From NCBI GenBank assembly GCA_046563655.1, contig CM102288.1, positions 6,510,001 to 6,569,328 of the forward strand: a DNA stretch of 59,328 nt. The letters are read 5' to 3'. The notes under the pieces are model-generated. The model made no database searches, was not told where the DNA came from, and saw only the letters and a list, made by a program, of their open reading frames with translations. The position numbers and the translations under genes were made by a program. Source of the DNA: Yuukianura sp. NJ FZ-2021. Lineage: Eukaryota. Positions 1-59,328 of the stretch are shown in pieces (the first letter of the stretch is position 1; every line of letters begins with the position of its first letter).

Positions 1-947
1 ACCAAGTTTTCGAGATGACTCATTCTCAGATGAGGCGATCTCCCTCCACTACGTATAAAATGCGTAGGTACATTATGTGCGGTTGACGTCAATTAAAACC
101 GCGATTCCAGTGGTTTACAAACGAATTGAAGGGCACCGTTAACTATACTTTACGTTGGATATGCAACTAATTACGTAATTAATTAGTTAATTACGTGATT
201 AATTGTTGCAAATAGCATGAAAAGTGTTTTATTTTTTATGTAAACATATGTAATAAGAAAGATGCGTCTGTCTGTGTCGAATTTTTGAAGGTGCGAATCT
301 CGACGTGTCTCCCTCTCTTTTATTCACAGGATTATCCTCCCTTGTCATTGGTCATTGGCTCAAGGCGCAACTTTCCATTTCTTTGAACCGCAGGGAGTAA
401 CTACACTCTTCAAATTCTTCCTTACTTTTACTCTTGCGTCAGCTGTAAGCAGTTAACTAACTAGGTTCTAAGTTAAATTATTTAGTAGGAGTTACCTGGC
501 ACTCAAAACACTTCGTCAATGGCGATTCTGGACGACGTTCTTTTGATTGGGTCAGAAAAGGGCTTATAAACGTTACGACACAATCAACTTCTCTCCAGTA
601 AGGCTTTCAATGTTCAATGGTCCATTTAACTTAACTAATTAGTAATTAACAGATTAGCCTAACTCACTATGCATTCGTACACTAATTGAGGCAGTAGTTG
701 AACTTATTAACGACAACAAAACGTTTCCTGGATCTGGATCCACGTCTAGAGATCCATTAGCCCCTTATGTCTTACCTCCTCCCGGGATATGCTATGCTCA
801 TGTTGCCGGAACTTCTGGAAAGTTCTCTTATCGTTTTCTAGTGGCGCCAAAAGTTTGAATTTACAAATCAGCTGTTTCGAACTTAAATTAATTACTAATT
901 GACTTGTGTTTTTGTTAATTGCAGAAAGGAGGGAATTCGATAGAGAG

Positions 948-2190
948 ATGCAAATTCTACGGTTTCTGCACAGGGGGAGAGTTTTCCAGTTTCCAGTCGT
1001 AGAAAAAAGTATCCTGGCTAAACTGCGCAAGTCCACTGGCTACTCTTTCTCCAAGTGCAAGGAAGCTCTCCAGAAACATGAAAACGATCTAAAACAAGTA
1101 ATCTCTTCAATTAACTTTCCAAAGTAATTAGTTAATTCACTAATTTTAGTAAACTAAACTCACTTTTTGATTGTTTAGGCTGAACAGTGGCTCAAAGCCC
1201 AGGCTCAAGCACACGGTTGGGAGAAGGCGACGAAACTGCAAGGAAGATCCACAGTGCAGGGCCTCGTCTCCATTTTATCTACTCCATCCGACACGGTCAT
1301 CCTGGAGGTCAACTGTGAAACTGACTTTGTTGCAAGGAACAAACGATTCCAAGGGCTCGTCCAGAAAATCACTCAAGGATGCTACCAGTTCACCACCGAA
1401 CAACATTCTGGAGCAATCTTAACCAAGGTACAAAACTTCCTAACAAACTCTTACTAAACTGATGATTCAATTAACTTATAGGATGCTAAACATGACTATT
1501 TTTTATAGCTTCCGTTGACTGGTGATGAGATTGGGAACCTTCCCCTTGGGGAGCGGCCAATCAAGGACGAAGTTGCTTTGGGAATTGGTGACCTTGGAGA
1601 GAACATCAAAACTCGGAGAGGAGTTTGTGTGCACACGGATGGTTCAGTTCTGCTAGCTGGCTACACTCACCCAACACCGGAGGCGCCACTGGGCCAGGAA
1701 ACTGTTCAGTTTGGGAAATACGGAGCAGTCGTCGCTCTGCGTCCAACGGGAGGGGTTTTGAACGACGCTTCCAAGAAATCACTCAGTCTCATCGGTCGGC
1801 AACTCTGTCAACACATCGTGGGTAAGTTCACTTTTCAAAATTTACATTTGCTAAAAAGTATATATGACTTAAAATGTGATCATTTCAGGTATGAATCCAA
1901 AGGAAATTGGTTCTCTAGATGACCCGCCTCCGAAAAGACCTGAAGCGGAGCCAGATCGGCATGAATCGACAGTTGCAGAAACAGGAACTTCTGGAATTGA
2001 AAGCGGACAATTGGAAGGAGAAGGTCAAAGGTCATGTTCAGACGTTGACGAAGAAGTTTTAGTGAACCAGGACTTTCTGCTGGATGCTGACATGACTGTT
2101 CGTGACTTTCTGCTCCAGAACTCAGTGGAGATCCTTGATTTTGTACGTTTTGAATGTGGAGAAAACATAGAACCCACCTACTGTCAATAA
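948..2190 (+). CDS. TSFM: Mitochondrial elongation factor Ts (4 exons: 948-1097, 1179-1427, 1509-1821, 1889-2190)
   Basis: LAKLRKSTGYSFSKCKEAL (EF-Ts N-terminal domain), EVNCETDFVARN signature, IGRQLCQHIVG|MNP, DFVRFECGE; GT-AG introns join in frame. Confidence 0.95.
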
Positions 2191-2606
2191 AGTCCAACCA
2201 AAATTAAAAGTATTTCCAGCCTTTACAATTGCACACTTTTTTTACGGTTTCACATTTTTTAACGATTGCAGTTTTTTTTTGGAAGCATAAAAGGGCCACT
2301 AGTACATTTTAAATTGGAAACTCTCAAATTGCATTTAAGATTCTCAAATTAGACTTGGAATTTTGAAATTAGAATAAAAATTACAGCTTTCTGCGGAGAA
2401 AAGAGATGAAAGGCTTAGAGAAAGTTTGAATATGCGTGAGAAAGCCCACCCCTACGCGGAGGCGTGGCTAGAAAACTGTGTTTTGATTGGTGAAAATGAA
2501 GTGTAGCTCCGCCCCTTCCGTGCAGTCCCCTACTTGAAGTGATTTCTCGTGGTGAAAGTCCATTCCCTGTTCGTTTCAGTGTGAAAGTTGTGTTTGTGGG
2601 TGTACA

Positions 2607-3338
2607 ATGTCCTTCAATTCCACTCCACCAAATGTACCTTCCTCCCCGTTCTTCAGTGACTCAATTTCAGCCACTGGCAACATGAGATTCGAAAGTGAAA
2701 GCAGCGGAAGTGGCGACGACGGTCAGGAAATCAGGGCATTTGTTGGTCAGTACAAAGTCACAGATTTAGATATTTAGTAAAGCAAATTCACATATTTTTG
2801 TAAAAAGTAATAGTTTTTTTTTTTTTTTTTTTTTTAAGTAATAGTATTTTTTAGTAAAAATAATTATTTCGCGAACGTGAAATGGAAAATTAGCGTCCAG
2901 TTTGAACCGGGCTTAACGTTACGTCCAGTCTTGTGGCATCCTGGCATTAAATCACGTCAATTGAAAATATTTAGCGCCTATAATTTCATTTTAGCATTTC
3001 AGCGATTTCATTTGGGCGGCAGCGATTTCAGCATTACCGTTCCAGTTGTGGAGCCTTTTTGTGGAGTAGTACTTAAAGTTTAAAATTGCGTAGGTGTTGG
3101 AGAGGTGAAGGAGCACTTGAGTCGCGAGGAACGACGACGCAGACGCAGAGCCACTCCAAAGTACCGGTCTGCCCATGCCTCCAGGGAACGCGTGCGTGTA
3201 GAAGCCTTCAACTCTGCATTCTCCGAACTCCGATCTCTCCTGCCCACTCTGCCTCCGGACAAACGATTGTCCAAAATAGAAATTCTGCGACTGGCGATCT
3301 GCTACATCGCCTACCTCAACCACGTTCTCCAAAGATGA
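2607..3338 (+). CDS. HLH4C: NSCL/HEN-class bHLH transcription factor (HLH4C/NHLH-like); exons 2607-2745 and 3094-3338
   Basis: RRRRRATPKYRSAHASRERVRVEAFNSAFSELRSLLPTLPPDKRLSKIEILRLAICYIAYLNHVL is the NHLH1/2 bHLH; the upstream exon joins in phase 1 (N-terminal exon less certain). Confidence 0.9.
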
Positions 3339-4637
3339 ACCAATTTCTGCATCATACTGCACAATCACAACCAGTTCTCCAGAGGATTTCAATTAAGTTA
3401 CACTCCTAACTTTATTCAAACACTAACAAATTCATTACTGTAACCATAAGTTTACATTCTGCATTTAAGTTTGTCGTCTTTGTAGAAACCTAAAAGTCTA
3501 AGAATTTGAAGAAAAAAAAATTGTACTGAATAGTTAGTCTTTGGAATCCTTAAGTTAATTGCTGGTATGGGTGCTGAAGTACCTCTGAGATCAGTTTTCA
3601 GAAAAAGTTTCTTGAAATAATTTTTTTTTCGAAATGAAATTTAGAAATTGTGATGAGTGAAATGGTTTTTGAAAAGACTGTCTGCGGAACATTGTGATTG
3701 AGCAAGTAATTGGACAGAGACAATTAGCGTAGAAGCGACAAAGTGTCAAGGGACACGTTCTGCTAAGGGAGGGAGATTACGGGAGGGGATTTGGACAAAA
3801 TTGAAAAATGGAAATGATCAAACAAGTGTCCAAATTATACTCACACAAACACACTTACCACAAAACACTCTTCAAAATGTTTAAATTTAAAAACGTTTTG
3901 AAAGTTTAAGACAAAACGTGGGATTGTCGTAATTTGGGACATATTTAGAGGGAGAAGGGAGGGTGGAAGTGTGTGGAGAGAAAGTGAGTGAGAGTCCCTT
4001 GGGAGAAGAGTGAAAGTGCCCCAGAGTCAAAGAGAGAATTCCTCCGGAGAAAGAGGGAGCAGGTGGCTTTGGAGGACTTTAATCCATTCCGATTGCCCCA
4101 CCACACACACCCACCTGCCCCACCCTCCCAATTAAACAGCCCCACCAACGCATTTCTCACTGTCAGCTTCCCAATCAACCCAGCAGTCGCGGCATTTTAA
4201 AACTTTACACAACGAATTAATGTCAGTTTTCAAAAATTCAATTAAAGTAAAAGACAAATAAGAGCGGGACACCCGCTACATTCATACAGTTGGACAATGG
4301 ACTAAAGTTTTATTACTTTTCAAACCCATTTACTAAATTCCAAAAAACTCATTTACAAAAATGAAATATAAAAACTTGAACTTTGGTTTAGTCGTAAGTT
4401 AAGCTGGAAATTGCGACAAAAGAAGGAAACCACAATTCATTTCGAACGAAACGGAAACCATAGTGGTGACGTCTTTTTTCCTCCAGTCTTCATAGACTCT
4501 CGCAGTTAAAAACGTCCAGACTAATCCATAAAATTCGTAAAATTTAAAAATCAGTGCACTAACGACTAACATCCAAATCCAAATTCATCCGAAGTTTGAG
4601 CCAAGGTCACAACTCACAAGGTCACGAAAACTCCATC

Positions 4638-5032
4638 ATGGGTCGCTGGCTGTCCACTCTCCTCATCTTCCTCGCATCTCTACTCCATCCTCAACGTAAG
4701 TCTGCTCAATCCTGTTTCCACAATTACAAAAATGTTCATTTCAAAATCAAAGTTCGATGGAAATAAATTCCAAAAAGCTTAAACTAAAATACCATTCTGC
4801 AGTGTCCTTGGTGAGCGGGAATTCCGTGCGGACGAAATGGAAGTTTGAAGTTCCGGAGCAGGGGCTGGAAGGGACTGATTTTGTGAAGACAAATCCAGAC
4901 CATGTTTCGAGCAGCGTCTTCGCAGCGATTGAAGGGAGGAGAGTGTTGGTGGAACGAAATGCCGCTCCAGGACTGGAACGCTCCTGCAACTGCTCAAAAG
5001 GCCATTGCTCATGCACTCTCAGAAGAACATGA
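4638..5032 (+). CDS. Orphan small secreted prepropeptide (about 95 aa) with C-terminal CxC-x4-CxC motif; exons 4638-4695, 4803-5032
   Basis: Signal-like MGRWLSTLLIFLASLLHPQLSLVSG; gtaagt...ctgcag phase-1 intron keeps frame; ends ERSCNCSKGHCSCTLRRT*; AATAAA near 5108. Confidence 0.65.
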
Positions 5033-5134
5033 TTCCAAATACTTAAGTCCAACTCTCCAGGTCTCCCTAAAACATTTACAAAAATAAGTTCCTGTGCTTT
5101 CCTGACAAATAAATCAACACTTCAATTTCCATTG

Positions 5135-5734
5135 ACTTACCATTTCAAGTTGAAGAGCTGTTCAATGCTTGGTTCTGTGGAGGACATTGACGTTGAGCAA
5201 CCGTCGTTAGGCGACATATTGATCACAAAAGGCAGCTGGAGAATCCAACAGCCAACGGTGAATTAATTAGGTTGTGATTAAAAAGTTAATCCTAATCCAG
5301 ATTAATCGGTTAACGCAATTAAACTTCCAAAAAGGACTGTCGTTGTCGTCCTCAGCTGTTAAAATAACAATTTCTAAAATTAACAATAATTTGTTTAAAA
5401 AAAACATTTGTATAAGTAACTGTGAAAGCTACGCACGCATTTGCGTCACCCAGTTAATGGAATCATAGTAAATGGGCATACATATACAAATAAAATAAAT
5501 AGCATTAAATATTAACTAAAATAATTATAAAACTATTAAAACCTTTTGCTCGGTAATTATTCTAGTTAAAATTAATTAACTTTCAATTGAATGTTAACGT
5601 CTGACTTAATTTTCTAGTATTTGTATTTTCTAAAAGTGCCCACATGCGAAGGCGGGAAGTGGTAAGGAGAAAGCATCTGTTTGTTGAGCCAAATAATTTT
5701 TCTGGAATTTAAAATTATGCAATTGCCGCCAATG
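5135..5734 (-). pseudogene. Duplicated relic of AUP1 exon 1 plus upstream region
   Basis: Colinear, diverged copy of 18523-19117 including ATG...MSPNDGCSTSMSSTEPSIEQLFNLK and the gtaagtc donor; no downstream AUP1 exons follow. Confidence 0.85.
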
Positions 5735-7210
5735 CACAGTGGTCGGATTCGAAGCAAACAGTTCGGTCGTCTTTTGTAACAAACTTTAATCACAAGGTTA
5801 CCGTTGACAACTGAGTCGGTTGAAAGAATAAACCAGTGAACACTGTACCCATTTACTTAATTGACGACCGGCCAGAACGACACAAAAGACAAAGAATAGT
5901 TTAAATTCACACCGAGTTTTCTTTTTGAAAGTAAGGATTTAGCGTGTCGAAAGTGGTGACGCTAAATCTCAATATAAAGTTCAGTTATGAATGCAAAATC
6001 ACAAATTCGCAAATTATGATTATTGCAACCAAGGAAATCAACAAGAATTTGGATGTACTTTGGATAAGCCTTGTGTCATAACTGAGCATTTCCGGGCGAT
6101 TCCGGCAAGAAAATGTCGAAGACTAAGCCTTCTAGAACGCTAATCACTATTGGGTTTGCCATTAGAGGATGAGGCATTTCGAGGCAAAAAATCAATCGGT
6201 ACATCAATTTTTGGGTCAAAATGACACATAGAGTTGTCAAGACGACGATTTTTCGTTTTTCTTTTAACTAGAGTGGACATGAGGCATTTTTTCAACAAAA
6301 TTTTTGAAGCAAATTAAAAGAGGTAAAAAAACCGATTTCACCTGAACTTTAAGCCCGGTTCTCACGACGAAATTCAAACGTTCTTTCAAACTTTCTCAAA
6401 TTGTTGATAAAAAAAAAGTTAAAAAGACAGTCAAATAATTTTTGACTTCGAAAGGGTGGATCTTTGGTTGGTGAATCGTGGAGCCAAATTAACTTCTTGC
6501 TAATTAACTTTACTGCAAGTGAGATTTGTAGAGAACGGTTGTGGCAGTACTTTAGATACTTTAGAAGGATATCCATAACTTCTGAGCTACAGCTGCTTGA
6601 ACACCCGTGTCAGGTCCATAGTTCCTAAATCACGGGAAAATGACCTGATTTCTGGTAATTTCTACCATTGATAGATACTTATTAGTAAGTAGATAGTAAC
6701 TTAGATGTAGATAGGTGGTTTAGATGTAATTAACTTAAGCATCAGTAATTTAATTAGAATTAGTAAATAGTAACTTCAATTTAACTTTTTGCAAAAGCAA
6801 TTTCAGCAGCAGAAGCAATTGTTGGGTTGCTGCCGCTGCCACCTCTTCTTGGCACACTACTAGTCACCATTTGTATTATGACAGATATGCGCGGATATTT
6901 TGTCTAAAAAAAGCTGTTTTTCGTATTTTTATTCATAATTTTAGAAATTTTGAAAACTGAAAATCTAAATTTCGTCGTTTGTGTGAATCGGGCTTAAAGT
7001 TCAGGTGAAATCGGTTTTTTACCTCTTTTAACCTCTTTTAATTTGCTTCAAAAATTTTGTTGAAAAAATGCCTCATGTCCACTCTAGTTAAAAGAAAAAA
7101 CGAAAAATCGTCGTCTTGACAACTCTATGAAATGACACTGATAAATTAGTTTGTTTACAAAATATATTTGATTCCCTGAGAACCAAACAATAAATAAAAC
7201 AACCACTGTG
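5735..7210. mobile_element. Non-autonomous Transib/RAG-superfamily-like DNA transposon (565 bp without the nested MITE)
   Basis: Inverted termini CACAGTGGT...ACCACTGTG; 5-bp TSD CAATG (5730-5734, 7211-7215); the paralogous locus near 19110-19120 reads gcc-CAATG-ctt, the empty site. Confidence 0.8.
6227..7129. mobile_element. MITE with about 130-bp TIRs and 8-bp TSD (P-element- or hAT-type)
   Basis: TIRs 6227-6357 and 6989-7129 beginning CATAGAGTTGTCAAGACGACG; TSD AAATGACA at 6219-6226 and 7130-7137; no transposase ORF. Confidence 0.9.
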
Positions 7211-7949
7211 CAATGCTTCAACAAGCGTCCTTTCTTCCTTATGAGCACCAAACTAATTTCTGAGTTTCGGTGGAGAAAGTTCTTTCGTCAATTGGAAAGT
7301 TGTGCAAACTACTCGCCCTTTAACGATTAATTTGAAGCTGAAATGGCGACTAAAAGGGCTGAAACAATTTTCACGAGTATATTTCTGGTCACTTCACCAG
7401 ATGAAACACTGACTTCAACATTAATTCCTTGTATTCGCTTAAAAAACTCCATTTTCAAAACTAGAACCAAAACCACAAAGAAAGTAGTGAAAAGAATTGA
7501 GAGAAAGTGGAATTGGAAAGATTTTGAACTTTGACTTTGATTAAACAAACGAGCATGCAAGTAGAACTTGCGTTTTTAGAGTAGACGAAGCCAAAACTGA
7601 AAATAAAGTGAAGTCAACTCAAACAGAGTCTCCCTGTTCTCACGAACTTTTTCCGTTTTTACACTCAAAAAATTGAAACTTTCCTTACGTAATGATGTCG
7701 GAAGAGCATCGCAAATTACTTCTTACATAAGAAAATTGTTACAACTGCCAAAAAACAACAGTTTCAGCATTAATTGGCTTTTTCAGCCGTGTTTCGGTTA
7801 AATACCACTAAAAATGCATTTTTTTAAAATTTCATAAGAAAAGGATAAAGAAAGTTTGGAAAAAAGAAGCAGAAAAAGTGGAAACAAAAAGTTTTTAGAA
7901 CTTTTACTTCTGAGGAACTTTCTCCGTTTTTCCACACAAAAAGTTTGCA

Positions 7950-8400
7950 TTTTAGGGGTTTGGAGTTGGGATGGTCCCCACATGTATTTTTTCCATTGCC
8001 ACCCACTCTCTCCCCCAACATCCAACTCCAAAAGAGTAAAACACAGCTTCATCCTACTCCTTTCGTCTCGCATATAAAAGGGAAGCTCAACAAATTTTTA
8101 TCATTCACTTTTCTGATCTCGTATGAGAGAGGAGAGTAGAGGAGACGCAGTTTCCTTATGTAAACAAACATCGTCTGCTTCTTCTTCACTTCTTTTTAAT
8201 TGCCATCTCTAATTAACTCTTCTTTTAGTAATTAATCGATTGAAACGATTCAAAAAATAAATTTTGAATTTGCGAAAAGATGCTTTGGGGGTTTGGAGTT
8301 GGGATGGTCCCCACATACATTTGTGCCATTGCCACCTCACGCACTCCCCCAACATCCAACTCCAAAAGAGTAAAATTCTGCCTGATTCTACTCCTTGGAG
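7950..8400 (+). repeat. Two diverged direct repeats of about 110 bp (about 7950-8060 and 8285-8400)
   Basis: Shared ggggtttggagttgggatggtccccacat...tcccccaacatccaactccaaaagagtaaaa with internal inverted arms (ttggagttgg / ccaactccaa). Confidence 0.8.
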
Positions 8401-8530
8401 AGTAGGATTGAGGTGATTTTGGTTTGTGTCTCCTTTTATATGGGACCAAGACGAGCACCAACTAGATTCAAGTGCGGACCTCCGGTGTAACAAAAATCCT
8501 CCGCAACTTGGTTTCAGTGATTTTGTCTCA

Positions 8531-8910
8531 CGTTCAGAGTTTCATTGGAGGCTAATTCTCCGAAAACAAGAGAAACTACTGCCTTCTTATCTTAGCATTA
8601 GACGCAGCTGAGTTTTGAACTTGAGATAAAGTCCGCCAAATTTTTTGAAAAATTCAATTAATTAAAATAAAAACAAAAAGCGAACATGAAAACAACGTCA
8701 GAAAGAACTGACCAACTGACTCATTTATCACAGCATCTGGTGAAGATCAAAACTTCAAAACTAATTAGAATTCTAATTTACTAATTAACAGCTGCAGACA
8801 CTAATCACTCCTCATTTATTTCAACTCCAACTTCTAGAGACTACGTTCCAAATCTTCAAGCATCTTCAAATCGTGTAGTGAACAGCACAAAGGATTCATA
8901 GCTGTACGCC
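8531..8910 (+). pseudogene. Duplicated relic of the TECPR1 5' region and first codons
   Basis: Matches 27880-27940 plus 28190-28480; start codon reads GTG instead of ATG (gtg aac agc aca aag gat tca TAG), with a premature stop. Confidence 0.85.
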
Positions 8911-9116
8911 CGTCCAGTTCTATGGGATGCCCCAGCTCTAGTTCAACATTGACCAAATGTAGTAAAATCAATTAATTAAAAATGAAGCACTGTAGCTCGT
9001 GTAAGGTTTATTCGAAATCCGCGCGATTTCTACGTTGCGAATATGCTGGATGCTTGGAATTAGAGTTGAACGTCAAGTATTTTGTAATTTGTTCCGTTCC
9101 GAATTAAGTTAGTTAG

Positions 9117-10522
9117 TTAAGTTCCGAATGCGACTAAGAGAATGATGATGAGGATGGTTAGGAAGACAGAGGAGACGAGGAAGACGCATTTCCTGTTCCT
9201 CTTCTGGTAAGTGGATGCTTTCTGGAGATGCTTGACCCCTTCCTGCACCTTGACATGTGTGTTCTCTACGTTGTAGTCAATTCGATCCACCATTCCACCC
9301 TGCTCCACCACCATTGACCCCAGCTCTCGGAAGATGGAGTTCAAGTCCAGAATGGACTTCACGATCTGCTCAACCTCCTTCTCCCGCACGATAAGGTGAG
9401 AATTGTCCTCCTCCAGCTCCATCAGTTGTTGTTGAGTCCACTGACCATTTACGTTCCGAGAGTACTAACAAAAAAGTCAAGTTTCAAACGGCGGGAACTT
9501 TGAAATTTGAATTTGAAAATCAAGGATATCGACATTACCTTTGTGTTCAAAAACTCTTGGTCGTAGTCATAACCTACTGCTGCAGACTCCTCTTGACCAC
9601 TGGAAATGTCCAGGTCAAAGATTTGTTCCCTCACCGTGATTCCTAAAAACGACAGAGAAACGTTTTTAATGAAATTTAAACACAGTGGAAATCAAGTACC
9701 GTAAACTTCTAACAAAAGCCCGGGTTTCTATGTACTTTTCTCGCCCCAGTCCCGATTTTTATTAGGGCCCGGCTATTATTATAAGTTTACGGTAACTTTG
9801 GTGGACTTACGTCGTAAGTATTGGCCTTGACTAGATCTGAAGGTATGTGATAAATTTTGTAGAGAGGAGACGGTAGACTTGACCACATTCTCTGCCAACC
9901 GCCGCTCGCTCCAGTTGGATCGAAGTCCCTTGGACTGGATCTGCTGAACCAGACGATGAGAAGAGGCAAAGATCTGAAATCATCAATCATCAAAAACAGA
10001 AGTTAACCTTTGACCTCGACTTGGCATTGTCATTAGTTGGATCCTGAATCCAGGTATTACCTTGGTAATGTTCTGAGTGAGTTCTTCTATCCTACGTTTC
10101 GTTGCTTCGTCATCTCCTTCGTCCAGAGAGGGTCGTTGGACATGATTGTTTTGGAGTCTCTCTACTTCTGCTATTTCCCTTGCAATTATCTTCATATTGT
10201 CCTGAACTAGGGAGAGGTCAACCATCCACGCAGGTCGAGAGGTCACACGACTCTCCATGTCACCCAACTCAACATCTTCCTCTACAATCAGCGCCTTCTT
10301 CTGAATCAATGCCACTCTGTCCGAAGCCAGTTCAGATACCTTAAAATGGAAAGGAATATTAGAAGCACTGGCAGCAATGTTACAGAAATACTGGCAGTCA
10401 GAAGTTGAAGAACTGCTGGATTGGATGTTGTTTGTCGTTACCTGATCGTTGTACCATTGTCTACTCTGAATGGAGTTGTTCCGCATCAACACAAAGTCAT
10501 CCATTAAGTTCCGTGACACCAT
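9117..10522 (-). CDS. STX16: Syntaxin-16 (Qa-SNARE), about 5 coding exons
   Basis: N-peptide MVSRNLMDDFVLMRNN; Habc region QNLSHTFRSSQGQYLR; SNARE motif REKEVEQIVKSILDLNSIFRELGSMVVEQGGMVDRIDYNVE; C-terminal TM helix. Confidence 0.93.
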
Positions 10523-10928
10523 GTTGAATTCCGGTTATGATGCAACCTAAACATTAATTAAAGTTGATATAGTCAGTAAATCAAGAGTTAATTAAGAAAC
10601 AACTACCTAAATTAAGTACCCACCTCCACGTATCCCGTACTGTGACGGAGACTGGAGTCTTCTCCTGAGATCACTGTCTATAGTACCTTTAGTCACAGCT
10701 ACATCCAACTTAGGGTCAATTAATCGATTAATCCCTAATTTCCGTCGATTACTTTGTGTTAACTCAATCAGTTGCAATTAAAGAGAGACTTGCTAAAAAA
10801 GAATTACAGCGAAACGGACAGCTGTTTGGAATTGACGAGGGATTGATTGAGGTAATTTTTAGATTCGGGAGCGGACCTAAAAGCTAACAAAAAATTCCGC
10901 CACTTGTTTTTAAATGCTTTTATCTCAA

Positions 10929-11160
10929 GTTCAGAGTTTCATTGGAGGCTAATTCTCCGAAAAAAAGGGAAACTGCGAACATGGTTATCTGAGCATTAGA
11001 CAAATTCTGACTTGAAATTGAGACAAAAGTCCGCCAAATTTTTTGAAAAATTCAAAAGTTAAAATCAAAACAAACAGCATATGGCATAAATGAAAACTAT
11101 TAAGCATATGGTGAAGATCAACAACTAATGAGTATCTTAATTTACTAATTAACAACTGCA
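10929..11160 (+). repeat. Third partial copy of the TECPR1 upstream segment
   Basis: ttcagagtttcattggaggctaattctcc...gtccgccaaattttttgaaaaattca...taacaactgca shared with 8531-8800 and 27880-28372. Confidence 0.8.
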
Positions 11161-11231
11161 ACTTTTATTGACAACTGAGCAGCAGCAATGGAAAGGATAT
11201 GCTGGATGCTGGGATGTGCTGGAAGTACTGG

Positions 11232-12812
11232 TCACTTGGCTGCTGGAACGACCCCATTCAACTGGAACTCGGGATGCTTCTCCAGGCTAAAAACAAGAAT
11301 CAATTAGTAATTAGGATCTTGATTACTAATTACTTTTGGAGTACCCGGGAAGGCCAATGACCCAGTCGAATCCCCACGTTCCATCTTCCGCCTCTGTGTC
11401 CAGACCGTCTAAGGCCGCCATGTCATCTACATCCAGGGTAAAGTCAAAGATCTATCCAAAGAAAAGACTCCAATCATCCTATTGTAGGTAATGTGTTACT
11501 ATCACAAGTAAACGTTTAATTTACGTTTGTGTTCTCTTTGATTCTAGCAGGAGTGACACTCTTCGGAATGACGATGATGCTCTGTTGCGTCAGGAATCGC
11601 AAAAGAACCTGTGCAGGGGTCTTCCCATGTTTCTTCCCAATCCCAGTCACAACTTCCGACTCCAGCAGTTTCGGTACATTCACTTTCCTGGAAAACAGTC
11701 ACCATGCCACGATGTCGCCATGTATGAACAGATTAAGTTAACTTACAAATGAGCGTTGTTGGGCCGACTCTTCTCATAGTAAGGCTTTCGTCCAGGACTT
11801 CCGAGTGGAGCGTAGGCTGTGATGCTGATTCCATGTTCGGCACAAAAAGACCGAATTTCCTTCCGCGGGTAAGCAGCATTCAGTTCAATCTAAACTTGCA
11901 TTATCAACAATACTGTCATGTTTAGGTGACCATTACTTATTAATTAATAAATTATATAAATTATCAATAGATTATGTTAATTATTATTAAATTGTATTAT
12001 TTTAATAGTGACGAATCAGAATGAAGATCGTGACCTGGTGAGTGGCTGGAGGGATTCGACAGGATTTGACAATACGCTTGACCTGAGTGAGGCTGAAGTT
12101 GGAGATGCCTACAGCCCTTGCCTTGCCCATGGCCACTTGCTCCTCCATGGCTGTCCAGACATCTTCCAGCGGAGTGTCCAGTTCCAGTGCTACTTCTCCA
12201 CTCTCTTCGTATCTTACGTCGATCCCGTTCTCTGCTGTCTGGACTCCAGCAGGGTTGTGGATGAGGTACAAGTCCACATACTCCATCTCCAGCTTAGAAA
12301 GAGACATCTTCAGGAACTTGGCAACTCGATCAGGGTGCACTCCCTGATTCGGCAGCTGAAACCACAAGGAAAGAGTAAAAGTCACAAGCAAAGTGTCAAG
12401 ATTAAGGTCATTCGTTTAATCTGGGTGAGAGTACTGGATTATTTACTGATTACACGATTAATTGCTAATTAGATGATTGATTAACTATAATTTACTTTAC
12501 CTTAGTGACGATGAAAAGGTCCTCCCTGTTGCCTTTTCCGCTGGCGATCCATTTGGAGAAGACTTGGCCCAGAATCTGTTCGTTGCCGTAGCTGTAGGCC
12601 GTGTCAAAGTGACGATAGCCCTCGTCCAGAGCACATTCCAACGCACGCGTCAACTCTTGCGGATTCCGACACTTGAAACAAAATATCAATTAGCACTAAG
12701 TTATTAAATGAATTAGTAATTGACCAATCAGAATCCAGCGTACCTGCCAAGTGCCGAACCCCAGTATCGGCATCTTCACTCCCTCAGCAACTTCCACCGT
12801 GGAATTCATCAT
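11232..12812 (-). CDS. Aldo-keto reductase (AKR1-like), about 7 exons
   Basis: KMPILGFGTWQ, GYRHFDTAYSYGNE, REDLFIVTKL, YVDLYLIHNP, ARAVGISNF, ITAYAPLGSP, IIVIPKSVTPARI; catalytic D/Y/K/H present. Confidence 0.93.
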
Positions 12813-13142
12813 CTTCACAACTTCCAACTTCTGACAGTTTAATTGTGGGTCCAAGTTGAAACTGGCTTCTGCAAGGGACAAAGGGGCCCTTTTATGCCCT
12901 TCGCATCTCTCATCTTCTGCCAAACGAGGTCAAGGGCTCCATCTAACCCACACTTGTCCTTCACCTTCAACGGAAAAGTACACAAAACTAACCTTGGAAC
13001 GAGGAACAAAGGGTCCCCTTCCTCTCTTTTTTTCATAAAAATTCCACAGCTCATTTCAAGTAAGAAGTAAAACTCATTTGAACAAAAATTAAAATGTTTT
13101 TAACCGTTGTCAAATGTGCTGAGTTTATTGTTTGTGTTAATT

Positions 13143-14223
13143 TTAGACGATGTCCTCGAAGAATTCCGCGAGTTGGGAGAATGCTTCGGCAAACGTGGGT
13201 AGAGCCGTGACGACTGCTTTGAATCCTTCCGCCGTGCCGTTGACGACTGCTTTGAATCCCTCTGCCGTTCCGTTGACGACATCAGTGACGGAGATGTTTC
13301 TGGTGGCTTCTTTGGCCAAGTTGATGACAGGGATCAAGTGGAGTTTGGACCAGAAGGCAATTCCAGGCACGTCCACGTTCTTGAGGTCGATCCAGTCCTC
13401 TGGATATTCCGCTGTCGTCTGATTTTCTCCAGAAACAGTAGAAGTGGCTTCTTGTCTCGGTGGAATGTGTGTGGGCGTTAGGTAGTAGACTTCATCTTCA
13501 GGAGACGCTGGAAACAGAGGCAGCGACAGCGGTGGCTTTGGAGACGCTGATTCTGGAGTCTGGAACACCGGAAATTAGTTAAATTAGTGATAAGTTAACT
13601 TTATGTTAGCTAATTTACTTGTGGAGGTGTGGCCTGAGTCGTAGTTGGGGGATTTGGGGTGGGCCCTTCGTCTTCATCTTCTTCTGCCGTCTGTTTCGGC
13701 AGTTCATCTTCATGGAGGACTGTGTTTGCATAGTTGGGGTTGTGTCCAGGAATTCTGTAGTTCACTTTCTTCTTTCCTTGTTTCCGTGTCAAGTTGAGGT
13801 GTCCAGTTGACATGGTCAAGGGGACACCTTCTTGTCCTGTCCACTGGTCACCTTCCTTGGGAGTTGCTGGCCACAGAGGGAACAGTTGGAATCTTGTGAG
13901 TCGCTGGAGGGCTGCTGTGAGGTTGAATTTGATTGGACTCGTCCCGTTTGGCCCACTCCGCAGAATCGAACTCAGAACTCCTGCCAACTACAACCAAATT
14001 TTAAAAAACTTGCACTTTTTTTTTCAGAAATTTAAGAAAAATGGAAAGTAAGATTTTGGAAATGGTGGGATACCGTTCCGATGAGGCGTCCATTGGTGGC
14101 TGGAGTGGTGGCCTCTTCTTCCCCCTCGTCCTGTCTCGTGGTGGGGCTAGTAAAGCCCAAGTGAATTTTGGACATGCTAATCACCACAGCCACCACCACC
14201 ATTCCCACCGGAACACATCGCAT
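13143..14223 (-). CDS. Orphan secreted, P/T/E-rich protein, 3 exons
   Basis: Signal-like MRCVPVGMVVVAVVISMS; three GC-richer exons joined by phase-0 GT-AG introns; C-terminal 11-aa repeat VVNGTAEGFKA x2; no recognisable domain. Confidence 0.6.
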
Positions 14224-14611
14224 TTTTAGCTCCACCAAAAGTTCACACAAAAAGTTAATCAAAAGATACTTTTTAAACACTCTGCACAAAGAGACGCGCT
14301 GTACTCTGTGCTGTTTCTTAGGATTCCTCCATTTGCATAACACGAAGCCATATTCTGAGGGCATCGAACTCAATTCTCAATTAATTACTTAATTAATTAG
14401 TCAATTCAATTAATTAAGTCAGAATGAATAAATGTGGTGGATGGTTTTCCTCTATTTCTGTCGCATAATTTTACCATAAGTATAAGCATAAATGTGTTTC
14501 CAGTGTGACGTGTCACTTGGATCCACCAATGAGGGGACTTCGGGGTGGGTCTAGTGGCGGAAGATGATTGGTGGGTCTGGTGGCTCCTCCTCCAAGTCCA
14601 TTCGGCCCCAC

Positions 14612-16600
14612 CTATTTGCTGGAAAAAGAACATAAAAGTATAATAGACTTTAGACTGGTGTTGTTAAATTGTGGAAGTACTGACTGTGGACAAGATTGCT
14701 GGACATAATCTAGGCAGAACCCGCGGTTCTTCTCGTCAGGAGCTCGGTGGTCCGTCAGCTCAAAATCGTTGAAGTGCACACGAATGTTGAAGGGACGGCT
14801 GAAACCTACAAAAACAGACATTTTAACACTCAAGTTAAAAGTTAAAACTTAGCAGTTAAAAGTGAAAAGTAGACTAACTGTAGACTGGTGCGTGAGACAT
14901 GGATCCTGAGAGACTGGAGAAAGCCCCACCGCAGATTCTGTCGATGCAGGATGATCCGTCTGTCTGCGTCTCCCTTCCAGTGTCCGTCGCACAAGGAATT
15001 CCAATCCAGTCAGACGGACACTGCTCTGCTCCAGACAAAGTGCGAGAGGGTGCAACAGTAGTACTGGACATACCCATTCCAGTCACATTTGGCAGCGCTG
15101 GAAGCGATCCTCCACCCATCATTCCTCCAGAACCAGAAGAGGTCGAAGATACCATAAAAGTCTCTGAAAAAACAGTAGGAAACTATTAGAAAACAATGCA
15201 TTTCACTTTAACTTTTGACTTTGATTTTTAACCTAGATTTTCACTTTGACTTTTGACCTAGATTTTGACTTTGACTTAGATTTTGCCCTACTCAAATTTT
15301 GACTAATTTTTGACTTGGATTTTGACTTTGCCTTTAGATACCTTTGGGTTCGGCGGTGTCCCTGCAGGGTACATAGACGATTCCGCAGAAGCCCTCTTCT
15401 GCTCGCATGCAGATGGAGTACTCCTGCGCAGACAGTTGACTGCCGTACTCCATTGCATCTGAGTTGACGCGTCCTGGGTCACCGTAGTTGAAACTCTTGA
15501 CTCTGCCCGACATGCCAGTCAAGTACTGGAGACAACTGTCAGGAGCACGGTACTGGGCATTGCACGGAATCTGAGAAATCTTGATCTTCCACTTCCGGGC
15601 AAACGACTCGCCCGAAGTCACGATGTTGATCTTGATGTTACCAGAACTTAATTTCCCAGAGTCAATGTACACTGAAACAAACCAAATCCAAATTATACTA
15701 TAAGCTCAATTTACAACTAAAAGCAATACAATATTATCTAATTAAAAATATAATATTATAAATAAAATGTTTATAAAATACTGACTGTGCTGCCCCCCGT
15801 TTTCTCCGCAGATCGGTGGAACCGGTCTTCCTCCAGCCACTACAAAGACGTCAGACTCACAAATGTGGTCAACAGGCTCTGGCTGACTCAACGTAAACTC
15901 CTCAAAGTCCAGTCTAATTCAGACCAACATCAATTTATATAAATTAATTAGTTAATATAGATTAATATAAATGAATGAATGAATTTCTGACCTGTACTGA
16001 CAGATGTTGGGATCCACTTTTTGGACGGTGAGAGGACACTCGATGCTGCCGTCGTAAGTGCCCGGATAGTCTGGATTCACAAAGTAAGTCACGTTCTGCG
16101 TCGTCTCAGCATTGCAGCTCTTCTGAACTAAAATTCAAAACAGTTTCTATTATTTCATAATTGATTAAAATGTTAATAATTTCTTAGACAGAAGTTGAAC
16201 TTACAGACGCAGCAGACTCCGAATCCGGAAGCACATGCGCCAGAACCAACTCCGCCCAGTTGGAGGCATTGACCACGAGGGTAGCATGTCCCGTTAGCCC
16301 CGTTCTCACCCACACAAGGAGCATTCTGCAGTCGGATCATCATCAGCATCGAAATCACTAAAACACAAAACAAACATTTAGCACAACTTCAAAGGAACTC
16401 CTTCAATTGACCTTGATTTCCCTGGACTTACGCTTGGCTTCTCGTTCTTCTGAAGTTTCAGTGACTTGGGGAACCGGCTGGAGGTCGGACGCCGAATGCT
16501 GGAGCTGGGCGACATCTGAACTGCTTCTGGAAGCGGGGGTTGCTGTGCTCTGACACACCAGAACCATGACCCCTGTGACCAAAAGGCCTTGGACACCCAT
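14612..16600 (-). CDS. Secreted arthropod-type CUB-domain protein, about 7 exons
   Basis: Signal peptide; CVGENGANGTCYPRGQCLQLGGVGSGACASGFGVCCV; NVTYFVNPDYP; CQYRLDFEEF; RKWKIKISQIPC; CLQYLTGMSGRVKSFNY; NRGFCLDYVQQSC. Confidence 0.88.
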
Positions 16601-17219
16601 TTTAAGAAATTTGTCTGAATTTACTGCCGATTCGTCAGTCCCATTCTATGTCACGTCTTCACTTGGCGGAACGTGATTTGAGACTCGTGATGTACTCATC
16701 AATTGAATGACTTTATAAACAAAGTCCTATCTGGCAATCCATGTCAGGAAAAAGACATCAATTACTCCCTATTGTCAACTGCCCTACAAACCAATGATCA
16801 ATCAACTGACACTCAAAAGTCACAAGGAAGTGGGCCATCCCACTCCACCTCAAATCACTTCTCTGAATACTGCCAAATTGCCCGGGCAGCCTCACCATCC
16901 TAAAGGTGAACTAAGGTGAGAGTTTAGTGGGTCAAATCATGTTCTGAGATGATCTCTGGTGATCTCTGAGATGAATCTCCATCAACCCACTTGAGTCAAG
17001 AAGTGCTCTTAAGTCTTAACGGCATTTACTTTTCCATTAGTCATGCTCAGCAGGAGACGGCAGTTGTACAAATGACATCTACAGACACTGAAGTTATACT
17101 CACAACATACTTGACAAGTACACTCAGAAACTGTACTTGTGTAAATTTGTAGAAAGAGGTTTGATTAAAAGTAGTCCTCTATTTATTGAACTGAATCCAA
17201 AGCGTGACATTTACCTTGC

Positions 17220-18606
17220 TCATGACTGTGAAGGGGCATTGAGGAGTCCGTGTTTTCGCATGTACTTCTCCCTCGCCACTTCCACCATGCGTCTCTTCCT
17301 CTCCTGGAAACTGGTCATGCGCTCTGCTGCGTTCTTTGCAAAAGAAGGCTCTGCTATGCTTCTCCTCAGTTCCTTCACTGCCTCATCCACTGACCCTGTC
17401 TTCTCCAGAGCAGCAATCACACTATCAGGAGACAATTGGATTGGATGCAGTTGTTGCTGAACCAAGCGAGCCATGGAAGTCATAGACATGGGCCGAAATG
17501 TCACTTTCTTCCGGTACTCCGCCTTGTCACTACGGCAGAACTTTGTAGAACGAACGTTCAGAGCAGAAGCAATGACGTTTTGAACTCCTACTTTGTCCCA
17601 TCGGCACACAGGCAGGAACCTAAGGAAAACAATAAAAAGTCAACTTTTCATAAAGTATTTGTATCAAAATAAATGTTAAACGTTGGTTTCTAGTTACTTG
17701 ATGCTGTAGTGAGTGTTGATGGAGAGGAGAGTGAAGAACAGCTCCGTAGCAGGACTGCTTTCCAAAGTATTGACGTTGAGAAAGGGGCGAGAGACGGAGA
17801 GGGCAATGGGCTGAACGAGATTTGCGTTTCCTAAGTGCGGGAGGTCGTTGAAGGACAAAAGTCCAGCGTTGCCGTTAGTAGAATCTTCTTCCGGAAAGTA
17901 AATGATGGGAGACGATTCTATGACGTTGGGATTCGTTGTGATTCCGAAGAGGGACTCAAAGTACCATGGAACTGTCGTCTTCTCTCTCTGAAAAACACAA
18001 AATACTTTCACTTTTTAACTAAACTCACAAAACTTTACAGAATACAGAAAGTGTTGGGTCTTACAAAGTGTAGGCCATTCGTGATGGAGTGGATGACAAA
18101 GTGATCTATTGAAGTGACATGGTTGGAGACAAAGGTGTGAGTCCCTTCTTCTGGCACTTCTCCATCCACGGACACGCTCACACCAAGGATTACACCCATC
18201 ACTTCCAGTGCTTTCCTGCCAAACAAATCAACACTATTTTAAATACTTGCAAGTATTTTAGCTGTCTGTCTCTCACCGTTTAAAACTAGACTCCGGAAGA
18301 GCTATTTTGAGAACAAAGAACTGGAGCAGAATGCCCATTCTGATAATCATGACCAACACTCCAATTGGTACATACAAATAGAAAATCCACGAAGGACAGG
18401 AACAACCCTTGCGATCTCCATTGTTCCGCAACCTACATACAATCCAGAAACAATGGTTAATTAAGTTCACACTGCTCTACATTAATTAATTAGTAATTAA
18501 TCAACTAAATAACTCTGTAGGTGACTTACCATTTCAAGTTGAAGAGCTGTTCAATGGTTGGTTCTGTGGAGGACATTGACGTTGAGCAACCGTCGTTAGG
18601 CGACAT
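17220..18606 (-). CDS. AUP1: Ancient ubiquitous protein 1 (lipid-droplet AUP1), 5 exons
   Basis: N-terminal hydrophobic hairpin; acyltransferase-like SNHVTSIDH and FPEEDSTNGNAGLLSF; CUE-like segment; G2BR motif SFQERKRRMVEVAREKY. Confidence 0.9.
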
Positions 18607-19226
18607 GTTTTTTACAGAACAGGAGAATCCCACCAACAGCCAACGGTAAATTAATTAGGCTGTGATTAAAAAGTTAATCCTAATCTAAATTAATCGTTTA
18701 ACACAATTAAACTTCCAAAAGGACTGTGGTTGTCGTCCTCAGCTGTTAAAATAGCAATTTCTAAAATTCCAGCCAGCTGTAAAAAACATTTGCACTGGCA
18801 ACTGTGAAAGGTACACGCACACACTACTCTCACCCAGTTAATAAAAGTATAGTATATGGCCCCACAGATACAAATAAAATATAAAGCACTAATGGTAAAC
18901 TAAAATAATTACAAAACAATTAAAACCTGTTTCTAAGAAATCATTCTAGTTAAAATTAATTAACTTCCAATTGACTGTTCACGACTGACTTAATTTTCTT
19001 GTATTTGTATTTTTAAAAGTGCCCACATGCGAAGGCGGAAAGTGGTGAAGAGAAAGCATCTTGTTGTTGGGCCAAATTATTTTTCTGCAATTTAAAATTA
19101 TGCAATTGCCGCCAATGCTTTCTCGTTCTACGTAAATTAGAATCCCGATTAATTAGCCAACTAATTACAAAATTGATGAAATCAAATTTAATTGTTGAAA
19201 CTTTTCAATTTTGAATTTGTTTTAAT

Positions 19227-19823
19227 TTCAGTATAAACTTTTGGCGCTTGTTGTTTTGAAATTTTGATTAATTTCTAGTCCTGCCAGTAAATGGGTAGGG
19301 CTTCTCAAAACACAAATCGGGGTGAGAGTGATGCCATGCACAATCTGGCGCCAAATTCGTAATTGGCGTCTCTCTAACGCAGCATGCAAAACTACAAAAA
19401 CAAATGGAAATTGCACTACAGTTGGGAGAAATCTAAGGAGGGTTGAGATTATACTCCCATTGCAAAAGTGGCCAATGGCAGTTCATTTTGTGTGATCACC
19501 GCCAAGTTCCGTTTAGGAAGGCGGGATCTTGTTTTTTATCAATTTAACTTTAAGCTGAGCTCTCATTTAGGAACCCGCTACCCTATTATCTGGGAAGTTA
19601 CGGTAACGCTGAGAGTTTTGCAGTTTCAAATTGCCATTTGTTTTTGTAGTTTTGCAAGCTAAGTTTGAGAGACATCACCATTTGAATTCCACATGATAAC
19701 GTTCCAACGGTCAACACAAACCCAAATGGAGAGACGAGTTTTTAGACAAGAAGCAACGTTTAGTAATCCGTTAATTGTTAATTAGTTTAATTCTCATCAC
19801 TTCAACCAAAAGTGTACACTGAA
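19227..19823. repeat. Degenerate long inverted repeat or old MITE
   Basis: Termini ttcagtataaacttttgg vs reverse complement ttcagtgtacacttttgg (16/18); inner arms gcaaaactacaaaaacaaatgg near 19386 and its reverse complement near 19633-19656. Confidence 0.6.
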
Positions 19824-21024
19824 CAGGGCTGTGTTGTGCTACAATGTGAGTTCCAGTTACAGTTCCAGTGTTCATTCGTAATTGGAAAGGTAATTGATTA
19901 CATAACAAGTGGACATGGGTTTTGGTGTTTGAATGGATGTGTAGTGTGCGTATGAATGGTTAATTTTTGTTGTCACTGAGCATAATGTCTTCTTGACTTG
20001 CATGTCGTTTAGGATCTGCACAGTACGGAACCAGTTTACGACGGATTCGGGTTGAACGATTTCGAGTGTCATCGGCTGAGGAGGAAGACAGTGGTCGATG
20101 TTCTCCGAGACTGGTGAGTTGATATCTAGCTAGTATACTGCTGACACGATTCCGTTGCTTGTCCCATCTAGAAATTAACAATTAATTGAAACTAATTTCC
20201 TAGAGTTTCTTTAATTAATCGTGCGTGTTGCCTTAACTAACAAATGTTCTTGTCTTTGCAGTTTACTGGCTGGACAGTATTGACGGTCTCACGCATCACG
20301 ACCTTTCAATTCCAGGAAAGTTTGACCTCAACATCTGGACATCGAAAAGGTAAGCCAAGAATCCTTATTTTTAGTCGCAGGCATCCGGAATCAGCTACCA
20401 ACAATAGGATTTCGGCATCTCTTTTAACATTGTCGGTTTGTCAGCTACCGGAATCGGTAATACCATTAATTATGGATAACCCTAGATTTAGGGATACAAT
20501 CCAAAACTCTCCTACACCACATATGGACCAACTTTATTTAATGTAGCATCCAATTAACAGCTGATGGCAGTACAGCAAATTTGCATAAACGGTTTAATCT
20601 TGCGATAATTTTAAAATAATTTTCAATCGCATTCGAGGATTTCCTGACTACGAACAGCTTAGTATTCTAAATTAAGTGTACTTTTGGAATGCCCATATCC
20701 GTTTTAGGTTATTGTAAAATATCTCAACACGTACACAGGGCCCCAAAAAGAAATAGTTTTTTTATAACTGTCCATAGTCCATATGTGGTGTGAATAGTTT
20801 GCCCGTATGCGTTACCAAATCCCCTGAGTTTTATTTGGTATCTGGTAGGTAATGCTATTTAGTTAAAAAAGTAGAAAATTGAGTTTTTTTATTCATAGAA
20901 ACGAAAAATTTCGCGCGCGCCTACGGCGCGGGAGGTTATACAGCTCTTAAACCAAGTCCTCTTTAGGTTAGGTAGCATCTAAGTAACCTGAAACGGCTAA
21001 AAAGCTGCACTTTTAGATGTTCAG

Positions 21025-21300
21025 ATTTTTATTATTCTCTGTTAAGGTGTATTTTCACATTCAGAGACAAATTTTGTAAAAAGTTTATTATTCTTTGTTA
21101 AGGTGTCAATTCACTTTCAGAGACAAATTTTTTAAAAAGTTTATTATTCTTTGTTAAGGTGTCAATTCACATTCAGAGACAAATTCTTTAAAGAGTTTAT
21201 TATTCTCTGTTAAGGTGTAAATTCACATTCAGAGACAAATTTTTTAAAGAGTTTATTGTTCTCTGCTAAGGTGTAAATTCACATTCAGAGACAAACTTTT
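21025..21300 (+). repeat. About 5 diverged copies of the 56-bp satellite unit
   Basis: ttattattctctgttaaggtgtaaattcacattcagagacaaatttt repeats, related to the array at 22150. Confidence 0.85.
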
Positions 21301-21519
21301 CTTTAGAAAACTTTCTTTAAGCAAATTTTGAACTTTTCAAACGTTGTTTTTCTGAATCTTTAGTGGACATTTAAAAAGTTCTTTTAAACACAACTTTTCT
21401 CTAGAGAAACTTTTTTTTAATTTTGCATTACTTTTCAAACGTTGTTTTTTGAATTTTTAGTGGGGGAGGGGGGTTTAAAAAGTTCTATTTTTCAAATATT
21501 AGATCCTTCTTTCTCACCT

Positions 21520-22130
21520 TCGAATCCTTCGCAATTTCCTATTTTTTTAACCATTAAATTCTTAGTTCTAAGCTTTGAGTCCTTCGAAACTTTGTCTTTT
21601 TAACCACTAAATTCTTAATTCTAAGCTTCGAATCCTTCGCCACTTTCTATCTCTTTAACCATTAAATTCTTAGTTCTAAGCTTCGAATTCTTCGCCACTT
21701 TCTATCTCTTTAACCATTAAATTCTTAGTTCTAAGCTTCGACTCCTTCGCCACTTTCTATCTCTTTAACCATTAAATTCTTAGTTCTTAGCTTTGAATCC
21801 TTCGCAACTTTCTATCTTTTTAACCATTAAATTGTTAGTTCTAAGCTTCGAATCCTTCGCCACTTTCTATCTCTTTAACCATTAAATTCTTAGTTCTAAG
21901 CTTCGACTCCTTCGCCACTTTCTATCTCTTTAACCATTAAATTCTTAGTTCTTAGCTTTGAATCCTTCGCAACTTTCTATCTTTTTAACCATTAAATTGT
22001 TAGTTCTAAGCTTCGAATCCTTCGCCACTTTCTATCTCTTTAACCATTAAATTCTTAGTTCTAAGCTTCGAATCCTTCGCCACTTTCTATCTTTTTAACC
22101 ATTAAATTCTTAGTTCTAAGCTTCGAATCC
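21520..22130 (+). repeat. 55-bp tandem repeat, about 11 copies
   Basis: Unit ctaagcttcgaatccttcgccactttctatctctttaaccattaaattcttagtt. Confidence 0.95.
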
Positions 22131-22149
22131 TTAAAGGTATAAATTTACG

Positions 22150-23955
22150 TTCAGAGAGAAATTTTTTAAAGAATTTATTATTCTCTGTTAAGGCATAAAT
22201 ACGCATTCAGAGAGAAATTTTTTAAAGAATTTATTATTCTCTGTTAAGGCATAAATACGCATTCAGAGAGAAATTTTTTAAAGAATTTATTATTCTCTGT
22301 TAAGGCATAAATACGCATTCAGAGAGAAATTTTTTAAAGAATTTATTATTCTCTGTTAAGGCATAAATACGCATTCAGAGAGAAATTTTTTAAAGAATTT
22401 ATTATTCTCTGTTAAGGCATAAATACGCATTCAGAGAGAAATTTTTTAAAGAATTTATTATTCTCTGTTAAGGCATAAATACGCATTCAGAGAGAAATTT
22501 TTTAAAGAATTTATTATTCTCTGTTAAGGCATAAATACGCATTCAGAGAGAAATTTTTTAAAGAATTTATTATTCTCTGTTAAGGCATAAATACGCATTC
22601 AGAGAGAAATTTTTTAAAGAATTTATTATTCTCTGTTAAGGCATAAATACGCATTCAGAGAGAAATTTTTTAAAGAATTTATTATTCTCTGTTAAGGCAT
22701 AAATACGCATTCAGAGAGAAATTTTTTAAAGAATTTATTATTCTCTGTTAAGGCATAAATACGCATTCAGAGAGAAATTTTTTAAAGAATTTATTATTCT
22801 CTGTTAAGGCATAAATACGCATTCAGAGAGAAATTTTTTAAAGAATTTATTATTCTCTGTTAAGGCATAAATACGCATTCAGAGAGAAATTTTTTAAAGA
22901 ATTTATTATTCTCTGTTAAGGCATAAATACGCATTCAGAGAGAAATTTTTTAAAGAATTTATTATTCTCTGTTAAGGCATAAATACGCATTCAGAGAGAA
23001 ATTTTTTAAAGAATTTATTATTCTCTGTTAAGGCATAAATACGCATTCAGAGAGAAATTTTTTAAAGAATTTATTATTCTCTGTTAAGGCATAAATACGC
23101 ATTCAGAGAGAAATTTTTTAAAGAAGTTATTATTCTCTGTTAAGGCATAAATACGCATTTAGAGAGAAATTTTTTAAAGAATTTATTATTCTCTGTTAAG
23201 GCATAAATACGCATTCAGAGAGAAATTTTTTAAAGAATTTATTATTCTCTGTTAAGGCATAAATACGCATTCAGAGAGAAATTTTTTAAAGAAGTTATTA
23301 TTCTCTGTTAAGGCATAAATACGCATTTAGAGAGAAATTTTTTAAAGAATTTATTATTCTCTGTTAAGGCATAAATACGCATTTAGAGAGAAATTTTTTA
23401 AAGAATTTATTATTCTCTGTTAAGGCATAAATACGCATTCAGAGAGAAATTTTTTAAAGAATTTATTATTCTCTGTTAAGGCATAAATACGCATTCAGAG
23501 AGAAATTTTTTAAAGAATTTATTATTCTCTGTTAAGGCATAAATACGCATTCAGAGAGAAATTTTTTAAAGAATTTATTATTCTCTGTTAAGGCATAAAT
23601 ACGCATTCAGAGAGAAATTTTTTAAAGAATTTATTATTCTCTGTTAAGGCATAAATACGCATTCAGAGAGAAATTTTTTAAAGAATTTATTATTCTCTGT
23701 TAAGGCATAAATACGCATTCAGAGAGAAATTTTTTAAAGAATTTATTATTCTCTGTTAAGGCATAAATACGCATTCAGAGAGAAATTTTTTAAAGAATTT
23801 ATTATTCTCTGTTAAGGCATAAATACGCATTCAGAGAGAAATTTTTTAAAGAATTTATTATTCTCTGTTAAGGCATAAATACGCATTCAGAGAGAAATTT
23901 TTTAAAGAATTTATTATTCTCTGTTAAGGCATAAATACGCATTCAGAGAGAAATT
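22150..23955 (+). repeat. 56-bp satellite, left arm, about 32 copies
   Basis: Unit acgcattcagagagaaattttttaaagaatttattattctctgttaaggcataaat; near-identical copies. Confidence 0.97.
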
Positions 23956-24283
23956 CAATCAATCAATCAATCAATTTGTTTATTTGACATTGGCAATTGC
24001 CCTATCAAGTTACAGTTTAGTTTATATTTAGTGTGAATTGGAATTTAGAACTTAAAATACGGTAAAATTTGTTTAAGTGGGTTTAAAGTTTAAGGTTGGT
24101 TGCACTGTTATTGAATCTAAAGTTAAGCAAGTGAGGCAGGGGGGTTTGCGGTATAGGTGTGAATCGAGTGTTGGAGTTGGTGTTCTGTTCGGATTAATCG
24201 TAGATGAGGGTATTCCAAAGCGTTTTGCGCGGATTCTTGGAGTCGAGTACTGACTGACTGTGGAGCGATGAGGGGGGGGGGGG

Positions 24284-25045
24284 TCAAGTTGTCGCTGTGT
24301 TATTCCTCCAGGAAATGGCGCTTGATGTACCGGGTGGGCGTTGATATGATCCAGGCTCATGTTGTCTTGCGTTACGTTTTTCTCTTGGCGAGGGTGCACG
24401 AGGGCGACTTCCTAGACTGTTTTGTCGTGATTCCCGGATCTTTCGTCTTTCAGTTCTGGTTTCAATGGTCAAGTCTTCTGTGATGGAGCACACATCTTTG
24501 TTTTGAATGAGTGTCTTCCGTAGTTGGAGTGCTTGTACGCGTTGCGCAAAGGACGACATGCGAACCTTAATTGGGCGAGGTTTATCAGAAGACGGGTTAA
24601 ACTTTCCAATTCTGAATGCATCTTCTACATTAACTCGAACTTGGTAGTGGTTGAAGAAATCGTTGGTAATGTTCGTTGTGTTTTCATTTGTAACTTCTGG
24701 GAGTCCATGGATTAGAACGTTGTTCCGTCTAAGTTCATCTGTAAGACGGGAATTCATTCTTTTCAGTTGATCAATTTCTCTTTGCTGCTGATCAGTTTTC
24801 GTTTGCAATTCTTCGATCTGCGCTTGGTATTTCTCGAGTTTGGTTTCGATGGAGTCGCATCTCGCGTCGATTTTTGTATCAATATTTGCAATATTTGCAA
24901 CCAGTTTTGACATTACCGCCATTAGATCATCGTTTGATACATTTGATCTTTTCAAAGCTGGCTCGTTTCCTGCGTTGGGTTCCGATTCGGCAGCTCGTTT
25001 ACTTCCCTTGTTTTGTGGTAGGAACGGTAGTGTGGATTGGGTCAT
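24284..25045 (-). CDS. LINE ORF1p-like protein (coiled coil plus L1-type RRM), 253 aa from the first ATG, intronless
   Basis: Heptad-rich IETKLEKYQAQIEELQTK...EIDQLKR followed by LRRNNVLIHGLPE, AFRIGK, KPRPIKV and ITEDLT, typical of L1/L2/CR1 ORF1. Confidence 0.85.
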   Translation of the reverse strand: MTQSTLPFLPQNKGSKRAAESEPNAGNEPALKRSNVSNDDLMAVMSKLVANIANIDTKIDARCDSIETKLEKYQAQIEELQTKTDQQQREIDQLKRMNSRLTDELRRNNVLIHGLPEVTNENTTNITNDFFNHYQVRVNVEDAFRIGKFNPSSDKPRPIKVRMSSFAQRVQALQLRKTLIQNKDVCSITEDLTIETRTERRKIRESRQNSLGSRPRAPSPREKRNARQHEPGSYQRPPGTSSAISWRNNTATT

Positions 25046-25149
25046 CTTCTCTGACACGGGAGAGCGGGTTACTTTTGAAATTTCCGAAATCTCGATGTCC
25101 CTTTTACGCTTCCGTAGTTTCCAAATTCAAAAGCCTTAACCAATTTAGC

Positions 25150-25422
25150 CTGTGGATTACCTTAACCAGGTTATCCTGTGGCTTACCTTAACCAGGTTAT
25201 CCTGTGGATTACCTTAACCAGGTTATCCTGTGGATTACCTTAACCAGGTTATCCTGTGGATTACTTTAACCAAGTTATCCTGGGGATTACTTTAACCAAG
25301 TTATCCTGTGGATTACTTTAACCAAGTTATCCTGTGGATTACTTTAACCAAGTTATCCTGTGGATTACTTTAACCAAGTTATCCTGTGGATTACTTTAAC
25401 CAAGTTATCCTGTGGGTTACTT
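25150..25422 (+). repeat. 26-bp minisatellite, about 10 copies, in the retroelement 5' UTR
   Basis: Unit ggattactttaaccaagttatcctgt / ggattaccttaaccaggttatcctgt. Confidence 0.95.
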
Positions 25423-26013
25423 TATGTTCCCTGGAGGTTGGTTAGGTTGATGTTTTCTTCAAAACTGGGTTTCTCGATGTCCCTTTTACGCTTCCGTTGT
25501 TTTGAAATGTGAAAACGATTTGTAGCTATGTTTGACCGTCAGAGTTGTGGAGTGTGTGAGTAGTTCTCACGAGTAGTGCCAGAAGTGGTATTAATGTGTC
25601 AGGGAGTAGTCCTCTATCGATTCCAGGTTGAGTCCGGTGATGGCGGTGTCTTGTTAGCTGGGTATATCGCTGTCCCTTTTACGCTTCCGTAGTTATCAAA
25701 TGTACAACGATTTGTAGTTATGGTTGACCTTCGGTGTTGTGGAGTGTGTGAGTAGTTAATTTAACGATTGTTAGTAGAAGTGGCACTTGTACTTGTGGTT
25801 ATGTACGTCCCTCCGTTTCGTGTGCTGAAGATGGACACGTAATAGATAAAAGTACTGAAAAATCGCACTATTACCTCCCGGGTACTGCCAAAAGTGGTAT
25901 CAGTGTGTCGGTGAAGTGGTCCTTTATCGATTCCAAGTTGAGTCCGGTGACGATGTCTTGTTAATTGGTGATTAAAAATGGTTAATGCGGGAGTTTGTAT
26001 CAGCTGTTCGTTC

Positions 26014-27875
26014 AGAAATTTTTTAAAGAATTTATTATTCTCTGTTAAGGCATAAATACGCATTCAGAGAGAAATTTTTTAAAGAATTTATTATTCTCTG
26101 TTAAGGCATAAATACGCATTCAGAGAGAAATTTTTTAAAGAATTTATTATTCTCTGTTAAGGCATAAATACGCATTCAGAGAGAAATTTTTTAAAGAATT
26201 TATTATTCTCTGTTAAGGCATAAATACGCATTCAGAGAGAAATTTTTTAAAGAATTTATTATTCTCTGTTAAGGCATAAATACGCATTCAGAGAGAAATT
26301 TTTTAAAGAATTTATTATTCTCTGTTAAGGCATAAATACGCATTCAGAGAGAAATTTTTTAAAGAATTTATTATTCTCTGTTAAGGCATAAATACGCATT
26401 CAGAGAGAAATTTTTTAAAGAATTTATTATTCTCTGTTAAGGCATAAATACGCATTCAGAGAGAAATTTTTTAAAGAATTTATTATTCTCTGTTAAGGCA
26501 TAAATACGCATTCAGAGAGAAATTTTTTAAAGAATTTATTATTCTCTGTTAAGGCATAAATACGCATTCAGAGAGAAATTTTTTAAAGAATTTATTATTC
26601 TCTGTTAAGGCATAAATACGCATTCAGAGAGAAATTTTTTAAAGAATTTATTATTCTCTGTTAAGGCATAAATACGCATTCAGAGAGAAATTTTTTAAAG
26701 AATTTATTATTCTCTGTTAAGGCATAAATACGCATTCAGAGAGAAATTTTTTAAAGAATTTATTATTCTCTGTTAAGGCATAAATACGCATTCAGAGAGA
26801 AATTTTTTAAAAAATTTATTATTCTCTGTTAAGGCATAAATACGCATTCAGAGAGAAATTTTTTAAAAAATTTATTATTCTCTGTTAAGGCATAAATACG
26901 CATTCAGAGAGAAATTTTTTAAAAAATTTATTATTCTCTGTTAAGGCATAAATACGCATTCAGAGAGAAATTTTTTAAAAAATTTATTATTCTCTGTTAA
27001 GGCATAAATACGCATTCAGAGAGAAATTTTTTAAAAAATTTATTATTCTCTGTTAAGGCATAAATACGCATTCAGAGAGAAATTTTTTAAAAAATTTATT
27101 ATTCTCTGTTAAGGCATAAATACGCATTCAGAGAGAAATTTTTTAAAAAATTTATTATTCTCTGTTAAGGCATAAATACGCATTCAGAGAGAAATTTTTT
27201 AAAAAATTTATTATTCTCTGTTAAGGCATAAATACGCATTCAGAGAGAAATTTTTTAAAAAATTTATTATTCTCTGTTAAGGCATAAATACGCATTCAGA
27301 GAGAAATTTTTTAAAGAATTTATTATTCTCTGTTAAGGCATAAATACGCATTCAGAGAGAAATTTTTTAAAGAATTTATTATTCTCTGTTAAGGCATAAA
27401 TACGCATTCAGAGAGAAATTTTTTAAAGAATTTATTATTCTCTGTTAAGGCATAAATACGCATTCAGGGAGAAATTTTTTAAAGAATTTATTATTCTCTG
27501 TTAAGGCATAAATACGCATTCAGAGAGAAATTTTTTAAAGAATTTATTATTCTCTGTTAAGGCATAAATACGCATTCAGAGAGAAATTTTTTAAAGAATT
27601 TATTATTCTCTGTTAAGGCATAAATACGCATTCAGAGAGAAATTTTTTAAAGAATTTATTATTCTCTGTTAAGGCATAAATACGCATTCAGAGAGAAATT
27701 TTTTAAAGAATTTATTATTCTCTGTTAAGGCATAAATACGCATTCAGAGAGAAATTTTTTAAAGAATTTATTATTCTCTGTTAAGGCATAAATACGCATT
27801 CAGAGAGAAATTTTTTAAAGAATTTATTATTCTCTGTTAAGGCATAAATTCGCATTCAGAGACAAATTTTTTAAA
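26014..27875 (+). repeat. 56-bp satellite, right arm, about 33 copies
   Basis: Same unit as 22150-23955, resuming in register after the TSD. Confidence 0.97.
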
Positions 27876-28451
27876 TAATTGGAGGCTAATTCTCTGAAAA
27901 AAGGGAAACTGCGAACATGGTTATCTGAGAATTAGACAATCTTTTATGTGAAATGTTGTTTGTGACTGCCCAGTTTCCTAAAGGGTCACAAAAACTGAAT
28001 TTTTTGGCTACACTAAATCCACAACATTACTGGAATCTGATAAATCGTCAAGTTCAGAGCTATGAACATGAAAACAGCATCTAAGGAACAAAAAAAACGA
28101 TTAAAATTAATATTCATTTTAACTTATATCACAGTTATAAATTAAAAATTAAGTTTTTGTAAAATGCTGAACATAGTTTGGCCACTTTGACTTGAACTTG
28201 AGACAGAAGTCCGCCAAATTTTTTGAAAAATTCAAAAGTTAAAATGAAAACAAGAAGCGAACATGAAAACAATGAACAACGTCAGAAAGAACTGACTCAT
28301 ACTTCATACACAGCATCTGGTGAGGATCAACAACTTAATTTAGTATTTTAATTTACTAATTAACAACTGCAGACACTAATCACTCCTCACTTATTTAAGT
28401 CCAACTTCTAGAGACTACATTCCAAATCTTCAAGCATCTTCAAATCGTGTA

Positions 28452-31400
28452 ATGAACAGCACAAAGGATTCATTACTGTACACTGTAGATCGTGTGGGTC
28501 GTGTTTGGTATTTAAATTCACAAAATGTGGGAAGCCATGGGCCTGGTTTATGGAAATGGACACTTCTGGCCAACCCTAGTCGAGTGGACATCAAGGTAAC
28601 ATTGTTGCAGTTCAATCTAAACACTACGTTAAACAAATCATATCTAATGTTATTTCTTATGAAATCAATCAACAGCGTGTGGCGTCAATAAACGGAGTTG
28701 TTTGGGGAATCGGTTCAGACCATCAGATCTACCTGTATGTTCATAAGCAAGACATTCCAATTAGAGTTAGAGAAGAAACTTATGAAAACCAGGTGAGTAT
28801 GGAAGTTACAATTAAAAATGTGTAATTTTCAGTCAAAAGAAACGATAACTTAACGTTATTCGATGACTTTTTTGTGTGAAGCGATGGAACCCCCTTGGTG
28901 GATTTTGTGCTCAACTCCTGCCGACTGATAGACCCCATTTCTCCAGTGAAGATGGACTGAGTAGCCGTGACAAGGGAAGTATCAAACTGCCGTCAGCCGA
29001 GTCGTGGACGTGGGAATCCGACTGGGCAATTGCGGATACTTTCAGCAATGAACTCGTAGAAGGAGGGTGGAGCTACGCAGTTGACTTCCCTGCTACCTAC
29101 TACCCTCAAAAATCCTGGAATTCGTGCGTGCGTCGTCGGAAGTGGTTCAGAACGCGGAGATTCATTGGATTCAACAAATGGCTTCGGATTGACCCCATCC
29201 ACAAGGATCACACTCAAGTAACAATCCATGTTAATCGTAAACCACAATTAACTTTCGTTGATTAACGTTAAAAAGTTTCAACTGTACTTTTTCTCTGCTT
29301 AGGAGCCGTTCACTGATGTAAGCGTCAATAACTTCGGGTCTACAAAGGAAGTACTTTGTGTTTGGACCGTAACTGTGCTGGGTCAAGTTTATTTCCGTTC
29401 AGGAGTCACTTTGACACATCCAGAAGGAACTCACTGGGAAAAAGCTCCAGTTCCAAGGGGACTGGAAGCGTGTCAAGTATCTGTCGCTGGAACTGGAACT
29501 CCATTTGTCGTGGCATGGACCGGGTCTTGTATGTATCGCAGTGGCATAGCACCACACTCCCTCTCCGGTAATCAACATTGTAATTAATTTAGTCAATTTG
29601 AAATCAAACTTGGATGTCAACTTTTCAAATTTCCTTTTGTTTTTGTGAGGAATTGAATGGGAAGAAGTAAGTGGTCCTCCAGGAGGCCTTGCTCAACTGT
29701 CAGCTGGCGACAGGACACTTTGGGCCATCAGTCGAGACAGAAAATGCTGGATTTTAAAAGGCGATTTGCAATCAATCTCAAACAAAACAGCGCTGGAATG
29801 GAATGAGATCCCGTCAAAACTAAAACTTGTTTCAGTTAGCAAAAATGACATGGTAAGTGTCATGAAAATGCAAAATTAATTAAATTAAAAACAAATAACT
29901 AAAAATGATTAAGTCAATTAACTTAGTTAGAATTGGAATTTCGTTTGATTTGAGGTTGTTCTTGGCCTCGGTGACGACGATAGAACGATTTATACTCGCA
30001 TAGGCATCACACCCGACCAAATTTCTGGACAAGGCTGGAAAGAAGTGTTGAGCAGAGTGTGTTGGGACACTCTGTCCACAGTTTCTACTTCTTCGTCATC
30101 ATCAGTCACTGCTGACAGACTAATGGACCAAGTTGACAGTGGACATGCTTCCGCCGGAGACTCTGCGTCACTCGACTCCATTCGTCCAGACTTCCCAGAA
30201 CAATTTCAGCTCGAAGTGGAAGCGTCAAATTCTGACTCAGAAGTGGAGGACGTCAGTTTCTGCTGGGTGGATGGAGGATGTTTGTCATGCCTCAAGTAAG
30301 CCTTTAGTCTCACTTTTTTTCGACAATTGACTTGATTTTGTGTATTTGCAATATTTTGTTTAAACCAATGACAGATCCACCAACGACGGAGACTTGGAAG
30401 TTGGTCCATGGCGGGATGAAATCCTAAGTGGGCTGCAGTCGCTCAAAGTGAAGCAGCAGAGTTTCCAGTACCCCAATGCAGTTGATGACGATGGATCAGA
30501 GTGGCATGGGAAGTCAACTACTGCCAGAATGCTGCAGCATGGTCAAGAGTCAGTGTGGGTCAAAGGTCAACTGGAAATTGTGAACAACCACACACTCGTT
30601 TTCCACCAAGACCTTCAGCGTACTTGGCTCTGCTCACTTAAGGACGTCCTCAGTCTCCTTCGCACTCGAGAAATCTCGTCCAGTTTTACACTCCGAGTGA
30701 GGAATGCAATTGAACAGGGAGTAGCGGACTTTGTTTCTTTCAAGTTTTCGTGAGTTTAAAACAAAGTTAATTAGTCATTAATTAATTATCAATTAAGTTA
30801 ATTATTTTGATTTGTGACCTTGTAGAAGTGAAAAGGATTTGTGGGATTGGCACTCGACGATAAGTGAATTGTCAGAGAAGAATCCAGAAGAGTTCTCACT
30901 GGGGAATTTGTGGCTAACGACTAACAATGGAGAGCTCCTGTCCAGTGGACTCATCAAAATGGCGGGTAATCAATTGAAATAGAAACAGTAAATAGAAAAT
31001 ATTAAAAATTTAAATAGAAATCCTTGATAGATTCTGGTCTAAAAGTGTGAATTTTGACTTTGTTTTGGTTTAGATACGGCAGTAGCGGCGGACGTTGCGG
31101 TGCCTTCGGGTGAGTATAATTCGAATGGAGTCTTACAATAATCGAGTATGTTAATTGACTCATGTTTTTGAATGTAGACTCTGGCTACAGGAACTCCCAT
31201 CCGTTGATCAAAGGATTTCTGCCTGGAAGTACTTTGAAGATTGATATTTCGGTTCCAGCGGAAGCAGAGGGCTTCATGTTGAATTTGGAAGGGAGAAATG
31301 TAATTGCTTTCCACTTCAATCCCAGATTTCCAGACGAAGTAGTTGTGAGAAACACGAAGAGAAACGGAGTTTGGGAAATGGAGGAGAGAGATGGAGTTTT

Positions 31401-33171
31401 TCCATTCAGACCCAGCAACCGATACTCAATTACTTTCGAGTGTATCGACACTCACATCATGACAACCGTTGGATTCGAACGCAAGAAGTTCATCTTCAAA
31501 TTCAAACACAGAGTGCTACCTAGACACATCACCAACTTCAGTTCCGGTGGCAATGTCAACATTCTCGGAATCAGGTCATCCAAAAAATAACTAACTCAAC
31601 TAACTTTTACAGCTTTTAGCTTAATTTGGCTTTTAAAAACTTAACTTTTTTCTCTGTATTTGTGTCACTTCCTTATTGATTTTGTTTTGTGCTTTTAGAT
31701 ACGACCCAAAAACGGGAGATAACGCCTCCCAAGTAGAATTCGTTACACTCACTTGTCCAGGACATTTCTGGTAAAGAACAATTTGAATTCAATTGATTCT
31801 AGTTAATTGGTTATAAATTAATTACTGTATTATGAATAAATTAATTGATTATTTATTTTAGGAAAGTGGAGGCCATTGGGAACGGGTACATTTGGGCCAT
31901 TGGTTTTGACTCGAGTGTGTGGATGGTGGGAAACAGTGTGAAGTTGAGTAAGAAGATGGAGTTTGAGCACATTGTGACTGACGACCAAATGTGTCACATC
32001 TACGAGAACCAGCGCTGGAACCCGCTTTCTGGATTCGGTGCTCATGGTCTGCCGACTGACCGGTCTGCCTGGTCGGACGAAAGTGGACGAGTGCCGCTGG
32101 AGAAAGAGAAAGTGAGAGTGCCTTCGAGCCAATGGAGCTGGATGGGAGAGTGGGAAGTGGACTACTCCACTCCAGGCGGAGTGGACCAAGGAGGGTGGCA
32201 GTATGCCATCGACTTCCCCGCTTCTTACCATTCCTCCAAGAGATTCAATGACTTTGTCAGGAGGAGACGCTGGAAGCGTCTCTGCAGATTCTCGGCTCAT
32301 GCACCCTGGATCCCAGTTCCTGGAGTCAAGTTGGTCGACTTGTGTATTCATGTAACTTCACATTTTTTCACAAAATTACTTTTTCAAAAACTACTTTTTC
32401 AAAAAAGCTAAAGTTTTTGTTGTTTTTTTCAGATGAATGAAGACTGTGATTGGGAAGTGCTTGGAATTTGTGTGAATGGAGACGCCGTGGTGAGGTGTGG
32501 AATCACTCCAGAAAATCCGCTTGGAACAAACTGGGAATTCCTGCCGGCTCAAAAACCGTTTGTAATATTTCCATTTCCTATTTTGCATAATATTACATAC
32601 TAGCATATCGTAATATTATATTACACAATGTATTCTGTTTCACTATGTGAATATGTTCCTGTTTTGTAGATTAGCATTGGGAGTGCGTATGGTCAGCATA
32701 CGTGGGCAGTTGGTAAGGATGGATTTGCGTACATCCGATATGGAGCGAACTGGCAGCTTCTGGACAGACCGAAGGAAACTCCTCTCAAGGTCATTCGTGT
32801 GGGGTCAAGCGGAGTTTGGGCAGTGGGAACCAACAATGTTTTGTACAAAAGAACAGCAGTCCTCCCCATTCTGCCGGAAGGACAGGATTGGGCCAAGGTC
32901 GCTGATGGAGTTCTGCAGGTAAGGTTGGACACTTTTTTAAACATATTATAATTATTATTATAGTAATTATAATTATAATGCTTGCAAGGTTTCGCTTGGC
33001 CTGGGGGATGAAGTTTGGGCGCTGCTGAGACACGGAGATGTTTTCCATTCCACTTTGGCCAAGAGAATCGGAATGTCAGCAGCACATCCTCATGGTGTAG
33101 GGTGGGAAATGATCGCTGAAGGACCTTGGAGACACTTTTCCTTGCCAGGAGCGTTCAGACGAAATCGCTGA
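28452..33171 (+). CDS. TECPR1: Tectonin beta-propeller repeat protein 1 (two dysferlin domains, PH-like region, galectin domain), many exons
   Basis: Two DysF domains (YENQRWNP...LPTDR...GWxYAxDFP...VRRRxW); TECPR repeats (VYFRSGVTLTHPEGTHW); galectin exon 31179-31574; stop TGA 33169-33171. Confidence 0.92.
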
Positions 33172-33477
33172 ATTCAGAATTAATCGCTGAATTCAGAATC
33201 CAGTCACTGCAGCTAAACGCTATTTTGTTCCTATTGCTTTATTCAGTCCCTTCAAAAACTGAACTGTCTCTTTTGAGTTTGACTGACCCGCCAATTTTAA
33301 ATTTTCAAAACTGGTGACAATCAATTCTCTTGGCGCCAACAAAAATAAACAAAGGAATTTCTTTTGTTTACGATTCTTTTATTTGCATTTTCTTGTCGCC
33401 ATAATTTAGCAACACAACGATTAACGAAAGTACTGCTGAGTTGATTTATTTGGACTCTGCTTTCCACAAAGTTCGTG

Positions 33478-36400
33478 ATGGGGACAACGAGGAAGACGGT
33501 GGCCAGTACGACTGCACAGAAGCGATTGGAAGAGGTGAACAAAATCAGGAATCTGCCCATTCCCCTCTCTGAAAAACGGAAACTCAAAGAACAACTTACG
33601 GTAAGCACTGGTTCGTATCCACAGTTGGAATAAATCAAGTAATTGATATTGAATTGCAGACTTTGCCTCTCCTCAAAATGACTGGACGGAAGAAGGTGCA
33701 GTGGTACTATGGACGGGTGAAAGAGGCAATCATTCGACGGTGGAACCGCAGAGTGGGCCACCGTGTCATGTGGCAGCGATCGCTCCAAGAAATTGAAGTC
33801 AGAGGAGGAACATCCATCGTCAACGTTTTTCTGTTCATCAAGTGGACAGTCTACTTCAACCTCCTCCTCTCATTCATCATCTTCGCATTCATCATTCTGC
33901 CCTACTTGATTTCAGACAAGATCAAACCGAGTCCAGCACAAACATGCCCAGCCAACTTCACTTCTCGTAAGACCTAAATACCATACGTTTTAAAAACGTT
34001 TATGTGTTTTCATGAGACGTTTTTGTGCGAAACCTCTTTGATTTTATATAAAACGTTTGTGTTTTTTGTAGAAACGTTTTTCCTTTTTAGTAAAAGCGTT
34101 TTTGTTTGTTGATAAAACGTTTTCATTTTGTAGCCAAAATCGCCGAGGAAGTGGTGGCCAATCGGAGTCTGTCATCTATGCGACAACTGTCGGAGTGTTG
34201 CGTGAATGCCTTCTACTCTCTGTACGGACAATCCGTGGACGACAACTTCCTCAAGGGCTTCACCACAGTTGACTTCAAAGGAACGACATCCAGCAAATTC
34301 GGAGTGTCGCCGTTGACGTACGGCTTCTACACGGAGTACGACTTCAAACTACCGCGTGGAGTCTCATACAACTTCCAGAGAGCTTATCTCCTCGTCCCAG
34401 TCGCCGTCTTTCTCCTCAGTCTCATGAGCATGGTCTGGCAAATCGGAGTCGGAATTAAGGTAGCCACTCAAATACTTGGCAGTACTCAAAATACTTGCCA
34501 ATATTCAAGATATTTCAAAAGTATTTGACAATTTGTGGTATTTTAGGAAATGACGCTGGCGAAGGAGGGGGAGTTTTACAAGTTCAGTAACCTCGTGTTT
34601 TCCGGTTGGGATCATTACACAAACGACCTCAAAGCAGCGAATTTCAAGAAGAAAATTCTGCTCAACGAAATGAAAATTGCACTAAGAGCGGAAAAACTGA
34701 AGGTAGAGAGACGAAGTTTTAAAAAATTTTGGAATATTGGCGACTCTGCTGTGGAGAGTACTCGATTCATTTGTGTTTTTTTTCAGGTGCGGCAGTTGTC
34801 GAAGAAGCAAAAGTTTCGTGTGCTTGTGAAGCGGATACTGGCAAATGTGCTTGTGGTACTGGCCATTATCATCATTGGGATTTGCATTTACTACGCAGCA
34901 GACTACAGCATCAAGGAGTCCTGCGTCCAGTCTGCCTGTGAAGCAGAAAAGTTTAAACACCGATCGCTGATTATGCAGTATTTGATCAAAGCAATTCCAG
35001 CAGTTGTCATATTTGCTGCCAACTTTATCTTCCCAATCTTCCTCAAACGAGGCGTAAATCATCCAAATACTCATCTTTAATTTCGATTCTTTCAATTTGC
35101 ATTCTTTCAATTTCGATTCTTTCAATTTGCATTCTTTCAATTTGGATTCTTTTAAATTAATTGATTGTTTTGATTGATTTAGGTTCGTAAGTTGGAGCGA
35201 TACTCTCATGAAGTGCAGACGACGCTGACTTTGATTCGTGCTTTGGTGGTGCGAGTACTGGCAATTGCTTTTGCCTCTGTCCGCTACTACTTGGAAGAGT
35301 ACTGCGAAAAGGCCCCGAATACTTGCGTCATCTGTGAACACGAGACATTTGAAGACACGGGACTCTTACGCGACAAAGACGGATGCTGGGAGATGTTGTT
35401 CGGAGTCCACATCTACTTGTAGGAATTATAAATATTACAAATATTTATATTTTATTTTTATATAATTTATTTTATATAATTTTTATTTTATTTTATTCCT
35501 AGGATCATCCTTGTGGATCTGGTGTTCAAGGCCATAATTGTGTTTGTGTTTGGTTACGGGAAGCAACTGCTGGGGAAGGTAAGAATTAAGAGACACTTGA
35601 AATATTATAAATAAATACAATATTAAATAACATTTTGAAATGTGAAAGGTGACGAAGATGAGCTTCCTGTTGTCCGTGACTCGGTTCAACATCATTCGTC
35701 ACTCTCTGGACATCATCTACATCCAGTCACTCGCCTGGTTCTTCTACTTTGCTCCGTTTCTACCTTTAGTGGTGGCCATCGACTGCATCCTGATGGGCTA
35801 CATGAAGAAGTTCAGCCTCATGGTCCTCTCCCAGGCTGCTCCAGACACTTTCCGGTAACTACACGCTAAGTATTCTCCCATTTACAGTCATTTCAACCTC
35901 AATTTAACAATTTCTCCAATGTTTTACTCCAACTTTTCAATTTTTGAGGACGACACGAACCACGACGATTTACGTGACGACGAAGTTGATTGCTTTTGTG
36001 GCTGTGTCGCTGGCACTCGGATTTGTGCTCACGACGCTCGAACCCTCCAGAGGGTGTGGCCCATTTCGAGGTATAATAACTAAATAAATAAATAAAATAA
36101 TAAATAAAGTGTTAATCAATTAACATTTGGTTTGAAGGGATGAGTGTGCCATGGGACGCCATTTCGATGGACCAATCAGAGACAGCGGGGCATGTGGCCA
36201 GTATTCTTGCGTCTCCTGGTGTGGCCATTCCGATTGGCGTCGTCATGGTGACACTCTCCTACTTTTACTACTCAACTTCCCAGTCACATCGTCGAATGGT
36301 CGAGACACTTCGGTAACTCCAAAGAGTCTTTCCACTTAAGTGCTGGGATTTCAGTTTTTGTTGTGTTGCAGGCACATTTTGATTCTAGAGGGGCATGACA

Positions 36401-36492
36401 AGCAATATTTGTTTGAACGGCTCAATTTGCTGAGGGACGAAGCAGCGTCTGTCATGGAGGGATCAACCACTGTCGTCCCAAACAACGATTAA
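33478..36492 (+). CDS. Transmembrane channel-like (TMC family) protein, many exons
   Basis: WQRSLQEIEVRGGTSIVNVFLFIKWTVYFN; FSNLVFSGWD; LERYS; CWE motif; LDIIYIQSLAW; PSRGCGPF; multiple TM helices. Confidence 0.88.
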
Positions 36493-36732
36493 GCCACATT
36501 CCGCTGGAAGCGACATTCGGATGTCAACTGGAGAAGAGATGAGAACTGGGTGTCACTAATCCTCTGAAATTCCAATCCTCTCTTTTACCCGCCAAAGTTG
36601 AACCCAACTCATTTAAGGAAAAAAACAAAACTTACAAACTTAAACACAAAACATCTTTTGTAAGTAAAAGTTAGTTAAACAGTTAATCAAGTTTCAATTG
36701 ATGAATAATTAAGGAGTGCCTAATTAGTTTTG

Positions 36733-37818
36733 ATGGCGTACAACTTGAAAGACGAAAAGGAAGTGGCCCAGTACTTGGAGAACTTGGGGATCGAGTACCG
36801 CTTTGGTTGTTACAATGAAAAGAAACCGGAAGGTACGCAGCATAAGAATTTACTCAATTTACTTTGGAAATGTCATTGACCTTGACCTTTTGTTCCAGTT
36901 TGTCATTTACTGGGAGACTACTTTGAGGCTATCAAAAAGGACTATGAAAAGGCTGCCAAAATCTACCGTGTCAACTGCGAAACTTTTAAGCACGGTAAGT
37001 CTCAAATCATCCTTTAGTTTTAAATTTTGAAAAACGTTTTTGAAATGAAGTTTGTGATTGGAATTGTGTTGATTTAGGGCATTCGTGCCTGAAGATTGGT
37101 AACTACTGTTACATCGGGAGAGGAGGGATGAAGCAGAGTCAGAAGAAGGCTTTGGAGTACTTTGACATGGGCTGTTCCTACAAACATCCAGAATCCTGCC
37201 TCCACTCTGGCCTCATCCGATCCTCCGGAGATCCTGCCCAGGTCAGTCCAGCTATTTCCACTTTAACATTGTGTTGAAGTGACCTTTGACTTTGTTCTCA
37301 GGTTCCTAGAGACCACAAAGGAGCTCACTCTGACTTCTCCGCTGGTTGCGAGATGAACAATTCCCTGAGCTGCTTCTACATGAGTGGGATGTACCTGGCT
37401 GGAATCCAGGACTTTATCCAGAAAGACATGAACAAAGCATTCACATACAGTCAGAAGGCGTGTGAACTTGGGAACATGTATGCCTGTGCAAATCTAGCTC
37501 AAATGTATCAACGGGTAACTTTCTAACACATTTACACATCTCATATGTTTAGGTACCTCTGAGGTATCTCGTAATCTCGAGGTAGCTCGAACATATCTGT
37601 TAATCTGGAAGTACCTCGGAGGTATCTGGCCAATGGAGATACCTCAGAGGTATCTGAAAAATGGGGGTATCTGAGATGAAAGTTGATTTTTGGGATTTTA
37701 GGGAGATGGTGTAGCGAAGAATGAGAAGAAGGCGGCGGAGTACAAACAGATTGCGACTGAGATGCAGGATCAACTGGTCAAGCAGTTCCAAACTATAAAA
37801 TTCGGAGAAGGAGAGTAA
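36733..37818 (+). CDS. COA7: Cytochrome c oxidase assembly factor 7 (Sel1-repeat), 5 exons
   Basis: MAYNLKDEKEVAQYLENLGIEYRFGCYNEKKPEVCHLLGDYFEAIKKDYEKA; KACELGNMYACANLAQMYQRGDG. Confidence 0.93.
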
Positions 37819-37900
37819 CTGTATACTCCGCAATTTAAATAATCAATTAACGAGTCACTTTAAGCCTGTTTTAACTTTATACGAGTGTTTAATGCATTGT

Positions 37901-38477
37901 TTAATAGTGAAAGAGTACTTGTGAACTGGAAAATAGAAAGAAGAAGACGAAGTTTGAGTGGTGGATTGGTTGAGTGCCTGATTTTCCTCCTTCGAGTTTG
38001 GATGGGTCCACATTGCAGAGGTCATGGTCACACTGACACTCGAATCCTCTGAGGCCCCTTGCCCGGACAGGCTGACATTGACCCATGGACGGCTTTCTTT
38101 TGACACTGTCACAGAGACGGTGGACGTTCGTGTTGTTGGCCACTTTGATCTTGTCACGAGAACGACCATGTGTGTAGCTGAAGAACCAACACACATTCTC
38201 ACCCTTGCACGTCACCAGGTTCCCAGTCCTACGCTCCGTCTTGTTCGGCTCACCCCGACATTTGCTGCAATTCCAGCAATCCAAACCATCAACAACTCTC
38301 AATTCTCCTGGAAACCAGTTTTTAAAAACGTTTTTAGTAGCACTTCTTCCAGCGTTTGTACGATTTTTTACTATTTTTACAAGCGTTTCTCAAAACACTG
38401 TGGCTTTTACCTGTCAAACTGAGCAGCGACAGCATGAAAATGGAAGTCGTGCAAACCAAAGCGACAAACAAATTCAT
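37901..38477 (-). CDS. Ly6/uPAR three-finger (quiver-like) protein, probably GPI-anchored; 2 exons
   Basis: Signal exon MNLFVALVCTTSIFMLSLLSLT; LDCWNC start; 10 Cys ending ECQCDHDLCN; hydrophobic C-terminal tail. Confidence 0.8.
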
Positions 38478-39247
38478 TTCCCCCGGATTTTCTACCTACT
38501 TTCTTTTCCAATTTTGTTTTTGTTTTTCAGTTCTCTTCGTTTTGTTGTCCGAAATCGCTGCCATTTTGAACATTTTCTGTCCTTTGTGATCTTTGGTTCG
38601 AAAACTTCAAAACGCATCCCACAATGCGTTTTTTCCTTGCATTTCAGGAAGTTTTCGTTTGTTTTAAACTGAATTTAGAAAATGTGGATTTTCAAACGAA
38701 GTGTAGTCCAAATTAAAAAAACTGGTGAGATTCAGCGATTAGATCAGCGTGTGTCATGTGACGTGCTTTTTGGTTCCCATAATGTTTGTTATGTTGTGGA
38801 TGTTTTGCGTTGATGTTGCCTTGGTTACGATTGTGGGAAAAGAGGAGTGAGGAAATCCCAACAATAGTCTTCAGACTAAAAACTGCAAAGAGGAAAACTT
38901 TACAGATTTTGCGTGGATTGGGCAGTTGCAAAAAGCGACGCCTTGACTCCACTTCCATGTTGGTCCAGCAGCAAAGTAGAAATTTGTGTGATTCACTGTT
39001 GTCTAAATTACTAAAAAGTTTTAGTATTCATTAGTTGTGTTCAGAGTCACAAATTAACCCAGTTGGAGTGTCAATTGTTGTGACTTATTCAGTCGGAGTA
39101 GGCAGAATCCGTTAGGATAAGAATACTTTTTAACTTTTGAGACAAGAATCTTGTTATCAATTGACAATTAAGAGAGGAGCAGCAGAGATCAAGTCAAAAC
39201 TAAACTTCCAACGCCCCAGTACAATTCAGCGATTTAGAAGTCCAGCG

Positions 39248-42200
39248 ATGGACCTTCCAGTGTCCAAAGTGACGCTGATACTTCTGCTTTCTCTCTTTCC
39301 ACTCGTTCCAGCGCAGATCAACGCCAATCGATGTAAGTTTCTAATTTTTTCAATTTCAATTTTTTTTCATTTTTTATTTCAAAATAATTTAGTTTTTAAG
39401 GTTATGTTAGAATTTGAGTTGAAAACAGGAAATGTGTATAGTTTAAGAAAGAGTACAAGGGTTTTGTGGTTGAGGTGACCTTGGGTCAAGTACTCACAAA
39501 CTCATACCGCAGAGTGACTTTGTCACACGCAATTGCTTTTCATTCTCCACTCATGTTCATCTTTTCATAAAGTTTTACGACGAAAAACAAAATTTAGTTT
39601 TTGAAAAAAAACAACAGTTTTTGGGATACTTGTTTCTTCGACTTTTTTTGTTAGAGTAGGTTGAGGTGAATCAGAGGTTGAGGAAATACATGGGAATATT
39701 TTTGCCAATTCCTCAACTACGCACACTTCCAATTGTTTTCTTTTTCGCAAGTGCTCTAAGCACTTTGTTTTGTTGATTTTGTGTTTTTTGCGGACCTACA
39801 AAGTGCCCAGTCCAGTCGACTTTGCAGATATTTCACAATATTTTGCAACTCTGCAAAAAATAGGAAGTACCCTTAGGCGTCTTTTGGCAAACATAAAACT
39901 TAAAACTTTCAATCTGCATCACCACTTTGGAGTGTCAAGATTTAAAACGAGGTTAATTTTCCATTTATCTTCAAATTGACATGCAGAAGTGAACTTTTGT
40001 AATTTGAGGTGAAACTTTTAACAAGAAAAATCTCTTTTCTTGGTAGAAATTGAGATAGAAGGTGCTAAATTCTTGGGAAGTTAAAGTTGCTAATTTGGTT
40101 AATTTTTTGAGAGAAATTCTTAAGTATGTTGTTGTGTTTGTCTAATTTGCAAAGTGTTGTGATGCTTGACTGGAATAATTAATTTTGTGGTTCCATGGAC
40201 ATGGTGACACCATGTCACCCTGTCACCATTCGCCACACTTGTCACCGTACCTTTGTGCAAATTAAGACAGAAGAGTCCTTGTGACAATTTATGAGAGGGA
40301 TTAAATTCATACAGTCAAAATCCAAATCCAAGAATCCAACATCAAAGCAAAAACTCTTGCTAAAAAGTAAACATGGGTTGAAGGCTGCAATTGAACATCG
40401 TAATTATCTAAACATTAAACACAAACAGGATTATGATTTACACAGGCAAAATTAAAACACAAAACGTCCATTAACCACAGCAGAGTCATTACTCAATCAC
40501 ACAAAAAATACAACAAAAGAGGTCAAGTTTAAAAGCGTATCAGGTGAAATGGCCAAAACAATTTGGCCAAAAGTGAAATGGTCAGAGGTGAAAAGGCCGG
40601 AAGTGAAATGGCCAAAAAGCGGAAAGATCAGAATTGAAATGACCAAAAAGTAAAAAGGCCAAAAAGTGAAAAGATGAAAAAGTGAAATGGCGAAAATAAG
40701 AAAAGACCAGAAAGTGAAAGGATCAGAATTAAGAGAAAAAAAAAGGTTTTCAGTGGGTAAAACTCGGATTTTCTTTATATTTCCTTACAAATACCTCTGA
40801 CCCAATGACCATGAATATATTATATTGTTCGGCACGCTCTCAAAAATTTCGAATTTAGAGAATATTTTGAAAATATTTTTGTATTTTTGTATATTTTGAT
40901 TATTTCCCATAAGGGCACATGCTAATTTTTTCTCTAATACGTTTTCGCTTATATTTTATATAAGCACAACATAGGCACAACATATGCACAACATAGGCAT
41001 AACATACGCACAGCATATGCACAAACATATGCATAACATACGCACAACATAGGAATAACATATGCACAACATATGCATAACATACGCACAACATAGGAAT
41101 GACATATGCACAACATATGCACAACATAGGCACAACATATGCACAACATATGCATAACATATGCATAACATACGCACAACATAGGAATAACATATGCACA
41201 ACATATGCATAACATTTTATCAATTTAAAAACAAACATTTTGAATACAACTATTTACTAGGCGTAAAATTTTTAAAACATTTTTTTTAAATGAGTCAAAA
41301 ATTATTAGGTATCTTGAAACTACGAAAATTTTTGATTCTGAGATTTTGTAATTTGATTTTTGAAAGAATGCTGAGTTTTGTAGCGGAGTGAGGAATTTTG
41401 TGGGGTTTCCTAAAAATGTTTGTTTAGAAATTGAGTTTGTTTGAACAATGGAGAGTTTGATAATTTGTAAAGTTAAGATTGTTGATTGGATAATTTAGTT
41501 GCTCAAGAGTGATGAATTGTTGGTGCTAAAAAGTATAAGTGGAAGTGTCGTCAGACAGGAAGTATGACTTTGTGTTTTAGGTGAAAGTGAGGGTGTGAGT
41601 AGTTAAGCACGCTTAAATTTCAAGGTAACTGTGATTCATTTTTAATTTGTTTTTATTTTTAACTTTTCAGATCGTCTCTGCGTTCCGGATGTGCTGTTGG
41701 TTTTTTGTCAGAGGATGGTTGGAAGTGTGGCAGCACAGGGAGGTCGTGTAGACTGCATTCCAGCAAATGACAAGTAACAAATCTGCAAAATTCTAAGAAA
41801 AATTGGAAAGTGGTCCAGTTTTTGCGAATGGTGTTTTTGGAAATTGTGAATTTATAGTCGGCATGAAAAAAAGGAAGGTTTCATGGACAGTTTCCCTTGA
41901 CACTCACTTATTACTCAACGTGACTTTTCAATTCTATCCTCTTTTTTGCACAAAATCAACTCATTTTCCAAGTTGCCAATTTTTTGCACAGACATGACAC
42001 GACCTGAAGGCCTTTTTGCAAAAAACTGGAAAGAACAAGGTCTATTACTCACTTTGTGCTGAGATAATTGGAGCAACTTTTTAGCGTTTTTGTGCCTTTG
42101 GGTTTGATGTGTGACAGGATGACAAGGAAATTTATGAATTTTAGCAAAAACGGATTCGCAAATTACTGCGGAAAATTGAAACTGCAAAAAGTTGTTTTAA

Positions 42201-45200
42201 AGCCAAAAACTCTTGTTTTTGCAAACATTAATCTCTCCTAAACAAGACTTAAATGCGTAAATCTCTGGATTGTTGAAATTCGCTCGCACAGACAAAAAAG
42301 TTTCCCTAAATTGTTGATTTCTTGTTTTAATTGTTTACCTGTTTCGCGTTAATTTTTTGTTAAGTTTAATTTTTTGCAATGTTTGTTAAATTTTAGAATT
42401 GATTGCATTGGGAGAGTTGCTCGAGGAGAAGCGGATTTCCTGATTCTGGAGCCAGAGGAAATTTACGTTTCTCATCGCTTCTTTCATGACGCTTTTTTTG
42501 TTGTCACCGAAATCCGAACTTTGCCGAGACAAGCAGGTGAGGAATTTGCAAACAATTTGCAAATTGAATTTGCGAATTGCTGGATTTGCGGATTTGTGTC
42601 AAGAAAAGTTGACCTTGTGCATGTCACTTCCTCTTGCTTCATGTTTTTGTCTTTGCCAATTCCACTTTTACAGAAAACAAAGGTGTAATTAATTCTAGAT
42701 GCTGCTCAAGGTGGGAAAAATCCTTGAGATGTGCGAATTTTTTGCGAGTTTGAATTGCGAATTTGAGGTCATGACCTTGAACTTTGTCGTAATTCATAGG
42801 AAACGAAGTTAGACTTGGAGATTAAGCAGCGGGATGCCAAAAATTAATCCAAGCCTACTTTTTTTTTGAATTTCATTTTTTTGAAAGAATTTTTTTTTGT
42901 TTTTGTAGGATCGTTTCGGTATGAGCCAGTTGCAGTAGTACGAAACAGTGCCAAAATAGGATCTCTGAGTGACCTGCGTGGGAAGAGGTCATGTCACACC
43001 GCTTTCGGAAGAACTTCGGGCTGGGAAGTCCCAATTTCGCGCCTGATGGAGAAAGCGATCATGCCGAACTTTTGTCGCAGCGATTTGACAACCGTGGAAA
43101 GAGAGCTGGCCGCTGCCAGCGATTTTTTCAGTGCAGCCTGCACGCCTGGCACTTGGGTTCAAGACAGACAAACAGACAAGGAACTCAGTAAAAACTAAAT
43201 TCCAAAGTTTTTTCAAAAAAATTCTGAAATTAAAAAAACATTGAAATTTTTGCCTGAAACTTGAAATTTCCAGAGGAAAAGTACCGGAATCTATGCAGTT
43301 TGTGTGAGAATCGGCTGGAATGTGCTGACAACGACAAGTTCGCTGGATTCCGCGGTTCTCTTCGCTGTCTGACGGAAAACCGCGGGGACGTGGCCTGGAC
43401 TCGGCTGGAAACAGTATACCAGTTCTTCAGCGGCCAAACTCCAGCGACTCCAGCGATCCAAGCGCAGTTTCCAGTGGCTGCTGGGTCTTCTCCACCAATC
43501 GTCGGTGCTTCTGCACAACAAGCTCCGCCTCCTCCTCCGAGTATTGCCGACTACTCATTCCTGTGTCCCGATGGCTCCCGACTTCCGATCGACACGCAAA
43601 CGCCCTGCACTTGGGCTGGACGACCCTGGAAAGCATTTGTCGCTTCAAATCGGTTCTTGTCACCCCAGCTAGTGGGTGACCTCCAGCAACAAATCACACT
43701 TCACAGGACAGTGGGACACAACTTACTGGCGACATCACAGCAAGTGACATGGCCAGTGGACATTCTGGAGATTGGACAAAATGAAGTTGAATTCCACATT
43801 CCAGCAGCCATTGCCCCCACGGTCACTCCGTTGACATACCTCGAGAGAGGGAACTACACCGTGACGATTGACAAACCGTCGTGTCCCAACCGCCGTGTCA
43901 CTCGCTTCTGTGTCCGCAGCGACATTGAGAAACAAAAGTGCAATGCTCTGAGGATGGCCGCCGTGGGACGCCGCATTCTGCCTATCTTCGACTGTGTCCA
44001 GGGAGAAAACAGGAGAGACTGCACGCTCAAAATAGCCTCGGGACAAGCCGATGTCATGAGTGTCAGTCCAAAGGAAGCATTCCAAGCCTCAAGGTTTTCA
44101 TTTCTCAAATTTCAGATCACTTTTTAAAATTTCGAAATTTCATGTACTGAGTTTTGAGTAAAAAGAATTTTTGGAATTTAGGAAATACCGACTGACGCCG
44201 ATCCTTTCGGAGGCAGAACGGTTCGGGGATGAGGAGAACGACGCTGCTCGGTACACCGTGGCCGTTGTTCGGGCGGATTCGGGAATCCAGAACATTTTTG
44301 ACCTGCGTGGGAAGAGGTCATGTCACGGCTCCTCTTGGAGTCTGAGTGGCTGGAACATTCCTCTCACTGTTTTAAAAGACACTGGACTCATCTACCCTCA
44401 AAAGTGCGACTTTGGCCGAGAACTTACTTCGTTCTTCTCCGGAAGTTGCGTCCCGGGAGCAGCAGATCCCGAAAACAAACTGCCCGAGTCACTCTGCTCA
44501 CTCTGCGTCGGATCCAGTCTAGGTAAAACAACAAACTAATTAATTAAATTTTACTTTTAGTTAATTAAATTTTAATTCTAGTTAATTCAATTTTAATTTT
44601 AGTTAATTAGAGAAATTACTTTTGATTACATTTTATTAGATGCCCCTGGGCTAAACTTGAGTCCAGGCAGTTTCTGTGCAAATGACGAATCAGAAGGGTT
44701 CTTCGGGGAGTTGGGGGCTTTTCGCTGTCTGCCAACACTCGCAGCAGACGTCGCTTTCACCGATCACTTGACTCCGCTTCTCAACACAGGTGAGGTCAAA
44801 GGTCAATTTAGGAAACTTGTCATTTGGGAAATTTATCGTTTAGGAAATTTAGTCAATTTTATCAAAATTCTGACATTGTGCTTTGTATTTGTAAATTTTT
44901 TAGATGGATTGGCGAATGCTTCATGGGCGACTGGTCTGCGTTCTTCTAATTTCCGACTGGTGTGTCCCTTTGGTCCTTCAAGGGCCCTGTCCGAGTTCCG
45001 GCAGTGTCACTGGGGCAGAATTCCGGGTGACAAGGTCATCACGAGTGAGGTCAAGGACTTTGTGGCAAGAGAGGACATTCGCCTGTCTCTCCTCAAAGTG
45101 TCTCACACATTCCACCAGGATCAAACAGTTTTAAGGCTCTTCGGCCCCTACCAGGGGGTGCCCAATCTCCTCTTCAAGGTCACTACTTTTACATTTTCAA

Positions 45201-45489
45201 TCCGTAAATTGTAAATCCGTAAATCCGTAAAATGTAAAATGTAAATTAGGATGCTGCTCTTGGCCTTGTGCCTCTGAACGAGGGCGTGTTGGCTGACAAT
45301 GCGCGCAGGATAGACCAGCATGGTCGATTCGTCAACTCCAGGAGTGACGTGGTGTATGACCAGCAGTATTCCAACAGAATCATCAGAGACATCGACGACT
45401 GCAGCAAAACGGGGGGCAAGGGGCCCTTAAGTACCCTCTTACTGGCACTACTTTTGATTTTCACTTTTCACTTTCACTCTCTTTTCTAA
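39248..45489 (+). CDS. Bilobal transferrin-family protein with hydrophobic C-terminus
   Basis: Signal exon 39248-39332; YRLCVP; FRYEPVAVVR; LRGKRSCH in both lobes; YRNLCSLC; GDVAW; RFCVRSDIEKQKC; FFSGSCVPGA; PNLLFKD; C-terminal LSTLLLALLLIFTF. Confidence 0.92.
40550..40730 (+). repeat. Degenerate short tandem repeat (aaagtgaaatggcc-like) in transferrin intron 1
   Basis: Recurrent gtgaaa(t/a)ggcc / gtgaaaaga motifs. Confidence 0.6.
40962..41214 (+). repeat. 11-bp-based minisatellite (catatgcacaa variants) in transferrin intron 1
   Basis: Units catatgcacaa / cataggcacaa / catacgcacaa / catatgcataa. Confidence 0.9.
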
Positions 45490-45833
45490 ATAACTTCCAA
45501 ACAAAACCAAAAAAAAGTGATGGAACTTATACATTTTCTATTTACTGAACCTTAGATTAATGTCTTCCCAAAAGCCAAAGTATGATTAACTAAATTACAA
45601 ATTCATTACAAATTATATGTTTTAATAAGAGTTATGAGGCTTGACTTCATTAAAAAGTTAAGCAATAAAAAGTTGTGAATTTCCAAGTTTGTGACTAGGA
45701 TTCTGTACAAACTAAACATAAGTTTAAATTTTAAAGCTACAAATGGCACTTTCACTTTGTTTTCACTCACACTTTTACTCTTTTCCCCCACTTTTGCCCT
45801 GTCAAGTCTTACTTTTGTGAGTTCATTTTCCGG

Positions 45834-48800
45834 TTATTTTCTGTGGTGAGCGTAGAGTGGAGAGCCATTGGTTGCCATGGTACCTTGGGGTCTCCGTTGC
45901 GGTGGTACATTAGAGTACCTGGAGGGGGGCCTTGAAGGGGACCCCCTGGAGGGGACAGTGGCATAGTGGTCACTTGCATTGGACTCCTGTGACATGGTGT
46001 ACATGGGTTTCCCATTCAGAGAGTACCTTGATCCCCCATACTGACTCCCTGCCCAACTCCTGTAGGGGTCATAGTCCTCCAGCACTGAAGGCTCCTTCGA
46101 AAGGCTCTCTGTGGAGGTGCACGTACACGTCAACGCAGAACACAGGAACAAATTGATCAGAAGCAGCACTAAGACGACCACGCCCAGCACAATCGCCACC
46201 CACAGCAACCACTTCGGACAAATTCCAGTACATTCCTCACTACGCAGCTCCTCCAGCTCAGAACCTGAAAACAGTTCCAAAATTTAAAAAAATTGTTGGA
46301 ATTTTGAAAAATGACATTTTGAGAGAAAGTGTGATTGTTGACCTGGTTTGTCTGAGGGGTCAAGGACAGAGACAGTCGTGGCAGCTAGGACTGAAGTATC
46401 GGAATTTGTTGAAATCGGGGGCGTGGCTATGAGGGGGGCTCCAGCACCGTCGCAACGCGGATTCGGACATTCACTTTCTGCAATCAAACACAAATTTCAT
46501 GAAGATTTAAAACAATTTTTTGAGAAATTGAACTTTTTGGAAATTTGTTTTCATTGAATGTGACCTTGGCAGAGGAGGACGTCGCACTGGAAGTTGAGTC
46601 TCTTGGAGTCTGCGAATCTGAACATGGAGTAGATCGTAGCTTCTGCTATTTTGTTACTAGCAGAGTAAATCCATCGTGACATCACTTGTTCCGAACACCT
46701 TCAAGAAACAAGGTCAAGGTCAACTGAGGTCACTTTAGAAATGGAATTGTGTTTACCCATTTTGGTCCACGAGAGGGACAGAGTTGTTGTTTCCGAATGC
46801 AAAGCAGGAGCGAACTCTAAGTGCTGATTGGGGGGCTCGGGAGAGTTCGACACGCAGAGTGTAGGATCTTCCGTAAACAACTTCAGACAAAAAGCGATGC
46901 CCATTGTACAATCCAAGTTTCACAGAACTAGTTTCATTTCTGAAAAAAAAAACATGAAAAAACATTAAAAAAAGAAAACAAAAAGAAAACACTTGAAATT
47001 AAAAAAAACATGAAATTTCATTCGAAGAGATGACAAAGTGGATGAATTTGCTCACTTGTTTCTGAATCCTGCTTTGCCGCAAGTGACGACATACAGCTTG
47101 TCCTCGGCCAATTCCAGCGTCCGGTGAGCTCTAACTGCAATTTGAACTGACCGCTCTTCCGTTTTCTTCAACAATACAAAGAAAAAGTTGAATTTAACAT
47201 AAAAAATGTTAGTGAGGTGAAAAATGGTTGACCTTTGACCTCTGACGTACCTGTGAGTAAGTGACTCCGCAGAAGTCGGGGTCACCGGCAGTGGACAACA
47301 TGTTCAGTTTGAGAATGGTCGTGCGAGAGCCTGTGCCGTTGACCAAACACGGCGGGTGACGAATCAACCTCGGATGGATTGCTCCTAAAAATCAAAATCA
47401 ATTTCATCAGTTTCCAAAATTTAAAATTTTTAAAATTTTTTCAAAAATTTAGGAATTTTACCAAAGAAATTTTGTGGGGTGGTGACGGTGATGGTCATGG
47501 TGTCGCCACGACACGAGGCAGAAATGGTGGGAGCAAATTCCGACTGCAGAGCTGTTCCTTCCAAACCATCTTGCGGCTCCTGTGCATGCGCCAATTTACT
47601 TAGGATCTGAAAAATACAACATTTTAGCATTTTCCACATTTTTTTGCAAATTACCCTAGCGAATCGCCACCCCCGATCTCAGCTGAAATCGACAATTACC
47701 CTAGCGAATCGCCAGCCCCGATCTCAGCTGAAATCGACAATTACCCTAGCAAATCGCCATCCCCGATCTCAGCTGAAATCGACAATTACCCTAGCGAATC
47801 GCCATCCCCGATCTCAGCTGAAATCGACAATTACCCTAGCGAATCGCCACCCCCGATCTCAGCTGAAATCGACAATTACCCTAGCGAATCGCCACCCCCG
47901 ATCTCAGCTGAAATCGACAATTACCCTAGGGAATCGCCAGCCCCGATCTCAGCTGAAATCGACAATTACCCTAGCGAATCGCCACCCCCGATCTCAGCTG
48001 AAATCGACAATTACCCTAGCGAATCGCCACCCCCGATCTCAGCTGAAATCGACAATTACCCTAGCGAATCGCCACCCCCGATCTCAGCTGAAATCGACAA
48101 TTACCCTAGCGAATCGCCACCCCCGATCTCAGCTGAAATCGACAATTACCCTAGCGAATCGCCACCCCCGATCTCAGCTGAAATCGACAATTCTACATTT
48201 TTTGGCAATTTGTAAACTCTTCAACAAATGCTTTGTTGCAGGATGCCCAGTCTCGAGGGCAAGCCGAAGGCACAAAGTCACTTTTGAATTTTGCCAACTT
48301 TTTTTTGCAAACGAGAAAAATTGAAGAAAGTAATTTGTTGAAGAGCGTACAGAATTAATTGTTTGTCGTTTTGAGGTTAATGTCAAATTTTTTAACTTGA
48401 AAAGAAAACGGGTCTCTGATACTGGCATAACTTTTGTGTTTTCTACTAACCAACTTCCTTACGCTCAAGCTAAAAGCTTAACTGTTGAAAAGCATGCAAT
48501 TTTTGCAACATTGCAAAAAGTTACAAAAACTGTTTCTGATATAAAAACAAATGAAGCATGTTTTGTGCAACTGCTTGATTGATTTTGCAATTCAGCTCCT
48601 CATCAAACCTGATTTCCTGATTGTTCTTTGCAAATTCTCTCCTCTCCTCAACTTTTTGTTTTTGAATGAAGCTTTTGTCTAAATTTGCGAGTCGCCCACA
48701 CGCCATTTTCCAATTGGCAATATCGTTTTCAAGGTAAAAAGTCAAATTTGGGCAATTTGCGGTGGTGGGGCTAAAATTGGGAAAAATTGGAAGCGGCCTC

Positions 48801-50079
48801 AAAGCATCCTAAGGTCAATTTGATTTGATGTTCGATGCTTTTAAGGAGTTTCATGTCAAGCTAAGTTGGAAATTGCGAATTTGAAATGTTGCAAATTTCA
48901 GTCGGGAGCAAGGTACCTTGACAACAAAACGTTAATTTTTTCACAGGCTGGGAACTAGCTCGCTTGTTGAAAGAAAATCAAAAAAGCAAAAATTGCTACC
49001 AATTTTAGCACCAATCCGAAAGAGTGCTACGAATTGGAACGTAAAATTAAAACAAAAATCGGCTGTAATGTTAAGACTACGATGCCCTAATACCAGAAGA
49101 CGTTTCTTTGGAAAATCGGAAAAAACGTGAGGTATTAGCCAACCTATTAAAAAAATCAAAGTCAAAAAACCTTGGCCGGGAGAGAGCTGCAAATTATTTG
49201 CAGAGGAAGATTACGCTTGACGTGCTGTCATCGCTTGAGCTGCACAGGGAGTGAATGCCTGAATTTAGTTGTGAACTATTGTGCCTAATTGGAGGAATTT
49301 CAATTGATCAAATTTAGAAATTTCGCAATACTGTGGAGATTCGCTTTCTCTTTTGTAATTTTAAACTTTGGTGGACAACCTGAGTTGAAACCAATTGCGA
49401 AATTGCTGAGAGCCACCACGCTTCATTAATAATCGACAAACTAAAAACCACGACAAGCCAAAATACCGTTGTCTCCTCCTCTGCAACTGCTCTAGGCGAA
49501 GATTAAAAAAAAATTGCAACACTGCTCTTCAAAAAGTTCAAGTTTTGTGACATTTCCTTTGCTGTTCTTCCACAATTGATTTCTTTTTTGTGCTAACTTT
49601 TTGCCTGAATTCGCATGTGCAAAAAACCTTGTCAGAATTTACGTTTCCTTTGATTTTGAGTTTATTGTTTGTGGTGACAGAGTAAGAATAGATTTTGTAA
49701 TTTAAAACACAATGCATCCCACGCACCACCAACTTCATCCCCCTCCCTCGCATTTCACCCCCACCCACATGCACAAGGTCATCCACCAACAATTTACAAA
49801 GTACTAAATTCACTAACTGCAATTCACACCATTCAATTAACTTTATCAACAGGAACAGGAACCAAACTAAAAAACTAAAGTTTAAAGTCTGTTAAAAACC
49901 CACCCTCATTTCATATCGAAATTTTTAATCCACAAAAGATTTAAAAAAAAAAGTTGTCGAGTCAATATTTTGGAATTACCTTTTAAAAAATGAAGTTTTG
50001 TATGAAATTCAAACGAAAAGTATCTCACCGTAAAGCTTAATAGAAACACAAGGGAGATGCAAACCAGAATTCTTCCCAT
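45834..50079 (-). CDS. Zona pellucida (ZP)-domain transmembrane apical-matrix protein (papillote-like by recollection, unverified), about 8 exons
   Basis: Signal exon MGRILVCISLVFLLSFT; ISASCRGDTM; KLYVVTC; LRVRSCFAF; LVDQNGC; SMFRFADSKRLNFQCDVLLC; TM helix WVAIVLGVVVLVLLLINLF; cytoplasmic DYDPYRSW. Confidence 0.85.
47649..48192 (+). repeat. 45-bp tandem repeat, 12 copies, in ZP gene intron 1
   Basis: Unit aattaccctagcgaatcgccacccccgatctcagctgaaatcgac. Confidence 0.97.
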
Positions 50080-53000
50080 TTTGTTTCCAAATCCTTTGCT
50101 TCTAAAATCCGCAAGTGAACGCGTGAATTGCTGAGTTAAATTTAACTTTCGCACAAGTAAAGTTGGAGATGATGAGTAATTTTAAAAGTGGCTTCTTAAG
50201 TGGAACTGAGGTGTTTTTGGAGGGGGTGAATAAGTTGAATCTCGATTTGGAAGTGACGAGGGATGACTCTGCTCCAAGCCAAACCTGTTTCAATTCTTTC
50301 CAAAGAACACAGGACTAAAAAATAAAAATGGAAGAAGTTGAATCACCCAGAAATGCAAGATCTCCAGGGTTGGTCCACTCAAAATAAAACGAGAGAGACT
50401 CAAGGGATGTGTGCTAACTGGGGAGCCCTTAAGGGGGCCCTTGTGCTGCAGTGAGGGTGAGATGCAGAGATGAACTGAAGTTGGTTGAAGTCTCCTTCGT
50501 CTTGAGTTTCCTTGGGATTGGCCCCAGGGCACAATTGCAAAGACCTAAATCTCTCCCATTCAATTTGGCACTCCAACATTCCTGTGTGCTTCCTCCTCAA
50601 GTTACATAGTCAAGTCAACCCACTCTGCAAAATAAGTAGAATCCAATCTCATAACTGCACTCTAGTTCAAACCAAAAACACAATTTCAATTACAACTTTA
50701 CAATTACAACTCATTTTACACGGAAAATGTAAAAATCCAACAACAAACGCCAAACATTTGATGCATTTGAAAATTTAAAATTCGCTAATTTCAGGATTTC
50801 AAAATGCGTCGCTTTAATTCCATCAGATTTTATCACAGTTTTTAGTCGCAACTTTTTCACTGAATATTTTAATTTATGAGTACGGTTTTTGGTTGGATGG
50901 CGTTCAAAAACTGCAAAAATCATTTCTTTTGATTTTTGCAATTTTTGAACCCCAAGGTTTGGGATAAATGATAAATTGTAAATACTAAAAGCAAAAAGGG
51001 AAATTCGGAATGTTTTTTAGCATGTTTGAGTTTAACTCCACTCAGTTTTAAAAGAAATATTTCTCTCTTAATTTCTGCTTAATTCCACTTATTAGTTTTA
51101 AAAGAAATATTTTTCACCTAATTTCTACAGTTGATTTCGAGTGAGTGGCGTTGAAATTAGGACTTGAATTTGAAATTTTTTCAGAATTTGCTTCGTTGGA
51201 GACTTGACTTTTGCAGAATTTGAATTGTTAGAGACTTGACTTTTGCAGAATTTGAGTTTGTGCAGACTTTTTAAAGTCGGAGGCGAAAGCTCGCGAAGTG
51301 TTTGTGAGTTGAGAGTGTGCCTGTTTTTGGCAAAGCGAGGCTAGGTGGAGGTGGATGGCCAAAAAACCCGGAATTCGGCCATTTCCGCCCATTCGGATGG
51401 AACTGCGATAGCAGCATGTGTTCAAACACAAACAAAACCTTCGTTTTGCAATTTACTCCACTCCCACTAACATTCAACACTTTAACTAAACAACCTTCAA
51501 CATTTCGCACTTCTTTTTAGCACTTCCAAATTCCACTTTAACCAGTGACTCTCCTCACTTCCAACCAAGTTCAATTCCTTGCAGGATTTCGCCCTTCCAT
51601 AAAATTCTGGACATAAAAAGTGCAAAAGTTGGTTTTTTCTAAGAGTTATCAACCTTAGTTAACTTAACAGTGACTTTATAAATTAAAAATAAGTGCAGTG
51701 TTATGGGAAAAGCAGACTGATGGAGAAGTGATTATCGATTTGTGGAGAAAGCACAAGGCCAGTTTCACACCGAAAAAACGAAAACACACGGTCAGTTTCA
51801 AATTCAAAACAGCATTTGTACATTGCTTTTTTTAAGTTAAGGCTTTTACTTTAGGTGTGAAGTGAGTAGAGGGGGGTTCAGAGGTCCCTGGACACTTTCC
51901 AGCTGTCAAGGCCCCCCCCCTCTATTTATCATTGGAGTATGATATCTCCATCATCCCCAAGTCCTCAAAATCCCATCAGAGTCCCTTTAAGGCCCCTTCG
52001 CAGTCCTAAGGGACCAGTGAAAGCTTTTTTTACAAACACGTTCCTCAACTTCCCAAAAAAATCTCATTTTTAGACAAAAGTTTTTTTTTTTAGGTTTTTG
52101 TAAAACACGGAGAGTAATGTAAGGGAGTAGAGAGGAAATTATTGGAGAAAGGAAAGGAGGATGTATTTTTCATGGTTTTTGAAAATTGAAAAGACGTCGG
52201 ATCCAAACAAATTCCTTCTTTCCTGGCCAAGTCTAAACTTTTGGCGATTGTAATTTATTTATATGCACAAAAATCTGATTACTCACTTTACTTTTCCTGG
52301 AAGTTGGAAAAGAACAAAGTGGTTCTTTTGTTCCACTTTTTGTTGGCTCGGAAACAGAGTCTACAGTCTGCCAAAATATTTATGAATTTCAATATCTCCT
52401 CCGACTTTCACTTTTTCCCAAATTAACTTTCTCCAAAAAACGGAAAGACACAAAGTGGAAAGTCCCTCTTTGTTGAGAATGAAAGCATAAAAGTAAATTC
52501 TAAGTGTTAGAGCCCCTCCTCCTCCAATGGCTATGCACAACACAACTTCTTGTGGAAGGAGAAAGTAATTCCGTTGAATGTGGCCCCAGGAGAGGCTTTG
52601 ATTTATGAAACTGCTGTCGATTGACCTCTCCCCTTGACCCAGTGGATTTGATGAAAATGACAAAAAGTGAAAGCTCTTTCTGTTTTTGTTTCTGACCTGG
52701 GTCATCACAGTCTCCTGAGAGAAAGTCCGATGGATTTCACTTATGGATTTATTGAAGGGCGGAGATGCATTAGATCCAAAGTCTCCTGGGAATTTCCCTC
52801 GAAAAAAACGAAAAAGTTTTTCGGAAAAAGAGTAAAAAATGAGTAAAGGGAGGAATTGAGTCCAAATCGGATCAAATGGACTTTCTCCCTTCCGTCAATT
52901 CCTCAAAAGCTTTGATTTATACGAACCCCCCCCTCTTGTGAATGGGGGGTGGGGGATGAGGGGCACAAAATTGCAAGTTAAAAAGCAATAACACAAAGAA

Positions 53001-54811
53001 AACACAAAAATTGCGTGAGAAGAATTTGTGTTGTGTAGAATTTCTTTTACTCAAAGTTCCAAGGTGTTTTCTCCCAAGTCAAAGTTTGAAATTGTCCCTT
53101 GAAGTCTCCCAAAAATGGATTTTTTTGAAAATTTGAACAAAAAAAAGTTTCTGAAATAGTATAAGTTTGGAGTGTGTTTTGTGTGTTCATAAATCATTGT
53201 TTGCTTTCTGTGCTTCAAAGGCGGAGAAAGTCCTTTTCCTGATCCCCGCAAAACCGCAATCGTGAAATATCAGCGACACGATCTCGATTTCTCTCAATTC
53301 TGCATGAAATCTGCACAGTTCAAAGGCGAGTGTTATGCAAAATGCATGAAAGTGAAAACCAAAAGGATGGAGAGTAAAAGTGGAACCTGATATGAGTAGT
53401 GAATGTGGGTTGAAGTAGACTGGCCTGTGCCTTGTTGTACTCATATATGCTTGACATGTTCAGAAGAGAAAGGACAAAATCATAAATTGTGGTTGTGGTG
53501 AAAGTGAAACATGTGGCATGTGGTTGGAACCTAATCAAGTTAGGGGCTTAAAGTCTAAAACCAAATTCACAACTTCGGTCTTCTAATTTGCTTATCCCAA
53601 GTAATCAAGACAAACTAGCTTCTGTGTCCATGAACTTTCCCTTCAATTTTCAAAAACTAAATCCTAAACAGCACAGATCCTGTTAATTTTAAATCAAATG
53701 ATGGAAAACTGTTTCCCTCATTAAATTGTTAACTCATGAAATACACAGCTTCAAAACTCTTTACCTATTTTTTCTTCTGAAAATGCAAAATTTTGATACA
53801 TTTACAGTACCCGGGTTTGTCTTCCTATTTTAACCGGCTGCATTTTATTGCATTAAATGTACTGAGGTGTACTAACATTACAATCACTTTAATTAAGTTG
53901 ATTATGCCAAAAAAACTACATATTTCACAAGCCTTACACATTAGGATCAGAGTGGAAAATCCTTCAACGTCTAGTTTCATTGAGTCAAGGTCTTTAGTAC
54001 AATCATCTACTGACAGCCATTACTTTTTCAATTACTACTTTTATATTAACTTATACTTGTATAACGTATTGTAACATAATTTTAGCACAATTTCACCCAA
54101 TGCGATGCTTAAAACCAATTATAAATATGTCAACTATAGCTTTTGGAGCAAAGCTCCCTCCATGAATTGTCGCTTTTATTTCGGGCGACATATCTCAATT
54201 TCCAAAGGTATATTCGAAAAAGTCGTAAATGATAATTTGTAGCCCAAGGGAATACCTTTCCAACGCCACCTTACATACTTCGAATATCCCTTTGGAACTC
54301 CCGGGAAAGCTCCTCAAAGTTGAGCCCGAAATTCGGTTTTTTGGCTGTAACTCCGCCATTATTCACCCGATTAAGCTGAAATTCGGAATTTAGGCATTTT
54401 TTACACTAATCTATACTTTCCAATTCAGAAAACCAAATAAAAGTTACAGAAACACCGAAATATCCGAATTTCGGTTTTTTCGGTTTTTTTCAAAATTTTA
54501 AGCCTAATTAATTTTTTTTCGGTAATTTGGGTCACCAATAGGTGTTTTGAATATAAAACGACCAAAATCTCCGAAAAAAAAAGTTTGGCCAAAAAATAAT
54601 CCATTGGCCATAACGTGCGGAGACAAAAAAAAATTCAAAATTTTTTTTTCAAAATTTTGAAAAAAATATTTTTTTTTGAGACCCCTCAAAAAAATTGTAT
54701 TTTCGTGATCAGGGGTACATAAAGTGTTTACAAAAAAAATTTGAAAAAAACGGTGCTTAGCCACGATAATAGACTTATACCAAACTCTTTTTATGGATAA
54801 AATCTTTCAGA

Positions 54812-55470
54812 AAAATTGGAATTTTTTAAGTAAAGGTGTTGTTAGACTCGGAAAAATAAAAATTTTTAAATTTTTAAAGTGAAGGTGTTGCTAGACTCGG
54901 CAAAATTGGAATTTTTTAATTTTTAAAGTAAAGGTGCTTCTACACTTGGAAAAAATGGGATTTTTAAATTTTTAAAGTAAAGGTGTTGCTGCACTCGAAA
55001 AAATTGGAATTTTTTAAATTTTTAAAGTAAAGGTATTGCTAGACTCGGAAAAATTGGGATTTTTTACTTGCTAAGCTAAAAGTGTTGCTACACTCAAGAA
55101 ATTTAGAATTTTTAAATTTTTATAGTATAGGTGTTGCTACACTCGAAAAAATTGGGAATTTTTTATTTTTCAAGTAAAAGTATTGCTACACTCAAGAAAA
55201 TTAGAATTTTTAAATTTTTAAAGTAAAGGTGTTGCTACACTCAAGAAAATTGGAATTTTTAAATTTTTAAAGTAAAGGTGTTGCTAGACTCGAAAGCATT
55301 GGGATTTTTAAAGTAAAGGTGTGGCTAAGTCGGAAAAATTGGAATTTTTAAAGTAAAGGTGGCTCTACACTTGGTAAAATGGAATTATTAAATTTTTAAA
55401 GTAAAGCTGGTTCTATACTTGGAAAAATTCGAATTTTTCAATTTTTATAGTAAAGGTGTTGCTAGACTCC
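54812..55470 (+). repeat. Diverged tandem repeat of about 49 bp, about 13 copies
   Basis: aaagtaaaggtgttgctagactcggaaaaattggaatttttaaattttt variants. Confidence 0.9.
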
Positions 55471-55871
55471 GAAAAGGAGTTCGATTTGAGACGTCACAAA
55501 CTACAGACTTGTCACCGAGTTCCTCTCCTTCAGCCTCTATTCTCACCAAACTATTGTAGCTATTAAATCCCGCAATGGAAGTTGCTACATTTTGTTTAGA
55601 AAGTCTAATAAGTCTAATTCGAACATACAAATTCTCTGCCGCTGACCTAGCACAGTTTACCAATCTAAAAATTATTTTCGAACTAAAATTTTCAAAAATT
55701 CTGGAATTGCCGCTTCCGCGGGGCAATACCACGCCCATAAATGGAAAGCATCTCAACATTGTCATCCACGGTCTATCACTACATCAGCTTTCCACGAAAT
55801 CAATTTCTGATTGGATTCAACTACAGCTGAAGTGAAAGTAACAGTTATTCGTGTACGTGCATTTGGTAAAA

Positions 55872-56507
55872 AACAGATATGGCGATAACCCCGGGAAATC
55901 GCCCGCGCAGATCTACAACAGATATGGCGATAACCCCGGGAAATCGCCCGCGCAGATCTACAACAGATATGGCGATAACCCCGGGAAATCGCCCTCGCAG
56001 ATCTCCAACGGATATGGCGATAACCCCGGGAAATCGCCCTCGCAGATTTCCAACAGATATGGCGATAACCCCGGGAAATCGCCCTCGCAGATCTACAACA
56101 GATATGGCGATAACCCCGGGAAATCGCCCTCGCAGATCTACAACAGATATGGCGATAACCCCGGGAAATCGCCCTCGCAGATCTACAACAGATATGGCGA
56201 TAACCCCGGGAAATCGCCCTCGTAGATCTACAACAGATATGGCGATAACCCCGAGAAATCGCCCTCGCAGATCTACAACAGATATGGCGATAACCCCGGG
56301 AAATCGCCCTCGCAGATCTCCAACGGATATGGCGATAACCCCGGGAAATCGCCCTCGCAGATCTCCAACAGATATGGCGATAACCCCGGGAAATCGCCGT
56401 TGCAGATCTACAACAGATATGGCGATAACCCCGGGAAATCGCCCTCGCAAATCTACAACAGATATGGCGATAACCCCGGGAAATCGCCCTCGCAGATCTA
56501 CAACAGA
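55872..56507 (+). repeat. 45-bp tandem repeat, about 14 copies
   Basis: Unit aacagatatggcgataaccccgggaaatcgccctcgcagatctac with internal inverted arms ggcgat...atcgcc. Confidence 0.97.
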
Positions 56508-57750
56508 GGTTGAGCTAACCTAATAATTCGTAACTTTTTTGTCTTACATTTTAGAACAAACATTCTTTTATATTCGTGCTTAGCACACTTGAATTAGTCT
56601 AAAAACCAATTTTGAGTCAAATCGGAGACAAAAAAAAATTCAAAATTTTTTTTCAAAATTTTGAAAAAAATATTTTTTTTTGAGACCCCTCAAAAAAATT
56701 GTATTTTCGTGATCAGGGGTACATAAAGTGTTTACAAAAAAAATTTGGAAAAAAACGATGCTTAGCCACGATAATAGACTTATACCCGGTTCCATTTTAT
56801 TGCATTAAATGTAATGAGACATTAGACTAACTTTAATTAAGTTGAGTATACCAAAAAATTACATAAATTATTAGTAATTTATCGCAGTTGGTTATACGCA
56901 GCAGCAGTGGTTTCAATTGGTAGAGCATTGTTGTGCTTCAACCGAAGAAAAGGAGGGAATCAGCTGATCCTTCTCCAGAGGTGTGGAAAAAAGTATATCC
57001 GGCGTCTTTTTTCCCCTCTGTTGTCTCCCTTCTCCGCTGCGTCTCCCTCACAACTTCCGTCGTGTCCAGCGTGTCGAGGTCTCATTTGGTCCAGTGAGTG
57101 ACATGACCCTGTCCCAAGTGACCACTGACAGAGTTTTCATTTGAGTGATTTGTGGGGTGCCAAAGTGGAGAGGACAGGGAAGGGAGTACTTGTCCAGCAA
57201 GGGGTAAGATGTCACTTTCTCTTTCCATTTCATCCGTCTCATAAAAAGTCCTTGTGGATGGTCCAACGTTCGTCGATTCCCTTTGAAGTTGAGAAGTACA
57301 CGGTAGTGGACAGGATTATTTATTTGGTGGGTCCATCAAAGATCCACTTCAGTCTTTCATCTCTCCGAATTCGCCCATGTCCTCCACGACTCTCGTCATG
57401 TCCACCCTTTGTTCCTTTGTTTTCAGAGGACACGATCAACAATACTCCGGAAATTGCTCTTTTCTTACAGTCCACTCAAACAGAAACTCCCAGCACAATC
57501 ACAACATTTCAGCTTACTAAGCTACTTCCGAGGTATACTCACATACTTTGAGATCGTTCGAAATACGTTTGCTATCTCAAGTAATCTCAATATCGAAATA
57601 GCGGTTGGAGCCTACAAAAGTTTATGATCGGTTTTTAATAAGCATTTCAAACTAAAAAGTTATAAAATAATTTAAATCCTAAGCTCATCTGACCCAAATC
57701 GTGCAAAATACAAAGCACAGTTTTTAATATCCGTTGTTTTTGTATTTCAG

Positions 57751-59030
57751 ATTTGTCCGAGGCGACGTAAGAAGTTGGAGTGCCGACTGAAAACGTAAGT
57801 ACTTTTGTTTGAACTTTTGTGAGAGTCGTTGGTCCAGTTGAATCTTTATATTTCTTTTGTTGCAGGGATTTGTTGGTGTTGTAATTCTGGTCTCGTGGCA
57901 GTTTCACTGGGAGCGATCAGCACTGGAATCGTGAGTTGTTGGTCGTAACGAAGTAAGTCCGAGGGGAGCGAGTGCTCAGTGGCTAATTCCTAAGACTGCT
58001 CAGAGGAAGCGATGAATGGGTGTCATCCATTTTTCATGTTCCAGCCTCTTTTCATTCCCTCATCTCCGCCGGAAGGGCCTCTCCAAGGCCCCACCCTCAC
58101 ATTTTAACACTTAAGGGTCCCCAAGTACCCGCACGCTCACTTCCGCCACTCGTCTCCTCCATCATGTCAAATTAACTCTCAAAACACAAGGCCAGAAATA
58201 CTTTTTAACAACCGACGCGTGTCGCAAACGACCCCCGCTAAAAACAGTCTCGCTTTTCAAACAAATCCATTGATTTCTAAAACGCTGCGCCTAAAGTTAA
58301 GGTTGAAAGTGACTTTGGATGAAGTTTATAACGTGAAAATGTCGTTTTTGGTAGTGTTTTAAGAATTAACGCTTGGGTTATGGTTAGTTATGTGTTGGTT
58401 GGGACAAGTGCAGAGTGGTAGAGTGATTAGAAGGGGGAAAGTTCAATTAAATTAGTCCAAATATTTACTCTCTCTTTCTCTCCTCATGATGAGAAATGAG
58501 AGGAAGGGGAAAGCCATCTCCCTTTTTACACTTCTAAACTACTATCGCACCAGAAAGTTAGGCTATGTTAACATAAACTAACTTTTTCACCTGCCCATGA
58601 CCTAATCCCAACAGTACTCAAACAATGACACTCTCTAAACAACTTACTACGCACTCCAGCACTTGTGAAAGTGTAGTGGTTGTTTCGGAATTAGTTTCAT
58701 GAAATATTGTTCATAATTTGTGTTTTAATTTGTGATTCGTGTGTTGGTTGCAGGGTGAAAGTGGAGGGAAAAGACAGGAGAGATGAGTTGTGTTGTGGTT
58801 TTGAATTTGTATGCGGGCGGTTGGCGGGAGGAGATGAACACGTCTGCTGATTAGTGGGGGCATGTGGACGAGAATAATGAAAAGCCAAGAGCATTTGAAG
58901 AGTGGCAAGCAGAAAGAGGCTGAATTCCTTCCAGCGTCGCTCCAGGATGAAGCTGGACAGGAAACAGAAAAGGAAATTCCAATGCTGGACAACAGAGAAA
59001 CCTTCTCCCGACCACTGCGCTACGAAGACG
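57751..59030 (+). other. Possible 5' exons of a gene continuing beyond the window
   Basis: Paired splice signals: tttcag|57751...aaac|gtaagt; ttgcag|about 57866...gaa|gtaagt; ttgcag|about 58754...gacg|gtgagc. No identifiable product. Confidence 0.35.
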
Positions 59031-59328
59031 GTGAGCATTTCTCTTTTTACTCTCCTTTTACTTTCTCTCTTTTTACTTTCTCGCTTTCCTGTTTCTGCAT
59101 TTTGACAATGTTAGAGGCTGTTTTGTAAATTGTGAAAGTAGGCAGTGTTTTGAGAGGATGAAAATAAGGCGAAGGTCGTGTGTGAAGTGAGGGGTGAAAG
59201 TTGGCTGGGGCAGGGCGACCTTGGTGCGTTGACGTCAAGAGCCAAGTCATAATCCACTCAAAATTATTCCGTGGGGCACTTGCTCCTTCCTTTACTTGTA
59301 CTTTCTTTTCACTGACTCTGAGCCAACT

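What the first reader, a model, noticed from the sequence alone, without database searches (positions are those of the whole stretch)
5735..7210. Transib/RAG-type element with RSS-like asymmetric bipartite ends (spacers 30 vs 41 bp)
Seen: both ends start with the exact RSS heptamer CACAGTG (9-bp perfect TIR CACAGTGGT), then diverge, then share a second motif: TTTTGTAACAAACT (5772-5785) and TTTTGTAAACAAACT (reverse complement of 7148-7162). Heptamer-to-motif spacers are 30 and 41 bp, an 11-bp difference or about one helical turn. The 5-bp TSD CAATG is supported by the uninterrupted paralog near 19110-19120. Known: Transib and RAG-like transposons have CAC-initial termini and 5-bp TSDs; V(D)J RSSs use 12/23 spacers (also 11 apart); ProtoRAG has asymmetric bipartite TIRs, while described Transibs mostly have continuous symmetric TIRs. 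Inference: this may be the non-autonomous partner of an arthropod Transib/RAG-like transposase with a 12/23-like end-pairing rule. Caveat: single copy, and the inner motif is AT-rich.
Basis: partly seen in the sequence, partly recalled or inferred. Interest (0 to 1): 0.8.

Follow-up and report, generated by a model that had tools for sequence, protein, structure and literature searches.

The report
Transib-type mini-transposon with nested MITE
This is a small, non-coding cut-and-paste transposon of the Transib type (relatives of the RAG1 recombinase) that itself carries a second small transposon; its unequal ends are real in this copy, but such unequal Transib ends are already in print, so it is an ordinary new family member.

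Summary
The element spans 5735-7210, has a perfect 9-bp inverted end CACAGTGGT and is flanked by the 5-bp duplication CAATG. A second shared block lies 30 bp (left) and 41 bp (right) from the heptamer.

The insertion is real. Contigs in 4 of 4 public runs join 5729 to 7211, which is an empty site with one CAATG. Many distinct contigs cover the element, so the family is multi-copy.

The native element is 565 bp, and only 73 bp of it lie right of the nested insert.

The paralog near 19118 supports only the left boundary, because it diverges 3 bases past the TSD.

Best reading: a non-autonomous Transib-superfamily transposon in an arthropod whose transferrin is closest to springtail proteins. The target cCAATGc fits a published Transib preference, cCAWTGc.

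The inner block is modestly beyond chance (p about 0.01). I could not test its conservation or spacing across copies, because no genome was held and no copy sequences could be fetched.

Asymmetric, bipartite Transib ends were published in 2005 and 2022. This is a new member of a known kind, with low to moderate interest.

The parts
5730..5734 (.). Left copy of the 5-bp target site duplication CAATG. The original site reads gccgC-CAATG-Cttc.
   Evidence: The joint 5729->7211, with 4-6 letters that fit either side, is in 4 of 4 runs.
5735..5743 (+). Left terminal inverted repeat CACAGTGGT (heptamer 5735-5741).
   Evidence: Summed depth rises at about 5735, and contigs with unlike flanks start at 5733.
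5742..5771 (+). Left spacer, 30 bp, GC 0.53, unrelated to the right spacer.
5772..5792 (+). Left inner (subterminal) block TTTTGTAACAAACTTTAATCA.
   Evidence: Local alignment with the right end.
5735..6226 (+). Left part (492 bp) of the 565-bp host element, non-coding.
6219..6226 (.). Left copy of the 8-bp TSD AAATGACA of the nested element.
   Evidence: The joint 6218->7130 skips 911 with 9 letters that fit either side.
6227..7129 (.). Nested 903-bp foldback MITE. Its ends are CATAGAGTTG.../...CAACTCTATG. Inverted arms of about 200 bp lie at 6227-6413 and 6926-7129 and are 86% alike.
   Evidence: Host copies without it appear as joints and loose ends, where the arms also have by far the highest summed depth.
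7130..7137 (.). Right copy of the 8-bp TSD AAATGACA of the nested element.
7138..7210 (+). Right part (73 bp) of the host element.
7139..7162 (-). Right inner block. On the minus strand it reads TTTTGTAAACAAACTAATTTATCA. It starts 1 bp from the nested element's TSD.
   Evidence: Variant forms in other copies appear (tables 5c and 7).
7163..7203 (-). Right spacer, 41 bp, GC 0.27.
7202..7210 (-). Right terminal inverted repeat (reverse complement of CACAGTGGT; heptamer 7204-7210).
7211..7215 (.). Right copy of the TSD CAATG.

Best explanation
Positions 5735-7210 are one insertion of a non-autonomous DNA transposon of the Transib superfamily. The native element is 565 bp. A second, unrelated foldback MITE of 903 bp landed 73 bp from its right end.

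The inferred mechanism is as follows. A Transib transposase, a RAG1-core-like DDE enzyme encoded elsewhere in the genome, binds both ends. It nicks at the CAC of the heptamer, releases the element by the nick-hairpin route, and inserts it with a 5-bp staggered cut into a palindromic cCAWTGc-like target, which gives the CAATG duplication.

The insertion appears to be absent from the sampled public individuals, which show the empty site, so the family moved recently.

Beyond the 9-bp terminal repeat, the two ends share one further 21-24-nt block at unequal distances (30 and 41 bp). I read this block as a distal binding site of the transposase. That would make the ends bipartite and asymmetric, as already described for some Transib families, for ProtoRAG and for RSSs.

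Shown: the insertion, its TSD, its borders, the nested element, and multi-copy status.
Inferred: the superfamily (from TSD length, end sequence and target), the enzyme and its chemistry, and any role of the inner block or its spacing.
For: **Sequence.** The TIR, TSD and inner block are as stated, and a chance pair of this kind is rare.

**Public contigs (4 runs from 2 samples in 2 studies).**
- The joint 5729->7211 is present in 4 of 4 runs (2, 2, 1 and 2 contigs), with 33-53 letters on the shorter side and 4-6 letters shared.
- Summed depth rises about tenfold at 5735.
- At 7164, 20, 15, 15 and 11 distinct contigs carry T. At 5796, 10, 7, 13 and 6 contigs carry C. So there are many distinct copies.
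- Host copies without the nested MITE exist: 6218->7130 in X2 and X4, 6222->7138 in X2, X3 and X4, and loose ends at 6227 and 7130 in X1-X3.
- At 5920 and 5963, all depth in X1 and X2 carries another letter. Only 0.51-0.59 of the sampled words are held in X1-X3. This exact copy is therefore probably absent where the empty site is present.

**Coding.** No frame of 90 aa or more between stops, and no Rfam match.

**Literature.**
- Transib has 5-bp TSDs and CAC-heptamer ends, and Transib-N2_AG targets cCAWTGc. Several families have RSS12/RSS23-like ends (PMC1131882, passages and section 9).
- Asymmetric Transib TIRs (PMC9435367, passages).
- Nick-hairpin cleavage and invariably 5-bp TSDs for Hztransib (PMC4840297, passages).
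Against: - No transposase gene is in the window: 25 of the 34 frames of 130 aa or more were scanned against Pfam and none is a transposase. No genome was held to look for one.
- Only 9 bp of the ends are a perfect inverted repeat.
- There is no A-rich nonamer at 12 or 23 bp from either heptamer (read), so the ends do not fit the printed 38-bp Transib consensus.
- The inner block rests on one copy, is AT-rich, and has p of only about 0.01.
- Other copies vary inside it: AGTTGGTATACAAAA and AGTTTGTCTAC against AGTTTGTTTACAAAA here (tables 7 and 5c). Two low-depth variants change its length by 1 and 3 nt.
- Joints were taken at 80% likeness, and the right flank is itself repetitive, so an empty-site contig could be paralogous and not allelic.
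- Contigs show presence, not absence.
Confidence: 0.75

Rival explanations
1. It is a Transib-type element, but the inner block has no role. It would be a chance AT-rich likeness or a leftover of an older, longer inverted repeat. The transposase would need only the terminal 9-17 bp, and the 30/41 difference would mean nothing.
For: - The block reaches only p of about 0.01.
- The 14-mer is not enriched elsewhere in the window: 2 matches at up to 2 mismatches against 2.49 expected.
- Other copies differ inside the block (tables 5c and 7).
- The offset drifts from 11 to 14 nt along the block.
- Invertebrate RAGL enzymes are thought to rely mainly on the terminal 15-17 bp (PMC7204232, passage).
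Against: - Among the 40 best-supported letter differences shown, none lies in 5735-5795 and only one (7164) lies in 7138-7210, while the interior shows about one per 40 bp (table 3). 440 more differences were not shown.
- The only spacer indels listed (+1 at 5750, -1 at 5755) cancel out.
- The nested MITE landed 1 bp outside the block and left it whole.
Confidence: 0.35
2. It is a non-autonomous derivative of a RAG-like (RAG1L-RAG2L) transposon and not of Transib.
For: RAGL transposons also have CAC heptamers and 5-bp TSDs, and some have asymmetric ends (PMC7204232, PMC10462144, PMC8289069; passages).
Against: - The bases next to the heptamers (GTCGGATTCG and GTTGTTTTAT) are not the A-rich TR2 element described for RAGL-B ends.
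- In the passages I read, RAGL elements are listed for deuterostomes, molluscs, nemerteans, cnidarians and protists, while Transib is listed for many insects.
- No gene could be examined.
Confidence: 0.07
3. It is a member of another cut-and-paste superfamily with CA... ends (CACTA/Chapaev-like, hAT-like) and an atypical TSD.
For: No transposase is linked to these ends, and classification rests on TSD length and end sequence alone.
Against: - The TSD is exactly 5 bp, as the empty-site joint shows.
- Transib was described as the only eukaryotic DNA-transposon superfamily with 5-bp TSDs as of 2005.
- hAT ends have G, not C, at position 3 and make 8-bp TSDs (PMC1131882, passages).
Confidence: 0.05
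4. It is not a mobile element: a chance inverted repeat beside a chance direct repeat.
For: A 14-letter combined match of any sequence is not rare in 59 kb. This is my own estimate, about 0.7 expected over all pairs within 3 kb.
Against: - Pairs that start with a CAC heptamer and have 7 or more matching end letters plus a TSD averaged 0.03 per simulated window.
- The empty site is in 4 of 4 runs, copies without the nested insert exist, and many distinct contigs end or start at the borders.
Confidence: 0.02

Closest known systems
Transib families with RSS12/RSS23-like ends: Transib5 of Drosophila melanogaster, and Transib2_AG and TransibN1-N3_AG of Anopheles gambiae (Kapitonov and Jurka 2005, PMC1131882)
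   Same: The 5-bp TSD and the CAC heptamer ends. The non-autonomous form. The two ends carry the distal element at distances that differ by about 11 bp. The target cCAATGc fits the cCAWTGc printed for Transib-N2_AG.
   Different: The distal block sits at 30/41 bp and not 12/23, and it is not the A-rich nonamer of the printed consensus. The host is not a mosquito: its transferrin is closest to springtail proteins at 51% and 41% identity. I could not see the published end alignments, because Figure 4 and Figure S4 are images or PDF, so no letter-by-letter comparison was made.
ProtoRAG of amphioxus: TR1 heptamer, a 27/31-bp TRsp spacer, and a 9-bp TR5 (PMC8289069)
   Same: Bipartite ends with a heptamer, a long spacer of about 30 bp with poor conservation between the two ends, a conserved distal block, unequal spacer lengths and a 5-bp TSD.
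   Different: The spacer difference is 4 bp there and 11 bp here. ProtoRAG has a TR2 element next to the heptamer, which I do not see here. ProtoRAG encodes RAG1L and RAG2L, whereas nothing is encoded here. Function was tested there and not here.
V(D)J recombination signal sequences (12/23 rule)
   Same: An identical heptamer, CACAGTG. Two signal types whose spacers differ by 11 bp. The inner block contains ACAAAC, which recalls the start of the nonamer ACAAAAACC quoted.
   Different: The spacers are 30/41 and not 12/23. The rest of the block does not match the nonamer. In RAG the rule depends on RAG2 (PMC4840297), which Transib lacks. No pairing rule has been tested here.
Hztransib of Helicoverpa zea, the active reference Transib
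   Same: The inferred chemistry (nick-hairpin cleavage, 5-bp TSD, a heptamer essential for activity), taken from passages of PMC4840297.
   Different: Hztransib is autonomous (3.5 kb). Its ends are said to have little or no likeness to a nonamer. The structural paper on its end recognition (Liu et al. 2019) was not held.
Foldback MITEs with 8-bp TSDs (hAT- or P-like), for the nested part
   Same: An 8-bp TSD, long inverted arms, no coding capacity and a very high copy number.
   Different: The end starts CAT, not the CAG/TAG with G at position 3 stated for hAT ends. The superfamily was not settled.

Membership tests
Transib superfamily (non-autonomous member) | 5-bp target site duplication | tested here: met
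   CAATG lies on both sides. An empty-site joint that skips 1481 = 1476 + 5, with 4-6 shared letters, is in 4 of 4 runs.
Transib superfamily (non-autonomous member) | Ends begin with a 5'-CAC heptamer (printed consensus CACAATG) | tested here: met
   CACAGTG is at both ends.
Transib superfamily (non-autonomous member) | A 38-bp end with an A-rich nonamer-like block 23 bp (or 12 bp) from the heptamer | tested here: not met
   Read, there is no A-rich 9-mer at 12 or 23 bp at either end. The only shared block is at 30/41 bp. This is a consensus feature of 21 families and not an absolute requirement.
Transib superfamily (non-autonomous member) | Mobilised by a Transib (RAG1-core-like DDE) transposase encoded by an autonomous copy with the same ends | not testable with these tools
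   No genome is held. No transposase is among the 25 of 34 long frames scanned. Scans of public collections gave only chance bacterial matches.
Transib superfamily (non-autonomous member) | Several copies with unrelated flanks | tested here: met
   Between 6 and 20 distinct contigs per run cover given places. Three X3 contigs have unlike flanks before 5733 (agreement 0.56). Source.
Transib superfamily (non-autonomous member) | Target preference (GC-rich or palindromic, for example cCAWTGc) | tested here: inconclusive
   This one site is cCAATGc. The only hints from other copies are TG before the left end in 3 X3 contigs and CA after the right end in one X4 contig.
12/23-like asymmetric bipartite ends | Two conserved elements at each end | tested here: inconclusive
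   The heptamer is present. The inner block has p of about 0.01 in this copy. Conservation across copies was seen only through fragments.
12/23-like asymmetric bipartite ends | Two fixed, different spacer lengths across the family | tested here: inconclusive
   The spacers are 30/41 in this copy. The only listed spacer indels cancel out (5750 and 5755), and a 30-nt variant of the right inner region has the same length. However, 76 indel rows and 440 letter rows were not shown.
12/23-like asymmetric bipartite ends | Preference for pairing of unlike ends in cleavage or transposition | not testable with these tools
   This needs an enzyme and an assay.
RAG-like (RAG1L-RAG2L) transposons | A-rich TR2 element next to the heptamer (RAGL-B) | tested here: not met
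   The neighbouring bases are GTCGGATTCG and GTTGTTTTAT.
RAG-like (RAG1L-RAG2L) transposons | A convergent RAG1L-RAG2L gene pair in the autonomous copy | not testable with these tools
   No genome is held.
hAT-like MITE (nested element) | 8-bp TSD | tested here: met
   AAATGACA lies on both sides. A joint that skips 911 = 903 + 8 is in X2 and X4.
hAT-like MITE (nested element) | G at the third position of the end | tested here: not met
   The end reads CATAGAG. The rule is quoted from PMC1131882.

The most novel reading that the evidence does not exclude
This would be a recently active Transib family, in a springtail-like arthropod, whose two ends carry the same distal binding block at fixed spacers of 30 and 41 bp. 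That is one helical turn apart, with ProtoRAG-like long spacers. A transposase without RAG2 would then impose an unlike-ends pairing rule by itself. It would give a natural test of whether the 12/23 principle predates RAG2.
Probability: 0.2. Interest if true: 0.55.

Novelty: new member of a known kind. Interest (0 to 1): 0.3.

Why it matters
As it stands, this is a sound annotation: a polymorphic, hence recently mobile, non-autonomous Transib in a poorly sampled arthropod lineage, with a clear nested-insertion history.

Its wider value would lie only in the end structure. If the 30/41 layout is fixed across copies and required for transposition, it would add a third spacer geometry to the 12/23 of RSSs and some Transibs and the 27/31 of ProtoRAG. 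It would also bear on whether unlike-end pairing can exist without RAG2. The idea of asymmetric Transib ends is itself already published.

Tried and rejected
- **Whole genome.** None is held, so the proposed genome-wide BLAST of the ends and the search for an autonomous copy could not be done.
- **Window self-comparison.** There is no second copy of the element.
- **Scans of public collections with a 21-nt left-end word.**
  - Metagenomes gave 1 hit, L001. Only 22 nt match, inside what reads like a bacterial gene.
  - Prokaryote genomes gave 1 hit, L002. It is a 30-nt match at 90% inside a long open frame of a Microbacteriaceae MAG.
  - Viral contigs gave 0 hits for the left end, a right-end word and the nested MITE end.
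  - I treat all hits as chance, so no copies were obtained.
- **Earlier findings of this scan.** There was nothing for this place or sequence. The 8 findings shown, of 23 that hold the word Transib, concern Naegleria and do not bear on this locus.
- **Rfam.** No match in 5000-8500.
- **Papers and figures I could not see.**
  - Liu et al. 2019, the Hztransib structures, is not held.
  - The figures and Figure S4 of PMC1131882 hold the published Transib end alignments. They could show that this family's ends match a described one.
- **The paralog near 19118 as proof of the empty site.** Rejected. It shares the last 30 letters up to 5735 but only CTT beyond the TSD.
- **Reading the ends as 12/23 with an A-rich nonamer.** Rejected on inspection.
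- **Depth as copy number.** Not used as such, because the tool warns against it. I counted distinct contigs instead.

Full report
**1. The observation**

- CAATG lies at 5730-5734 and at 7211-7215.
- CACAGTGGT lies at 5735-5743, and its reverse complement at 7202-7210.
- A 14/15-nt motif lies at 5772-5785 and at 7148-7162 (reverse complement).
- The spacers between heptamer and motif are 30 and 41 bp.

The 9-mer occurs nowhere else in the window (2 matches, 0.31 expected, 3 of 100 shuffles reach 2).

I scanned the window for any CACNNTG...CANNGTG pair within 6 kb that has identical 5-bp flanks.
- Two pairs came up. The other one (32302-33765) shares only 3 end letters.
- In 60 simulated windows the mean was 0.27 such pairs, and 0.03 with 7 or more identical end letters.

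It extends to 21 nt on the left (5772-5792) and 24 nt on the right (7139-7162), with two small indels. Its score of 25 was reached by:
- 7 of 1000 shuffles;
- 7 of 1000 Markov sequences;
- 19 of 1480 random pairs of window pieces.

The spacers themselves are unrelated (693 of 2000 shuffles reach their alignment score; GC 0.53 against 0.27). Because of the indels, the offset between the ends is 11 nt only at the outer edge of the block. Further in it becomes 12 and then 14.

**2.

*The nested element.* Positions 6227-7129 are a separate 903-bp foldback element.
- It has inverted arms of about 200 bp at 6227-6413 and 6926-7129, 86% alike.
- Its ends read CATAGAGTTG... and ...CAACTCTATG.
- It is flanked by the 8-bp duplication AAATGACA at 6219-6226 and 7130-7137.

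The native element is therefore 565 bp, and only 73 bp of it lie to the right of the nested insert. The insert sits 1 bp from the inner edge of the right block.

*The paralog.* The match 5133-5735 to 18522-19118 (85.5% identity) stops exactly at the insertion point. Beyond the TSD the two share only CTT. The paralog therefore supports the left border and not the empty site.

**3. Evidence from public runs**

No genome is held. Five runs hold part of 5300-7600. They come from two studies and are labelled organisms A and B.

I laid the contigs of four runs on 5000-7900 at 80% likeness. X1-X3 are one sample of organism A, and X4 is organism B.

*Empty site.* A joint from 5729 to 7211 skips 1481 = 1476 + 5 letters, and 4-6 letters fit either side. 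It is present in 4 of 4 runs (2, 2, 1 and 2 contigs), with 33-53 letters on the shorter side. This is the site with a single CAATG.

*Probable absence of this copy.*
- At 5920 and 5963 all depth in X1 and X2 carries another letter than the window.
- X1-X3 hold only 0.51-0.59 of the sampled words.
- This exact copy is therefore probably not in that sample, although contigs show presence and not absence.
- I read the insertion as polymorphic. Because the right flank is itself repetitive, a paralogous empty site cannot be fully excluded.

*Many copies.*
- Summed depth rises about tenfold at 5735. The tool warns that this figure is not a copy number.
- Many distinct contigs cover the element: 20, 15, 15 and 11 contigs carry T at 7164, and 10, 7, 13 and 6 carry C at 5796.
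- Three X3 contigs with unlike flanks begin at 5733.

*Host copies without the nested element.*
- 6218->7130 skips 911, with 9 shared letters, in X2 and X4.
- 6222->7138 appears in X2, X3 and X4.
- Loose ends at 6227 and 7130 appear in X1-X3.

*Head-to-tail contig.* In X4 one contig of depth 84 joins 7212 back to 5735, that is, right end to left end. I could not tell tandem copies from circles.

**4. Are the ends a family trait?**

In favour:
- Of the 40 best-supported letter differences shown, none lies in 5735-5795 and one (7164 A>T) lies in 7138-7210. The interior shows about one per 40 bp.
- The only spacer indels listed (+1 behind 5750, -1 at 5755, in the same X3 depth class) cancel out.
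- A 30-nt variant of the right inner region has the same length as here.

Against or limiting:
- 440 letter rows and 76 indel rows were not shown.
- The variant copies differ inside the block: AGTTGGTATACAAAA and AGTTTGTCTAC against AGTTTGTTTACAAAA here.
- Two low-depth variants change the block length by 1 and 3 nt (tables 5c and 7).

I call conservation of the block and of the 30/41 spacing untested, not refuted.

**5. What it is**

The element has no frame of 90 aa or more between stops and no Rfam match. The window holds no transposase among the 25 of 34 long frames scanned; the hits were galectin, transferrin, Pex24p-like and QVR domains.

The host is an arthropod. The only two database proteins that match a transferrin exon are from the springtails Allacma fusca (51% identity) and Orchesella cincta (41%).

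A 5-bp TSD with CAC-heptamer ends defines Transib and its RAG-like relatives. According to the passages I read in Kapitonov and Jurka 2005:
- Transib was the only eukaryotic DNA-transposon superfamily with 5-bp TSDs.
- Its 38-bp end consensus is CACAATG, a 23-bp spacer and an A-rich nonamer.
- Transib-N2_AG prefers cCAWTGc targets. The site here is cCAATGc.

The ends here do not have an A-rich nonamer at 12 or 23 bp, so that consensus feature is not met. The A-rich TR2 element of RAGL-B ends is also absent.

I place the element in Transib with confidence of about 0.75. RAGL gets about 0.07 and other superfamilies about 0.05.

**6. How it most likely works (inferred)**

A Transib transposase made elsewhere binds both ends. 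It nicks at the heptamer, forms hairpins on the flanks, and inserts the element with a 5-bp stagger. The chemistry is as described for Hztransib in passages of PMC4840297.

The shared inner block is a candidate distal binding site. Its unequal distance from the two heptamers would make the ends functionally unlike.

**7. Comparison with what is known**

Asymmetric Transib ends are in print.
- Kapitonov and Jurka 2005 name Transib5, Transib2_AG and TransibN1-N3_AG as having RSS12-like 5' ends and RSS23-like 3' ends.
- Yakovenko et al. 2021 build a hypothesis on them.
- Tao et al. 2022 state that Subgroup I Transibs all have asymmetric TIRs and that Subgroup II has both kinds.
- ProtoRAG ends are bipartite with 27/31-bp spacers, and the unlike pair works best (PMC8289069).

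What differs here is the geometry (30/41) and the host lineage. A search of the paper library for Transib together with Collembola found one paper, and it gives only a repeat-table line.

**8. Verdict**

The Transib-type reading is supported. The pairing-rule reading is untested, and the concept is already published. This is a new member of a known kind, with interest of about 0.3.

Noticed in passing
window 6227-7129: The arms of the nested foldback MITE have by far the highest summed contig depth of the stretch: 24,000-45,000 in X1 and X3, against about 200 for the single-copy flank. It is therefore probably a very abundant family. Its superfamily is unsettled: it has an 8-bp TSD but its ends start CAT.
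   Followed up: partly
window 7212 -> 5735 (run X4, organism B): One contig of depth 84 (single-copy contigs there are about 3-8) joins the right end, plus CA, back to the left end, with 83 letters on the shorter side. This could be tandem head-to-tail copies or a circle-like junction. It is not resolved.
   Followed up: no
window 7216-7900: The right flank of the insertion is itself a diverged repeat: summed depth is 1,500-5,000 in X1, and contigs are about 85-90% alike. Internal direct repeats lie at 7951-8062 and 8284-8396. Another contig joins 5733 to 7287 in X2 and X3, which suggests a paralogous locus.
   Followed up: partly
window 5133-5735 and 18522-19118: A 600-bp duplicated segment (85.5% identity) whose right border coincides with the insertion point. 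I did not look into what the segment is.
   Followed up: no
window 21028-23955 and 26014-27880: Two large arrays of a 56-bp AT-rich satellite (GC about 0.25). Long blocks are 98-100% identical between the arrays. They flank a region with a 280-aa frame (24284-25126) that has weak Pfam matches to mostly coiled-coil families.
   Followed up: no
window 47649-48192 and 55872-56520: Tandem repeats with a 90-bp period (92-99% alike) that lie inside long open frames at 47611-48324 and 55762-56514. They may be repetitive coding sequence.
   Followed up: no
window 28867-32411 and 43258-45214: Gene content: two frames with Pex24p-like domains, one galectin frame and two transferrin frames. The transferrin frame is closest to springtail proteins.
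   Followed up: partly
window 8463-8907, 10860-11160 and 28188-28481: Another dispersed repeat, with copies 73-86% alike. It is not classified.
   Followed up: no
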